Origin: Marsupella aquatica
Lineage: Eukaryota; Plantae; Marchantiophyta
NCBI GenBank assembly: GCA_973895155.1
Contig: OZ316891.1
Location: 21,899,168-21,963,167, forward strand
Length of the DNA: 64,000 bases
Direction of reading: 5' to 3'
Shown here: piece by piece, positions 1-64,000 of the stretch
Numbering within the stretch: position 1 is the first letter of the stretch
Layout of the letters: each line of letters begins with the position of its first letter
The notes under the pieces: model-generated
Seen by the model: the letters and a program-made list of their open reading frames with translations, nothing else
Told to the model about the DNA's origin: nothing
Databases searched by the model: none
Made by a program: the position numbers and the translations under genes

Positions 1-962
1 TCAAGATTTTCAGCGCAAGACTGGAGAGAGTCTACACAAAGCATACACTCGTATGCGAAGATATATTAATTACAGTCACCAAGGGAGTGACAGAGGCCCA
101 AGTAGTTCAATTTTGGTATGCAATTTTGGATAGAGAGTTGCGGCGTAGAGTAAGAGACGCCACTCTATTGAGGGATTCAGATTCCACATTGGCTGTTGTT
201 TTTGCACTAGCCGAGCGCATTGAGCTCAATATGGTGAATGAGAAGGTGGTGACTTCCGGATTTGTCAAGGAAGGCTCACCAAAGGTTGCATCTACACCCA
301 CACTGCAACCTACTGTAAGGAAGAGCCAGAGGGAGAAGCCTACAACATGGGAATCTACTAGTCAGAGACCTGTGCCCTCCTATGCTGGACAACAGTCATG
401 ATGTTGGACTTGTGGTGGGGATCATGCATGAAGATATTGCCAAGATAATAGAGGGTCCGGAGGGGCATCTATGCCCGATCAACGATTATGTGATCATTGT
501 GGAGTTTCTGGTCACACCAAGGATAGGTGTTTTATACTCCATCCTGAACTACAACGGGGAGGATCATGTACGTATGATCAGGGAAGAGGAGGTAGAGGTG
601 GTGGTCGCGGCCGAGGTATGCCATATGCAAGGAGACAAGGAGGTGATGCTCCTGCCACTACCATAGATCCAAAGGATGAAAAGATTGCTCAATTGGAGCA
701 ACAACTAGCTGCCATGGCGAGTTCTCAGGTTAGACCTACTTCTGGTGATGGAGCCTCTACATCCTATGGAGCTGACGGAGACTTGGCCACCATGGGATTC
801 ATGTGTGACATTGCCCATGTTGATGCATTGGCAACTTTGACTCGAGGAGCAACCAAAGCCCTTGAGCCCCGAGGAGCAATGGTAGAGTTGGATCCTCAAA
901 GGGGGGAAGCTTGTCGTCAAACGAAGCTTCCCCAATCATTTACATTGTTAGAGGCAGTTTAA
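1..962 (+). pseudogene. Gag remnant with CCHC zinc knuckle and RGG-rich tail
   Basis: ORF 471..962 contains CDHCGVSGHTKDRC followed by GRGGRGGGRGRG; upstream ORF 87..401 is capsid-like and broken by stops/frameshift. Confidence 0.8.
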
Positions 963-1029
963 ACTAACTCTATAAACCCGGTTAAGACAAATCCAAGTGT
1001 GGATAAGTTGGTGGAATTGGATAATGTTG

Positions 1030-4000
1030 TGTCGCGTCCCTAACCCAGGCCTTAAATCCAGTTTAGTTCCATGGCGCGACTTTGACCACCAGTAAGGGTG
1101 AGGGTTCGGGCAAGGAGGTGTGTAGCGGCCTCGATTAGCCCCTAGTCGGGCTAATGTAATATACTTATGGGTATAACCCTTACGCAATTCGTACTAGTCA
1201 TAGGTATATTTGTTTTCCACCGCTGGAATTTTCCCACAGTTAGTGACTCGGACTAACTCCCGGCTTGGGGCTTTCAAGCCATCGACGCAACAGAACCTTG
1301 TGACATGCAATGGGTGGCAATCCCTACCATTAGTCTGCACCCGGTACGTCCCTTGAAATGGCGCCTTTGCCCAGACAAAGCATACACACAACACCAGTTA
1401 CTCGCGGAAACATTATAGGGAAAAGACTACATTTACTCAGCAAAGCATCAGTTTACATGGTTGACTCGACTTCTAAGGGGGTCAACAGGCCCAACGGTAG
1501 TCAATGCCCAGTCTCTACGAGGCCCCGCCTTGCACTTGCCCGACAAGCTCGACTCTGGCTCTCACTCCTTGGTGCGCTCTGACCCTGCTCAGGCCGGAAC
1601 TCCCCGTGTCTCGCCTTTTCTTCTACTAAGATAACTAAGCCTTCTCCCCCTCCCATAGCGGAAGGGGAAGCCTAAATACTACGGTTGCGGAAGGAAACCG
1701 GAGGATACTACCTTCTGGGATAATACCTACTGACTAACTACCTATTGACTAACTACCTTCTGACTAGTTGACTGTTGTCGACAAGGGTGCTGACCGACAT
1801 GGCAGCAGCAAAGCCTACTAACAACAAGCTAGTCCGTTGATGGACTCCATCCTACGTTGGCTGATCCTAAGTGATTTGGTCCTAACTCTTCATACTGCCG
1901 CTAATCGGCGCCTAATGACGGCTATTCTGTCGTTACGCCTGACCAGAAGATGCCGCTGACTCAACTGCCTCGCGTGGCGCCTGCTCCCTCTTACGTGTGT
2001 GCTGTGGTCGGACCAGGGTTTGTCCCACTGTCGAGGCGAGACCTCGAGCCGTCTTGATCAGAGGTGGGCCCAAGTTTTCCCCTTTGGAGGACAAGTAGGG
2101 TAACGCGATCCTGCAAGGCCTTGTTGTCCCGTACCGCCGCCTCTGCCTCGTTTGCGGCTTCATCGGCTTTTGTCTGGAGCCAAGCTATCTCCAGGTTGAG
2201 TTGGGTGATGGAGTTGCGATGGGCCTGGTCCTGCGCCCGCAATTTATCCCGTTCGGCGGAGAGACTAGCCACCTGCTGAGCCGCCTGCATGAATTGGTTG
2301 TTGAGGTCGATTAGGCTGGTAACCCGAGCCGAGGATTCTGAGCGCAACTGAAGCACAGTATCATTCAGCTTCTTGAGATCTTCTTGTGCCCCGCTCAACT
2401 CCTGGGTTAGTCCATCTCGCTGTTCGATGGTGCAAACTAACTCCTCACGGCGGGTAGTGGCCTCCTCCTCGAGGTGTTCTACTAGCATTTGGAGGCGCCC
2501 GATCTCATTCCCTTTGGCCATGAGTTCTTCTTCCAAGCGGCTTACGATCCGGGGTTGGTGCTCTAACATGAAGAAGGCTGGTTGAAAGTACGTCGAGACT
2601 TGTTGTCCGATGTACATCGCCAGCTCCCCAGACATAGTCTGGCTATACTTCTGGACCAGGTCGTAGGCCATGGTCCCCGGGGCTACGTGGTAGTCCTCCA
2701 TCCTCTCGGGTACTGGTGGTTCCTTAGCCGGGGCAACGATCTCCTTCGTAGTCTGCGCTGGGGAGGGGAAGGTTTCTTTCGGTGGTGGAGGGATTGGGGG
2801 TGGTTGCACTGCGGGTAGCGGAGGCTCGACGGAAGGGGGCGGCGGAATCACAACAGGAGGAGGTGGCGGAGTATTAGTCGGGGCCTCCGATGTTTAGGGT
2901 TTGCCCAAGGGATGGTAGTCCGTGCACTCGGGGTTGCCTCCTCTGGGGCGGGGGTGACATTAGTCGGGGCTGAGGTGGCCATATTCTTTCCTTTGGCCTC
3001 CCGCCGTGCCTTGTACCAGGCGAGGATGATGGCGATATGACTTCCCAAGTAAGTCTTCCCCCCAATAGCCATACCACTTTGAGCCCGCTTCAGCTCCCCC
3101 GAGAATCTACGATAAAAGAACTGGGCCCAGTTCCGCCATTTGTACTGTTCCACCTGCACGATCGTGCAGAGGGAGATCTCGGATTGTGGCTCAATCATGT
3201 GTAGGGTAGTCCGTATGAAGTTAAGCCGCTCCATGCAGATTAAGTTGGTGCACGACCCCTACTTGTATCCGTTGTCCGTCTTACCCTCGGGTTTGAAGTG
3301 CCGCGGTGTATACTCTTTATCCTGAATTTGGAGTTTGACTGGCACCGGCCCAGTTGGCAGGCATAAGATCTGTGCTAGCCGATGCTCCGTGAGTGTTAAG
3401 GTCTACCCTGAAACCTTGGTGGTCGATGCGTCAGAGTCGAAATTGGACATGAACTCGCAAATCTGCTTTGGCCCGGCGGCGCACAGTCTCCATAGCAAGT
3501 GAGCAAACTGCTCCAACTGATGCTCCTTGAGATAGTCCGCGTGTTTGAGTTTCTTGATCGAGATCCAGACTACTTTGGGGACGCAGATCACCTGTAATAA
3601 GTTGGACTTTGGGTTATCCGGGGGCCGCCGGGTCTGGTTGGCCGGGGGGTTTGTCGGGGCAGGTGTAGGCGCGGTGTTGGTTTGCGTTGTCGATTCGGGG
3701 GCCGGCGTCGTCCTTGCCCGCTTATGAGAACGCTGCTCGAGTTGCGGACTAACTTGCTCGGAACCCAAAAAACACACGGCGTTGATTACTGGATGGACTT
3801 GAGGCCGGTTCGGAGGTACGCCGGTGGTCATCGGCTGAGGTGCTGGGGGTGGTGCCGGGGTAGCCATATCCCAGTTGAAGGCATTGGAGCTTTCCCCGAG
3901 GAATGTAAGATTACGTGCAGCTTCCCGTTGTCTACTGATGTCTTCTTGGCGCTTTTCGGCTGCGATCTGCTGGTCTAGGTACCCGGAATCTTGTCGAACT

Positions 4001-4847
4001 CCGCTTGAGTAAGCCGCTGGTTGCCCTTCAGCCTACAGAACTTTGCGGGGACTTCAAGAATTGCCTCTGCTACCGATCTGAGCCCTTCCTCACTGAGATA
4101 TAGCTCGGTGATGTAGTCTCACAGCTCGTTGTAATTGTAGTCCCTGGTGATGGCCGTCTTCTCGCAATTAACCAGTGCTACCTTGGCCACCAGCTTTGCG
4201 TATCTTCGTTCGTAAGCGGCTTTCTCGGGGCAGGAGTACCAATAAGTCTTGGAGAACTTAGCACCTACCTCGCCAAACAAGGTCCAAAATCCCAAGGCTG
4301 TAAGGGTCATACTAACCTTTGTAGTCCGGTTCATCGAGTCCGCGTTCCCACCCGGCTGGTCCTCTTGCTTGTGGAGGCCTTACTTGTCCTGACTAAATCT
4401 CGCCACATCCCGCACTCATCCCTCGATAATCTCCTTGTAAAGGTCAGCTTGATTCGAGCAAAAAGGCAAGTGAATGGCAGCGTCTGCAAATTCCAAAAGG
4501 TAGAAATGAGCAAATGACCCGCAGCACCGTTGGCTCCTCTCTTATGGAGGTGCCAGGGTGAGCCCAGGCGTGAGAAGGCCAGGCCATTTTGGTCGTTGAT
4601 AATGAGCTAAAGTTGGCGCCTCGGTCCAAGCGTGATTCTCCAAACGGATTTTTACTCCGCCGCCGCCACCGTACCTCGGTCGCGAGTAATACTCCTCCTC
4701 CTAAATTTGTAATCATTTGGTCCACTTAACCTACTCCTATTCTATTCATAATAGCAACGGACGGCTATACGTGCTATTCTACTCTACGACTACGGTCCTA
4801 ATGACCGTATAAGACCTAATCTACGTCCTAGGTTTTGTTAAGTGACA
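1030..4847. mobile_element. Unit X copy 1: ~3.8-kb TG...CA-bounded insertion (solo-LTR-like) containing one long ORF
   Basis: Starts TGTCGCG, ends GTGACA. Flanks tgttg (1025-1029) and cgtta (4848-4852) look like a mutated 5-bp TSD. The Gypsy gag-PR spacer resumes after it. Homologous to 19539-22034 and 56499-59996. Confidence 0.8.
1991..4334 (-). pseudogene. Unit X ORF (~780 aa when joined): Pro-rich linkers, plant-retroelement accessory-type domain, C-terminal coiled coil
   Basis: ORFs 4119..4334, 3403..3867, 2848..3234 and 1991..2851 are collinear pieces of one reading frame when compared with copies 2 and 3. Contains the pattern EF..NF...T.V.G...LT...L.QI..LP.G...NW. Confidence 0.7.
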
Positions 4848-5149
4848 CGTTACCCGTGTCATATGTTGCAACAAGGATGGCAAGTACCTTGCTGGGGGCG
4901 GCCACAAATATTGTGCGCACCTCGTTATTTTCAGCAACATATATGGCATTGGGAGTTAGTCCAGCTGAAGTGTTCAGATTGGCAGCCACATTATGTGAAG
5001 GAACTCCAGTTGTTCCTTCTCGTGCATAGACAGTGCCTAATTCTGAAGTTGTGGAGTTGACTCCACCTATTGCTAGTGGTGAAACATGGCAAGCAGCAGC
5101 GGCGAGGTTGATGGAGTTACCAGCACGCCCTGCCTTTGAGAGAACTAGG

Positions 5150-5560
5150 TTTAAACCTAGTGTGGTATCATTGGATAATCAAAGTGGTATCTTCCGATTA
5201 GTTGGGCCTTTTGGAGCGATATACCAGCCAGAACGAGTGTTATTGGATACTGGTGCTCAGCCCTTGATGTTGGGTAAGACTGCGATACAAGGATTGGGAT
5301 GCGTCCAAATGATTTGGAGGAGTGTCCCTTTCCCATTCAGACTTCATTGGGAGGACCTATACCCAAACAACATATCACCAAACGAGCACTTGAACTTAGG
5401 ATTCAAGAGGATCATCCAAAGGATAACTCACGGATCCAGGCTCAAGCTATTTTGACTAAGGCTGAGTCATATGATGTGTTAGTGGGATGTACGATACTTT
5501 ATCCTATGGGATTTGTTCCTGATTTTTGGGATGAGTCGGTGTCGTATCGACCCAATTGGC
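5150..5560 (+). pseudogene. Retropepsin-type aspartic protease of the Gypsy element
   Basis: RVLLDTGAQPLMLG active-site motif and downstream YDVLVG (D-x-x-L-G type) motif, with a frameshift near 5299. Confidence 0.8.
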
Positions 5561-5940
5561 AATCTGGAGATGCTTGGTTGAGCCAATTGCAAGTGGGATT
5601 TAGTGGACCTGTGGGAGGTCCTAAATCTACACCATTGTCTTTGGCAGCATTCAGTAGTTTGATTATTGGATTTGATGAGTTGATTAAAGGTAATGCACAT
5701 GCAGCAGATGTTCCGGCAATGGAGGAGCCACGTGAGGAACACATGACGGGTGTATTACTTGTTGATACTATTGTGGCACCAGTACGGGGTACTGGAGAGG
5801 CCTTGCAACAAAATGTGACCCAATTGATACATGATGCCTGACGTCATGCTTTTACACCGGAGTCAGGAGCACAACAGTCTTTTGCAGATGGACCGGTAAC
5901 CCTTTCACCATTGGATACCACTCCTATTGTGTGGTAGTAT

Positions 5941-6990
5941 CCAGAGGAGGGTATTTGTTTGTTAGATTTATTTTGTGGGATTGGCACTGGATTGGCTGCT
6001 ATTCTTCAAGCAGGAATTTCTGTGCGTCGTTACTTGTACGTGGAAAACAATGAGATAACACGGAGGATCTCACTATGTCATGTAGCGATGTTGGTGGAAC
6101 GTTATCCACATTTGTTGCCAGTGGATGCCATTCGTGGTTATCAGCATGCACTACCTGCTGATATTTCATTATTGGGGCGGATCATTTGGATTGTGTTGGC
6201 CCCATTGATTTGGTGATTGCGGGTTGGCCATGTCAGGGTCAATCTCGGGCTAGAATTGGACATGGATTTCAAGATCCAAGATCTACATTATTTTGGGAGA
6301 TGTTACGTGTGTTGCGCCATCTCCAGATGCATCAGACACATTCTCCTACATACATTTTGGAGAATGTCCCATTATTGGGTGATGACCGTCATCGAATTGT
6401 TGCTAGTGTTCATCAGGTTCGATCTTGGATTGGGCCTGTTGTGTTATTGGATGCTGCACGTGTGGGTTCTCGTGCACATTGCCCACGATTATGGTGGACT
6501 AACTTGTTACCATGTGAGGTCTTAAAGTGAGCATTTGATGGTGTACCTCGCTCAACAACCTTAGTGGTGGATAGTATTTTGGATCCAGGGTGTCGTGCAC
6601 AAAGTGTTACCCAATCTGATCAACCACCATTGGCAGTGGTGAATGTTGTTGGGCGTCCACGTTGTGCATTACCCACTTTTGTGAGCCATTCTACTTCATA
6701 CGCATTTTGAGCAAGTGGCCCTGGACTTGTGTGGGATACAGCTCTACAACAACTAGTAGAGCCTACCGCTAATGAGAGAGAGCGACTATGGGATTTTTGA
6801 AAAAAAAATAAAAAAATAAAAAATAAAAATAAAAATGAGAGAGAGCGGGCTATGGGATTTTTGACCAGCACCACGGCAGTGGCCTCGGTGTCAGAGCATT
6901 CACGTTGTTAGGTCCTTGGTCAAGCCATGGATTTGAATTGCTTGACTTGGATAATCAGCTTGGGATTAGCTGAACAATTGCGAATGCGCA
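5941..6990 (+). pseudogene. DNMT3-like C5-cytosine DNA methyltransferase domain inside the retrotransposon pol
   Basis: Motif I LDLFCGIG, II YLYVE, IV AGWPCQG, VI ILENVP, VIII DAARVGSRAHCPRLWWTN, IX ERERAMGF, X LGQAM, in non-permuted order. One frameshift (~6180), several stops and an A-rich insertion. Confidence 0.88.
6771..6864 (+). repeat. A-rich ~33-bp insertion flanked by a ~30-bp direct duplication
   Basis: aatgagagagagcg(g)rctatgggatttttga at 6771-6800 and 6834-6864, around an (A)n/TAAAAA tract. Confidence 0.75.
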
Positions 6991-7175
6991 GTTCTAATGT
7001 TACAGATCGTCCATTGGTGAGCTTGCGGCCTACCGAGACAGTAGCGGCCACAGTTGGGGGCAAGCAGACGATTGATAGACCTATGGCAGGATTGGCCAAG
7101 GCAAAACATTTTGTTGAGAAAAAGGAGGTTGCTCAAACCATTGATAAATAGCAACGAGCGACTGTCTCTTCCATC

Positions 7176-7364
7176 CACAGCCCACGGCTTGTGGCCTCTC
7201 CAACTCCAAAGGAAAACATCACAGCTTCGATGGAGAGTCACAACCCGCGGCTTGTGGCCTCTTCAACTCCAAATGAAGATGTCACAACTTTGAAGGAGAG
7301 TCACAGCCCACGGCTTGTGACCTCTTCAACTGCAAAGGAAGATGTCACAGCTTTGATGGAGAGT
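7176..7364 (+). repeat. 63-bp x3 coding tandem repeat in the DNMT-RT linker
   Basis: Units start at 7176, 7239 and 7302 (cacaRcccRcggcttgtg...gagagt); 21-aa repeat HxPRLVASSTPxExxTxxxES. Confidence 0.85.
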
Positions 7365-7429
7365 TGGGAACCACAAATTGGTCCTAAGTTGACCAGGAGG
7401 GAGAGATGTTGCATGCATCAATTCTTGAA

Positions 7430-8530
7430 GAGTTATTGAAATTGTTTTGCATTTAGTATGAAGGATTTGGGGACATTGAAGGGTCTTGGTATTCAGATTG
7501 AATTGGCTAGTGATGCACCAATCTTTTGACAACCGTATCGGTATAGTGACATGGAGAGGGCTTTGATCCATAGTAGAACTCAGGATTTGTTGGAGGCTGG
7601 TTTGGTGGAAATCTCATACGGGGAGTATGCATTTGCCACAATGATGCCAACCAAGAAGGGTTAGGATGTGCATGGAAATTACACAGATAGACAAATGTGT
7701 GGTGATTATCGACCTATTAATCGTTAGACAAAATCTGATCGATATGCCATGCCCACACCGGAGGAGATCTTTGATGCTATGGGGCATGCAAAGATATTTA
7801 GTTCGTTGGACCTCAAAGCGGGGTACCATCAGTTGCCAATTAGGCATTCTGATAGATCCAAAACAACATTTTGGGGAATTGATTCTTATGGCAAAGATTG
7901 TTTGTATCAGTGGTTGTTCTTACCATTTGGGTTGAAGAATGCACCAGCTGAATTCCAAAGAGTTATGGATCGAATTCTTGCAGGTTTGGATTTTGTGAGA
8001 TGTCAGTTACATTGATGATATCTTGGTCTATTCTTTGACTGTGGAAGAATATCAAAGACACACTTGCAGATTGTGTTGGAGAGATTGAGAGAACATGGAT
8101 TGAAACTCTATCCTGGCAAATGTAAGTTCTTCCAAGACAAAATTGAGTATTTGGGCCACACTATCTACCCAGGAGGATTGGGTGTGCAAGAGACTAAGGT
8201 GGAGGCCATTACACAGATTCCTCGTCCTATTGATGTGAGTAGAGCTCGTGCATTCTTGGGATTGGCGAGCTATTATAGACGGTATGTTAAAGGATTTAGC
8301 CAACTTGCCAAACCTTTAACTATACTCACTAAGTTGGACCAGGAGTGGATTTGGGGTGACGACCAAGAGCATGCTTTCCAAGAATTGAAGGAAAGATTGG
8401 CGTCAACACCTATTTTGAGAAGACCCATTTCGGAACGACCATTTCAGCTACACACTGATTGGAGTGGAGTAGGACTTGGAGCAGTGCTGACTCAGAAGGA
8501 TGATGAGGGGAATGAGTTTATTGTGACATA
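7430..8530 (+). pseudogene. Reverse transcriptase and N-terminal RNase H of the Gypsy element
   Basis: MPTPEEIFDAMGHAKIFSSLDLKAGYHQ, PFGLKNAPAEFQR, YIDD (frameshifted), KCKFF..IEYLGH, FLGLASYYRRYVKGFS, FQLHTDWS. Confidence 0.93.
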
Positions 8531-8551
8531 AATTGTGAGCTGCTCAATTAG

Positions 8552-8905
8552 GGGTATTTACAAACGACAGAAAACAGCAAACAGTAACAGCAAACAGAAA
8601 CTGGTAACAGGAAAATGGGTGGTAATTTTTTTTGAATTTTTTTTGAATTTAAAAAAAAAAAAAAAATTGAGAAAAAAACTTTTTAAATTTTTTTTGCTAG
8701 CGCCCAAAGCTAGCCAAAAAATGTTGTAATTTAATTTTTTTGGGGAAAATATGACTTTTTAGAAAATATTTTGACATGGTTGTTTTTCTTGGTAATAGTA
8801 ACTTTTTGCTGGTAACAGTAACTTTTTGTTGGTAACAGGAAAATTTTTGCTGGTACCAATAAACCTGTTTCCTGTTTACTGTTTACTGTCACGCGTGCCA
8901 TACCC
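8552..8905. mobile_element. Mutator-like MITE
   Basis: 9-bp TSD ctcaattag (8543-8551, 8906-8914); termini GGGTAT.../...ATACCC with inverted subterminal aaacag/ctgttt repeats. Confidence 0.75.
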
Positions 8906-10162
8906 CTCAATTAGTGGGTTAAATTAGTTTTAGGTTAGAGTTTTTCTTTTTTGTTTTAGTAAGCATATTATGCCTGTAAATGAATGGGAAGTAGAAGTGA
9001 AATTGAAGTAAACTCTCTTCAGTAAAGCAGAGTAAGAAAGTTTCATTAGTTTAAACCATGGTTAACTTAACAATGGATTAGTGGATTAGATAGGTAATCA
9101 GATCCTTAGAGTTTGTAATTTAGGCTGAGATTTTTTCTGAAGGTTCTAGGCAGGCCCTGGAGAACCCTTGTAAAAGTGCAAGTCATTTCGACCATTCAAT
9201 TAGAAGCTATTTACAGTGGAACAAAACTTAAAATAGCCAACTTGCAGGACCTAGGGGAAATAGCCAGAGAGCAACAAATGTATTTTGAAGGCTGGCCATG
9301 GTGTTACTATACCTAACACTATCCCTTAGAATTACTAAACCTAGTTTTGGACTTATAGATACTTTTTGGGAGTGGTCCGAATTCTGTAAAAGTAGCTATG
9401 AAGTATGACGGATTGCAGACTTTGAACAATTATAGAAAAGCCAAGTTTAGTTATATATCAATTCTAAGAATTGTTTTAGAAAGCTCTAGGACTAGGAAAT
9501 CCAGGAGTATGTTCATAATAGTTTTTTTTCCTTATGAGTGAATTTTGAACTATAGGCAAAGATGGCTAATGTTAAATGCCATAAGTAGCACTTAAAGGGA
9601 GACTTAAAGAGAGGAATGTTCTTTGTGCATACAAAGGGGTAATTCAGCTGCATAGAGAAACATGGTGGACTCATTTACATCTGTAAAGGGCAGGGTTACA
9701 ATGTTAAAAAGCTAGCTAAGGCCAGGTGTCGAGCCCAAAATTCAATAGAGCAAAATCAAAGTAAAATTGAAGGGAGAATGGAACTCAACGCTGCGGCTGA
9801 ATGGAGAGCCAATACTCCACCAAATCAAGTAAGAAGAACTGGGCTCGAATGCTGGGCTCAAGGAGAATCAGAAGACCTGAACTAGAAGAGGAAATCCTGG
9901 AGCACGAATTAAAGGAGGAGATTGAAGGGAAAGCAAAGGTTGGAAGGGAAATTAATAGAGAAGATTGAAATTTCTGAATCAGAGAGAATATTTTACAGAA
10001 AGGAGAAGTCATTGACTGCTAACAAGGGGGCTCTTCAGGCAAAATCGAGGGCGAAATCAACTTGCACCTTCTATAGGAACTTAGAGGTGGCACCATGGAG
10101 CAGCTAGAAGACCATTTCCTCAGCTAGGGCGATTGACAAGAAATCTGAGCTGTGGCCCTTAA

Positions 10163-10312
10163 CTTCAGGAATTGAATGCAGGATCAAGTTCATAGATATA
10201 TTCTGAAATTAGAATGGCTGCTCTTTGGACTTCAGGAATTGAATGCAGGATCAAGTCCATAGGTATATTTCTGAAATTAGAATGGCTGCTCTTTGGACTC
10301 ACAAATTGAATG
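10163..10312 (+). repeat. ~68-bp tandem duplication (about 2.2 copies)
   Basis: cttcaggaattgaatgcaggatcaag...gctgctctttgga repeated head to tail. Confidence 0.8.
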
Positions 10313-11717
10313 CTACCAAGGTCAACCGACAGTCGAGAGAAGAACACATGGAAGGGAAATATTTTCGTGAGAATGAAGGGCTGGTCTGAACGGAAGCACT
10401 GGCCAGACTTCCTTCAAATAACCCACAATCCCTTCAAAAAAGTTCAGTTCTCTAAGTCCTAGCTTAGTTCTCTCCTTGCTCCAAACTGAATCAGGCAGTC
10501 GACTCCGCCATAGATTGGAAGCATTCATTCTCCTATTTCCATGAGTTCTTTCTCTCCGTTCACCCATGCACTTACTATCAAGACCAGGGCTTATATTTCA
10601 CAGGAGTACTGGGCCTTTACGTTTGTAGTCTCACGGGGTTACTATTTGGCTTTATACACCTGAGTTTACACAGGCAGGGTCAGGCAAACCAAGTTTACAC
10701 AAGTAACTAAGCCTTGAGATAAGGCTGACCCTAGTTTAAAGTGATGATATTGATGGGTTCTGCTGAAACCTGAATAACTCGCTCAGTTTAGACTCAATTG
10801 GAGTACTTTTAAATGCATTGGAAAGCTATTGACGGTGGCTAGAGGTTGGCATGAGCTAGGAGGATTGAGAGTTCATTAAGATTCTCCTGGAAATCAGGTT
10901 CTATAACAGTTTGATTTTGCTGACTACTTGAGAGGTTTTGATCGTGGTTACACTCTAAAAGGAGGTCAAGTGGGACTACAATCAAAGTGCATGGCTGATC
11001 CCAGAGTTCCTGATCCAAGAGGGCTGCCTGATCAGCATTTTCCTCCCCTGGTCCACAAGGCTAAGTTCACCTTGTGGAGTAAGCATGGGAGAACACATGC
11101 TGACCCCAACATTTGGCTGACCCAATACCTAGCTTGCTCAAAGGTGGACAGAGGGGCAGAAGTTCAAATTTGAGGGCTTTCACCAAGGTGTACCTCAAGC
11201 ATTTCAGAGAGGACAACCAAATTACCAAGCCACTAACCAGTACGGTAAGGAAGTACCATGCTTGGGTCATTCGCAAGGCCCTAATCGGATGGGTGAGGCC
11301 TGGAGAATGGCTCTTTTATGTCAAGGGGACCTAGGCTGGTTCTGGAGTCCAGGAATAAGGAGGTTAAGGAGTGGAGTCCTTAAAGCCAACATGGAGGGTA
11401 CCTAAGGACCTGAGTTACATGGAGACTTTGGAGGAACTTGGAGGGCCATTGGAAGTTGATCCCTCTACTGTTTTTAGAGCTATTTGGTAGATAGGGATGA
11501 CTGTATTTTGGAGGCTGATTTAGTCCCTGATTTGGAAGGATAGGACAGCCAAGTCAGGAGGTGAGGTGGACCTGAATGAAGGGCTGAAATCAAGGAGTTG
11601 ATTTAGGCTTTCAAAAGGCCACCAACTAGCTCATTAGTTAGGTAAGACACACAAGTGAGTTAGTGAGTTAGTTAGGAGGATAAGTAAGGATCTTTGACCC
11701 CCTTGAAAGGTGGGCTA

Positions 11718-12552
11718 CCGTCTTCCCCCGAACACAACGCCGGGGCGCTATATTCGAATAGTGGGTCAAGGGGTGCTATATTTGAATAGTGCGCCCTAGG
11801 CGTTGTGTTCAAATTTTTTGACATGGTTTTGGATTTTTTTCACTAGTGGCGTTGTGTTCAAAAATGGCGTTGTGTTCAAAAATAGCATTGTGTTTGAGTT
11901 TGACGTTGTGTTTGAGTATAGGCCTTTGTGTACAAGGGTAGGAGATTAATGTATTGTGTAAGCACTAACTGAAGTCTTAAATAAAGTGTTTGCGAATGTG
12001 TAGGTAATTCAAACACTGAAATTACACAAGGGAAGCTAAGAGAACAGACCTTGCAAATCACAAGTACCATAAATTTATGACAATCAACAATATTCTAAAA
12101 ATTGTTCCAAAACATCACTATTGTCAACTTAGTGCATGTCATACCATAATACAATTGTTTGGTTGCCTCAAACAATAAAAAATGCCTAACAGCACAATAA
12201 AATAACATAACCAAGGAGACTTGGACAAGTTGTCTACTATGTGTTCTGAGCTTTTGCTTGATAAATTGTTGCTACATGCTGCAAAACCTATGGACTGCCT
12301 ACTTCATTTGTTCAGTTTCAAATGTACACTACCTACCAAAATATGATCTCACATACAGCCAATGCCAACACTGTGCTGCGCCAACTTTGAAAGTATGTGC
12401 CAACTTCAAACACAACGCCAAACTCAAACACAGTGCCCGGGCGTTGTGTTAATCCAATGCTGTGTTTGAATAAAAACCACTTTTTATTTTTAGGGCCCAA
12501 AAAAAGTCATATTCGAACACAACGCCCGGGCGTTGTGTTCGGGGGAAGACAA
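11718..12552. mobile_element. Tc1/mariner-pogo-like non-autonomous element (MITE)
   Basis: TA on both flanks; TIRs ccgtcttcccccgaacacaacgcc / ggcgttgtgttcgggggaagac; internal copies of the aacacaacgcc motif. Confidence 0.8.
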
Positions 12553-13236
12553 TAGTCTTTTTTTAGTGGTGAGTCACTTGCTGGCCTTTGGGGTGGTTTT
12601 GGACTTTGTGATGAGTTGGAGCCAAGCAAGGAGTACTTAAGTTGGTGTGAATTACTTTGTGTGGGTCCAAGTATAGAGAATCAAGTAGTAGCACTAAGAG
12701 ACCTTAGGGGAACTAAGGTAGATGTTCTAGGGGTACTAGAACTCAAGTGTGTGCCTTGAGGCTTGAAAGGACCATAGTGTTAAGTAGTAGGAGTTGAAGA
12801 AGCTAAAGTATAGCAAGTAGGTAGTGACAACCTACCCATGTACTTCCTTTGAAATTCTTATGAAATTTCAGCGCGTTTTTGGGAAAGAAATTGTTGATGT
12901 GCACTCATCTGAAATTTTGAGGCCCTTGTGGTCTAGCATGTTGCTCATATATGATCTTTGTGAGTCCAGAAGTCTTCTCTTTGGGTAGGGGAGACCTAGA
13001 TTAGTTGTCTTGCCGGGTAGGGGGACATTTCCAATGGTGGAAACCAAAGAATACCCATTTCTGGTGACGGAAACCAAATACATCTGCATAGTCTCAAGGA
13101 GAAGCAAAGGCTTAATGGAAATAGAGGTAGTTTTTTCTTATGGAGCGTCCCTCTCGTAGTTCATGGTGATAAAGAGCTATCAAGTGCAAGCTTTTAGTAC
13201 AATAAGGCTTATTAGCTCAGAAGCAAGGGTCTGACA

Positions 13237-15430
13237 CATATGCCAGTAGATCAAACAATTCAGCAGAGGCTAAGTATAGCTCGTATGAGGGAGAGTGTTT
13301 GGCAGCTGTGTGGGCTGTGGCACATTTCCGTTGCTATTTATTTGGTAATCCGTTCACCTTGATCACTGATCACCAGCCCCTCAAGTGGTTAAGGGAGTCT
13401 AACAAGCTTACAGGAAAGCTTGCACGATGGGCATTGTTGTTACAAGAGTATGATTTCCTCGGGGGTTTCAATTCCACAAAAATGGCATATCACGTGCAAC
13501 AAAGGATAGGGTCATTTTATTGGTTCTAAGGGAAGACTTAAGAATTTTTTGTAGAAGAACAATAGGGTCTTTTAAATTTAATTTTGAGACTTATAAGAAC
13601 ATTAGGGTCTTTTTAATTCAATTTTTAGAATATTCCAAGAATATTCCAACTTTATAGGGGTTAAAAAATAAAAATAAATTCTTACATTTTAGGGGGTCCG
13701 AGGCCTAAAAACGTCGCAGGCGATGGGGAGGTCCCCATATAGTGAGACCCCCGAGATGATTTCCAGGTTGTACATAGGCCTGGTAAAGTGAACTTGGATG
13801 CGGATGGGTTGAGCCGTAATCCATGTACCAGTCAAGAGGATGAGACTGGAGCTCGATGGCATGATGAGTTGGATAAGGAGAGTGTGCCAGGATGGCATGC
13901 ATCTGCCTTTCTTTGTTGGGTTCCAACATATAGTGGATCTATGGACTCTACTTCATTGGATGGGGTAGACGTTGAGTCTTCAGATATGGATGTTGATGAG
14001 GTAGTTTTTGGGCAGCAAGATATTCAGATCCATTGTTGGCAATTGTGATGCTAAAGAGCGAGATAGGGTTCTACAATGAGCCAAGAGGTTTTGATGGGAA
14101 GGAAACCATCTTTTGAGGATACTACGTGATGGCAAGGTGTTGGTTGTACCAAAACCGTCACAACGAGTACGTTTGGTGTGACATGCGCACAAGGAGTTGG
14201 GTCACTTTGGTGTGAAATGCACATATAGCTTGTTGTAGACACAGTATTGGTGGTGTGGTATGCGCACTGATGTCCAACAATTGATTGCTAAGTGTGTGGT
14301 ATGTGATCGAGTGCGAGCATCGTTCAATGCTTCCACTCCCCAATTGCATCTGTTATCCATAATGGGTTTGGGATATTGATGGAGTTTGGACTTTGCTGGT
14401 CCATTACCTCTTACCCAACGTCACAATCGATATGTTTTGGTTATGGTGGAGCACTTTTCCAAGTGGATTGAACTAGTGGCATTGCCAGATAAAGCTAGTG
14501 GAGGAGTGGCTATCACATTTTTGGATCAAGTACTCAGTCATTTTGGAGCACCAGCTGAGGTGTTGACTAATCAGGGCATGGAATTCCGTGGAGAGTTTGA
14601 GGGTTTGTGTGAGCAAGCTCTTATTGATCATCGTACTATTTCTTGTGATCATCCTGAGGCAGATGGATTGGCAGAGAGAGTTGTACAAACCGTGAAGAGA
14701 GGAATCTTGCGTAAGTATGGCTTGCAGGTTGGTCATTTGGGAGATTGAGATCTCCAGCTACCTTGGTTAGCTATGGGCTACCGTTTCAGTCGACAAGCAT
14801 CACTTGCATCCTTCTCACCTTATTTCATGCTCTATGGTATAGAGAGCCAGATTTGCCAACGACTATTCGTTGTGATGTGGCAATTGTTGTGGATTTGGAT
14901 GATCCCGATGTTTGGGTCAAGATGTGTTCCAAAAGGGCACGAGTTTTTGAGAGAGTCATGCCCATGGCCTTTGACAACCTTGCCATTGCCCAACATTGTG
15001 ATACTTTGAGGTATGCCACTATTTACAGAGGAGGTTATCGTGCGAGGATTTGACAGTTTCATCCTGGTGATTTGTTTATTTGCAGCAAACAACACCCACA
15101 ACACTTGATGTGACCGCAGGTCGGACAATCTTACGTGTGCGTGAAGTGTTGTCTTCTGGTGTCCTAATGTTGGAAGGACGTGATGGTATGGTTTGGAAGG
15201 ATCATGTACGTAATTGTGCACCATGTCATCTTTCAAACATTGATGGTACAGTAGATCCAAGCTTGGCTCAAGTTCATGCCGGCTTGAAGTGTATGTTGTG
15301 TGGATCTGCTCAAGGAGCAGCCACTATATTGATTTGTGATAAGTGTTCTAGAGGATGGCACATGTCGTGTTTGACACCACCATTGGAGGTGATTCCTAGT
15401 GGATCATGGTTGTATCCTCAATGTCGGTGA
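13237..15430 (+). pseudogene. RNase H C-terminus, integrase and C-terminal PHD finger of the Gypsy element
   Basis: LITDHQPLKWL...LARWALLLQEYDF; HHCC (HKELGHFG...KCVVC); core LDFAGP, TNQG, LAERVV; PHD CMLC-x-CDKC-x-HMSC-x-W.YPQC at ~15290-15427. Confidence 0.9.
13458..13755. mobile_element. MITE, CTCGGGGG-TIR family, 8-bp TSD
   Basis: TSD atgatttc (13450-13457, 13756-13763); TIRs ctcgggggtttca / tgagacccccgag; interrupts the YDF|QVVHRPG frame. Confidence 0.88.
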
Positions 15431-16846
15431 AGCCGACTAGTTACCATTTGTGTTCTCATGGAAAGTATAGATTGCAGGAAGGTGATCGATGGGGCTCACT
15501 TGCACCCGGCCTCCTGATCTTCACACTTAAAAAGGTGTATATCAACCTTGTAGAACTTATGGCTAGCTAGAGTTAGGGGACCTCACTCCTAGCTAGGGGG
15601 CCGATTGTGGGTTTTGGACATGTGTGGATAGGAGTTCCACTTACACTCCATTCTCTTATGTTTGTGATGTTGATTGTGACTATGCTTAGATATGTGTGAC
15701 AAGCGATGTATATTGTGTAGCGATGTTTATGCGCACGACAGCTTGTCACCTGCTTATCAAATGATTTACACGACAAGTACGTATTTACTCCTACTAAAAT
15801 TGTTTGTTATCGTATGACGGGAACGTGGAGAGACGCTATTAGGATTCTATTGCATGTAGGATGAGTATGTTTATTTCCGCTCCCGGAAATGTAATTTTTG
15901 ATCAAGTCTACCGACTAGCTGCTCTACTTTTGATTAAGTCCCATGGACTAGGCCACACACACACTCCTACTGGCCGTTGGTGGAGTGCTGTCACCACCCC
16001 TCCTACTCACAGGGTCGACCAAACCGTGCAAGGATTCCTTAGACACTTCTTGGGGAAAGAACACAATCTTGAACCAGGAAAGATAATGCCACACCAAAAC
16101 TTGAGGAATCAAACCAAATTCATATCTTTTGGCAAAACGTCGTAACACATTGCAAGGACAACCCGGCCTCCTACCGTCTGCCCAACTATTGCCTCACTGG
16201 GCAAGTGCTACACCTCTACCTCACTACTCTGGCTTGATTCCCCTTTTCTCGCTATGAGCTAACTTCCGGAAACAAACACTAGACTGAGTCCCCCCCCAAC
16301 TACTTCGGGGCTCTCCCCTAAATACCAAAAAAACACACCAAAGCACCCCTCATGGGGCCACAACGATGGCGGCTTACCCTAGCGGCGCCGCTAAACCCTT
16401 CACTAAGAAACCCCTAAACTAAAATCATGTGGCACACACATGCTTCTAAAACCCTAACCCTAAACTAACAATGGGGCCGGCGGTGCCTTCGACGACGCCC
16501 CAACATTACTCCGTGAACCGTGAAATTGCAAAGAACCCAACAATGGCCGAAACCAGGTGACCTTCCACTTGAACTTCTGAGTTCACCCCTGGATAGCCCC
16601 ACTCTTCCTGATCATGAATCACTCAACCGCTCTTGAAACGGACATCGGACGACCAAGTTATGGCCGTTTCAGTATCCCGTAAACCCAACTTTGTCGGGCC
16701 CTAACTTGCTCATCCTGGCTCCGTTTGAGGAGCGCTGCCTCTTGTTGGGATCAGCTCCACGAGCTCTTTCCAACAAGCCCATGAGTGACCCCTCACAAAA
16801 AAGTGGGAAAGTCAAGGGGCCGTACAACCACGTCCGTACGACCACT

Positions 16847-18529
16847 CTAATTCTCCTCCTCTTCACTCACGGTGCCCTGGCTTGAGCCCCATGAGTGGGC
16901 CTCCTCATCACTCTCCACTAGAGTGAGTGCCACTTCACCCCTCCTTTTCTTCATCGGGGTACTCCTAGTGCTAGTGCTCCCCTGCTTCCTCAAATTGGCC
17001 AAGGCTTGCCACGCTTTGATGTACCCCTCACCAATGGTGTCCTTCCATAAGGCTGCCTCTTCACCGGACCGCAAAGTCTCCAACGGTAAAACCTGCCCGG
17101 TGGCCATGGGAGTCCTAGGGGTGACAGATCGGGGTGGCATCCCCGGGGTCCCCGTGTTGACCTGAGCCTCCCGTAACGATTTACGTACCTCCCTAAGCTT
17201 CTTCTCTAAGTTCTTGCTCTTCTCTTGACTCTTCTTGGCTGTATCCAACAGGGGTCCATACTTCCCATTGACTTCCTTCACCACCATCTCAATGGCCCTG
17301 GAGATCAAATCTGGGGAAAGTGTGGAGCTAGGTGTGCAGGGGCTCTTCCGTTTCCCCAAACTCAAGGCCTCACTCCTCTTAGCCCTTGTCTCAAAGATCA
17401 CCATTTGACTCCGCAGTGCTCCCACCTGGGCTCTTAACTCCACCACCTCTCCAGAATTCTGCTTCTCTTTGGCCAATGCTTGTTTCAATACTCCAACCTC
17501 TTCCGCTTCCTTGGCCTTGGTGGACAAGGCTCCCTTCAAGTTGGAGATCTCTACGTGAGCTGCTTGGAGAAGCTTAACCTTCTCATGAATGGCCTCCTCC
17601 CTCGCCTCCTCCTTGGCCTTGATCACCTCCTTCATAGATAGGGCACTCTGCTCCAAAGTCTCTACTCTGGCGGTGGCCTGCTTGAGAGAATCTCTCAATG
17701 CGTGGACTAGCTTGAGTCCCTCATGGACTCCCTGCCGGAAATCCCGTAACTCCGCCAGGTAGACATCAGGAATGTCGTAGACCAGGGGCTCCTCCGGATC
17801 TCCCACAAGTGATTCAAGCCACTCCAATGTGGAGTCCTCATCCTGGTTTTCTTCCCCTCTATTATCATCCCCAACCGCCGACGATGATCCCTCTGTTAGT
17901 TTCCCCAAGATGGTAGTGGCAATACTCCTGATTTCCGTGGTAAGGGATGATCCAGAGTCTTCCTGTCCCGGGAAAATAATCCACCCTTCTGCTCTGGCCA
18001 GCAAAAATGACCCCATCAAATGTACAGCCCCACCTGGTTTCACACTCCCGGGATTGGCGTCCAATAGCTTCTTCAACCCGTAGTACCACCATCCGTACAC
18101 ATGGGCTGGATAGTTCTTGATGTCCATAGCTACCACGAAATGCTCTCCATTCACCACCCCGGATTGCACGTTACCAAGGATCCGTTGATGAACCTTGGCC
18201 ATAAATCCCTTGTGCTCAGCATCTCTGACGGCGGAAAGAGGAATGGAAGTAGTGGAGGTGGGATTAATCACCCAACCGGCCATCATTGTCAACGTGAGCT
18301 CTCCCCTTATGTTCTGAGGTGTGAATGAGAATTGCTGGTTCTCCAAAAACAAAAGCTTAGCTAACTCCACATGGGGCACTACCCGTTGGAGACATTCAAA
18401 GTAGATTCCTTCCTTGCGTAACTCCATCCCGGCCTCAATGTTCCAATTCTTCCCCGAAGGGATTGTAATCTCCACCTTCATGAACTCCGTGAGCCCGGTG
18501 GCCAGAAAAATATTCCTACAATCCTCCAT
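16847..18529 (-). CDS. 560-aa TE accessory-type protein with long coiled coil (unit Y), possibly 5'-truncated
   Basis: Uninterrupted 1.7-kb ORF between two Gypsy fragments; acidic linker plus heptad-rich C-terminal half; no enzyme motif recognised. Confidence 0.6.
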   Translation of the reverse strand: MEDCRNIFLATGLTEFMKVEITIPSGKNWNIEAGMELRKEGIYFECLQRVVPHVELAKLLFLENQQFSFTPQNIRGELTLTMMAGWVINPTSTTSIPLSAVRDAEHKGFMAKVHQRILGNVQSGVVNGEHFVVAMDIKNYPAHVYGWWYYGLKKLLDANPGSVKPGGAVHLMGSFLLARAEGWIIFPGQEDSGSSLTTEIRSIATTILGKLTEGSSSAVGDDNRGEENQDEDSTLEWLESLVGDPEEPLVYDIPDVYLAELRDFRQGVHEGLKLVHALRDSLKQATARVETLEQSALSMKEVIKAKEEAREEAIHEKVKLLQAAHVEISNLKGALSTKAKEAEEVGVLKQALAKEKQNSGEVVELRAQVGALRSQMVIFETRAKRSEALSLGKRKSPCTPSSTLSPDLISRAIEMVVKEVNGKYGPLLDTAKKSQEKSKNLEKKLREVRKSLREAQVNTGTPGMPPRSVTPRTPMATGQVLPLETLRSGEEAALWKDTIGEGYIKAWQALANLRKQGSTSTRSTPMKKRRGEVALTLVESDEEAHSWGSSQGTVSEEEEN

Positions 18530-18550
18530 CCTCTTATGAAGTTAACATGA

Positions 18551-19538
18551 GGTTGCATCTACACCCACACTGCAACCTACTGTAAGGAAGAGCCAGAGGG
18601 AGAAGCCTACAACATGGGAATCTACCAGCCAGAGATCTGTGCCCTCTTATGTTGGACAGCAGTTAGGATGTTGGACCTGTGGTGGGGATCATGCACAGAG
18701 ATATTGCCCAGATCATAGAGGATCAGGGGGAGCATGAGCGCCTGATCAACAACACTGTGATCACTGTGGAGCTCCTGGACACACAAAGGATAGGTGTTTC
18801 TCACTCCACCCTGAGTTACAGAGAGGAGGATCACGTACACATGATCAGGGAAGAGGAGGAGGAGGTAAAGGTGGTGGACGTGGTCGTGGCATGCCACATG
18901 CAGGGAGACAGGGAGGTGACGCTGTCCCTGCTGTAACCATAGATCCAAAGGATGCTAAGATTGCTCAATTGGAGCATCAACTAGCTGCCATGGCTAGTTC
19001 CCAGGTGAGACCTAATTCTGGTGATGGGGCATCTACATCCTATGGACCTTCCACATCCCATGGTCCTTCCACATCTTATGGAGCTGATGGAGACCTTGCC
19101 ACCATGGGATTCATGTGTGGCACTACACATATTGATGCATCAGCAACGTTGACATGTGGGGCAGCCAAAGCTCTTGAGCCCTGAGGAGCAGTAGTGGAGT
19201 TAGATCCACAGAAGGGGGATGCACGTCGGTAGACAAAGCTTCCTTAGTCTTTTACATTGTCAGAGACAGTTCAGACTGCCTCTATGAACCCGGTTCGGAC
19301 AAACCCTGATGTGGGTAAGTTGGCAAAATCAGGTAGTGATGCAGTAGGGATGACAGGTACCCTGTTGGGGGCGGCTATTGCCATGGTACGCACCCCATTG
19401 TTTTCAGCGACAGACATGCTGAACTTGGGAGTTGGTCTTGCAAAAGTGGTCAGATTGGCAGCTACACTCTGTGAGGACACTCCAGTGGTTGTTTCCCATG
19501 CAGAAGCAGCTTGCAGTGTTGAAGCAGTGAAGACCATG
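18551..19538 (+). mobile_element. Gypsy copy B fragment (gag CCHC to gag-PR spacer), same family as copy A
   Basis: Closely similar to 284-1020 plus 4870-5030 (ggttgcatctacacccacactgcaacc..., CDHCGAPGHTK, TLLGAA, FSAT). Confidence 0.88.
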
Positions 19539-22034
19539 TGTCATGCCCCTAATCCGGGCCTTAAATCCAGTTTAGTTCTATGGGGCGACCTCGACCACCA
19601 GTAAGGGTGAGGGTTCAGGCAAGGAGGTGTGTAGTGTCCACGATTAGTCCTAAGTCGGGCTAAATTGATATACTTATCGGTATAATATTTACGCAACTCG
19701 TACTGGTCATAGGTATATTTGTTTTCCACCGCTGGAATATTCCCACAGTTAGTGACTCGGACTAACTCCCGGCTTGGGGCTTTCAAGCCATCGATGTGAT
19801 AGAACCTTGTGACATGCAATGGGTGGCAATCCCTACCATTAGTCCGCACCCGGTACGTCCCTTGAAATGGCGCCTTTGCCCAGACAAAGCATGCCCACAA
19901 CACCAATTACTCGCGGAGACATTTGAGGGAGAAGACTACATTTACTCAGCGAAGAATCAAGATACATAGTTGACTCAACTTCTAAGGGGATCAGCAGGCC
20001 CAACGGCAGTTGATGCCCAGTCTCTACGAGGCCCCACCTCGCACTTGCCCAGCAAGCTTGACTCTAGCTCTCACTCCTTAGTGCACTCTGACCTTGCTCA
20101 GGCCGGGACTCCCCGTGCCTCGCCTTTCCTTGCGCTGAGATAACTAAGCCTTCTCCCTCTCCCCACAGAGGGAGGGGAAGCCTAAATACTATGGTTGCAG
20201 AAAGGAACCGAAAGATACTACCTTCCAGGGTAATGCCTACTGACTAACTACCTTCAGGCTAGCCGGCCACACTCCTCGACCGGCTGACCGTTGACAGGCA
20301 AGGGTGCTATTTGGGACAGCAGCACCTAAATCTTCTGACCAAAATCTAGTCCACTGATGGACTCTATCCTACGTTGGCTAATCCTAACTGATCCTGTCCT
20401 AATTCTTCCTACTATACCGCTACTCAGCGCCTAATGACAGCTATTTTGTCGTTAAGCCTAATCAAAAAGATGCCGGTGACTCAACTGCCTCGCACGGCGC
20501 CTGCTCCCTCCCTTCGCTAACCACCCCTTACATGCGTGCTGTGGTCGGACCAGGGTTTGTCCCCCTGTCAAGGCAAGACCTCGAGCCGCCTTGATCAGAG
20601 GTGGGCCCAAGTCTGGCCCGCTGGAGGACTAGCAGAGCAACGTGGTCCTGCAAGGCCTTGTTATCCCGGACTGCCTCCTCTGCCTTGTTTGTCGCCTCAT
20701 CGGCCTCTGCTTGGAGCCGCGCTACGTCTAGATTGAGCTGGTTAATGGAGTCACGATGGGTCTGGTCCTGCACCAACAATTTATCCCGTTCGGCGGATAG
20801 ACTAGCCACCTGCTGAGCTACCTGCAGGAATTGGTTGTTGAGGTTGGTTAGGCTAGTAACCCAAGCCGAGGATTCTGAGCGCAACTAAAGCACGGTGTCG
20901 TCTAGTTTCTTGAGGTCCACTTGCGCCCCGCTCAACTCCTGGGTTAGTCCGTCCCGCTGTTCGACGGTGCGGACTAACTCCTCACGGCGGGTAGCGGCCT
21001 CCTCCTTGAGGTGTTCTACCAACATTTGGAGGCGCCCGATCTCGTTCCCCTTTGCCATGAGCTCTTCCTCCAAGCGGCTTACGATCCGTGGTTGGTGTTC
21101 TAACATGAAGAAGGCTGGTTGAAAGTACGCCAAAACTTGTTGTCCGATATACGTCACTAGCTCCCCGGACAGAGTCTGACTAAACTTTTGGACTAGGTCG
21201 TAGGCCATGGTTCCCGGGGCTACCTGGTAGTCCTCCATCCTCTCGGGTACCGGCGGTTCCTCGGGCGGGGCATCGAGCTCCTCCGTAGTCTGCAATGGGG
21301 AGGGGAATTGAGGTTTCTTCAGGTGGTGGAGGGATTGGAGGTGGTTGTACCGGGGGTAGCGGAGGCTCGACGAGAGGGGGCGGCGGAATTTCAATCTGGG
21401 GAGGTGACGGAGTATTAGTCGGGGCCTCTGGCTCGGGGTTTGCTTGAGGCGAGGTAGTCTGCTCGCTCAGGGTAGCCTCCTCCGTAGCGGGGGTGACCTT
21501 AGTCGGGGCTGAGGTAGCCATATTCTTTCCCCTGGCCTCCCGCCGTGCCTTGTACCAAGCGAGGATGATGGCGATATGACTTCCCAGGTAAGTCTTCCCC
21601 CCGATAGCCATACCTCCCTGAGCTCGCTTAAGCTCCCCCGAGAACCTACGGTAAAAGAATTGGGCCCAGTTCCGCCGCTTGAATTGCTCCACCTGTACAA
21701 TCGTGCAAAGTGAAATCTTGGATTGTGGCTCAATCATGTGTAGGGTAGTCCGTATGAAGTTAAGCCGCTCCATACAGATTAAGTTGGTGCACAACCCCTG
21801 CTTGTATCCGTTGTCTGTCTTACCCTCGGGTTTGAAGTGCCGAGGTATATACTCCTTATCCCAAATTTGGAGTTCAACCGACACTGGCCCGGTTGGCAGG
21901 CAGAAGATCTGTGCTAGTCGATGCTTCGTGAGTGATAAGGTCTATCTTGAAACCTTGGTGGTTGATGCGTCAATGTCAAAATTGGAGATGAACTCACAAA
22001 TCTCCTTCGGCCTGGCTGCGCACGGTCTCCATAG
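19539..22034. mobile_element. Unit X copy 2 (ORF on minus strand), truncated at 22034
   Basis: Starts TGTCATGCCCCTAA, homologous to 1030 onward. ORFs 20528..21884 match the copy 1 ORF. Similarity stops abruptly at ctccatag (22034). Confidence 0.88.
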
Positions 22035-22881
22035 AACACGATTTCGGACCGAACGAGAACTATTTCCTCTAAACGAGAAGTGTATTTTTATTTTCCGCCG
22101 AATTTCGGCAGCTTTTTTCATCAAAAACGCGTTTTTGGGGAAATAATGTAATTCGTATCGGAGTTCGGATTGAAACAACAAATTTAATAATGATCAAAAC
22201 CAATGAAATTCATGCTAACAAATATTTATATTATCAAGGAACAATTAGATCCGAAAAAATTTCTCCTCGACCTCATATTCACGCTCTCCGAAGATATATG
22301 AAAGGTCTTATCTATAAATCCATATCCATGTTTCGAGCCAAGTGCGATAACTGTATCGGACTCCGGATTTGAGCCACGAAAACTCCGACCCAATCTCAGG
22401 TTTCTCAGTTTTTGGATATTTACCAAAAATATTTTACATCACAGTCGATAAGAATTACTGCACGGTTCGTCAAATTTACCTTGCAGTTACCTCCGCAATT
22501 GACCAGTTACCTCCGCAAGTGACCATAGTCAACATGCCATTCTTTCAACAGCAATGCGCAGTCCGATAAAATTATCGCGAAAACTATGGGCGACAAAAAT
22601 ACTAGTTGACAATACTAAGATCCTTCGGTTCATCGGTTAAATTTCAAAATTCCTATCCATATGAAGAAAACTCTTCGCAATACCAACATCAGATAAATTT
22701 ATCGCTTCAATTTCAAAATTGCAACTTCCATATGAAGGAACCACTTTTGCAATACCAACATCAGATAAATTTATCGCTTCAATTTCAAAACTATATAATT
22801 TTTCCACGATGCACGTGTGAGAATGAAATTGGAAATCCAAGAAATATACCCTTTTCTGCTATTTTGTCGTTTAGGGTGACA

Positions 22882-22931
22882 GCCAATCAAAAGTGGACAC
22901 GTGGGCCAACCCCTCAACAGACACTATAAAA
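22882..22931 (+). promoter_or_regulatory. Candidate core promoter of the transposase (CCAAT, CACGTG, TATAAAA)
   Basis: Three canonical boxes within 50 bp, about 150 bp upstream of the ATG at 23076. Confidence 0.35.
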
Positions 22932-23075
22932 GGGCCACCGCCGATAAGTTTTTGGTGTCATTATCGAGAGTAGAGTTTTGGGAGTTGTGTTCTTGGAGCA
23001 ACATTCTGTCCGTTGAGCCTTTCGTTTTCCCTGATTGTGGGAGGAATGCAAAGCCCCATAGTGTCTCGGATAGCC

Positions 23076-26000
23076 ATGTCTCAATCAGACACAGATTCAC
23101 CTTCCAGTTCAGTTGAATCCTCTCCTAATCTTGTCGCTCGCTGTTTGCCAAGTCGCATACTTAAAGCTCTACCTCTCTCACAGCAAATAGTGCCCGAAAT
23201 CTCTGACTCAGATTCTGATGCAAGTTCTGGTCCTGAGCCTAGTGCTTACTATGTGTCGCCTAGTAAACCTGAGAAGCGTCGTCTCTTGAGCGTTCCATCA
23301 CCAAGAAATGAGAAACTTTCAATCCCAGGTTTAGGTCCGAGACGTCGCTTCAGGCCATCCATCTCGGGTTATGGAGAGGGTATCCGGCGACCGATATGCG
23401 TATCGCAGTCGGCATTCAAGTTGCCACATTCAACACAAGTTCAACGACGGATCTTTCAGTCTCCGGGTGAGGATCGGGACACAGAAATACAAAGACCGAT
23501 ACGGCGATCGGTCTTTGCATTGCCTGGACTGGATGTGCGAGCAAGCGAGGGAATCGGACTGCGAAGTCCAGACTCGGCCCTTTCTCGAATGGTCCATGGG
23601 AATCATGGTGAACAAGTGCTCAATTTTCCAGCAGCTCGCGGAGTCGTTGGGACTGCACGTGCGAATCCAGAATCTCCAAGTTCTCAAGGGCGAACTGTCA
23701 TTGGTTCCAGGCTCCAAGTATCGAGGAGAGGTCTTAGTGGCGTTCGGGTTATGTATAGAGAGCCACGGAGTCCAATTGTGTTTTCAGATGAGTCGAGTGC
23801 ATCGGAGAACGAAGATGAGGAAGGAGATAGAGAATCCGATATAATAGCACAAGTTGTGTCTGAATGTTTGGAAGGAGCTGTCGAAGAGAATAGCTATAGT
23901 CGTCTATTCAGTGCCCCTCTAAATGCGTCAAGGAGATCTATAGAGGATGGTAGCTCAGCAGAGAGTGATGCATCTATTCGCGAGGCACCTGAAGGACCCG
24001 AAAATGCCAATGTTATGAACGGATTTCAGGTTGTAGAGAAGTCAAATGAGCCTAGTAAAAAAGATAGGGACCGAATTACTAGGAAAGACAATGTGATAAA
24101 TGACAAATTGAATAGAAACAAAATGAGAGAAATTCATAAGTATTCGTGTTGTGATAATTATTGTCTGCGGAATTTGGGTCTGCTAGTCATGATGAAACAA
24201 TGCACTTATTACTATGGGCTATCCTACCCAGAGAAGAACGTCCTTCTAAGAGGATGTGTGAAGGGTGGGCATGCTGGTGCAAGTGGTTACTCAGTTAGTG
24301 GTAGATCCTTTTGTCGAAGTGGTTTTAAGAAATTATTTTCACTGGAAAATAATCATCTCCAAAAAATCTCGCAGAACATGTTTTCTCGGATACAGATCGA
24401 TACAGTTTGTCGAGAAAAATCACCCGCACATCTTGGTCTCGTCCAATGGCTGGATGATTTTTTTTCCACAAATGTCGAGAGTCTCCCCAACAAGGATATC
24501 TTTCATTTACGTGACAATTGGACAAAAACAGAGGTTTTTGATGCCTTCCAGTCCGAAACTCTAATGCGCCAAGAATAAGGCATGACATATTCATGGTTTG
24601 TTCGCATTTGGAACAAGGAGTTTCCTCGCGTGCGCATCCCCAAAAGGAGCCGTTTCTCCACCTGCGCCCCGTGTACTGAATTCAAAGCACTCCGTGACAA
24701 GGAAACACTCGAAGCATAAAAGAGTAAATTTCTAAACCTGTGTGTTACTCCCGATAATTTTATCGGGTTGAGTATTCATGTGCTTCTTCTTTGGCCATGT
24801 GAGTGAATATATCGTTTGAACAGTTTGAATACTGAACCTAATAAATTTATCGCTGTCACAGTTTTTCATTACGGTCTTGTGTTTGAATACTGAACCCGAT
24901 AAATTTATCGTTGTCAGGGTTTATCATTACGGTCTCGGGTTCAACATTGCGGTTATCATGTTTTGTCCTAAAATTTTTTATTGTTGTAGGAAAATTCTCA
25001 ACATTGCTAAACGAGCATCGGAAGGCACAAGCAGTCGAGAGGGAGAAGTTAGCAAAGCACCGGAGCAAATGTTACAAGAGTCCAGAGAAATATTTGGGCA
25101 TCTGTATTGATGGAATGGATCAAAAGAAGACAGAGTTACCTCATTTCATTCGGTGTCCGAAGAATATGGATGAAAAGTATTTCATCCCCGTACACGTAGT
25201 GGGTTGTTTGATCTTCAACAAACAATTAAGTTCAAATGTTTTTTTGAACTATCCAAATATTCACAATGATAGCAACCTGACCATCCACGTTATCCAGCAT
25301 ATTCTAAATACCTGGGAAGGTCTGCTCCCTCCAGTGCTTTACCTCCAGCTTGATAACACAGCTCGGGAAAACAAGAATAAATATCTTATGGCATATTTGA
25401 ATATGTTGGTGGAGATAGGTGTTTCCCAGAAAATAAAGGTTGGTTTCCTATTGGTGGGGCACACCCATGATCAAATTGATCAAATGTTTAGCAAGTTTTC
25501 TTCAAAATTGAACAAGCGGAAAGCTTTCCGGTTGGACACTCTTTCAGCAATCATAGAGGAATCCTACAATCCTACGGCAAAGATATTTTTCGTCGACGAG
25601 GTTGCCGATTTCAAGAAATTTGTGTCAGACAAGGATCAAGCAAATGACAAGGATATGGATGGTCAGGTTCTACGTACTCTCCACGGCATAAGTGCTCAAA
25701 AACAATTTCGGATTACTAGAGTACTCGAAGATGGAAGTGCTCGGTCCGTATTCCATGCCAAACATCTTTCAATGACAATCGATTGGGGGGAGACGGTGGA
25801 TTTTGTTCGGTACATTCCATCATCTGGAATGTGGGTCGCACCACAAATGGCATTGAAGTCGGCCACGGGAGCGACAGGAGACAATGAAGAGCAAGAGAAT
25901 GATGCTGAGGAACAAGATGAGCGGGCGGCTCAAAGTTATTTGTCAACTCTTCAAAAATATCAAAGAGCAATTGAAGATGGATTCAATTACTTTGACGACG

Positions 26001-26599
26001 CAGATCGACTATGGTGGGGTCGTTTTTTTGACAAACAAAAAGAAGTGATTCAGCACCACCTAAAACCTGCACAATGGAGTTTTGATTGGAGTTGGCCCAA
26101 GGTAAACGTACAGAGAGAACTTCCGAGTAATCCTACGGAAGCAGCAATGGAATCTAGCTTGGTTGATAAAGTAGCGGGTGTGAGGACAGTCATGTATTCT
26201 GGAAGTCGAAGAAAAGTCACGGAAATTGGAGACTTCAAGGATCTAGAGGTGAATACTAAATTTGCAATGATATGTGTAGCAGCCCATCAGGATCCCAAGG
26301 GAAGACCATTCTGGATGGCAAAAGTGACTGAGATTATCACAAGAATTAACGACATCCCGGAGCGGATTAAAATCACTTGGTATGCAATGGATTCGGAGGA
26401 AGAGTCTGCAATTGAAGGCAGATATTATCCGGAGAAAGAGGCTTCGTCTAGCAAAGTACTGGAGGATGAATTGTCCCTATCAGAAACTCCCGTTTATGCG
26501 TATAACTTTGCGTTATTGGCAAATAGTACTCTCCCTATACAAACAAGATGAATCATTCAAAATGCAATGGAGACTGTAGTCGTTGATAGTCGAAGCTAG
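23076..26599 (+). pseudogene. DDD-type transposase (Sola1/DUF7869-like), 2 exons (23076-24723, 24990-26599), three in-frame stops
   Basis: CCDNYC and FSTCAPC Cys motifs; catalytic-type IDGMDQ, LQLDNTARENKN, FLLVGHTHDQIDQMFS. A GT-AG intron restores the frame. Stops at 24576, 24717 and 26549 are consistent with C-to-T changes. Confidence 0.8.
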
Positions 26600-26927
26600 T
26601 TTCAGGTTTAAGTTATAATGGTTATCGTTCCCATGAATATGTACAGTGGTTATCGTTCTGGGACTATGTACTCCGAAGCTATAATGATATCTTTTTTTTT
26701 AAATAATTGCAATGACGAACCAGTTAGAGAATACAATGCTGTCCGATAAGATTATCGACAACTCCATTCCCCCAGCAGGAACACCGCGACAGTCCGATAT
26801 ATGCAAAGTCCGATAAATTTATCGCATTAATAAATGTGACAAAGGTTCTTCCTCATGGAATACAGAAGTCGATAAATTTATCGACAACTTCATTGGTGAT
26901 TGACATTATCCTAACGAGCACACGCAA

Positions 26928-29900
26928 CTAATCTAATAACATGTCGTTGAGATCATCCTCATTTGGTGTTCTGGGAGGCTCTTCCTCAGTTTCTTCTTGT
27001 TCCTCTTCGGTCTCCTTCACGACCTCAACTACGTAAGTCGATGTCCCGAGTACACCCAATTGGCCTGCAATTGGTGGTTGAATCTCATGACCTTCAACGC
27101 CGTGCCCTTCAATCTGGGATTCTTCATATAAATTCCAGTTTGACTCCAGAATCATGATCCGGGATTTTACAAAACCAATCTGCGCAGAACTCTTATCAAC
27201 AGCACAACCCTGGCAAGAATTGAGGAGCGTAGCAGCTAATGTCAATCCGGTTCCACAACAAAGATCAATAACCCAATCCTCTTTCTTATAGAAATGGGAA
27301 ACAAACCAAGCCCCTAAACCAACAGGCTTCTGATATGGGTTCACAACAAATCCCAACGGATCAACGGACTTCTTGGTTACACATGGAACCTTGATGATAT
27401 TGACGCGAGACTCATCCGGTTGGAAATTGTACATGTTCATGTTCCGAATGCCTTCCTCGCTATAGAAACCTATCGACCAGTTCTCAAAACCCCACGCCAA
27501 TCGAGCTCCAGCGGGACGCTCATGAATGTTAGTCTTCTCCCAGATTCCAGCCTCGACCCCACAGTTGCATACACTCTCCAGTGCAGACATCACCATATGC
27601 GTTTGTTGTAGTGAATGGATCACAACAAACCTCCACTGCTTAGCGGTCGTCATCTTTGAGAAACTTGTCAACATGTCTAAAATGTCCTTTTCTGTGAAGG
27701 CCACTTCATCAAACTCCAAACCAGGAGCATTAAAACCATACGAAATATCCGCAACCGCAAGGGTGTAAGCCCTTGGCTGAACAAAAGAATCCAAAATTCG
27801 AACATCACCAACATGGAGATAGTAGGGAAAAGAATCCCCATCTGCATTTTTCCATGTTTGTTCAAACGCTTCTGCTGTGCCCTCGCCTAAGGACCTCAGC
27901 CGATTGTACTTTTCGATTGCAGCAAGCACAAAATTCTTAAACACATAAGGGATTTCAGCTGAGGGAACAATAACCTCCCCCGCAGAATTATAAGTGACAG
28001 CCAAAACCACTTTGCTTTTCCTTTTTGAATTAATCTTCAGTTGTAAGAATGTCAGACACATCTACAGTTAGAATAGCGTGAGATGAATGCTAAGGCCGAT
28101 AAAAATCTCGCGATGGAGCACGCTAGCCAATAAATGGAATCGCTTAGAAACCAACAAAGGAATGCTAAAGCCGATAAAAATCTTGCGATAGAGCATGCTG
28201 TGAGAGGAATGCTTACCGCGTCACTCAATTTCTCCGCCCATATGCCAAGGACCAAGACATCTGTTTCGTTGGGAAACATTTCTCTGCATGTTGCCCAATC
28301 TGGCTGACCAGATATCTGCAAAAATAGTTTCTTCACCTTGGCAAGCTTTTTCAACTTCTCACCTTCCTTGTGCATTTGATCCAAAGTGATCACCTTCCCG
28401 ATAACCCTATTCAAGAGACGCTTGACATGCTCCTTATTTGACAGTCCTTGGAGACCTTGAAATGAATTTAAGTTGAGGTCACCAGCAAGTTTATTCATTT
28501 TAATCTCCCTTACCGTCAAAGGTTTCACCTTTCCCTTTGCGTTCGTTGTTGCCACAATTTTTTTGGGTTGTCCTAAGACAATACCTTTCTCCCACATCTG
28601 GAAAATCTGCTCCTGAAGATCCCAAATTTCACCTGTTCGGAAAGCAATTTGGAAAGCCGGATCATGTTTGGTGATGGAGTCACGAACTCCTGGCGTGTAC
28701 TCCATCATGCATTCTTGACAACATGCTTCGTGGACATCTTTAGTCGAGCCCACACCCATTTCAAGGAAAATATTGTGACAAGCGCGAACTTGGTCAATTT
28801 TAGTCATGTTCTTTCGATACTCCTGGTCATAGTTATGCTGGAAGCCTAACTTTCGGACCTCGGATCTCGTAAGCCCAGCGTAAACCCAAGCTTCCAGCTC
28901 ACCATATATTTGCTTCCCGTATATTTTAAACAACTCGGACTTTGCCCGAGCACCATGATTCCCTCCAATAATTCTATACTTCCATACCCTTGACTTCAGG
29001 ATGTCCCAATCTGCGGTTGTGGGACAATCCTTTGGATCCACACACAGCACGAACGGGGCACTGAAGTTGGTGGGGTTTTTCATGAGAAGTATCTTGATAT
29101 TTTCCACATGCAATCTATCCACTGGTCTAATCAAAGTTGTCAAATCCCCCTCCTCATCAAATATGAGATTGTCGACATGCAGAAGCACAGTTGTCCTTTG
29201 CACCCTTCGTTGCATCAGAAGACTGAGCTCTGCCTTGATCGCGTCCGTCTCATACATCGAAAGAGCCGTCTCCTCCTCCTGATCAGCCTACAAAAGCGTT
29301 GCAAATTCAATTAAGGAAAGAAACTATGAGATTTTTATCGGAGTTCGCATTTGTTCAACATAACTCCACAATCCACAATTCAGGAAATAAACAGCGAGAT
29401 TTTTATCGGATTTCGTGTTTGTTAAACAGTACAACGACGTAGTACTTACCAATGGCGCCGTAGGAACCGCGACTGGAACTGATGGAATTGACGGAGCTCT
29501 ATCTACTTCTGCAGCCACCATCTCAGTCCAGCCAGTCCTCTTCCTCTTTGTGCTAAGTCCAGAACCAGATGGCCCGGATCCCTCGGATCCTTTACTTTCG
29601 CTTGGTTTAACGGATGGTCCTCGATGGTTGCCCCGGCCTCTCCCACTACCGCCAGTTTCCTGGCTCTTCTTCCCACCGTCAGAGGTTCCCGCGGCATCTC
29701 CCCTGCCGCTACCTCTCCCTTTCCCTTTTCCACTTCCCGAAACCCGACCAGAAGTTGTAGGTTCGTCCACGTCAATATGTGTAGAGGATTGCAATGGTTC
29801 TTTCCGCCCCGATATTTTATCGGCATTAGAACCACCACTTCCACTTGAACCTGGTTTCTTGAAAACAATTTTGCGGACAGGTTTGAACTCTTCACCCACA

Positions 29901-30418
29901 AGTCTCTTGTACTCTGCGTTTACCCTTGGAAGCATGATGGCATCACAATCTTGCACATACTGGCCGATCCAAGCCGAACCCATAACATTCATCTCTCTTG
30001 CTGCGTGAACATCGGCAACAAGGGGATCTTCTAGATAACTGTCCATCGATTTCTCATCAAAGGTATCGAGAGTAACAATGAGAGATGTGAAACCCTTGCG
30101 CCCACACATTGTCAAGAAACTAAGGCCCTCTGTCAACACTTTTCCCTCCCCGTGGCCAACCATGAACTCGACGACGGCAACAGCAATGACAGGGCCATAC
30201 GAAACATTAACCTTCGTCCATTTTTGCAACTGGACCCAAAGGATTGGGGTAACACAGTCTTCGAAACCCGTGGACTGTAATCTGGCATCACGGAAGTACC
30301 ATGACTTCTTGATACACTTGATCTCTTCACAAATGTCTTCACTTGTCCAAATTGCATTGGTGAGGCTTGTCATGAGACTTTCTGCCTCAGCAGATCCACT
30401 CTTTCCACTAGTAGCCAT
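26928..30418 (-). CDS. ~1050-aa ParB/Srx-like + beta-class amino (N6A/N4C) DNA methyltransferase-like protein; exons 30418-29450, 29287-28217, ~28034-26928
   Basis: Phase-0 GTAAG donors join three ORFs in frame; the last acceptor is weak or mutated. ParB-like RPVD..HV..I, YRIIGGNHGARA. MTase LHVGDV, LAVADISYG (motif IV), IWEK, NPYQKP, VIDLCCGTG, CAVD. Confidence 0.75.
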
Positions 30419-30638
30419 GGAAAAGTCTGCAAATAAACAAATTCCAATGCAAAGAGCGATAAAATTATCGCCGCCAATCTCACAGCACATGTGGACACGA
30501 CATCTCATCACACAAGGACAAAGAGACCGATAAAATTATCGCAAAAGTGAGCCTTCTTTAAATTGACGGCCGAGTGTATAGGTCGAAGAATCAGCTACGG
30601 AACCCTAAATCCAAAACCTTAACCCCTAAACCTAAACC

Positions 30639-31070
30639 CTAATCATAGTTGAACCTCGCCAGAGCGAAGCGTTCGATCCGCTTCTTGGGCCATTGGGGAA
30701 TATGAGTGACGCGATGATCATAAGCCCACAGCCAATGGAAATCAACTTCACCAGTCTCAGGATTCACTACTGCTACTGAATACCGGCGTGACGGAATGTC
30801 ACAACAAGCATTTGTGCAGCATGGACAGATCTCACCATTGGCAAGGACGTTCGTCCACAGGCAACTTACATAGATCAAGTTAAAGAGCCCACAGACCGGC
30901 TGGGGGGGGAGTTGACGAATCTTGTATGAATATAGTTTCCCACCAGTGTCAATAAAAAACTCGGTGGCAAGAGGATTGTCCAGCTCGTCAATCACATCCT
31001 GAATCTCATCGAATGCTCTACGTCTATTGTCGGCATAGAATTTTGGCTCATAAGCAGGATTGCCCTTCAC
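30639..31070 (-). CDS. Hypothetical Cys-containing cargo ORF (possibly an exon or fragment)
   Basis: 143-aa ORF with protein-like composition (CPCCTNACC), same strand as neighbouring cargo; no ATG start. Confidence 0.35.
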   Translation of the reverse strand: MKGNPAYEPKFYADNRRRAFDEIQDVIDELDNPLATEFFIDTGGKLYSYKIRQLPPQPVCGLFNLIYVSCLWTNVLANGEICPCCTNACCDIPSRRYSVAVVNPETGEVDFHWLWAYDHRVTHIPQWPKKRIERFALARFNYD

Positions 31071-31644
31071 AACATGACACCAGTGGAGTATAAAATGTCT
31101 TACTGCACCGGTTTTCAGAAAGAGTAGGATAACTCTTCTAGAAAATCCAACATATCTATCCCACCGAATATAAATTTCTCCCCCTACCTAATCTACGTAG
31201 AAGTTTAATGCGTTATGGTAAAACGGTTTTACTACCAGCCTGCATATCTTTAAAATTAGTGACTCATCCAGCCTCCTTAGCTGGTCTAGCATGGCTCCAT
31301 TCCCCCATTCTGGAGGATCCGGGAAGGGTTCAAAAATGCGTCGCTCGAGCATGGCCTGATCACCGAATAGAAATCAGGAATAAATTTTGGAGAACATACT
31401 AATTACAATTCTACAAGTTTCATCCAACTTTACAGTACCTTGTATAACGGGCTGTGAAGCCAATGCACTTGTCAGCTAATCGTCCGAAGAGGCGCAAAAA
31501 AATACACTCTGGACCACACAACCCGAAGTCAGGGGAGGCAGAGTCAATTATATTCAAAGTGTTTCTTTACAAGCACCCAAAATCGACTAGAGGAATGAGG
31601 AGTGCGATAAATTTATAGGATGTTCGCTGCAATGCCTCATCCAC

Positions 31645-32193
31645 TCAAACTCGTCCATGCCATGCAAGAATTGTTCGCTTCCCGCTTTCTCCAAGATTCA
31701 CCCAAACTCTAAGAAACGCATCTAATCGGTCATACGAGAAGCACCCAAGCATATCTATGGGAGGGAGGAAATGAGTTTCCTCTCGGAAGACCCTAGCAAT
31801 ATGTAGGTTTGAGAGAAGGACGACATTAGGAATGCTTGCGAGCATTTTGTTTATGTCATTGATCTCACGGACTGCATATTTCAATAGCGCCCAAAATCGT
31901 GTACCAACAACAAGATGGTTCCATTTCTTCGAGGTGGCTCCAAGACAAATGATTGTTCTCATTCGAGTCAGTCGTTCTTCTGGTAGAAGTTTTAGGTCAA
32001 GGCCAAGGTGTTCATCTTGTGTGCAAGACAAGGCTAGGAGGGGCCAAATGTGAGATTCAACGAGTTCATCGGGAAGTCCATTCAACAAACTTCCGCATTC
32101 CACACCGGGAACTTTTCCTCGAATATATTTCCTACGCTCGTGGGCTAAAACGGATCCCATCTTTGCAACGATTAGATTCTCCGATGCAGCCAT
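31645..32193 (-). CDS. Small F-box-like protein (182 aa)
   Basis: LNGLPDELVESHIWPLL ... LGATSKKWNHLV..TRFW fits the F-box pattern LPDE...I...L / V(S/C)K.W..L....W, with an insertion. Confidence 0.55.
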   Translation of the reverse strand: MAASENLIVAKMGSVLAHERRKYIRGKVPGVECGSLLNGLPDELVESHIWPLLALSCTQDEHLGLDLKLLPEERLTRMRTIICLGATSKKWNHLVVGTRFWALLKYAVREINDINKMLASIPNVVLLSNLHIARVFREETHFLPPIDMLGCFSYDRLDAFLRVWVNLGESGKRTILAWHGRV

Positions 32194-33589
32194 GAAGCAG
32201 AGCTACCAAAACCACCAATAAAAATACCTTCAATCACCAGGTGTAACCAAACACAGTACCAACCCTGCACGACAGTTTAACGATTAGGACTCGTGACGTA
32301 TTATATTCGCTGCGCAAGGGTAGGACTTGTTTATTTAAATATGTCCTTCCAAGATGCGCCTCAATGAAAAGGTCGAAACACTCATCGTGAAAGGTTCACC
32401 CAAGGGTCTTCGTTCCAAATCTTACAACAGAAGTGAGCCTGTTTGTGGTACTTGTTATCAAGACGACGACAACAATAGTTACAAGAAAACTCCAAAGAAT
32501 GTAAACACGCCGCTAACATCAACCTCGAACGAATTGGAACTCCTGCATCATTCATTCCGCAGAATTCAATGCGGAGAGGATTCTGCCTATCTCCAGGATC
32601 AGTACCACCCATCCACAATGCAAAGATGGGATCCGTTGCAACGAGCTCAAAGACCTTCCTCGGTCAAAGAATCTGATGAGTGGATGAAGGGCCTTATCTC
32701 TAGCTAGCGGCCTTTGTTTGAAGCCCATTGTTTCCAACAGGAAATCATTGACAGAGACTGGATTTGATCTGGGGTTCATTTATCTCGCAACTGGTCTTTG
32801 TCCTTCCGTCACTAACATATCCATTCCTGAGTGGAACATGTGGCCGGTTGGATTTGCTTCCAAACCATTTTTTTAATATCTCAAAGCAGTATCTCTCAGA
32901 TGATGGGTTTTTGGCGGTTCTTCATAGTAGTCAATTTGACCACACCACTGCAATTTATACCGCTGCTCAATCACAAGGACATTTCAAGCCAGTTTGCTCT
33001 TAGATTGTTCTTCTCTTGACTCCTTTATTCAATGGAACCTCAGATATCACGGTAAGTCTTGAGCCTTCATAATTGTTTATAGCAAACTTGATTCGCTATT
33101 ATTGATAGCGAACTTAATTTGCTATCAATCTGCTTGTGGAAAAGTCTGCCTCACATATTGCTTAATGTACTGATGATTTGTATTCTTGGCATGAAACATG
33201 TTTTCAATGTTGTTTGGACTGGTGGACAGGGGGTGATACCAAAATATGATAAGTTTGTCCCCCTTTCAAGTTTAGAGGATCCCTCATTGTAGACTCTTAT
33301 TAGTCTCATGATTCCTGGGTGTGTGGGGGATCCAGATATGGGATTTGAGGGTTCCGCCCGCGTATCCATAATTTGGGTTAATGCAGACCGTGATTGAGCT
33401 GCTCACTTGCCCTTCAGATGTTGTTTTTGATTGGACTCTTGGGGTTGCAGCTTTCTTGTGGGAGAGTATTTCGGGAGATTTGCCACCGGTCTTGAAGATC
33501 AGGATGAATTTGGGGATTCCACTGAACTTACAGTCGCTGAAAAAGGTCCTGGACAGGAACTGCATAGCCTGGTTGTTTTATTGGTATTA

Positions 33590-33830
33590 AGAGAGGACTT
33601 AAAATTTCATGTGTAAGAACATAAGGGTACTTTAAAAATTAATTTTGAGACTTATGGGAAAACTAAGATTGGGTTTCAGAAACTAAATTTTGGAAAATTC
33701 TAACCATATTCTAAATTAGTAGCCAGGGTAAAAGAATTCAAATTTATATTGCTAGTTAAGTTTAGATACAAGACCTAAACACAGTGATCTGTGGGGCTCC
33801 ATATAATGAGAATCCAGAGAGAAATTAAAC
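33590..33830. mobile_element. Degenerate copy of the CTCGGGGG MITE family
   Basis: Collinear similarity to 13530-13755 (gacttaaaattt...aattttgagacttat...ccatataatgagaatccagag); TIR and TSD eroded. Confidence 0.55.
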
Positions 33831-33849
33831 CAGAAAATGGGGTAAGAAC

Positions 33850-33872
33850 GGGGGGGGGGGGGGGGGGGGGGG
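33850..33872 (+). repeat. Poly-G homopolymer (23 nt)
   Basis: Directly visible run of G. Confidence 0.9.
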
Positions 33873-35194
33873 AAGAAAAACACTGCAAATTAATTAATCG
33901 ACGTAAATAATTTAGCTAATTCCTCTGTATCCACATAAAATAATTGAGGGTAGCTTGAACAAATCACGAGTGAAAGGCTGTTTAAGGCAATCCATACTCT
34001 CGTCCATATTAAGCACCTTTCTTCTGTGAAGTACTTACACCAGTTTGAGTCAGCTAAAAAAGGACCATCACTAGATTGACCCAACAAAGGATGAGAAAAT
34101 AAGGAATTCTATGTATGTGTTATGACAAACTTCTTCAATATATGTACATGTTGGAATTAACCTTTTCAGATGCACTTGTTAGTGGTTGTGTAATTATATA
34201 TAAGGTTCATATCCATGTTGATTCATGTTCATGTTCATTCATATGCTGTCACTATTATTCTCACCAGAGGTACAATACTGGGTCCACAAATGCGTTTTGG
34301 AGTTAAGTGAACCTGATTGTCCTGAAGGCATTGAATAGCTGATAACTCATTGAGACGGGAGGGATTCAGCTGAAACTGCTTTTTACTACTAAGGTTACCC
34401 CCAAACTGAGCGTCATTACACACCTGACCCAAACTATATTATTTTTTACTTTACTATACTGCCCCCCAAATAAATACAAGTCCAAGTAACCCATATTCCT
34501 GCACACGGGCGCTTTTTTGGTCCTCCATCGACCCAGGTGGGTTAGCCTAACCCATCCCTGCTCCTCTCTGGTCGCCCCTACTTGGGCATCGCCAGTGAAC
34601 ACCCACCCAATGTCTCCCAAGCACACGGAATCCTGCTGGCTCATCTTGCTTTCAAAAAATGTCAAGAAAATGACACACTGGGGACACTCAAATTGACGGG
34701 AGATATTTATTGGTAAAGATGGATAGAATTCAATTGTGGTGGGTGGGATCCTGAGGCAAGTGTTTGCTTTCAAGACATTTTCTGTACAATTCTGTGATGG
34801 AGGTTGTCAGTGCTGGCAGCCAATTTCTTCTGGACGCAATTTCTTCTGCGAATTTCTTCCGTGCTCAATTTCGTTTGATAAATACCGCTTGCACTCATAT
34901 GTCACGGCAGGGTTAGGGTTTTGGGGATGTGGAGTGAATGAGTCAACTTTGGTACATTGGTAAGGTGGATTAAGCTGCCTTGAGAATTTAGCTGGGCATT
35001 TCGCGTGCCGCTGGTTCTAAACTGTTGCAGAACGGGAAGCAGGGTTTTTTCGGTGTGCAAATTCTTTGGACGGGAAGCAGAGTTTTTTCGGTATACAAAG
35101 TCTTTGGATTGCAGACTCCAATTATCATGGTTGGTTTGTCATTTCATTGCTGAACAATGTGTGATACTGCTCAGAGAAGACATGGACTAGAAGA

Positions 35195-37752
35195 ATGGAA
35201 GTAGTAGTCACAGGCAGGGTCATGGGTGGTCAATCTGAAATGTCATTGCCGACCGGGGTAAGGTATTTGGTGTGTACTCAGTTTCTGTCGCGCTTCTCGG
35301 TGAAAGGAACCCAGGCGGTTCTTGTGCTGTTTCTATTTGAGCATGTGCGGCTTTCGGAGAACCTCTCCGCGGAGCTCGTGCATATCTTCCTTACTGTCAC
35401 GAATTTCGGTCCAGTTCTTGGTGCTGTTCTCGGCGATGGCTATTTGGTAAGAATTCCTTCCAGATTACGCAGCTACTGGCTAATACCGTTTATCGAGCAG
35501 TCGCATTCGAAAGAGATCCGCCCTTGCCTTGGGTATCTGTAAAGATGGCTGCCTCGCACCTTTGCATTTGTGTTTTTGCTTAAGTGCAATACTTTCATAC
35601 GTTCTCCTAAGATCTTGTACTCGTCGTGTACCCTTCTTGATTACAGGGAAAGTACCGTGCATTGTTCTGTTGTGTATTAGTTCAGCTGGCTGGCATGGTG
35701 ATACTGGTCTTAGGGGCTATGCCTAGTGCAGAGACAGGATGGAGAATCCCAATGGCCTCTGTTTCAGTGCTTGGGCTTGTGGTCATTGCCTTGGGTGTCG
35801 GTGGCAGTAAACCTTTAATACCAGCTTTTGGAGGAGATCAGATCGAGGTACTGGTATCCGAAGAGACAGAGAGAGACAGGTTGAGGCCGCTCTTCTTTTC
35901 CCTTTGGTACGTAGGTTTGAATTCTGGATCTTTTTTAGCTACAGTAGCTATTCCTCCGCTTCGAACATTGGGTTCTTACGGCTTGATTTTCTCCGTGCAA
36001 ACTGCCGTTTTAGTGGTATGTTTTCTGGTGTATTGGCTTGGAAGAAATGATTATGCTCATCTCCAAGTCAGAGAAAATGTGGTTGTGAAGGTTGGCACAA
36101 TCATTATTGATGCGTTGAAATCTTGGACAAATAAAGAAGCAAGAAAACGGAGAGCAGGAGAGCTTGACTTATCAGAAGCTGGAGAGCAAGAGCATATCTT
36201 ACCAGAAAATGACATTGTGGACAATGGTCGACTGGCCATCGCTACAGGTGACTCCAAGTATCATTGGCTAGACGATAGCAAGCTGAAACATGATGCTACT
36301 GCAGTAGATGAAGTCAAGCTCCTGCTTCGAGTGTTGATCCTGTTTACCCCTATGCCTGTGTTCTGGGCTCTTTTTGAGCAGCAGTACACCAAGTGGGTGT
36401 TCCAAGCCCGTTCGATGAATCTCGAAGTGGCCTGGCTTGGTGGTCTGGTTCTGCAACCAGAACAAATCCAGGTCCAAAATCTTCCTTAGCTGGAGTTCAA
36501 AATCTATGTATTCAGTATTGGAGTCTGAATGGTTGTAATCTATATGTTCAACGGTAGGATCTCTAGGGCAGTTGTCGCACTTACTGCCTGGTTGTACTAT
36601 TCATTCATCAAGATGTGAGCACTGGATAGGGAGCGCAAGGACTAGGGTTCAGAATACATAGGAAAGGATTGAAATTTTTGTGGTGCTCTGCAGGCGCTCA
36701 ATCCACTGCTTGTGTTGATAATTATACCGACTCTTGATAAGGTCATCTATCCCTTGTTTACGAAATTAAAGATCCCATTGCCACCGTTGTCGAAGATGAT
36801 TCTCGGGATGGCCTCTGCAGTGGTGGCCTTTATTGCCTCAGGTGTCTTACAGCTTCTCATTGACAGCAGTCTGAAAAGTAACTCAACTGCTCAAACAGCA
36901 AGGCTATCTGTATTTTGGCAGGGGCCACAGTATCTTTTCATCACTCTTGCAGAGGTACTGATCAACGTTACAGGCCTAGAATTTGCTTACTCTCAGGCAC
37001 CATCATCTATGAAGTCGTTGCTGCAGGGTTCATGGCAAGTTTGTCAAGCCATTGGTAAGACTATTGGGGCTTTAATTCTCTTCCCTCGCAATGCAACAGT
37101 CTAGGGGTTGAGTATTAGCAGGTCCTTACCACTAGAACCCTGGAATCATTCTTAATTCCCTTTTCCCATTATTCACGAAGCAGTTGTGTCCCCTTCTTTA
37201 TCTGATGCAACTGACGCAAAAGAATGATTTATATTTCCAAAAATGCCAAACTTGAAGAGCAGCCTTTCTGTGTTGTCTGTTTGGTATTTTAAAAACACAA
37301 CAGCATTTTGGTGAGAATTTTTGTGCTCAGAGCTTTCAGGAACTTTGATTTTCTTGGGATCTCAAATGTACGAAGAAACTAAGGTAGCCGCCCTCGAGTT
37401 GGTCGTGCGTTTTACCGTATCTGATGTAGAATGTTGGTCTATTTGTCAAACTCTGTCCATATCTTGTGTAGATTGAAGGCATTTTTCTCTTGAGTGTCAG
37501 CAATATGCATGTTATTCATTGTTACTCACGTGGATTCTGTTTGCAGGCGACTTCATGACTGCTTTAATCATTGCCCTTATCGGGGAGAGACTCTCAAAAG
37601 CAAATGAGTTTTTCCTGTTCGCTGGAGGGTGTGCAGCTGCAATGTTGTGGCTAATCTGGATTGCGCGAGGCTTTGATGACAGTAAGCTTTTTGTACCTGC
37701 TAATCCTCATCCAATGGTTGCAGAAAGCACCTACTTTGGCTTGGTTGAATGA
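35195..37752 (+). CDS. POT/PTR-family (SLC15/PepT-like) peptide transporter, 547 aa; exons 35195-35446, 35647-36471, 36694-37054, 37547-37752
   Basis: Three GT-AG introns give a stop-free 1644-nt CDS. Motifs GAVLGDGYLGKY, IALGVGGSKP..AFGGDQ, FFSLWY..LNSGS, FWALFEQQ, PEQIQALNP, GLEFAYSQAP.SMKS. Confidence 0.92.
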
Positions 37753-40700
37753 ATCTCCTATTCCTGTAAAGATAACCACAGAATCTTTGGATCGCAATAA
37801 CCGCTTGCATTTTATGGCTGAGAAAATTCACATGAAACCTTTTCAGCCTCAACACATTTAACTTAATTTCATATCCCTTCTGAAACATGTTTGACAAAAG
37901 ACGTACGGGCCCCCGTAATGCTTCGGGCTTCGCCGCCTAGCGAATAATAAGCCTTCCGGTGAATACGGACCACCGATAGAAAACCTTCCAGCAGCTCAAT
38001 TTCTGAGAACTTAGGGTGATCAAATTGCAAATGGACTTTTCATAACATCTTCTAGTAAGAGCCCAATGTGGACGTCAGCTTGCCAGAGATTAGAATCTAA
38101 ATCCCATGAAATGTCGATGTCAGCCTGACAGAAATTAGAATCTAAATCCATCAGGTGAGACTTGTATACTTCTATGTGAAATTTCGAGGGAATTTCTATG
38201 TGCATAATTAGTTCGCAACTCCTTTCCCTTGTACATTCCCACCAAATCCCACAACCAAGATATGTGGGTCTGCACCCTCAAAGGCTGTTCTAATCTTGTA
38301 ATCAGGGGTCCAAACCCTAAGAAAGAACTATTTTCCCTGGTCACCCTACGCAAGTTCCATTCGAATCTTTGCACTTCTGTTCAATTGAACAATTAGTAAC
38401 AGGACACAACAGTGGAAATTTGTACATTCAAGCTACTTTCTCACGCAAAATCGAAGGAGCGTCATTTGAGCAGAGACAAATTTATGCCTAATAAATTTAC
38501 ATTCTACTTCTGATCTTTCTCACGCCAGACTTTGAGACTTCAAATCGGCAGTTTCGAGTTTCTTGACAGGAGTAGGCTTTCCTACAATCTGTCCTTAAAG
38601 CACCACAACAGTTTTGTAAGAGGATTTTCGAGGCTTCTGTTTCTCCTTATCTTGCAATCAATCATTGATTCCAATCTACAGAATCTACGCTTTCGGGAGT
38701 TCATCTTACCGTTGTTTATCCGAACGGGCCATTGCAACCACTCTTGACAGTGGCGATGTCATATTCACAACGCCTCTTGTTTTGTTAGCACCAGTCAGTC
38801 TCCTTTAGCTCACGAGCTGCAGATTTCTACTCCCGTGACGCTGCTTTTTCGACGAAATTCTCCAGGCTCTGCTGGAGGAAGACTCCGACGCTGCAGTTGA
38901 ACATCTCTTGCACTAACAAATGCCAGCTTTCTAAATATGTAATCATGGATTTTAGTTTCACAGAGTGAACTCACTGGCGTAAAATTATAATTGTATGAAA
39001 TTTCATCAATGCCGGAGGTGTAGATTCACGAGTGATTTTCTCTTGTAAACTTACGAGGTCCAAGTTCTGAATGTAAATTTTTATCTATTCAATTGTAGAT
39101 TAATTGATGACAATTGAGCGATATAAAGCATGTTCGAGTATGTCGTAAAGATCACCAGCAGATAGGATTGAGTGCGCATACAGTGGAGCTTTCATTATGC
39201 GGCGTGGTATTTTACAGCCAACCACGCTCGATCAAAACTGTGAATCAAGTAAATCGCATGGGGAAAAAGAGACTTGAAAACACTGAAAGTTAGGGGCTAT
39301 AAGGAATTAGTTTGTGGACCCCTATCTGTTTTGATTCAATTGAGATTGAATGTGTTGGACAATATGTGAAATATTCAATTGAGATTGAATGTGTTGGACA
39401 ATATGTGAAATAGATGTGAGAGCTATTTCTTGGACCTTCAGCAGTCGTTATCCTCAAGCCGCGGCTAGTTAGGAACCTTGGCGGAACGGTGGTCGTTGGT
39501 GTATACACTTTACGGCGTTAAGAACTAACTCTGCACATCTCCAAAGAAATAATCATTCATCGTCCTCTCTGTAACTCCCGATCAGCCTTCACATTCACCA
39601 TAGCCTTCCGCCCCTCATTTGCTTGTTTCCCTCCAAAAACAAATTAAAAAATTCCCCAACATTAACCACGATCCGGCATTTCTTATTCTTTCTCCGGCCT
39701 CAGCATCCTATCAGCTTTGTCCTCTTTCTCCCAAAAGACCCACTTCCAACAAACATAATTTTTCTCACCATGTCAAAGCTATGCTGTTTCTCTTCCTGAA
39801 TCTCAATAGCGCGCTCGGCCTCTTCTTGGGATTCTCAATCTGACATGTTCTCCCGAAATTACTCAAACAATAACAATGAAAACCATGCCTATCCTCCTCA
39901 GCTCCTCAGCTTCGCCTTGTTCACCCGAAAAACAACCTTTTAACAACAACAACGTTCGGCAGTGATCCACTTTCTCATTTGCTCACGAAATTCCTTCAAT
40001 AACCACCACGACTCACTGCCCACAATCGGCCGTTCCCTTTCTCCCATCCTCCTTTCACGATAGAGTGCTTCGAGTGAGTGGTGAGGAAGATCTGAGACAC
40101 AAGGCGCAGGGATCGTTGTCGATGGACGCGAAAGATTCAATCCTGTACTGCAAGCGATGGGCAACGCTTACTAAGCTGCATCAAGTTGTGAAGCAATGTT
40201 TGATATTTCCTGCTCAGTAATTGCCTACTTCACAAGCTCAATCTGTTCGTCATATAATTCTTCTATCCATGAGCACGACACGAGAAAACGACAATGCTGG
40301 AAGACAGATTGCTAGAGAAGGAGTGCTAGACATAAATGACCTTCTGGCACTGCAGAAACAAGATGCTTAACTACCATGCTCAGGATTCTTAACTGTCATG
40401 CTCAGGATTCTTAACTGCCATGCTACGTCGCTTCATTAGTTTAATTACAATTAAACTAGTTCATGGACCCCTTGGCTAATAAAATCAGGGGGAAGAGTCG
40501 ATCTGAGCCGTCTCCATTTCTTATCTCCGAAAATCTCGTCCGTCCATCATAATGGCCAATCTATGGCTCAAAAGAAAGATCTCAAATAGATCTATGGATG
40601 GGTTCTGTCCGTTTTGCAAATGGGTTAATATTTTTCAAATGAAAGTTTAAACAAATCCAAGCCTTCCTAGCCGTCGATTTTGTTGATTTTATGATTTTTT

Positions 40701-42289
40701 GCCATCCATTTTGTAATGCCTCTAGAAATCTTATTCATCCATGTTAGAAGGCGATCTAGGATGCAAAAGAAAGATCTCAATGCGATCTACGACTGGGTAT
40801 TTTTTGTTTTGAAAATGAGTAAATAGTTTTGAGTATAAAATTCGATGAACTTTCAAGATTCCAGCCATTCCTCCTCCCCGATCCTGGGTTTCTATGTGCT
40901 CTTCCCAGCATTAATGACCGTACAATACGAGAGGTCCTTACATACCGGGAGTTGCGGTTTAACAAGGAAGTTATCAAGTTAGTTATTAGTCATTATTTAT
41001 TATATAAAAAATACTCTTTAAAAATCTTTGAATTTAAGTTTTAAAATTGGAAATGTAATTAAAATGGTTACATAGTGACTGTTTTAACCGTCTCGCTCTT
41101 TGCATTTCCAATGTTTTTATTTTTCTTTTTACGGCACAACGTCCCAAAATTTACACCCAAATTGACACAACCACGAATGAAAACTATAAATTTGATTCGC
41201 AAAACCGACAAGTCTTGTTTGTTACGGTTGTTGTTGACGTGGCACACTGTGGGGCTAGGAATTTTGGAAGGGACCTCTAGTGGGGTCAGTAATTACAATT
41301 AAAAAATTAGTTCAGGGACCCCTTGGCTAATAAAATCAGGGGGAAGAGTCGATCTGAGCCATCTCCATTTCTTATCTCCGGAAATCTCGTCCGTCCATCA
41401 TAATCGCCAATCTATGGCTCAAAAGAAAGATCTCAAATAGATCTATGGATGGGTTCTGTCCGTTTTGCAAATGGGTTAATATTTTTCAAATGAAAAATTA
41501 AACAAACCCAAGCCTTCCTAGCCGTCAATTTTGTTGATTTTATGATCTTTGCCGTCCATTTTGTAATGCCTCTAGAAATCTTATTCATCCATGTTAGAAG
41601 GCGATCTAGGGTGCAAAAGAAAGATCTCAATGAGATCTACAACTGGGTATTTTTTTTTTTGAGAATAAGTAAGTAGTTTTGAGTATAAAATTTGATGAAC
41701 TTTCAAAATTCCAGCCATTCCTCCCCCGATCCTGGGTTTCTATGTGCTCTTCCCAGCCCCTGGGGAATCACTCGGCGGATTCTTCCAACTACGTGCGAAC
41801 AAATAAAGGGTATTTTAGATCCCGTGCAACTAATAATTAGAATACCATAATACTAATGAAGGCAATACCAAAAGACTGAGTTTTCATTTATAATATGTCG
41901 AAGGGTTTATAATATTGAGTGTTGGGTATTATTTATTATATTATGCAAGGGTATTAGGACACCCTTGTGTGCCAGGTGTCATGTTTTGATTGGGACACGT
42001 TTCATGTACTTAGTTTAGGGTATAGGATATATGAGCACTTAGTATGCTATAGTATGTTGGGGATGGGTTTCTAAACGCTGAAGTGGGGAGACTGAGGGGA
42101 GAGGATCATTGGGAGGGGTAGTTGCAAGGCTTGGTCCACCATCGGGGAGTGTGGAGGGAGTCCAAACCGCGACCATTTTTTTCCAAGGGTTTTGAATATG
42201 GGAATCATTGACCCAGGTTACTCTTTGGTGTCAATTTTACTCCCTATTTTCCTCAACATTTGCCAACCTTAGCAAGGGCGATGACTATG

Positions 42290-43753
42290 ACCTTGTGCAA
42301 CTAGCAAGTGCGGCGGCTACAACCTTGTGCAAGAGCTGGGAGATTGATCAAAGGGCAAGGAGAGGACTGAGTGAGCTTGGGACGGAGGACGAGGCAAGGT
42401 TGGTTGGGGATTGCTCAAGCTGCTTCCAAGCTTGAACTAGTTCAAAGCTTTTCTTGCCTCCAAGCTCGAGCTGGCGTCGAGGGTGATGCTGAGGCTCTGT
42501 GGTGGAGCCATTGCTGCCCGCACTGCTGCAAGCTATGCGTTGGGTGAGTGGTCATGTTTTGTCATTCACGACCTTCGATTCTTTAGTGCTTCTCTGGAAT
42601 CATTCCGCTCTCTCCTTGCCAAAATCTTTTTGGAACTTTGCTTCTTGTTCCATTTCGGAGCAAGACGGAGAGCTTCATTCACGACTATCTTAGCTCTCAG
42701 GGCGCGAAGGGACTTGCTAAGTGGTAGCCGTGGGAGTGCATGGGAGCGTGGGAGATTGGACAAGCTCATCATCATCTTTGGCATTCAAAGGCCTCCGCTT
42801 TCGTGCTTCAGTATGGTTTCTAACCCTTGTCCTCAATCTATTGAACAATATTGTATGTTGGGCGCCTATTGGCTGTAGAGAGTTTCCAGAGCCCACCCCG
42901 CTACAGCAGCCCGTTGCCCTAGTAAATTATCAAGAAAAGAATGAAAGCTCAAGGGAGGTCGAAAGCTAGACATTGCAGTGGCTACTAGCTTAATGAGAGG
43001 GTTGTTGTTTGAGCTTGTGCAACTAGCAAGGGCGGCGGCTACGACCTTGTGCAATGAGTTGGGAGATTGATCAAAGGGCGAGGAGAGGACTGAGTGAGCT
43101 TGGGACAGAGGACGAGGCAAGGGAGGTTGGGGATTGCTCGAGCTGCTTCCAAGCTTGAGCTAGTTCAAAGCTTATCTTGCCTCCAAGCTGGAGCTGGCGT
43201 CGAGGGTGATGCTGAGGCTCTGTGGGGGAGCCATTGCTGCCCGCACTGCTGCAAGCTATTCGTTGGGTGAGTGACCGTCACATTTTATCATTCACAACCT
43301 TCGATTCTTTAGTGCTTCTCTGGAATCATGCATTCCGCTCTCTCGTCACCAAAATCTTTTGGGAACTTTGCTTCTTGTTTTATTTTGGAGTGAGACGGAG
43401 AGCTCCATTCACGACTATCTTAACTCTCAAGGCACGGAGAGACTTGCTAAGTGGTAGCTGTGGGAGTGCGTGGGAGCGCGGGAGAGCAGACAAGCTCATC
43501 GTCATCTTTTGGCATTCAAAGGCCTCTGCTTTTGTGCTTCAGTATGGTTTCTAACCCTTGTCCTCAACTCTATTGAACAATTATATTGTATGTTGGGCGC
43601 CTACTGCCTATAGAGAGTTTCCAGAGCCCACCCCGCTACAGCAGCCCGTTGCCCTAGTAAATTGTCAAGAAAAGTCAGAATGAAAGCTCAAGGGAGGTCG
43701 AACGCTAGACATTGCAGTGGCTGTTGGCTTAATGAGAGGGTTGTTGTTCGAGC
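42290..43753 (+). repeat. ~720-bp tandem duplication inside the TIR element
   Basis: cttgtgcaactagcaagNgcggcggctac at ~42292 and ~43014, collinear through to ttaatgagagggttgttgtt. Confidence 0.85.
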
Positions 43754-45747
43754 TATAAGCATTCAACAGGTGCGGATGTGGCATAGGAGCGACTGTGTAT
43801 AGAGTTGTGCATAGGAGTAAAGTTACATCATCAGTTATCAGTCGTTTCCATTAGTTGACCTGATATCAGTCGCCACATCATCTCAGAGAGGCCGCCAAGA
43901 TGCAGCGCCGAAAAAAATAATGAAAATTCTCAAAATTTGATGAAGAAAAAAAAACTTTTTTTGAATTTTTTTCACTATGGGTGTCCGTACCGTACGGGCA
44001 TCACTTCTCGGCGGGGCCAGCCGAGATGGCCAGGTGTCCATAAGGTACGGACACAAAATTTTGGCGATTTTTTTTTAATTTTTTAATTTTTTCTGTTTTT
44101 TTGTCCGCATGCCGATCTCGGCGAGGTCAGCTGAGATTGAGTCAATCTCAGCCGCCTAGCTGAGATGCATGGAAGTGCAAAGTTGTCATCTTAGCTGCTT
44201 AGCTGAGATTAAAAAAAATTGGCGGAAAAATTGATAATTGATGATCCTCGCTACTCCCGTGCATAGCATCGTTTGAATCATGTTTGTCGTAAGCTTGTTG
44301 AATGTGAGCTTGTGGGACTTGTTGCATTCCTAGAAGAAGAGAAGTTTGTTGGTGTTGTTGCAATTGTTGTCGATCTTGTTGATTTTCTACAGAGCTCAAA
44401 GAGTTCAGCAGATTGGACATGCTGGCACTGACCATGCAATGTTACAATAGAGTTTATAGGAGGAGAACATTTCCGCTTTTTCTTCCCATACACAACCCCT
44501 TGAGCTTTTGCCTGCATTTTGTGCACTTCTCTAACATATAGACGGACAAGTTGAGCTCCAAATGGGTTGGACTCAGGCTTTCCTCCGTGCTCTTTGAATC
44601 CAGCTTGGAGAGGCCCTATCAGCGCATTGAGAGAACCCCAGGCCTAGCGCAGTGGGCACCGGCAAGGGTTGGGAGGGCGTCGACATCCCTCAAGTGACGT
44701 TGCTTGTTGTGCAATCCCTGTTGTGTTGTTCCTGGAGCAGCAACCATCACTCCATATACATCCGTGCACATCCACTGGAAGTTTTTAGACTCACTGATGA
44801 TGATGAGACTTTTGAACAAACTGCTCTTGCAATCCAGTGCTTATGCGCGCATGCAACTGTGATCAATTTTGTTGTCCAAGTGATACCAGGCCTACGGTAA
44901 AGCTACGATACTCCTCCCTCCTCCTACCCTCCACCTCTTCCTGTAGGCTGTAGCAATAGGCTGAAAGAATGTGTCCAGAGAAGACCGCAGCTCCCAGCAA
45001 ATGGCTATTCTAATCCAGTTGTGGAGAATTTTATACGGTACCTCTTGTGCACCTGTAGAATGTGTTTCTAGTTTAGTAAATTACTACCATGGCAGGCCAC
45101 CCTACCTTAGGCGGCTGCCTCCTCCTACAGTAGACCTCACAAACACAAATTTGACCTTCGATCAGTCTATTATGGGCCGAATGTGCTCCTTTGCGAGTCA
45201 AGAGAACTATGTTTGGCTCAAACATTTTTTATCTCTTAATCTAACCATATAATTGATTTACTCTGTGTTTGGCTGAAGCATTCTTTATTCAGCCATAATG
45301 TAACTACACAATTGGTGCTTAATAGTTTCCCTACTGTTGCAACTGCAGTAGCTGGAACGCTATCTAGCCTGGCTTGGGAGAATGAGCAACACGCGAGGCC
45401 CAGAACGAGCCAAGCATCGAACAAGCCAAGCATCGAGGTCTTGTTGTTGAGTTTATTGTTAGTGTGGAGGTAATTAATTTATATTTGCCTGCACAAGGCT
45501 ACCTTGAAAGTTCTGTGAGATAGAATGATGTTGTGTTGCTCATGAGTCTGAGTCAATGCTCTTTTGTTGGCTATTTGACATGTTTATATTGTTCAGAGTA
45601 TGTATTGGAGTTCCTTGTAGATTGGCTCAATCTAGATAATTTTATTGATCAGTTTTAATTTTGCTTAATATTGGTTATTACGTACCTTGAAGGTACTAAA
45701 ACAATTATTACTGGAAAGGTAGTGTCCCACCAACACTCTTTGCAAAT

Positions 45748-46983
45748 TTGGCAGAGGTAGGCCATTCATGCTTAGCAGAAATGGATTTAACTGATGGAAT
45801 CCATGGTATTGGGAAGAGTCATAAAAAACATAAAAATATTTGGATGAAAATACATTTTTCAGAGGGATATCAAGATGCAGATTTCACAGATTATAGTGGC
45901 ATCAATACCAATGATGAGATAGTGATAGCATTGAAAGAAGGTTTTTCTTTGGCCCAAGATGCAGCTACTCTAGTTCAAATGAACCCCTCCACATCATGCA
46001 GAAATTGTATGTGGTGGACATCACCTTGGGCAGTAGAGGCAAAGCGAAGGGACCAAGGAGGTTGGTGTGACATTATAGTGGAGACTTTGCCTGTGGAAGA
46101 CCAACCTGAGTCAGAGCAGCAGCCACATCTTGTGGTGGGCTCCTCTGCTGCTGTTATTACAGAGGATATAGTTGAAGGAGATGGGGTGGCGGATGAAGTT
46201 ATTGCCCAAGGAGAACTCCAGGGAACTATCCGTGAATTGTGTGCTGAGTTGAATGAAGGTCCAGTAGTTCTTGGACAACCCAAATGGGTTCCCATGGTTA
46301 GTTGTGATAATTGTTATATATACAGAAGTACATTGGTGAGTCAACTAACTGGAAATCCTAGTCTTAGTAAGGATCGATTAACCAGGGTGAAACAGAGTGT
46401 TTATTTCAATAATCTGGTTGATAAACGATCAGATCAAGAAGGGGTTCCAACAATGTTCATGTCTTATGGTATGGACTGTGGAGTGTATTTTGTAGCAGAT
46501 CCACAACCTGGTAAAGAAACCAGGTCTCAAGGTCTACTGAAAGCATTGTCAAAGAACGAAAAAGGACAACCTACCTCAACCTCTGGAAGAAAAGTTTCAA
46601 AGAAGGGAGGCAGAGGTGAAGCTGTGTCTGTAGGATCCATTCCAAGAGTGGAAAAGTATGTTTGGTGGATTGGAAGAGTTCAAATGATTCGGAAAAAATA
46701 TATCAACAAATGGGGAAGATGCAGGGAACCTATTGACTTACTTGATAGGCCTGGCAAAGTGGATGATGGATCAGCTGCGTGTGAAGTACTGTTCAATTGG
46801 TTCAGTCCCTGTAGTGGGAGAACAAAATTTTGATATGATATGTGTGATCCTCAATGGATTGATTTGGACTGTGTTATATCCATAGTGAGCCTTTCAGTAG
46901 CTCCAGCTACTCCTAATGTGTTTGTCTTGCATGATCATGATGCAAGTTTACTTGATGATTTTGTAAAGAACAAGATCATATGA
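45748..46983 (+). pseudogene. C-terminal part of a large TE-encoded protein (probable transposase remnant)
   Basis: 361-aa ORF continues in frame past a TGA at 46831 to 46983. Conserved-looking blocks TLVSQL..NPSLSKDRLTRV, WWIGRVQMIR, WIDLDCVISIV. No catalytic core seen. Confidence 0.5.
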
Positions 46984-49900
46984 AGCTTATTCACCAATGT
47001 ATTGGTGAGTCACTTTCTTTTGATTGAATTTGCAGTCATTTGATGTCAGTGTGACATGATTTCATATGTAAACATGTAGCATTATATTGTTGCAAACTCA
47101 TGATGTGCTGTCTCAACAGATATATTACAACAACCAGGAAACTTGAATGGTGTATGAAGTTAGCATTCATGAAATTGCACCTGATCTTAAAGTGAGTTGT
47201 CTCAATTTTGTTTATATTCATTGTATTCTTTATGAATGTTTAAGCTCATCTCTAACATACTCTCCTAATTTTTTGCAGCATACGCAACAACACAATATCT
47301 GGTGTAATAGTTGAACATCATTTGCAACTGATGTGTAGTTTAGGGACTGTCACTAGTCTCCAAAACAGGTGCATGAGTAGTCCATAGAACTTGTGTAACA
47401 TCATCACATGTGCTTTGATAATATCTGTAGTGTAAAACTTGTGCAACATCATGACATGTGCTCTGATAATATCTATGTAGTGCAGTGTAGAACTAATTGT
47501 GCAACATCACCACATGTGCACTTGTTAATTATCTTTGTAGTGTAGTGTAAGGATTAATAGTAGTCCATACATTGAACAGATGAAATAGTAGTTGTAGGAT
47601 ACATCATATAAATATCCCATAGTCACAAGTACAAGTACACTCATCATGTGTCCTTACAAGCGGCATTTTATAATGAAACAAGGGTATTTTTATTGAGTGT
47701 CAAAAGTACTTATAAACTACTCAAGGGAGTTTTTAATGGATGAAATTTTTATTATTATAATTTTCAAGGATATTTTAAATTTGTAATATGAAAACTAATA
47801 AGGGGTACTCAACATGGAAGTGTTCACAGGGGTATAAGACATTTTAGCCTAAGTGATTCCCCAGGGTTCCCAGCATTAATGGCCGTACAATACGAGAGGT
47901 CCTTACATACCGGGAGTTGCGGTTTAACAAGGAAGTTATCAAGTTAGTTATTAGTCATTATTTATTATATGAAAAATACTTTTTATAAATCTTCGAATTT
48001 AAGTTTTAAAATTGAAAATGTAACTAAAATGGTTACATAGTGACAGTTTTAACCGTCTTGCTCTTTGCATTTCCAATATTTTTACTTTTCTTTTTACGGC
48101 ACGGCGTCCCAAAATTTACACCCAAATTGACACAAACATGAATGAAAACTATAAGTTTGATTCACAAAACCGATGAGTCTTGTTTGTTATGGTTGTTGTT
48201 GACATGGCACTTTGTGGTGCCAGGAATTTTGGAAGGGACCTCTAGTGGGGTCCGTAAAAAAGGTGGGCGGTTACTCGGGGTAAATAAAACTGAGTTGCAA
48301 GCCTATTCAGGGTAAATAAAACAGTTAATTTGGATAAGTTTTTACATAGAGGTTTACGGCATGGAGTCCTCAATTTTACCAAAAATTTATCGCAAACACG
48401 AATGTTGGCGTAATTTCATTGTAGAAACTAATCCGTTCCTGTTTGCAACACGCCATAATGATGTGACGCGTTTTGGAGTCAGGAATTTTGGAAGGAACCT
48501 CTAGTGGGGTCCGTAAAGAAGCCACCAATTTAGTGCTGAAAATCAACAAAAACAGCCTGGACTTCGTTGCAGAGGACTTCCAATGGCTCCACAGACTGAG
48601 CGGCCTTATTTAGAGCACGCTTAGCGTTTAGAGTCAACAGAGTGGTCATTTGAATGTTCCAGAAACGCTTGTCTCCAATGTAAACCTTTTCTTGATCGAG
48701 TAACAGTCTGAAAAGCTCAGATCTCGGACTAACATTATGGTACAAGCCGTACACACCCTGCGCCAACAGTTCCGAAGCAGTTGGGGTGGTCGTAGGCACA
48801 CCTGTGGCGGCCTTCGTGTTCTTCAACGGTCTGGGCACAAGATATCAATTTTAGACGGGAGCAAAGTTTAGTCTGACGTGTGCCGAGGAGCAAGGATTCG
48901 ATGCACCTTCATCGTGCCCGGCTTACCGCCATTTTTCTTGAAGCAGTTGCCACTGCCAGTAGCACCGTGCACACAAAGTAGCTCACACTTCTGATGGTAA
49001 TAAAATCACGAGAAAATAACGTGCCCTCCAAAAGCACCCCAATTCAGATATGTCACCTCGGTTCATCCCAGACCAAAAGTTTCTTACCGCGGATAGAAGT
49101 TTCTTACGAATGTAAACAAGACACACTTCTTGCCCATCAAGCTTAGAACTGAGAAAAGCATGCCAAACAAGAAATGGACTCTTATCTCCTAAGTGTATTT
49201 TTTAATATAGGAAGAAGTGATTCTTGCCAATCGTCACTACAACATATTTTGCCCTTTTGCAAAGCTCATTTGAGTTCGGACACATGTTTGCGATTCCAGA
49301 TGCTTCAAACCGTTGATGACTCAATACGCATCGCAATTTGCGATACTTGTGGTATCCCAACTTTGGTCTTCCATGCGATTTGCATCGCAAACATTTTGCA
49401 AACTTTATTGTATCACAATAGTTTGCGAAATTACAGAGATTACAAAACACATTACGAAGGCTCCGCGATCGCCCCAAAAGTCCAAAACCACAGTAACATT
49501 AATGATGCGAAACAATTAGTATTGGAGGATGTTTGTGAAAAGGTTAGCTTCAAACAATTTGCGATGGGTTTGTATGGAAAATGTGCGAAACGATGTGGAT
49601 GGTAAAGGTGGGATGGTCTGGATATCGCAAAATAGTGAAGCGTATAGTATGGAATAATTGAGAAACGGTTTAAATGGCAGAATTGCGATTTGGTTGGGAT
49701 TTGTTTAGTTTCGCAAACAGTTCGCAAACATTTATGTTAGACTTGTGTGTGCATCTAGGTTAGAGTTTGAATGGGGGAGGAGGAGGGAGGGAGGTGAAAG
49801 GTGAAAGAGGGAGGAAGGGAGTTGGAAGGTGGATGAGGGACGGAGGAAGAAGGGAGTCCAAAGAGGGTTTACTAAAAATAGGAGAGACTTTAGCGAAGAG

Positions 49901-50134
49901 GGAGGGAGGAGAAAAAGCTATGGAGTTTTTGGAAGAGGAAGGAGAGTTTGGGTTCAAAGAGGGAGGAGGGATAAGGGAGGGAGTACCCATGTCACTTATA
50001 TGCATGACCTCTTTTGAAAGTAGGAGTCCAAAATGAAAATACCTACCACACTAATGGTGTATGAAATATTAATTAAGAAACAACATGAACAATCCATGAT
50101 ATAGATTTTTGGTTTAAATATCCATAAGTGTCTC

Positions 50135-53100
50135 TCACACTTGGTCACCTTCAATGTCCTCTACATCTGACACAAAAATAGTGTCTGGCTTGTCTGAAAC
50201 AATGGAACGAGACCGTGGCACATATGTGATGACAAGTGACCACTCTGGGTCTAAGGGGTATGGAACGTAGAAACATTGCTCCAAGTGAGATGGGAAAGTA
50301 AATGGCTCTGACGTTTGCCAATGAGATGCTTGAAAACTAGTGGCACTTGTCCTCAACCGTGTAAACCCACTCTCATCTTGGAGTACAGTGCGATTATTAC
50401 CAACAAGGTTCACTTTGAACCACTTGCACTTGAAGACATACTCCTCAAACTTAGATTGGTTGTCATATGAGACCACCAAAATCTCCTCTATCTTCCCATA
50501 GTGTGGCACAACATCACGAACAATATTCCTGTCATGTCGGCTACTCCGGGAGTCCTGACAAAACTGCCCTTGAACTCCACAATCAAAAGTACGAGCCCTC
50601 TTCTGATCAAGGGAAGAAATCCTGAAATTAACAAGACCCATATATTGTTACTACTACACAAAAAACACTAATCATGTTATGAGGAACCTTTCATACCAAA
50701 AGAGAAAAACACACTTATCTAAGTAAAAGGATTACTATATCTTAAGTAGTAGTACATGAATATGGAAAACAAGGTTAGGAACTAGTGAAACCTGAAGTGT
50801 CTCCCTTGGGTCCACATGGCCGTCTTGGATGTTACCACTCTCAAAGGGCCATGAACAATGGTCCGAATGTCATTTGTCATAGTAGGAAACTGTGAGACAT
50901 CTCCTCCTTGTGCCAAAATGCAATCCAACTCAACCAACTTTTCCTTCATAAACTCATGCAACTTAGGAAAAATCCTTGCCCTTTGACTCATTCTTTTGGC
51001 ATTGTCATAAAACTCCCTCCATTCATCCATGACATTGCTATTACTCAACATGAATGTATTCAACTGTGTCCACTCTGTTGATGTAAGCATGCATGTTTTT
51101 GTTGCTCCTGTTAAACGGTCCTCCTCCTCTTGCCTCTCCTCCATCCAAGTACGTGGTAAAGTCCGATCAATGGTGGCCAAGATGTTACTACAATAAAACA
51201 TGCTCTCTGCAGCCAAGTATCCTGTAGCTATGCTTCCCTCCACTCGTGCACGATTACGTACATAAGCCTTCAAGACTGACATGTAACGCTCAAGCCAGTA
51301 CATCCATCGACAATGAACTGGACCAGCAATGGCAACCTCCCTCACAAGATGCACAAGTAAATGAACCTGACAATCAAAGAAGGAAGGAGGGAGGGCCTTC
51401 TCCAACTTGCAAACCACCTCAGCAGCCAATACCTCCATTCTAGGAATCTCTTCCACATATATCTCCTTTGAGCATATCCATCTCAACAAACGACCCAATG
51501 ACCAAATGGCATCTTGCACTTCTTTGGTCCCCAACCCTATAATTGCCACTGGCAATATATGCTGCAATAAGCGGTGATAGTCATGTGTCTTGAGATACCG
51601 TGGCCATTTGTGATTGTCCTCCATCCCAAAAGCTTTCCTCAAATTGGCACCATAGCCTGTAGGAAACCGCATCTCCCCTATACGATTCCGGAATTCACGT
51701 CTTTGGCCAACACTAAGCACCCAAGGAGTAGAAGGACGATGTTCCAAACCTGTGGCAGGATCAACTTGTACCCATACATCTGGATGCATTTCCAACTCTT
51801 CACATGCCTCCCTGAAGTTAGTGTCCTTCTCCCCATAAAAATGAGCTATCAACGCCTTCCCCACATTTCCCTCTATGTGCATGGGGTCTAAAAGATGGCG
51901 GATCTTCAACTCTGACCAATAGGGCAAACTGGCTAGTATACTCCACCTCGTCAACCCAGTACCATCAAAGGTGAGGGGATCATCAGGGTCTGCCACCCTA
52001 TCAGCTAGTGACTTCCAATGCCCAAAAGTTGTTGGTTCCGGAATTTCCCGCATATCACCAAGGGGCATGTCAAAGGAGGAAAATAAAAGTGGGTCAGACC
52101 TCATCTCATGCCCCATCGGAAGAAACTTTGTATGCCCAATGTAAACAATCTTCCTAAGCCATGGGGACCAAATTGCCATATCTTGCAATTGTGGACCACA
52201 GGTGGAGCAAGCTTTGTACCCCTGAGTTTGCAATCCAGAGACAAAGCCAAACCCTGGTTACACCAAAAATAAAACCAGACTAAATGTTAGGGTTGTCACA
52301 TGACAAACAAGTATATTAAAGAGCATATCAAAGAAGGGTGGCATATGGTCAAAAAGTCATCTTACCAGGATAGTCATGCATTGTCCAACAAACTACCCCT
52401 CTCAATTTAAATACACGTGGAATGCCTCCTGTATTTTTCCTGCCATCATATGCCCACACTCCACCCCATAGTTTTTGGAGTTCTCCAATCAATAGTGCCA
52501 AATAAGTGTCAAAGTTCTTCACCTTTTTTGGACCTGGAATAATCAAAGACAGCAAGAGGAACCCCTTCTTCATGGATAGCCATGGTGGAAGGTTGTAATT
52601 CATCACAACCACAGGCCAAACTGATGTAGGTCTTCCCTTGCCTCCAAGGGCATGAGGACTAACCCCATCAGATGCCAATCCCAACCTCACATGACGAGGA
52701 TCATGTGCAAAGTCTGGCCATGTTTCCTCAATATGTTTGACTGCAGGAGAGTCAATTGGCAACCGCATAACACCAGGCTCTGATCGATGAGTCTTATGCC
52801 ATACCATCAACTCTGCCAAATCAGAACACCTGTACATGTGCAACAACCGAGGAATGATGGGAAACCAACGAACAGCTTTTCTTGGCACCTTCTTTGTAAT
52901 CATGTTGGGGTCATACCGTGGCTCATGACATTCAGTACAATGTGTCTTCTTCTCATCGGCCCCATGAAATAACATGCAATCATTCACACATGCATGAATG
53001 ATATGATATTCCATGCCAATTGATGAGAGAACACGCTTGGCCTCCTTCCAAGTTCCTGGCAACACATTGCCAGAAGGTAACATAAGGTCATGGCAAAGTG

Positions 53101-54849
53101 CAAACATATCAGATAACAAGGCATTGCTTGCCTTGTGTTTGGCCTGTAGATTCATCAACCCCAAGATAGCAGAAAGACGACTCAAACGAGCACCCTCATA
53201 GATAGGAGTTCGGGCATGTTCCTCTGCTTCCTCCCATTGGCGCTGTCCCTCGGGGGTATGTCTTGGTCGTGGATCATTGGGGGGCACATGACCTCCTTGA
53301 TCAGCAGACACCTCAGCATCATCACCAGGGACGTCAACACCAAACCAATCAACCATAAAATCATCCATGGCTCTATCTTGGTCATCAATAACCTGTTCAT
53401 ATGTTCTGGGTACATTGCGATCAGGGTTGTTGCTTCCACTATCACTTGATGAGGAATGTGACTCAGAGCCTTGTCCTTCTTTCGGCATACCCATTTCCCG
53501 ATATGCTGCTCTCAATCTCCGCGGTAACATATTTTGAGAGGGTCGCACATTCTAAAAACAATGCAAACAATTGAAAGTTACAAAGCAAATAGTTACAACA
53601 TGTAGAAGAATATATGGGGGTGTGCAAACATGAAATGATATCGGTACTAGTGTAAATACAAAATGTGGCCAAACACCATGTGTATGGTCATTTTCTAATC
53701 CCACACATAGTGAGTAAACAACTCATCACCTGAGTGAATGGTCCTAGTAGCTACAACCAGACAATGGTGAGTCATGATGATATGTCTGGCCATAAGGGGC
53801 TGGTGGAGGACCCTCAATGAAAACCCACTCACAATTTTGCCTACGCTTGGGGCGAGTCCCCACAGTACTATTTATGAAACCAGCTATATTCCCAGTTCGT
53901 ATGGGGTCCCCATCTATCACCCGCTGCTCACTATACCTCCTAGTGTTTCCATCAAAAGTATCTAACTCCAAGGCATAAGTCTTCCACTCAGGATGTTGTG
54001 CAAGGATCATGTTCCAATGTCTTCTCTTGTAGATGGGTCCACCATAAGGAAACAACGTAGGTCCTTCTCGACCGCGTCCACCACTACCACTCTCGGTATC
54101 CACAATGATGTCTTCACAAGCAAAAACTCCATAGCCATGTCTATCCCCAAGTGTGGAAGGTTTGATAACCCAACGTCTTCCCCAAACCTCTACCTCCTCA
54201 CCATAGGAAAGCTCTTGTGGCAAACCAAGAGTCTGGGGATCCCAGTCCTTGATGATAGGAACACATCTGCCAGTAAACTCACAATCACCCCACCTACCGG
54301 TAACCACTGCCTTGTACAAATCAGTATCCCCTCGGGGCCGTCTCTTGGAACGCTTTCTCCCTCTTGGGACAACAGGCTCACCCCCAACTGCCCTAGGACT
54401 GGAGGGGGCTGTTGCTAGACCCAAGGCTTGTGAGAATGCATTGCCTATAGCATCTAGAACACCTTGTGATGGGACATAAGGTGCTGATGCCGCAGGTCTA
54501 GGCCTACTAGATACCTATTCCACCCAAACCAAAACAAACAACAAGAGGTGTGAAATTAAAAACCTTCACCATTGCGATGTGGAAATAGGGTAGAAACTAA
54601 GGCGTAAACACTTACCACATGGGATGAGGAAGCCCCTGTTGTATGACGTCCGTAACGTCCATATCTCTCAATATGCTGGGTGCATATATAGAACTTTTGG
54701 GAAACCTGACCCACGCATTTGGCACATTGGCAAAGCTGACGGGGTGGACCACGAGGAGGAGGTGCAGTCGTGTGAGGTTGAGGAGGAGGTGGTATATCTT
54801 CATTGGAGGAGGAAGAATCTGTGGTGGAGATCTCAGAAGATGAAGACAT
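50135..54849 (-). CDS. CACTA TnpD transposase; exons 54849-54616, 53551-52366, 52253-50792, 50621-50135
   Basis: CQCAKC...HIERYG transposase-associated domain; IHACVNDC, RLGLASDG, YNLPPW, WTMHDYPG, LDPMHIEGNV, LKTHDYH, FFDCQVHLLVHL, WMYWLER, FKCKWF, EPF. All splice phases are compatible and there are no stops. Confidence 0.9.
53695..54514 (-). pseudogene. SET-domain exon within intron 1 of tnpD (one 1-bp frameshift near 53770)
   Basis: IKPS..G..GYGVFACEDI, FPYGG, YAL, IDG...GNIAGFINS, NCEW; after the frameshift, LVVATRTIHSGDELFTHY..stop at 53695. Phase-0 AG acceptor at 54515. Confidence 0.8.
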
Positions 54850-56105
54850 TGCCCCTACAAAGATGTATAATTTTCAAGTTAGGGGTTATTACCAAATAAC
54901 ATCACAATATCAAGCTGGACAAATGTAAGTTCTCAAGTAATGATGACATGAAACCAAACACAAAAGGAACACTAAAAAATACCTTTATGAGACCCAGGCT
55001 CAGCGGTGCCAATAGGTCTTGTGGCTCTAAAATAATGAACCAAATCTGGAAGTATGAGAAAAGCTGCAAGTACACAAAGCGAACACCTTACATACATGTC
55101 CTCTTTATAGATAGTGGGAACCAAAAATTTTAATTACATGAATAAGCCTAACTAGACCCATCTATTTTAGTCCGTACCTCCAAATGCCCGGGCTCTCACG
55201 ATGCATACGCATTAGCTAGTATCAATTCATGCAAAAGTGCCGCACCCTGCAAGTTGTCATAGCTCCTCCTCCTTTGTTAGCATAAAACCCATGGAAAAAC
55301 CATTAAAACCCAAAAGATCCATAAAACCCATGGTAAAACAACTAAAACATTAATCTCATCTAACCTTGCTTTGCCTTTTCCAAACCCTCACCCCCAAACC
55401 TCTGACCTATTACAAAAACCTAGACCCTCACTCCCAATCCCCTTCCTCTCTTTTGTTTTAAACCCTAAACCCTTGCTTGAACCCTAAAAGCCTACAACCA
55501 TAAATGCAAACCCTGCTTAAACCTTCCGTCTTTAATTTTGGGTTTAAACCTTCCGTCTTTAACTCCTTCCGTCTTTGGGTTTTGGAAGACTGGTAATCTC
55601 GCTTTTAACCCCTAAAAAAACCAGCTTCATCCAAGACCCAACCCTAACAAACGCCGGGATTTGAAACGGCGGAATTTCTTAATTACACAAAAGGGCATAG
55701 TATAACTTACATGGCCTAAACAAAAGGAGGAGGGAAAGAATGTGAAAATGTTTTTTGCCAGGAATTGCCACGATATTGAGAACCGACCTGCTTCAGAATT
55801 TGGTCACATTATTTGCGAAGCAAAATGTTTTGCAACAGCTTCGGAAAAACAAAGCCCAAGAGCATTTTTTTGCGTCTCTGCAGCTTTGCGAAGGCTTTGC
55901 GAAGCGTGTGGTTTTGCATTGGTTTTGGAAAGTTGAGATACTAGTTGCGAAGCGGGCTGATTCGCAAATTGCGATGTGGACTGAGTTGCAAATGTGTTTT
56001 GTCTGGGCATTCGGACCTTCCCGCCGGGTTACGAGGCCCATTCGACATTTTTTGAAGTGAGGGAGGGCAGGAGGAGAGCTTGCGCGCGCTTGGTGTTGGA
56101 TAGCT

Positions 56106-56498
56106 ATGGATTCTAGTGGAGGGCGTGGAGGGGATGGGGTAGGGGCAAGTGGGAGTGGGAGTGGCAATGGCAATGGAGGGAACAGGAATGAGGAGAGTAA
56201 TCAATGGATGAATTTGATGGCCGAGCATCTCAATGCCACACAGCTAAGCCATTTGGATTTGAGTACACCAGTTGGGATTGCTTCTTTGAGTGCAATTCTA
56301 GGGCAAGCTTTGCAAACCGGGGTTGCAGCAGGGCAGGCTCAGAGGGAGAAAGAGGCAAAGGCTGCAGCTGAGGAGAGGCAAAGGCTGCAGCTGAGGAGAA
56401 GGCCAGAGAGAAGAAACGAAAGAAGGAGGAGAGGGCTAAGGCAGGAGTACTCTCTCCTACAGCCCTCGAAAAGAAGAGGAGAAGGGAGGAACGAGATG
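56106..56498 (+). pseudogene. 5' part of a divergently transcribed CACTA ORF (TnpA-like position), truncated
   Basis: ATG ORF facing away from tnpD; a 23-bp tandem duplication (56352-56397) shifts the frame; cut by unit X. Confidence 0.45.
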
Positions 56499-59400
56499 AG
56501 GTAGCACTGGTTAATTGCGAAAGGACAGCCATCACCAGGGATTCTAGCTACAACGAGCTGCGAGACTACATCACCGAACTATATCTCAGCGAGGAAGGGC
56601 TTAGATCGGTAGTAGAGGCGATTCTTGAGGTTCCAGCGAAGTTCTTTAAGCTGAAGGGCAACCAGCGGCTTACTCAAGCGGAGTTTGACAAGATTCCGGG
56701 GTACCTAGACCAGCAGATCGCAGCCGAAAAGCGCCAGGAAGACATCAGCAGACAACGGGAAGCGGTGCGTAATCTCACATTCCTCGGGGAAAGCTCCAAC
56801 GCCTTCAACTGGGATATGGCTACCCTGATACCACTAGTGCCTCAACCGACGACCACCGGAGTACCACCGAACCAGTCCCAAGTCCGTCCAGTAAACAACA
56901 CGGAGTGTTCTTCGGGTTCCGAGCGAGCTAGTCCACAACTCGAACAGCGTCCTCGTAAGCGGCCAAGGACTACGACGGCCCCCGAATCAACACGGACCGA
57001 CACCGCGCCTGTGCCCGCCCCGGCAAACCCCCCGACCAACCAGACCCGACGGCCCCCGGATAACCCGAAGTCCAACTTATTACAGGTAATCCGCGTCCCC
57101 GAGGTAGTCTGGATCGCGATCAAGAAACTTGAACATGCGGACTATCTCAAGGAGCATCAGTTGGAGCGGTTCGCCCACTTGCTATGGAGGCCGTGCGCCA
57201 CCGGGCCGAAGGAGATTTATGAGTTCATCTCCAATTTTGACACTGACGCGTCAACCACCAAGGTTTCGGGGCAGGCCTTATCACTCACGGAGCATCGGTT
57301 AACGCAAATCTTCTGCCTACCAACCGGGCCGGTGCCGGTGGAAATCCAAATTTGGGATAAGGAGTATACGCCGCGACACTTCAAACCCGAGGGTAAGACG
57401 GACAACGGATACAAGAAAGGGGCGTGCACCAACTTAACTTGTATGGAGCTCGGGGGGGTCACTATATGGAGGGTCATACATCGCGTGCGACGTTTTAGGG
57501 TTTGACCCCCCTAACTTTAAAGTGAAAAATATTTTTTTGCAAAGCCCTTTCTTTCTTAAAATTTTGTCATTTTTTATTAAAAAACCCCTAAAAACTTTAT
57601 AGAAAGTATTTTTTGCAATTAAATAGGCCTATGTGTTCTTTAAAGTCGACCAATCAATAAAACATGCCCTATGTGTTCTTCCACCAAGCTTTGGAAGTCT
57701 TCCGCCACACCCATTTAAATGGGCCTATACTTCGTCGCACGTGATGTGTCACTTCCGTGGAAGTGACCCCCCCGAGGTATGGAGCGGCTTAACTTCATAC
57801 GGACTACCCTACACATGATTGAGCCACGATCCGAGATTTCCCTCTGCACGATCGTGCAGGTAGAACAGTACAAACGACGAAACTGGGCCCAGTTCTTCTA
57901 CCAAAGATTCTCGAGGGAGCTGAAGCGGGCTCAGGGTGGTATGGCTATTGGGGGGAAGACTTACTTGGGAAGTCATATCGCCATTATCCTCACCTGGTAC
58001 AAGGCACGACGGGAGGCCAGAGGAAAGAATATGGCCACCTCAGCCCCGGGTAATGTCACCCCCGCCCCAAAGGAGGCAACCCCGACTACGCGGACTACCG
58101 TCCCTCCGGCAAACCCCAAGCCGGAAGCCCCGACTAATACTCCGCCACCGCCCCCTATGGAAATTCCACCGCCCCCTTCCGTCGAGCCTCCGCTACCCGC
58201 AGTACAACCACCCCCAATCCCTCCACCACCTGAAGAGACCTTCCCCTCCCCAGCGCTGACTACGGAGGAGCTCATTGCCCCTGCCGAGGAACCACCGGTA
58301 CCCGAGAGGATGGAGGACTACCAAGTAGCCCCGGGGACCATGGCCTACGACCTGGTCCAGAAGTTTAGCCAGACTATGTCTGGGGAGCTGGCGACGTACA
58401 TCGGACAACAAGTCTCGGTGTACTTTCAACCAGCCTTCTTCATGTTAGAGCACCAACCACGGATCGTAAGCCGCCTGGAAGAAGAACTCATGGCGAAGGG
58501 GAATGAGATCAGGCGCCTCCAGATGTTGGTAGAGCACCTCGAGGAGGAGGCAACAACCTGACGTGAGGAGTTAGTCTGCACCATCGAATAGAGGGACAGA
58601 CTAAACCAGGAGTTAAGCGGAGCGCAGGTCGAACTCAAGAAGCTGGATGACACTGTGCTTCAATTACGCTCAAAATCTTCGGCTCGGGTTACCAGCCTGA
58701 CCGACCTCAACAAACAATTCTTGCAGGCAGCACAGCAGGTGGCTAGTCTCTCCGCCGAACGAGATAAATTGCTAGCGCAGGACCAGGTCCATCGCGACGC
58801 CATCGACCAGCTCAACTTGGAGGTAGTGCGGCTCCAGACCGAGGCCGATGAAGCTACAAACGAGGCGGAGGAAGCAGTACGGGACAACAAGGCTTTGCAG
58901 GACCGCATTACCCTGCTCATCCTCCAGCGGGGAAAACCTGGGCCCACCTCTGATCAAGGCGGCTCAAGGTCTCGTCCCGACAAGGGGACCAGCCCTAGTC
59001 CAACCACTGCACACACGTAAGGGGTAGTTAGCGAAGGGTGGAAGCAAGCGCCGCGCGAGGCAGTTAAGTCAGCGGCATCTTTTGGTTAGGCGTAACGACA
59101 GAATGATGTCATTAGGCGCCGATTAGCGGCAGTAAGAAGAATTAGGGCTGGATCAGTTAGGATTAGCCAACGTAGGATGGAGTCCATCAGCGGACTAGAA
59201 TTTGTCAGTAGGATTGGCCGCTGCCATCCCGGTCAGCACCTTGTCGTCGACGGTCAACCAGCTAGTCAGTAGGTAGTAGTCAGTAGGTAGTAGTCAGTAG
59301 GTAGTATCCCAGAAGGCAGTATCCTTTGGCTCTCCTCCGCGATTGTAGTATTTAGGCTTCCCCTTCCACTAAGGAAGGGGAGAAGGCTTAGTTATCTCAG

Positions 59401-59996
59401 CAGAGGGAAGGTGAGGCACGGGGAGTCCCGGCCTGAGCAGGGTCAGAGTGCACCAAGGAGTGAGAGCCAGAGTCGAGCTTGCTGGGCAAGTGCGAGGCAG
59501 GGCCTCGTAGAGACTAGGCATCGACTGCCGTTGGGCATGCTGACCCCCTTTGAAGTCGAGTCAACCATGTAAACTGATGCTTCGTTGAGTAAATGTAGTC
59601 TTTTCCCCCTAATGTTTCTGCAAGTAACTGGTGTTGTGTGTATGCTTTGTCTGGGTAAAGGCGCCATTTTAAGGGACGTACCGGGTGCGGACTAATGGTA
59701 GGGATTGCCACTCATTGTATGTCACAAGGTCCTGTCGTGTCGATGGCTTGAAAGGCCCCAAGCCGGGAGTTAGTCCGAGTCACTAACTGAGGGAATATTC
59801 CAGCGGTGGAAAACAAATATACCTATGACTAGTACGAATTATTCAGGTGTTATACCGGTAAGTATATCGACTTAGCCCGACTTAGGGCTAATTGAGGTCA
59901 CTACACACCTCCTTGCCCGAACCCTCACCCTTACTGGTGGTCGAGGTCGCACCATGGCACTAAACTGGATTTAAGGCCCAGGTTAGCGGCGCGACA
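56499..59996 (+). mobile_element. Unit X copy 3 (ORF on plus strand), missing its first ~660 bp
   Basis: Reverse-complement match to 1030-4185; ends GGCGCGACA at 59996; ORFs 56765..59020 match copies 1 and 2. Confidence 0.88.
57449..57776. mobile_element. MITE, CTCGGGGG-TIR family, 8-bp TSD
   Basis: TSD gtatggag (57441-57448, 57777-57784); TIR ctcgggggggtcact / agtgacccccccgag; related to 13458-13755 in opposite orientation. Confidence 0.9.
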
Positions 59997-60744
59997 CCTT
60001 GTCTCTCTTTATGTGCAATAGAGACCACAGTGGAGAGTTAAGAAGAAGATAACATCTAATGTCACTTGCATGGGATAGTTTCTCAAGACAAGGCCAAAGA
60101 ATTGTTAGAAGAAAATTATCTCCACCATTGGCATGCGTGTAGGGCACTGGAAATAGTCCGGTCATGCTTGGGTTGGCAAATGCCTTAAGGGGGGAGTCAT
60201 CCACAAGGAGGGTGTTGGTTTCATCATATAGATTTCCAAATCCACTCCATACCACCCGAAAATCCTTCAGTAGCACATTTGCCTTTCCGTTTGTAATGTC
60301 ACACCTTTGAATGCCTGTGTCAAAGGCTTCCACCTGTGTGAATACAAACTTAAGTTTCAACCGCTCCTCAGCAGTGAACATCATGTTCAGCATTTTCACT
60401 GTTCGATGTACCCCAGCACATGTCCAAATTGCAACGTCAAATCGGTCAAAAACCAACTTTAGAAACTCATGGAGCCCTGGCCTTTCTGTGTACATGCGAC
60501 TAATTCCATTTTTTCTATCCCAATGCACTCCAGTTGGGGTCACAACATTTCTGGATTTGCCCTTGCTTTGGAATTCAACTGAATCCCAAAGTATTTTGTT
60601 AAGATCCAAAATCAGCAATTTGCGCTTGATGGAACAAAGTCTTGGTTCTGCAAGTGCAACAAATACCAATCTTAGAGAAAAAACCACATTTGAAGTTTGG
60701 ATAGAGATCATCTCTGTCAACCCAACACAAGTGGCCAACCACAA
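59997..60744 (-). CDS. NIF/FCP1-like HAD phosphatase-domain protein, C-terminus cut by unit X
   Basis: KLLILDLNKIL, ERPGLHEFL, FDVAIWT, LLKDF..VW, NTLLVDDSP.K...NP. The 5' start is uncertain (probably spliced). Confidence 0.8.
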
Positions 60745-60899
60745 AGAAAATATATCTGCATACTGATCGTATTCATTGAGAAATCGTAAAGAGGAGATGG
60801 ATATTGATACTGATGCTCTAATTGTTAAACTTGAAGTATAATTATACAGACTATATTATATCAAATTGATAAGGTCACATTGCTCAATCTAGACCTTGG

Positions 60900-63800
60900 T
60901 TAACAATGCGATCCATATTCATCAATCAAGATATCATCACCGAGCTCTTGTTGGATCTCATAATTGACATCGGAGGTACTCTCCTCTATCCAATAAGGTG
61001 CAGACCAAACCGGAGTTATCAATCCCAATTCTCCACTTCTATAAGTTGGATCTTTCTTGTGCTTTTTGTACGAGTCATTGTTCAAAATTGATTGAGCAGC
61101 ATCCAACGCAACTTCAGTTCCTACATCGGGTCCACTTTTCCACACGTAACATCAACAATCATATTCAAGTGACTTATATCCAGTTGATCCTACTCTCTTC
61201 CCTTTCTTTTTTGAGAGTGGAAGGATAACGGGACTTCTTGATGGTGATCGAACAAACACCAATTTGTCATCAGAAGCGGAAAAGAGTGTATCGGGACAAA
61301 TTGAAGCACCTGCCTGGTTGTCAGCAGTCGTGGATGCACTTGCTTCATTCACGGGAATGTCAGCTATTTGGATGGGCTGCGGTCTCAATCCCAATGTGTC
61401 GAGTTCATTGGACTCACCATGCCTCTCCGCACCTTGATTGAGAAGGTTGTTTGAAGACAGTTTTTCAAATGTATCAGCTTCCATCTCTTGTCCAGGCAAT
61501 TGTGGATGGAGACCATCTCTATCCAAGTTATCATCATACTGGCCCTCGTTGGGTCCCATGGGGGCAACATCTGTAATTGGTGAACTGCAAGGTGCAGATC
61601 CAACAATCATATCGTCTTCCACAAGGTCAATATTTTCACCCTCGCCAACTCGGTCATCCAAATTCTTCACGTATGCCTCCTCCGATGGCCCATCGTCTTT
61701 GACTGATTGGTCAGCTCCATCTTCTTGATCACCATCTGATTCATCGTCAATAGCAACAGCGGCAGAAGAGGGTTCCCAATGTCTAGAACTTCCACCGACA
61801 TAGCGATCATAACGATCTTTGATGGTGGGAACCTTCTCACAAAGGAACGAAGCATATGCTTCCACAAAATGTCTCTCATGTTGAGAGTCACAATAAACAA
61901 AACATTCACGTTGAGAAAAAAGGGATGCCTTCATCACTTGACCGCCAGAGAAAAAGTCAAGAATCAAATCCCCCAGCTCAGACAGTGTTTGGATGATCTT
62001 TTGGATCATCCGTGTGGGTTTGGCGTGAGGATTCACCCACCCACCCCGAGCGCCGACCGTCTCAAATCGAGGTGCCATGTGCAGAAGTATTGCCGCCTCT
62101 TCTGGGGTCATCATATTTCTTAGATCTTCATGTAATGACTCCTCGTCCGCGCCCTTTGCCTTTTCCTTTCCCTTGACCTTCTCAACCACGAAATCAGTAT
62201 CCTTTTCACCATACACCCATTTTGGCTTCATCTGGTTGGGCTTGAACACTTCATCCCAGCTGACGTTCTCTTCGCGAGAAATTCCCGCAAAGATAACTTC
62301 TTCTATTCCTCCCTTCCAACATGAGTCGTGAGGGTGAGGTTGATCATCTCGGTAATAACTCCCATACTCAATGTGAATAGTCAGAGTTTTTGAATGTCCT
62401 AATTTACAAAGAGCGCTTAGGACATTCAGTACAAGGTAACCCGGATGGACAGTTATCATCACAACAATGGTGGGATTCCGTGGTAGCTCTACTATGTATT
62501 GGAAGAGTACCAAAATCTCTGCTTCGGTCCACTCCTTCTGTTGAAGTCGGCTGAAATCAACAATTGCAAGAGGGCATGTTGGAGATTGTTCTTCCAACAA
62601 CTCCGGATCGACTGTCTTCATTAGGTTGTTACTAAAAAATCTGACCCACGGTTGGGTCCGAGAACTTGTCCCCCCGCCAAACTTCTGACAGTAAATATCA
62701 TCTAGACGCATCACCAATGTCATTGGCAATATCTCACTCTCCTTTGTATGATTAGACTTCAATAAATTTGTCAACCATACTTCACCAGCCGCTCTTCGGC
62801 ACCTGTTCAACTCCGACTTGGCACCTAACAATGGGAGGACCTCAATTACTTTAACCCAATCAATATCTGCTGGGAAGTTTTTCGGATCCTTCTTGAAGTA
62901 GTAATCTCCAATAAGAGACTTCAGTTTGATCAATATCTTCACCTCCTTTGCAAAGTCCTCCATTGCTGGAACATCTGACTTATTTGTCGGATCCTTCTTC
63001 AATAAAACCTGACCTGACTTCACCTTGTTCAAAATTCTGGTCAAATCTCTACTTGATATTTCACCATCAAAACAACGAAACATTGCGACCGTTATACCCT
63101 TTTCGGACCTTTTGTTTCCCTGTGTACCAGCTCCATGAGGAAGATGTCCATCAATCCACATCTGGCACACTAACCGCCAGAGCTCGAAAAGATCATTCTC
63201 GGCAAAGAGCAACCAATATACATTTTTCAAGTCTTTCCTCCCCATGGTCATCCTTGCCAATGCCAAATAATCCTATAGTCAAAATTAGGGGAAAATAAGT
63301 TATCTACAATCAATGAGATTTGACAACAAACTATCACTTGCTTGTTGGACAGAGACCATCTCCATCCAAGTCATAACTAAAAGTAAAAGGAAGAGAAATC
63401 TCTGGAATGGACGATGACACTCTTGGACAGAGATCATCTCCATCCAAGTCATAACCAAAAGTAAAAGGAAGAGAAATCTCTGGAATGGACGATGACACTC
63501 TTGGACAGAGATCATCTCCATCCAAGTCATAACCAAAAGTAGAAGGAAGAGAAATCTCTGGAATGGACGATCACACTCTTGGACAGAGACCATCTCCATC
63601 CAAGTCATAACCAAAAGTAGAAGGAAGAGAAATCTCTAGAATGGATGATCACACTCTTGGACAGAGACCATCTCCATCCAAGTCATAACCAGAAATATAT
63701 TGAACTAAAATCAATGTAACGGACGGTCACACTCTTGGACAGAGACCATCTCTGTCCAAACAAGAAAAGTGTTTCTCACCTGAAATTTTTTATTTTCTTG

Positions 63801-64000
63801 GGCGTTTGACTTGTTGTCCCCGTGCTTTGGCTTTCTTGGTCCTCTGCATTCAAGGAATTGTTTCCTTGCATGAACAATTGTATCTTTGAAGCACGATTGA
63901 AACACCATCGTCAAATTGATGGCATTTGATCTCATTGAGTGCTCAACCAATATAGCCGATGGTGTAAGGTCTGACAATAATCTAGACTTCCTGTATTTTA
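60900..64000 (-). pseudogene. Divergent homolog of the ParB-MTase cargo gene (5' part outside the window); exons >64000-63780 and 63272-60900, one internal TGA at 61152
   Basis: Phase-0 GT-AG intron 63779-63273. Blocks align with the 26928-30418 protein (HARKQFLE~ACHNIFLE; VCQMWIDG~IFQMWEKG; RILNKV~RLLNRV). MTase NPHAKP and LILDFFSGG. Confidence 0.65.
63345..63757 (+). repeat. 78-bp tandem array (~5 units) in an intron
   Basis: ttggacagaga(c/t)catctc at 63345, 63423, 63501, 63579, 63657 and 63735; the fifth unit is divergent. Confidence 0.9.

Follow-up and report, generated by a model that had tools for sequence, protein, structure and literature searches.

Dispersed through a multi-copy DNA transposon, probably from a land plant, and mostly in its non-coding DNA, are copies of a bipartite site, AATRC-N6-CGA-N8-TCG, whose geometry is constant in six of six elements (the one in our 64-kb window, that is, the whole stretch of DNA analysed, plus five sisters) and whose core differs between groups of elements that agree with the clusters of both cargo exons. 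There is, in our judgement, about an even chance that this site is the operator of the cargo protein, a predicted fusion of a ParB-type reader and an amino-methylase, which as a dimer would read its own family, N-methylate it and counter host silencing. We infer that the cargo rather than the transposase reads the sites, and likewise the methylated base and the anti-silencing direction; binding as a dimer is suggested by the symmetry of the site and by the ParB family. Under this reading the dimer would occupy sites in its own family's introns, promoters and gaps and place N-methyl marks on its own element (N6-adenine being likelier than N4-cytosine), the marks would keep the element from host silencing, and reader and core would change together, so that each family would serve only its own copies. 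Sliding from the site would be possible but not required; the CTP switch looks altered. The element and its genes are placed in the window as follows:

22035..32621, unstranded, multi-copy DNA transposon; left terminus at 22035 true, right end apparently truncated at 32621
23076..24723, plus strand, transposase exon 1 (gene model), with a low-complexity N-terminus and a Cys-rich region; premature stops at 24576 and 24717
24990..26600, plus strand, transposase exon 2, DUF7869 core (Pfam PF25273, E 2.6e-48); premature stop at 26549
26928..28061, minus strand, cargo exon 3, predicted beta-class N6A/N4C methyltransferase; DIPY...DLCxGTG in the family, DISY in the window copy
28217..29287, minus strand, cargo exon 2, predicted ParB/Noc/KorB-like nucleotide-binding fold (GGNH motif), then a ParB-type helical DNA-binding domain
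29450..30418, minus strand, cargo exon 1, domain of about 190 aa of unassigned family and a low-complexity linker
30639..31187, minus strand, small ORF inside the element, at multi-copy depth
31645..32202, minus strand, small ORF at multi-copy depth with a weak F-box-like stretch (PF12937, E 0.23, below the cut-off)

The left terminus is placed at 22035, where eight contigs of run X1 end whose flanks are unrelated (agreement 0.46), and contig depth is 510-520 inside the element versus 8-14 in the flank, a depth not taken as a copy number. Two contigs run past 32621 into one common, other sequence. A search of the window, which contains only the left terminus, found no inverted-repeat partner for it, the best candidate having 5 mismatches in 20. 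For the transposase 97 homologs were found, with D121, N127-K128-N129 and G156-H157-T158-x-D160 invariant, and its DN..ENKN and GHT.D motifs we take to resemble those of the Sola superfamily, which is marked by terminal inverted repeats and a 4-bp target duplication; a PDB sequence search with it returned nothing significant. The window's copy of this gene is broken by three stops (at position 24576 reads carry C in other copies of the element), and the element copy has decayed mainly through C>T/G>A changes, which tells against the anti-silencing reading given above. A Pfam search with the small ORF at 30639..31187 gave no match pointing to a function.

The initial annotation had singled out a 14-bp palindrome, CGATAANNTTATCG, as restricted to the element, and within the 64-kb window this is borne out: there are 8 exact matches and 21 at up to 2 mismatches (mean 1.36 and maximum 4 in shuffled sequence), 17 of the 21 fall within the transposon, and every exact copy (8) and every copy with one mismatch (4) is confined to 22345-31618. 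The 14-bp palindrome is real, but the true site is larger, being the bipartite one given above; all 12 matches to AAT[AGC]C-N6-CGATA in the window lie within the element. A family-neutral scan for half-sites found 19 in the window's element versus 1.6 in shuffled sequence, and 5 versus 4.5 in the remaining 53 kb. The sites are distributed as follows (all unstranded):

22155..22776, sites lying near the left end, upstream of the transposase, made up of a half-site (22155-22171) and cores 22345, 22564, 22691 and 22763
23381..23521, two degenerate double-armed 36-bp sites in transposase exon 1: cores 23392 and 23497
24752..24910, three sites in the transposase intron: cores 24752, 24839 and 24897
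26734..26883, three sites between the convergent genes: cores 26744, 26811 and 26870
28086..28185, two sites in cargo intron 2: cores 28097 and 28172; 75-bp duplication
29327..29419, two sites in cargo intron 1: cores 29327 and 29395; 68-bp duplication
30446..30541, two sites 5' of the cargo start (cores 30457 and 30528); an acceptor-like sequence just before the ATG suggests that they probably lie in a 5'-UTR intron
31594..31618, site between the two small ORFs: core 31605

The placement described earlier (upstream of the transposase, in its intron, between the genes, in the cargo introns and upstream of the cargo) was confirmed site by site. The earlier count of about 15 copies, almost only in non-coding DNA, had missed core 22345, the half-site at 22155-22171 and the two exon-1 copies (23392, 23497). 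Of the 19 half-sites in the element, 15 are non-coding. Sites cluster at the promoters and 5' introns of both genes, and the first 300 bases from the true left terminus are devoid of a full site. The earlier proposal of local 58-75-bp duplications was examined in ten close pairs: shared flanks (identity 0.53-0.66) back it for four of them, with spacings of 72, 58, 75 and 68 bp, and no such sharing in the same orientation is seen for the 30457/30528 pair or the intergenic trio (identity 0.18-0.32). Most copies had also been said to keep both CpGs; this is so at 11 of 17 sites (28 of 34 CpGs overall), a count with some circularity in it, CG being part of the motif's definition.

Five sister elements (L001-L005) share the two-gene layout and the site geometry, and 68 of their 69 half-sites found by the family-neutral scan are non-coding. 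At 66 of 73 sites AAT precedes the core by exactly 11 bases; no other offset tested exceeds 4 per element. The N8 cores fall in three mutually exclusive groups: 1) the window's element, 2) L001 and 3) L002-L005, the three cores being TAAAWTTA, TCCAAACA and GACNNGTC, with no cross-match between groups at up to 1 mismatch. Across different introns and gaps within one element core identity is 0.84, a value inflated by the choice of sites on their cores, while in the same intron of another group it is only 0.30; distant flanks of the sites are at background (0.28). The expectation that sister families carry different motifs tracking the protein was thus positive in all five sister loci. This co-variation cannot name the reader, because cargo and transposase travel together; it is weak evidence that fits either reader, given this co-inheritance and the mere three motif groups seen.

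The constancy of the geometry bears on two explanations that dispense with an element-encoded reader. The palindromes could be filler that amplifies itself, or RNA hairpins, propagated by slippage and gene conversion without any protein reader, as the four local duplications, the tandem site arrays in introns of L002, L004 and L005 and the partial sharing of spacer letters within an element (0.45) might suggest. We regard this as quite improbable, since the spacing of the outer AAT box is exact across families whose introns cannot be aligned, different compartments have unrelated flanks, the core of L001 lacks self-complementarity, sites occur in both orientations, and no Rfam family matched. 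Recruitment of a host transcription factor or chromatin protein seems more improbable still: GATAA, a GATA-factor-like word, is present in the window's core, and the sites are non-coding and near promoters, but the sisters swap GATAA for unrelated cores while keeping the geometry, and half-sites elsewhere in the window are at chance level.

The cargo, convergent with the transposase, is a protein of 1057 aa encoded in three exons, and had been called a ParB-MTase. The structural comparisons agree, pointing to a fusion of a ParB fold and an amino-methylase, both folds being predictions: Foldseek and VIA match the exon-2 model to Noc/ParB/KorB, and Foldseek matches exon 3 to CcrM. The exon-2 model (pLDDT 87.6) has Noc and ParB as its best Foldseek matches (E 6e-6, with alignments covering both domains), DNA-bound Noc, KorB, ParB and SopB being among the best, and VIA gives PadC (Z 10.3, rmsd 2.6, 95 aligned) and KorB (Z 8.7). 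A centrally placed HTH domain for DNA binding in exon 2 has moderate support from the model: the DNA-binding part alone matches modestly (Z up to 5.7 in the helical region; residues 151-315 versus the KorB DNA-binding domain, Z 5.7, rmsd 3.8, 108 aligned), and Pfam HTH_ParB appears in cargo relatives at E 3e-4 to 8e-4, below the cut-off. A PDB sequence search with the ParB profile found nothing significant (L003, with an in-frame stop, is excluded from the ParB alignments), and no ParA family match was found among the element's ORFs. The GxxR arginine is missing in 31 of 31 readable relatives (of 54 rows), which have GNH followed by G, S, T or another residue; CTP sliding is therefore doubtful. 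In the available portion of 10.1101/2025.10.10.680097, the proteins assayed needed this arginine to bind nucleotide. The exon-1 N-terminal domain has neither a Pfam nor a usable Atlas match, and counterparts were found in L001 and L003 (27-33%).

For exon 3, Foldseek finds CcrM (E 1.5e-12) as well as BceJIV, RsrI, N4CMT and PvuII, PF01555 is present in 22 of 27 rows, and the methylase matches the phage families phrog_67 and phrog_498. Catalytic motif IV (DIPY) precedes the SAM-binding motif I (DLCxGTG). DIPY or DVPY is conserved in 21 of the 23 rows covering the motif; the window copy has DISY, and reads in all four runs show A>G at 27743, giving a proline codon in other copies. SPPY is absent, the motif beginning with D rather than S in 23 of 23 covering rows. 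The domain has repeatedly switched specificity, according to the accessible bdelloid N4CMT literature, so 4mC may still be the mark despite this D. Searches with the methylase exon gave nothing significant among PDB sequences and no longer homologs, and a scan of viral contigs and prokaryotic genome contigs found no relative.

Who reads the sites can be weighed against these folds. The DUF7869 transposase might bind them, for transpososome assembly or as a self-activating factor: it is co-inherited with the motif, bipartite sites of 26-36 bp are typical of transposase DNA-binding domains, and AtMu1 offers a precedent, its transposase binding and activating cognate copies by itself. We nevertheless consider this unlikely. 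The AtMu1 transposase peaks at terminal repeats, whereas here the terminal 300 bases are without full sites and every intron has sites; two-fold symmetric sites suit a ParB-type dimer; and a distant cargo relative in the window has palindromes too. The predicted exon-2 fold, that of proteins binding short palindromes, would also count for the cargo as reader.

If the cargo is the reader, it could instead act as a KorB-like repressor or licensing switch, damping promoters or marking copies for the transposase, an alternative we hold to be rather unlikely. Exon 2 has KorB and Noc among its best-scoring structural counterparts, sites concentrate at the promoters and 5' introns of both genes, KorB, VirB and BisD regulate genes (10.1101/2025.10.10.680097, as far as its available text goes), and the N4CMT of bdelloids, which is related by its beta-class fold, has transposable elements as its targets in the accessible literature. 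On the other side, the high density of sites within internal introns and in the gap separating the 3' ends fits the VANC pattern better than a promoter operator, and CpG depletion is only mild in all six elements (observed/expected 0.81-0.86; cargo CDS 0.69). Elsewhere in the window the ratio is 0.32 in a CACTA element and 0.70-0.83 in retro-like repeats. CpG retention was rejected as proof of anti-silencing, the retro-like repeats being similarly retained and the motif CpGs ascertained.

The preferred reading, a self-targeting cargo, has its closest functional parallel in VANDAL/VANC, where, in the available text of PMC5735166, an accessory gene also lies beside the transposase, local repeats occur, a short motif accumulates in introns, intergenic and terminal non-coding DNA, and sister families have different motifs. 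VANDALs are Mutator-like with motifs of 8-9-bp words (same source), whereas the present element has DUF7869 and a 25-36-bp bipartite palindrome, and the accessory protein combines a predicted ParB-fold reader and a methylase of its own. ParB/parS, Noc/NBS, KorB and VirB, as covered in the accessible part of 10.1101/2025.10.10.680097, share with the cargo an N-terminal ParB fold, a helical DNA-binding domain and a short palindromic site; unlike them, the cargo is eukaryotic, intron-containing and fused to a methylase, with no ParA found, GNH[G/S] in place of GxxR, and its site has AATRC as an additional outer box. Phage ParB-N6_N4 methyltransferase fusions likewise unite a ParB fold and a PF01555 methylase in one protein, but belong to phages and prophages and are presented in that portion of the source without dispersed cognate sites. 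PMC4738411 describes ParB-terminase loci, and its eukaryotic ParB-HTH methylase counts as a Dam of the Group-2 chlorophyte type, as opposed to a permuted beta-class enzyme.

Bdelloid N4CMT and Marchantia DN4MT1 (PMC8885841, 10.1101/2021.02.12.428880, in their accessible sections) are, like the cargo, beta-class amino-methylases in eukaryotes; they are host genes with SPPY that write 4mC, while the cargo is transposon-borne, has DIPY and a predicted ParB-type reader. The DAM-carrying elements of 10.64898/2026.05.21.726589 resemble ours in an element-borne prokaryote-type amino-methylase with a proposed 6mA benefit, but are retrotransposons with a DAM domain rather than carriers of a DNA transposase and PF01555; the main text of that source has no occurrence of ParB or N6_N4, and its accessible parts describe no targeting sites. 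It also reports that major multicellular lineages no longer have the 6mA pathway, which tells against the preferred reading in that the host may possess nothing to read the mark, and the existence of 6mA in multicellular plants is given as disputed.

Cargo relatives occur in Chara, Riccia, Adiantum, Ginkgo, Holothuria, Haliotis and Ptychodera, so the question reaches beyond one genome, and in Riccia sorocarpa a relative (R1sor_010796) and a DUF7869 gene (R1sor_010795) have consecutive locus tags. A far more distant relative lies in our window at 61152-63272 (E 4e-5, 1e-4), with 8 copies of its own, different palindrome. It seems to have lost the catalytic motif while keeping palindromes, so methylation may be secondary. 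The second methylase-like ORF is linked to the cargo only through profile comparison, a single-sequence BLAST against the Chara-type relative P0041 being not significant. By Atlas features the nearest family to exon 2 is DUF3723 (0.95). It is conceivable, though doubtful, that a widespread new class of eukaryotic transposons uses a phage-type ParB clamp-methylase, with loading at family-specific parS-like operators, nucleotide-gated spreading along the element and 6mA/4mC writing. In that case the DUF3723 cargo of fungi would belong to the same device as a branch lacking the methylase, and transposons in plants, perhaps also in certain animals, would bear an enzyme-made, site-directed amino-methyl mark.

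Our literature search found no description of a transposon with a ParB-methylase cargo and dispersed sites. By analogy, the best reading would be a VANC-like job done with phage-type parts. If true, a ParB/parS-like operator system would be seen in a eukaryotic nucleus for the first time, as far as this search goes, and VANC's task would have a second, independently built answer; the reading also indicates which enzyme, which site and which location to examine for 6mA/4mC in a multicellular plant. Natural reader-site pairs with three distinct cores would form a specificity code open to swaps, which could yield compact tools for targeted methylation. As a lead from five sequences, the predicted recognition helix reads HDP with CGAT and HDH with CGAG.

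The 14-bp palindrome CGATAANNTTATCG is a real and reproducible feature of the window, with 8 exact copies and 21 at up to two mismatches, as against a mean of 1.36 (maximum 4) in shuffled sequence at the same tolerance; 17 of the 21 lie within 22345-31618, where the initial annotation had located them. The aligned copies reveal that a further box, to one side of the word, is conserved as well, and the full site is therefore AATRC-N6-CGATAAAWTTATCG. All 12 matches to the half-site AAT[AGC]C-N6-CGATA in the 64-kb window fall inside the element, so that the claimed restriction to the element holds for the window. A family-neutral half-site scan returns 19 half-sites in the element, of which 15 are non-coding; the other 53 kb of the window yields 5, where 4.5 are expected. 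At 11 of the 17 sites neither CpG has been lost, in line with the earlier statement that most copies keep them; the proposed local duplication of copies is supported by flank comparison in 4 of 10 close pairs. Two degenerate copies carry both arms:

23392, degenerate double-armed copy, low-complexity start of the transposase
23497, degenerate double-armed copy, low-complexity start of the transposase

The element itself was delimited by comparing contigs from four runs with window positions 19500-36500. Long contigs of one run (X1) have a depth of 510-520 inside the element versus 8-14 in the right flank, and those of another (X2) 829-1291 versus 62, which shows that the element is multi-copy, contig depth giving many copies and not their number. 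Position 22035 is a true terminus, because eight contigs there pass into unrelated flanks; the element is inserted at 22034/22035 into a retro-like repeat that carries a coiled-coil ORF (three copies, 85-88% alike, at 1028-4183, 19537-22034 and 56499-60004). At 32621 two contigs run on into one common sequence, and the window copy is therefore probably cut short. Exactly at this truncated end, 32619-32637 is a perfect 19-bp inverted copy of 32149-32167, as if produced by template-switching fill-in during deletion. Summed depth over the left 1.3 kb (22035-23400) exceeds that of most of the element body and may reflect shorter non-autonomous derivatives.

On the plus strand lies a DUF7869 transposase gene of two exons, with a possible resemblance to the Sola superfamily. 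Named relatives of the transposase belong to Ceratopteris, Adiantum and Riccia, those of full length being 33-38% identical to it, which points to a spore-bearing land plant as the likely host. The window copy is interrupted by three premature stops, of which at least the first is private to it. Two further small ORFs lie inside the element at 30639-32202, one with a weak F-box-like stretch. The convergent minus-strand cargo gene splices in frame across two GT-AG introns into a predicted protein of 1057 aa. For exon 3, 26 relatives were recovered that are 49-68% identical to it; DIPY or DVPY occurs in 21 of the 23 rows covering that motif, and 23 of 27 rows show a DLCxG[T/S]G-type motif. The exon-3 structure model resembles CcrM, M.BceJIV, N4CMT, RsrI and PvuII. 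The DISY of the window copy is private to it, for a proline codon stands at this position in the reads from each of the four runs. The exon-2 model (pLDDT 87.6) resembles Noc, ParB and KorB across both domains, a wide structure search giving PadC (Z 10.3), KorB (Z 8.7) and the KorB DNA-binding domain (Z 5.7). The cargo is predicted to share the ParB fold, with neither a ParA nor the Box II arginine (GxxR), which is absent from 31 of 31 readable rows of exon-2 relatives.

Exon 2 matched 161 representatives, and 9 of the 41 scanned for PF01555 carry it at E <=0.01 (8 of the 9 at or above the cut-off), among them proteins of Chara, Riccia, Ginkgo, Adiantum and Holothuria. The locus tag of one such gene in Riccia sorocarpa is consecutive with that of a DUF7869 gene. 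In terms of Atlas features, fungal DUF3723 comes closest to exon 2 (0.95, 173 shared features), which is a lead without alignment. Animal relatives of the cargo come from abalones, a hemichordate and a sea cucumber (handles P0080, P0096 and P0177); the abalone protein, which four species retain and which is possibly domesticated, has a weak Tudor-like C-terminus.

A metagenome scan reduced 197 candidate stretches to five sister loci (L001-L005), from one assembly judging by contig names. The cargo exons are present in all five, with intron 2 at the identical place, and the convergent transposase is reached in three. The window's core (the bases between CGA and TCG) is absent from all five, which instead carry dispersed sites of their own, built to the same plan:

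L001: CGA-TCCAAACA-TCG, 21 copies in 5 kb
L002: CGA-TACCCGTC-TCG
L003-L005: CGA-GACNNGTC-TCG

These sites often bear the outer box (AATRC) on both arms, and in 66 of 73 sites AAT stands 11 bases ahead of the core. Family-neutral half-sites number 18, 5, 25, 13 and 8 in L001-L005, versus 0.4-0.6 in shuffles, and 68 of 69 lie outside the approximate exons. Cores are not shared between three groups (window, L001 and L002-L005), which coincide with the protein clusters, in answer to the proposed check of whether the motifs of sister families co-vary with the protein. These three groups are too few to test co-evolution of site and protein, and the transposase is inherited together with the cargo. 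Within one element cores in different introns or gaps are 0.84 alike (inflated, sites being chosen by core) and distant flanks 0.28, as against 0.30 for cores compared between groups at one and the same intron; neither the window's intron 2 nor that of L001 can still be aligned with that of the other elements.

There is thus strong comparative evidence for a family-specific candidate binding site. Fixed spacing, two-fold symmetry, family-specific letters and retention in every non-coding compartment while the surrounding DNA turns over argue that the site is best read as a putative protein-binding site. The window's palindrome includes GATAA, a GATA-factor-like word; that the palindromes are filler, or sites of a host factor, appears quite improbable. 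ParB, Noc and KorB bind short palindromes as dimers, and phage ParB-N6_N4 fusions are a previously known kind of protein (10.1101/2025.10.10.680097). Since the cargo product is predicted to belong to this family of palindrome binders, the cargo would probably be what reads the sites.

A second, distant element occupies 59983-64000, with 8 copies of the 21-bp palindrome GGAYRGAGA-YCA-TCTCYRTCC:

59983-60855, NIF-phosphatase-like ORF, adjoining the remote cargo relative
61152-63272, minus strand, ORF of the remote cargo relative, seemingly without catalytic motif
60699 and 61504, one palindrome each
63345-63759, six palindromes in 78-bp tandem repeats

That the transposase and not the cargo reads the sites has a precedent in the AtMu1 transposase, which acts at terminal repeats (10.64898/2026.08.24.746577), but the terminal 300 bases of the element hold no full sites and the remote cargo relative has a palindrome of its own, which makes this reading unlikely.

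With the cargo as reader, its conserved catalytic motifs predict methyl transfer, and an encoded reader-writer is plausible. With D in motif IV, 6mA is somewhat the more likely mark, but 4mC at the invariant CG may also be made, in light of amino-methylase work (PMC8885841). Reading of the sites could then be followed by protective marking of the element against silencing, a scheme we hold to be evenly balanced; its direction is drawn by analogy with VANC (PMC5735166) and DAM retrotransposons (10.64898/2026.05.21.726589). The layout is like that of VANDAL/VANC, of which the element is not a member, and methylase-carrying retrotransposons were previously known from the latter source. CpG observed/expected is 0.81-0.86 in the six elements, 0.32 in a CACTA-type element and 0.70-0.83 in retro-like repeats, figures that decide neither for nor against anti-silencing; that the cargo reads the sites but represses or licenses the element is a rather less likely outcome.

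The transposon family is apparently undescribed: literature searches turned up none that treats this element or its site, and DUF7869 gave 0 matches, although the supplementary domain lists of PMC4738411, subscription papers and Repbase could already name it. Elsewhere in the window, the strongly CpG-depleted CACTA-type element (50782-54514) encodes Transposase_21 and DUF4218, and the low-depth flank at 35165-37104 holds fragments of a host PTR2/POT transporter gene. An upstream ORF of the CACTA-type element appears SET-like.

Follow-up and report, generated by a model that had tools for sequence, protein, structure and literature searches.

What would a DNA transposon of a likely land plant gain from one protein that joins a ParB-like fold to a DNA amino-methyltransferase, and which DNA would such a protein read? 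The question is raised by a minus-strand gene in the 64-kb stretch of DNA analyzed here (the window), and part of the answer is already in print. The Ectocarpus element Sola1-1_Ec32 encodes, opposite its transposase, a protein of 1,104 aa with ParB and N4C/N6A methylase domains, for which self-binding and self-modification were proposed (PMC12477816). Its transposase is best matched by Physcomitrella Sola1, and its target-site duplication is 4 bp long (PMC12477816, supplement). Similar proteins from transposons of green and red algae are credited there to Iyer 2011 and Petroll 2025 (PMC12477816). The initial annotation of the locus missed both this published proposal, architecture included, and a dispersed palindrome, the candidate cognate site; this palindrome and the extension of the design to likely land plants are what is new here.

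The window consists of eukaryotic DNA rich in repeats and contains LTR retroelements, a CACTA element, and a gene for a POT-family transporter. Depths of 866–933 (X1) and 510–520 (X2) are found for contigs that match the element at 98% identity or more, compared with 62 (X1) and 13.5 (X2) for contigs over the transporter gene, and high summed contig depth spans ~22,170 to 32,620; contig depth is not copy number and serves here only to call a multicopy unit. The transposase, the ParB-methylase gene, and two small ORFs form one such unit (Table 1). This copy looks disrupted at both ends. Searches for the terminal inverted repeats and the 4-bp target-site duplication of Sola1 transposons found neither (best inverted-repeat score 28 vs. 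shuffle mean 27).

Table 1. Features of the element, in coordinates of the window
Feature	Position	Strand	Basis or remark
Element, approximate extent	22035..32620	.	Left: LTR-element homology stops at 22034; right: depth drop and loose end at 32621
CGA-N8-TCG, 14 sites; most cores read CGATAA-WW-TTATCG, usually flanked by AAT/ATT at 8 nt	22345..32387	.	Pattern search
DUF7869 (probably Sola1-like) transposase gene	23046..26551	+	Interrupted by premature stops (24576 and near 24718); an intron is predicted near 24738-24990
Exon 3	26928..28034	-	Predicted beta-class amino-methyltransferase (~27833-27150) and acidic tail; stop ends at 26928
Motif I (SAM-binding), DLCCGTG	27246..27266	-	Sequence motif
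Motif IV, DISY in this copy	27738..27749	-	D-x-P-Y in relatives
Intron 2, phase 0, GT-AG, contains palindrome copies	28035..28216	-	Alternative acceptor ends at 28062
Exon 2	28217..29287	-	Predicted ParB/Srx core, then helical region; donor GT at 28216
Helical region aligning with ParB/Noc DNA-binding domain	about 28807-28343	-	Structure alignment, low-confidence model
ParB/Srx core, GGNHGARA	about 29200-28808	-	Foldseek, VIA
Intron 1, phase 0, GT-AG, contains palindrome copies	29288..29449	-	Donor GT at 29449, acceptor AG at 29288
Exon 1	29450..30418	-	~180-aa conserved domain of unassigned fold, then low-complexity G/S/K linker
ORF, no assigned function, within multicopy unit	30639..31187	-	ORF list, Pfam, contig depth
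Second ORF, no assigned function, within multicopy unit	31645..32202	-	ORF list, Pfam, contig depth

The gene had been read as three minus-strand ORFs joined by phase-0 introns into a protein of ~1050 aa, and this structure holds. The three exons meet at phase-0 junctions, both introns are GT-AG, and the product has 1,048 aa. Intron 2 offers two in-frame acceptors, with the AG ending at 28062 (product of 1,057 aa) or at 28035 (1,048 aa); the latter is favored because the acceptor of the related loci L001–L003 falls at the matching residue and because P0165 is intronless across the junction. Five related metagenomic loci were recovered in all (L001–L005); wherever one of their contigs covers a junction, the equivalent codon shows GT or AG. 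The acceptor AG of intron 1 is present in all five and its donor GT in L001, L002, and L005. The predicted co-splicing of the three exons is thus well supported by conservation.

The two principal domains also occur together elsewhere. A single chain holds both the exon 2 domain and the methylase in 22 of the 150 methylase matches and in 15 of the 18 that have at least 500 aa. Named relatives come from Chara braunii, Riccia sorocarpa, Adiantum nelumboides, and Ginkgo biloba, with both domains in a single chain in Chara, Ginkgo, and Adiantum. The range of these relatives suggests that the window comes from a streptophyte, probably a seed-free plant. Searches of viral and prokaryotic contig collections gave no relatives of the gene, and the nearest phage and plasmid matches (among the best 15 of each) cover only parts of the methylase, at 22–40% identity. 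Neither exon 1 nor, in the longer word search, exon 3 returned any match. Codon differences among the loci reach 0.54–0.66 at third positions, near saturation, with second positions at 0.10–0.30, a pattern that shows long purifying selection on the protein; dS is saturated, hence no dN/dS value is given.

The ORF on which the gene converges, annotated at first as a Sola-like transposase, belongs to DUF7869 (Pfam E 2.6e-48), with three candidate catalytic aspartates picked out by eye. The assignment to Sola1 is likely and rests on resemblance. A BAH/Tudor-like reading of its C-terminus was without Pfam support. The linkage of the gene to this transposase, which the initial annotation had expected at other loci, recurs: in L003, the transposase C-terminus lies on the opposite strand (E 2e-57) and, in L002, the last 21 transposase residues are found at the contig end (E 8e-4). 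The L001 contig extends ~360 nt past the stop codon, slightly less than needed to reach the transposase end as placed elsewhere, and those of L004 and L005 end inside exon 2, so that linkage is seen in two of five loci, that is, in both contigs reaching far enough. The gene thus shares with Sola1-1_Ec32 a length of ~1,100 aa, a ParB-like and an amino-methylase domain in one product, and a strand opposite the transposase. The likeness is one of architecture: Sola1-1_Ec32 is a 21.5-kb element of an alga, unlike the present element, which is ~10.5 kb long, probably of a land plant, and provided with a candidate target site.

The ParB/Sulfiredoxin-like core proposed from the sequence finds its match in fold comparisons. 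A Pfam search of exon 2 gave no ParB match. With the exon 2 model (pLDDT 65), the best Foldseek matches are Noc (7nfu, E 1.3e-5) and ParB (6sdk, E 2.1e-5), and rows 1–7 are Noc, ParB, and KorB. In VIA, the core (model residues 31–158) superimposes on Caulobacter ParB (7bm8) with Z 8.8 and rmsd 2.2 over 99 aligned residues; the model thus has the ParB/Srx N-terminal fold. The longer segment 30–313 aligns with 6sdk with Z 9.0 and rmsd 8.8 over 146 residues. More generally, the alignments with ParB and Noc reach model residue 313 with Z ~9 but with rmsd of 8–12, the helical part being modeled at low confidence (pLDDT ~50–60 at 160–210 and <50 at 210–273), and the profile match to the Spo0J DNA-binding region has an E of 0.14. 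The arginine patch of ParB is GERR (GxRR). It is altered in this family, to GGNHGARA in close relatives and to GG[NG]H variants in distant ones, and CTP clamping is doubtful because the patch reads GGNHG here. The conserved domain of exon 1 is 32%–33% identical to its counterparts in L001, L002, and L005; family searches gave it no assignment, a GNAT reading, prompted by a GxG pattern noticed by eye, was not supported, and its PPR matches were summed weak repeats.

Which DNA might such a domain read? The palindrome CGATAA-NN-TTATCG, with at most one mismatch, occurs in 12 copies, all within 22345–31618, vs. an expectation of 0.01. Reduced to CGA-N8-TCG, it is found 14 times in the element vs. 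two in the other 53 kb of the window, and an approximate dinucleotide shuffle of the element gives a mean of 1.8 and a maximum of 6. Twelve of the 14 sites lie outside exons (the exon table leaves 29% of the element non-coding), and sites in the related loci are likewise mostly non-coding. The ratios of observed to shuffled counts are 12/1.1 in L001, 22/1.3 in L002, 8/0.9 in L003, 4/0.5 in L005, and 0/0.1 in L004. Only the spacer of 8 nt is enriched (other lengths, at most six occurrences), and 67 of 120 arms have AAT at a distance of exactly 8 nt on the outer side (other spacings, at most five). The full frame, AAT-N8-CGA-N8-TCG-N8-ATT, consists of four triplets 11 bp apart on one helix face. 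Within this frame the core changes with the subfamily: TAA-WW-TTA here, mostly GAC-NN-GTC in L001, L003, and L005, and TC[AC]AAACA in L002. The copies within the element are partly tandem duplicates and not independent, and the evidential weight is therefore placed on the frame kept across cores. The stem “palindrom” occurs 0 times in the main text of PMC12477816, and literature searches did not bring up this palindrome; Iyer 2011 and Petroll 2025 may describe target sites. The palindrome is likely a new addition and a candidate target of the ParB-methylase.

Our preferred reading, held tentatively and given slightly less than an even chance, is that intact copies bind their own dispersed palindromes, write 6mA there, and counter host silencing, by a self-recognition akin to that of ParB and parS. 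The ParB part would dimerize, a dimer being expected because the site is palindromic, and the helical domain would read the inner 14-bp CGA-N8-TCG as ParB reads parS; the ParB-like domain is taken as the reader because no other fold in the element is known to read sites of this kind. This would bring the methylase domains next to an adenine: that of CGA, on each strand, or that of the outer AAT one helical turn away. Together, occupancy and mark would act in trans to hold cognate copies open at their introns, promoter, and ends, as VANC does with VANDAL elements, and the present copy would depend on other copies. The resemblance to ParB/parS, Noc, KorB, and VirB lies in a ParB/Srx core with a predicted helical, DNA-binding-like region behind it and in palindromic sites of similar size; unlike in those systems, the arginine patch is altered, a methylase is fused, the gene has introns, and no ParA-like gene was seen in the element. 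The weak model of the exon 2 helical region and the altered arginine patch both speak against the preferred reading, as do the broken exons 2 of L001 (a stop) and L003 (a frameshift). A more demanding version is doubtful in our view: it would have the subfamily-private cores co-evolved with the protein in the fixed 11-bp-phased frame, the adenine methylase active, and a private 6mA mark countering 5mC silencing. If so, plant transposons would encode a sequence-specific DNA writer, and seed-free plants would have in it a source of genomic 6mA.

The strongest rival, which we consider unlikely, takes the palindromes as transposase-binding sites that have spread inward, with the ParB-methylase acting elsewhere or without sequence specificity. 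Sites are indeed dense at the left end of the element, with half-sites throughout, and the transposases TnpA and Mu are described as binding family-specific motifs and activating cognate copies; that transposases can be sequence-specific activators also counts against the preferred reading. On the other hand, both introns of the accessory gene hold sites in every subfamily with full introns. Moreover, a distant second member of the family in the window (61152–63272) has its own, different palindrome in eight sites, six of them in a 78-bp tandem array upstream of the ORF, with no DUF7869 ORF seen beside it, although this is one case only.

The writing of a mark, as preferred above, depends on exon 3. 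Its model (pLDDT 88) has the fold of beta-class amino-methyltransferases, Rossmann-like and with the permuted order in which motif IV precedes motif I; the beta order read in the initial annotation is borne out, all the motifs quoted there being present, and Foldseek matches the model to CcrM (E 4.8e-13) and lists PvuII and N4CMT as well. The HMM comparison suggested at that stage was weak for both domains, exon 3 of this copy scoring 16.1 bits against Pfam N6_N4_Mtase (PF01555; cut-off 26.7) and ParBc going unmatched, and it is the fold searches that settle the assignments. The top matches of the family profile are M.BceJIV (E 9e-21), DpnA-type enzymes, CcrM, RsrI, and MboIIA. Fold, motif order, W-x-K, and QKP are shared with M.BceJIV, CcrM, the DpnA-type M1.HpyAVI, RsrI, and MboIIA; unlike in bacterial N6A enzymes, to which identity is 12%–19% in fold alignments, motif IV is mostly D-[IAVLF]-P-Y. 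The portion of Iyer 2016 used here contains no matching clade.

Motif IV bears on both the state of this copy and that of the family. Among 150 matches, 97 cover the column, and D-x-P-Y, the consensus anticipated earlier, is found in 64 of the 97 (DIPY 27, DAPY 9, DVPY 8, DLPY 7, DPPY 6, DFPY 5, DTPY 2), DISY in none. The codon at 27743–27741 is TCG here vs. CCG, CCA, and CCT in L001–L003, in agreement with the single C-to-T change from DIPY that had been pointed out. The methylase of this copy is probably inactive. With DISY and the transposase stops (contigs aligned to the window read C at 24576), the copy as a whole is probably dead, within a family that has D-x-P-Y. The companion claim, that the family is active, fared less well, given the lesions of L001 and L003; L002 looks intact.

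If the methylase were a pseudo-enzyme throughout the family, the protein would still bind the palindromes and would protect by occupancy or by recruiting host factors. This is quite unlikely in our judgment. The canonical DPPY in only six of 97 relatives, which also counts against the preferred reading, and other forms of motif IV such as DLPR and DFPC would fit it, as would the distant member at 61152–63272, whose match to the profile (E 7e-9) is confined to the C-terminal half. Against it, the 64 relatives with D-x-P-Y retain D, the second P, and Y, the SAM-binding motif I is kept, and the PF01555 cut-off is passed by 18 of the 23 relatives tested.

A 4mC product, one of the two marks named in the initial annotation, is what its comparison with Marchantia DN4MT1 and bdelloid N4CMT would suggest. 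These are, like the present protein, eukaryotic beta-class amino-methylases of bacterial origin. They differ in being host genes that make 4mC and carry (T)SPPY, DPPY marking bacterial N6A enzymes, and no ParB domain is described for them in the parts of these sources drawn on here (10.1101/2021.02.12.428880, PMC8885841). As 4mC writers they are poor guides to this family: SPPY occurs in 0 of 150 relatives, and the N6A enzymes lead both profile and fold searches (profile E 1e-21 to 1e-16, vs. 6e-6 and 1e-5 for PvuII and N4CMT). Since D-x-P-Y prevails and SPPY never occurs, 6mA is the likelier predicted product. That the enzyme blocks host CG methylation by placing 4mC on the CG within CGA/TCG is accordingly given a low probability, and we regard it as very unlikely, even with CpG in the invariant triplets, a CpG observed/expected ratio of 1.21 in the non-coding part of the element, PvuII and N4CMT in the fold list, and repeated switches of the domain between 6mA and 4mC (PMC8885841).

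The anti-silencing part of the preferred reading is suggested by the layout of the sites, which copies that of VANC motifs, and by Shigella VirB, an anti-silencer of the ParB family that binds a parS-like site (PMC10653881). VANC motifs are family-specific, 8–9 bp long, not palindromic, and located in non-coding regions, and the anti-silencing activity is demonstrated (PMC5735166). As in VANC/VANDAL, an accessory gene goes with short motifs, specific to the family, that crowd introns, spacers, and ends and are partly arranged in tandem. In contrast with VANC, the motifs of the ParB-methylase are palindromic and its activity is predicted; neither a methylase nor a ParB domain is described for VANC in the part of the source used. 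If the preferred reading is true, it would amount to a second, unrelated route to VANC-style anti-silencing, would tell which enzyme writes 6mA in plant transposons and at which site, and would make available a methylase that acts site-specifically on eukaryotic chromatin. The published idea is directly testable, given the three cores that vary in nature, each with its cognate protein, and L002 with its intact-looking motif IV.

It is highly improbable that the mark is instead repressive, a self-limitation controlling copy number: bdelloid N4CMT does mark transposons (PMC8885841), but the sites follow the VANC anti-silencing layout and the element shows no CpG depletion. An ORF at 32752–33003 that looked methylase-like by eye has no match to the family profile or Pfam. 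The CpG observed/expected ratio is 0.83 over the element vs. 0.33 in the CACTA element, 0.48 in Ty3 pol, and 0.85 in one LTR element, values compatible with anti-silencing but not decisive.

In contigs of two of the sets compared with the window (X2 and X4), 1,276 bases of the multicopy DUF7869 element, at 23473-24750, are skipped, and contig read depth, for which the POT/PTR2 transporter gene with its single-copy-like depth serves as the baseline, is raised near both ends; together, these two features suggest internally deleted non-autonomous derivatives. Directly past the right edge, over 32621-33840, the depth is low. At 32621, other contigs run on into different sequence, so that the right end of the window's copy is, judged from this divergence, probably rearranged. 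The two further ORFs of the multicopy unit are without a match in Pfam or PHROG. The conserved C-terminal domain of the transposase appears BAH/Tudor-like by eye, a reading for which Pfam gave no support.

Features of the window, with the related metagenomic locus L003 where it applies
Feature	Position	Strand	Remarks
ORF with SAM-binding-like motif (short)	5938-6213		inside Ty3-like pol region; profile E 0.01
Transposase C-terminal domain	26201-26548; L003:2994-3539		conserved
Further ORFs of multicopy unit (n = 2)	30639-31187; 31645-32202		
POT/PTR2 transporter gene	35641-37752		E 6e-47
377-aa ORF	45700-46833		between repeats
CACTA/EnSpm transposase ORFs	50135-54514		Transposase_21, DUF4218 matches
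NIF/FCP1-like phosphatase ORF	59983-60855		adjoins distant ParB-methylase ORF
ParB-methylase family ORF, distant second member	61152-63272	minus	E 7e-9 to family profile, 1e-4 to PF01555

The locus of the distant ParB-methylase ORF (59983-63760) has its own palindrome, GGAYRGAGAYCATCTCYRTCC, with six of the eight sites within one 78-bp tandem array. The ORFs at 60-63 kb and the CACTA/EnSpm ORFs, across which CpG is strongly depleted (0.33), may form a single large element split by an LTR element. Within the CACTA/EnSpm region, ORF 53744-54514 looks SET-like by eye; a Pfam search found no match for it, nor did one for the 377-aa ORF. By eye, the short ORF in the Ty3-like pol region resembles part of a cytosine-5 methylase carried by a retrotransposon.

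Follow-up and report, generated by a model that had tools for sequence, protein, structure and literature searches.

A SET-domain exon lying inside a transposase gene raises the question of whether it belongs to the transposon, whether it is translated together with the transposase's own first exon, and what such a protein would do. Such an exon is found in a CACTA element in the 64,000-nucleotide stretch of Marsupella aquatica DNA analysed here (the window). A sequence-only reading had earlier proposed that one exon is spliced either to the SET domain or to the transposase TnpD. The evidence below points to a CACTA family of peat mosses and liverworts in which a single zinc finger exon is predicted to be spliced to SET or to TnpD, and in which the SET protein is likely a lysine methyltransferase favouring the element. 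We give this reading, taken as a whole, an even chance.

The element is a CACTA (En/Spm) transposon: it has terminal inverted repeats, subterminal repeats, the three Pfam domains of TnpD with an N-terminal Cys/His motif and, in its relative L032, a 3-bp target site duplication. L032 is complete, about 9.9 kb long, and has the gene order of the window copy; both CACTA ends are present, the 3' end slightly degenerate, with ACA duplicated on each side. In the window, a high-depth contig begins at 49235, the position of the CACTACAAC end. The density of subterminal repeats is 12-18 per kb at the ends versus 0.2 per kb in the background, for a motif set that was picked by eye. The coordinates of all features are given in Table 1.

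Table 1. Features of the CACTA element in the window, ordered by position.
Feature	Positions	Strand	Description
3' terminal inverted repeat	49235..49265	-	CACTACAAC on the + strand; 32-nt match to the 3' end of L032
Subterminal region	49235..49800		TCGCAA-type repeats, 10 motifs in 566 nt versus 5 in 20 kb of background
TnpD exon 4	50135..50621	-	DUF4216; stop at 50135
TnpD exon 3	50792..52253	-	End of Transposase_21, DUF4218
TnpD exon 2	52366..53551	-	Transposase_21; phase-0 acceptor TAG/AAT; codons ahead of first Met conserved
Spacer, SET stop to TnpD acceptor	53552..53694	-	143 nt
SET exon	53695..54514	-	Linker, then SET domain; stop TAG at 53697-53695
Insertion specific to the window copy	53767..53771		4 bp; shifts the SET frame ahead of the catalytic Tyr
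Intron, exon 1 to SET exon	54515..54615	-	101 nt, GTAAGT...TAG
First coding exon (exon 1)	54616..54849	-	234 nt, 78 codons; ATG at 54849; CxCxxC-x13-H Zn motif; phase-0 donor
Putative spliced 5' UTR	54850..55260	-	Inferred; AG 5 nt ahead of the ATG; donor-like sites near 54983 and 55090
TCGCAA-type repeat cluster	55700..56000		6 motifs in 300 nt, between two divergent genes
Divergent third gene, start	56112..56500	+	No Pfam family

The repeat cluster upstream of exon 1 is a possible set of promoter binding sites for an element protein. Beyond it begins a divergent third gene, whose homologs have the same orientation in L005, L007, L010, L032, L033, L036 and L008 (in L032 at about 7000-8900, minus strand); this conserved gene is a candidate TnpA analogue. 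In the window an unrelated repeat cuts into it at 56500, and the 5' end of the element is missing. The repeat is about 3-3.5 kb long and present in three window copies (56499-60004, 1028-4183 and 19531-22034) that are 85-88% identical. Its frames, proline-rich and coiled-coil-like, have no confident Pfam assignment, and no matching flanks were found at the copy that cuts the third gene.

The splice signals described earlier for this locus are all present. Exon 1 ends in GTG/GTAAGT at 54616, in phase 0, and two phase-0 AG acceptors follow in frame, ahead of 54514 and of 53551. With the second acceptor the intron would be 1064 nt long, and joining exon 1 to 53551-52366, 52253-50792 and 50621-50135 gives a TnpD of 1122 residues with zero internal stops, in line with the intact TnpD noted earlier; full-length plant TnpD proteins used for comparison have 1085-1134 residues. 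With the first acceptor, translation would instead enter a linker with a basic, NLS-like run (RGRKRSKRRPR) and then a SET domain. This domain has the motifs GYGVFA, PYGG, GFINS, NCEW and ELFTHY and its own stop; the frame is open through GYGVFA, PYGG and GFINS and changes near 53770, and ELFTHY and the stop lie in the other frame. The GxGVFA, FINS and ELxxxY motifs agree with the earlier description. The window chain ends ELFTHYVWD, and in close relatives, too, the protein stops three residues past the catalytic Tyr.

The transcript likely begins upstream of exon 1, which would then be first only among the coding exons: an AG precedes the ATG and donor-like sites are found farther upstream. 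A branch point and a polypyrimidine tract, perhaps together with a poly(A) signal, have to fit into the mere 143 nt from the SET stop to the TnpD acceptor, and the terminal exon of the earlier proposal is a putative one. The spacer is similarly short, 136-147 nt, in 25 metagenome loci and about 219 nt in L001.

In the window copy the SET product is broken, while the TnpD frame is open. A frameshift had been reported here; it is real and amounts to a net +1, but it is caused by a 4-bp insertion at 53767 and not by a 1-bp indel. The SET frame with the insertion terminates at 53746-53744, upstream of the Tyr in ELFTHY. Near-identical sister copies free of the insertion were found as contigs in all four sequencing runs, one of them otherwise identical to the window.

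How general is this layout? We collected 40 metagenome loci, 28 with a complete SET end, three with a truncated SET and nine that end inside the SET exon. TnpD comes next after SET in 25 of the 28. The contigs of the other three stop 114-228 nt past SET, and one of these, L001, still has AG/AAT; the loci with a truncated SET (L021, L034 and L035) continue for more than 4 kb without TnpD. Phase-0 splice sites are conserved at the exon 1 donor in 20/20 loci, at the SET acceptor in 21/23 and at the TnpD acceptor in 23/25. Since most of these copies belong to one subfamily (mutual dS about 0.06), the counts represent about three independent lineages. Further, the introns diverge while the donor and both acceptors stay, and DNA homology with L010 ends at the exon edges. 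The layout is not due to chance, since diverged relatives show identical splice dinucleotides and phases.

The same picture is seen at the protein level. The named proteins closest to the window SET are from Calypogeia fissa (74%) and Sphagnum, and NCBI gene models, which may be ab initio, join exon 1 to SET in Calypogeia (P0001, 351 residues) and in five Sphagnum species (343-348 residues). A profile search for the SET family gave 125 clusters at 50% identity; 20 were looked up, and the nine with organism names are from Riccia (8) and Calypogeia (1). Atlas names the SET-family clusters SET, and all are Streptophyta where this is recorded. Distant Riccia proteins retain finger and SET, and in P0201, from a 2141-nt Logan contig, both are in a single frame of 423 residues. 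In a tree of 50 rows the window copy groups with Calypogeia P0001 and P0002 (99/89); the tree contains family members only, without outgroup or short fragments, and says nothing on origin. Pattern scans, which detect close relatives only, gave no SET relatives among 99 candidate stretches in viral contigs or 86 in prokaryote genomes.

The SET segment is thus not unique to this copy: it recurs in the metagenome loci and in the 125 clusters, and the order exon 1, SET, TnpD is family-wide in mosses (Sphagnum) and liverworts (Calypogeia, Riccia). In three Riccia models (P0071, P0263 and P0264) SET-family sequence is joined to TnpD, and TnpD sequence is present in 7 of 224 proteins screened. No longer SET fusions were found among 5475 candidates in a search that can miss fusions, as P0071 shows.

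A few other observations were made in these sequences. In the Sphagnum-type copies L014 (2903-3056) and L015 (2627-2774), TnpD exon 3 is split near residue 200 by an additional gap of some 150 nt, likely an intron that is absent from the window copy. Elsewhere in the window, a frame of 706 residues on the minus strand (61152-63272) has a weak match to N6_N4_Mtase (E 1e-4), or PF01555, the family also of the methylase of PAG2 discussed below. Beside it is a NIF-phosphatase-like frame (59983-60855, minus strand; E 9e-16). The two are possibly cargo of another element, and neither has a match in any of the 40 CACTA-SET loci. The window also contains a tandem array of six 78-nt units with internal inverted symmetry (63267-63837), an open frame of 377 residues without Pfam match (45700-46833, plus strand), and several open frames of 377-564 residues (26931-30535, minus strand; 22974-26548; 16850-18541, minus strand).

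Next, we consider whether exon 1 serves both products. Exon 1 alone has no Pfam match. However, it was described earlier as a Cys/His transposase-associated domain, and comparison with known transposases upholds this. Among plant TnpD matches 79/119 have an N-terminal CxCxxC...H, with the 13-residue spacing of exon 1 in 60 of the 79. Against a profile of TnpD N-termini exon 1 outscores all 200 shuffles (HHalign 92%, E 6e-7), and of 11 other SET-family N-termini nine score above all shuffles and two do not.

Further, dN/dS is about 0.1 over the 23 codons that open TnpD exon 2, seven of which precede the first Met. TnpD is therefore conserved from the acceptor onwards, ahead of its first Met, and likely needs an upstream coding exon. 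Inside the SET exon we found no phase-0 donor common to the window and all five loci scored, using a crude weight matrix, which leaves the donor of exon 1 as the only phase-compatible coding donor found. Given this shared phase-0 donor and the stop of the SET exon itself, two mutually exclusive products are the simplest reading, and we think it quite likely that both junctions are used. Among the bryophyte gene models in the 120 matches listed, none joins exon 1 directly to a full TnpD. The earlier proposal of exon sharing is thus partly supported, by conserved phase-0 sites and by the homology of exon 1 to the Zn motif of TnpD.

The listed contig joints from four runs of unknown kind contain no match to either predicted junction; these contigs cross introns and have no bearing on splicing. 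One CT..AC joint in run X3 (54483-54610) was considered as a splice and rejected: it is off the predicted sites, comes from a divergent contig and is gone at 90% likeness.

The SET exon could alternatively be a nested gene in the TnpD intron, with its product made from a start codon of its own or from unspliced transcripts, so that exon 1 would not be shared. In Sphagnum-type copies an in-frame Met is indeed found four codons into the exon, where many database proteins begin, and the SET product of these copies could arise without exon 1. In the window, however, the exon has a phase-0 AG and yet no Met within its first 170 codons, the SET acceptor is retained in three lineages, and finger and SET recur together in the distant Riccia models and in P0201. 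We regard a nested gene as quite improbable, and continue with a shared exon 1.

To assess selection we calculated dN/dS by NG86. For the SET core the ratio is 0.17-0.24 between the window and 21 loci (bootstrap 0.09-0.26, one pair), for exon 1 0.08-0.13 (18 loci) and for TnpD 0.09-0.16 (6 and 4 loci); all pairs include the window branch and are hence not independent. The SET core is under purifying selection between lineages, and the neutral evolution that would have spoken against a function is not seen there. Among the metagenome copies the ratio rises to 0.82 in SET and about 0.6 in TnpD, which fits copies that decay once inserted.

It is these high values among sister copies, together with the broken window copy, that would fit a captured host gene fragment carried neutrally, as in Pack-type elements. 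This is largely refuted and in our view very improbable, given the ratio of about 0.2 between lineages, the depth of the family (125 clusters at 50% identity), the lack of the usual His after Asn in the motif matches (see below) and the linkage to TnpD in three genera.

The SET exon product is predicted to adopt the SET fold. An AlphaFold model of the relative P0009, built on a 92-row alignment, has a pLDDT of 93.7, while a single-sequence model of P0001 reaches only 33. When compared with known structures the P0009 model matches Set1 with Z 12.2 (rmsd 2.5, 124 aligned), and Set1, EZH2, SET8, SET7/9 and LegAS4 are tied (Z 12.2-11.3); Foldseek finds SET8 with E 3e-7. Matches among viral structures are generic SET folds. 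At the sequence level the signal is weaker: Pfam finds SET in 65 of 92 members with borderline scores (13-27 bits, cut-off 22.4), and a narrow profile (A2) finds no PDB sequences while a wide one (A3) finds 72.

In most SET enzymes a post-SET segment closes the cofactor pocket. This segment is absent in the window copy and its close relatives. The position of the F/Y switch is occupied by small residues in the family alignment, which would allow multiple methylation. The residues expected for catalysis are in general conserved: in the 92-row alignment G is found in 76/78, N in 85/92, E in 74/76 and the catalytic Y in 71/74. The His of NHxC is an exception, being replaced by Ser in 89/91 rows; among 168 motif matches in fetched family proteins the residue after Asn is never His and is Ser in 156. 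The FINS that was noticed in place of FINH in the window is therefore no peculiarity of this copy.

Since Ser replaces His across the family and the post-SET tail is missing, the SET domain might be a pseudo-enzyme or reader, made by the same splicing, that serves as decoy or adaptor by binding methyl-lysine or a methyltransferase complex of the host. Inactive SET and PR domains do exist, and the H/RxxNHxC motif is thought to be important for SET activity (PMC4146578). However, even rows of as little as 23-30% identity retain the GxG that contacts SAM, together with the Asn and the catalytic Tyr. Neither is loss of the His fatal, since LegAS4, which reads YINFS in its sequence, is an H3K14 methyltransferase (10.64898/2026.05.29.728679) and activity is known for several PR domains that lack the usual residues (PMC4146578). 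We find a pseudo-enzyme unlikely, and an active SET enzyme somewhat probable.

If the SET protein is an enzyme, its substrate has to be considered. None can be read from the structural matches, as the top ones are tied across H3K4, H3K27, H4K20 and H3K14 enzymes. In the mechanism that we propose, the transcript of the element would be spliced in two ways, the long form giving the transposase and the short form a finger-linker-SET protein of about 350 residues that methylates lysines. Methylation would most likely occur on histones at or near copies of the element and would keep the element active by counteracting silencing. Through the shared finger the enzyme may be anchored to TnpD or to the DNA of the element, and nucleosomal DNA may be bound by the basic run ahead of SET.

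A precedent for the general scheme is Spm, which makes a regulator and a transposase by alternative splicing, and TnpA acts against silencing in Arabidopsis, according to the available parts of 10.64898/2026.08.24.746577 and PMC13547354. That the SET product works on chromatin to benefit the element is possible, at a little less than an even chance. More tentative, and to us doubtful, is a stronger version: that an old bryophyte CACTA lineage makes its own active histone methyltransferase, of a previously unnamed SET subfamily without His and post-SET segment, and uses splicing as a switch between jumping and chromatin rewriting. Among land-plant transposons it would be the first to write a histone mark against silencing.

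An active enzyme might also methylate something other than histones, such as TnpD, the third element protein or a host silencing factor, and serve as a TnpA-like cofactor of transposition. An N-terminal finger in common suits co-assembly with TnpD, complexes of TnpA and TnpD from Arabidopsis have been modelled (PMC13547354, in the part available), and the structural matches of P0009 include the non-histone enzymes SET7/9 and SETD6. We hold such a substrate to be rather improbable: most of the top matches are histone enzymes, and a basic, NLS-like run ahead of SET is found also in LegAS4, where it engages nucleosomal DNA.

If the histone reading is true, a transposon-encoded histone writer would be a new anti-silencing route in land plants. 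The plant anti-silencing factors VANC and TnpA are sequence-specific regulators, and the available parts of the sources describe enzymatic activity for neither; in bryophytes, transposons are marked by both H3K27me3 and H3K9 methylation, again according to part of the source. Further, hundreds of annotated Sphagnum "SET domain-containing proteins" would be transposon products that inflate SET gene counts; one 90% cluster of Sphagnum SET proteins has 360 members. The family is also a natural test of what SET catalysis needs in the absence of the His and the post-SET segment.

Finally, we compare the element with known systems. We found no paper on a bryophyte CACTA element with SET, or on an intronic, exon-sharing form in land plants; Repbase Reports and bioRxiv supplements were outside the search and may describe the family. 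The family SET domain is predicted to have the same fold as LegAS4/RomA, SET8, Set1/MLL, EZH2 and SET7/9 (Z 11-12, rmsd 2.3-3.0, 124-134 aligned). LegAS4, likewise without His, is the best sequence-profile match (E 1e-7). However, identity to these enzymes is only 16-29%, and the family has neither a post-SET region nor ankyrin repeats. As the ranks of the known enzymes are tied, neither origin nor substrate follows from them.

Other transposons carry SET domains too. In Phytophthora a SET gene is found in HarbingerS and MuDR (PMC12730594) and in Helentrons (PMC4067079). These belong to other superfamilies and have oomycete hosts, and SET is a separate ORF; exon sharing is not described in the portions available of these papers. 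Another case is the accessory gene PAG2 of Plavaka in red algae, with a SET domain on an element of the EnSpm-related CMCT clade (10.1101/2025.02.11.637652; PMC12730594; both in part). There, as far as the available description goes, SET lies in a separate gene and is fused to an N6-adenine methylase (PF01555), whereas here it is predicted to be joined to the zinc finger of the transposase, and no PF01555 was found in the SET-family proteins.

Maize En/Spm and Arabidopsis EN/SPM3 share several features with our element: going by the available parts of the sources, they have CACTA ends, the TnpD domains and one unit that gives a transposase and an accessory protein, as is predicted here. "SET domain" is not mentioned in the main text of 10.64898/2026.08.24.746577 or of PMC13547354. 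In En/Spm the alternative product is the DNA-binding TnpA, while here it would be a SET-fold protein, encoded upstream of the transposase core and inside the first coding intron. It is this intronic position and the predicted sharing of an exon, in a land-plant CACTA element, that set the feature apart from other SET-carrying transposons.
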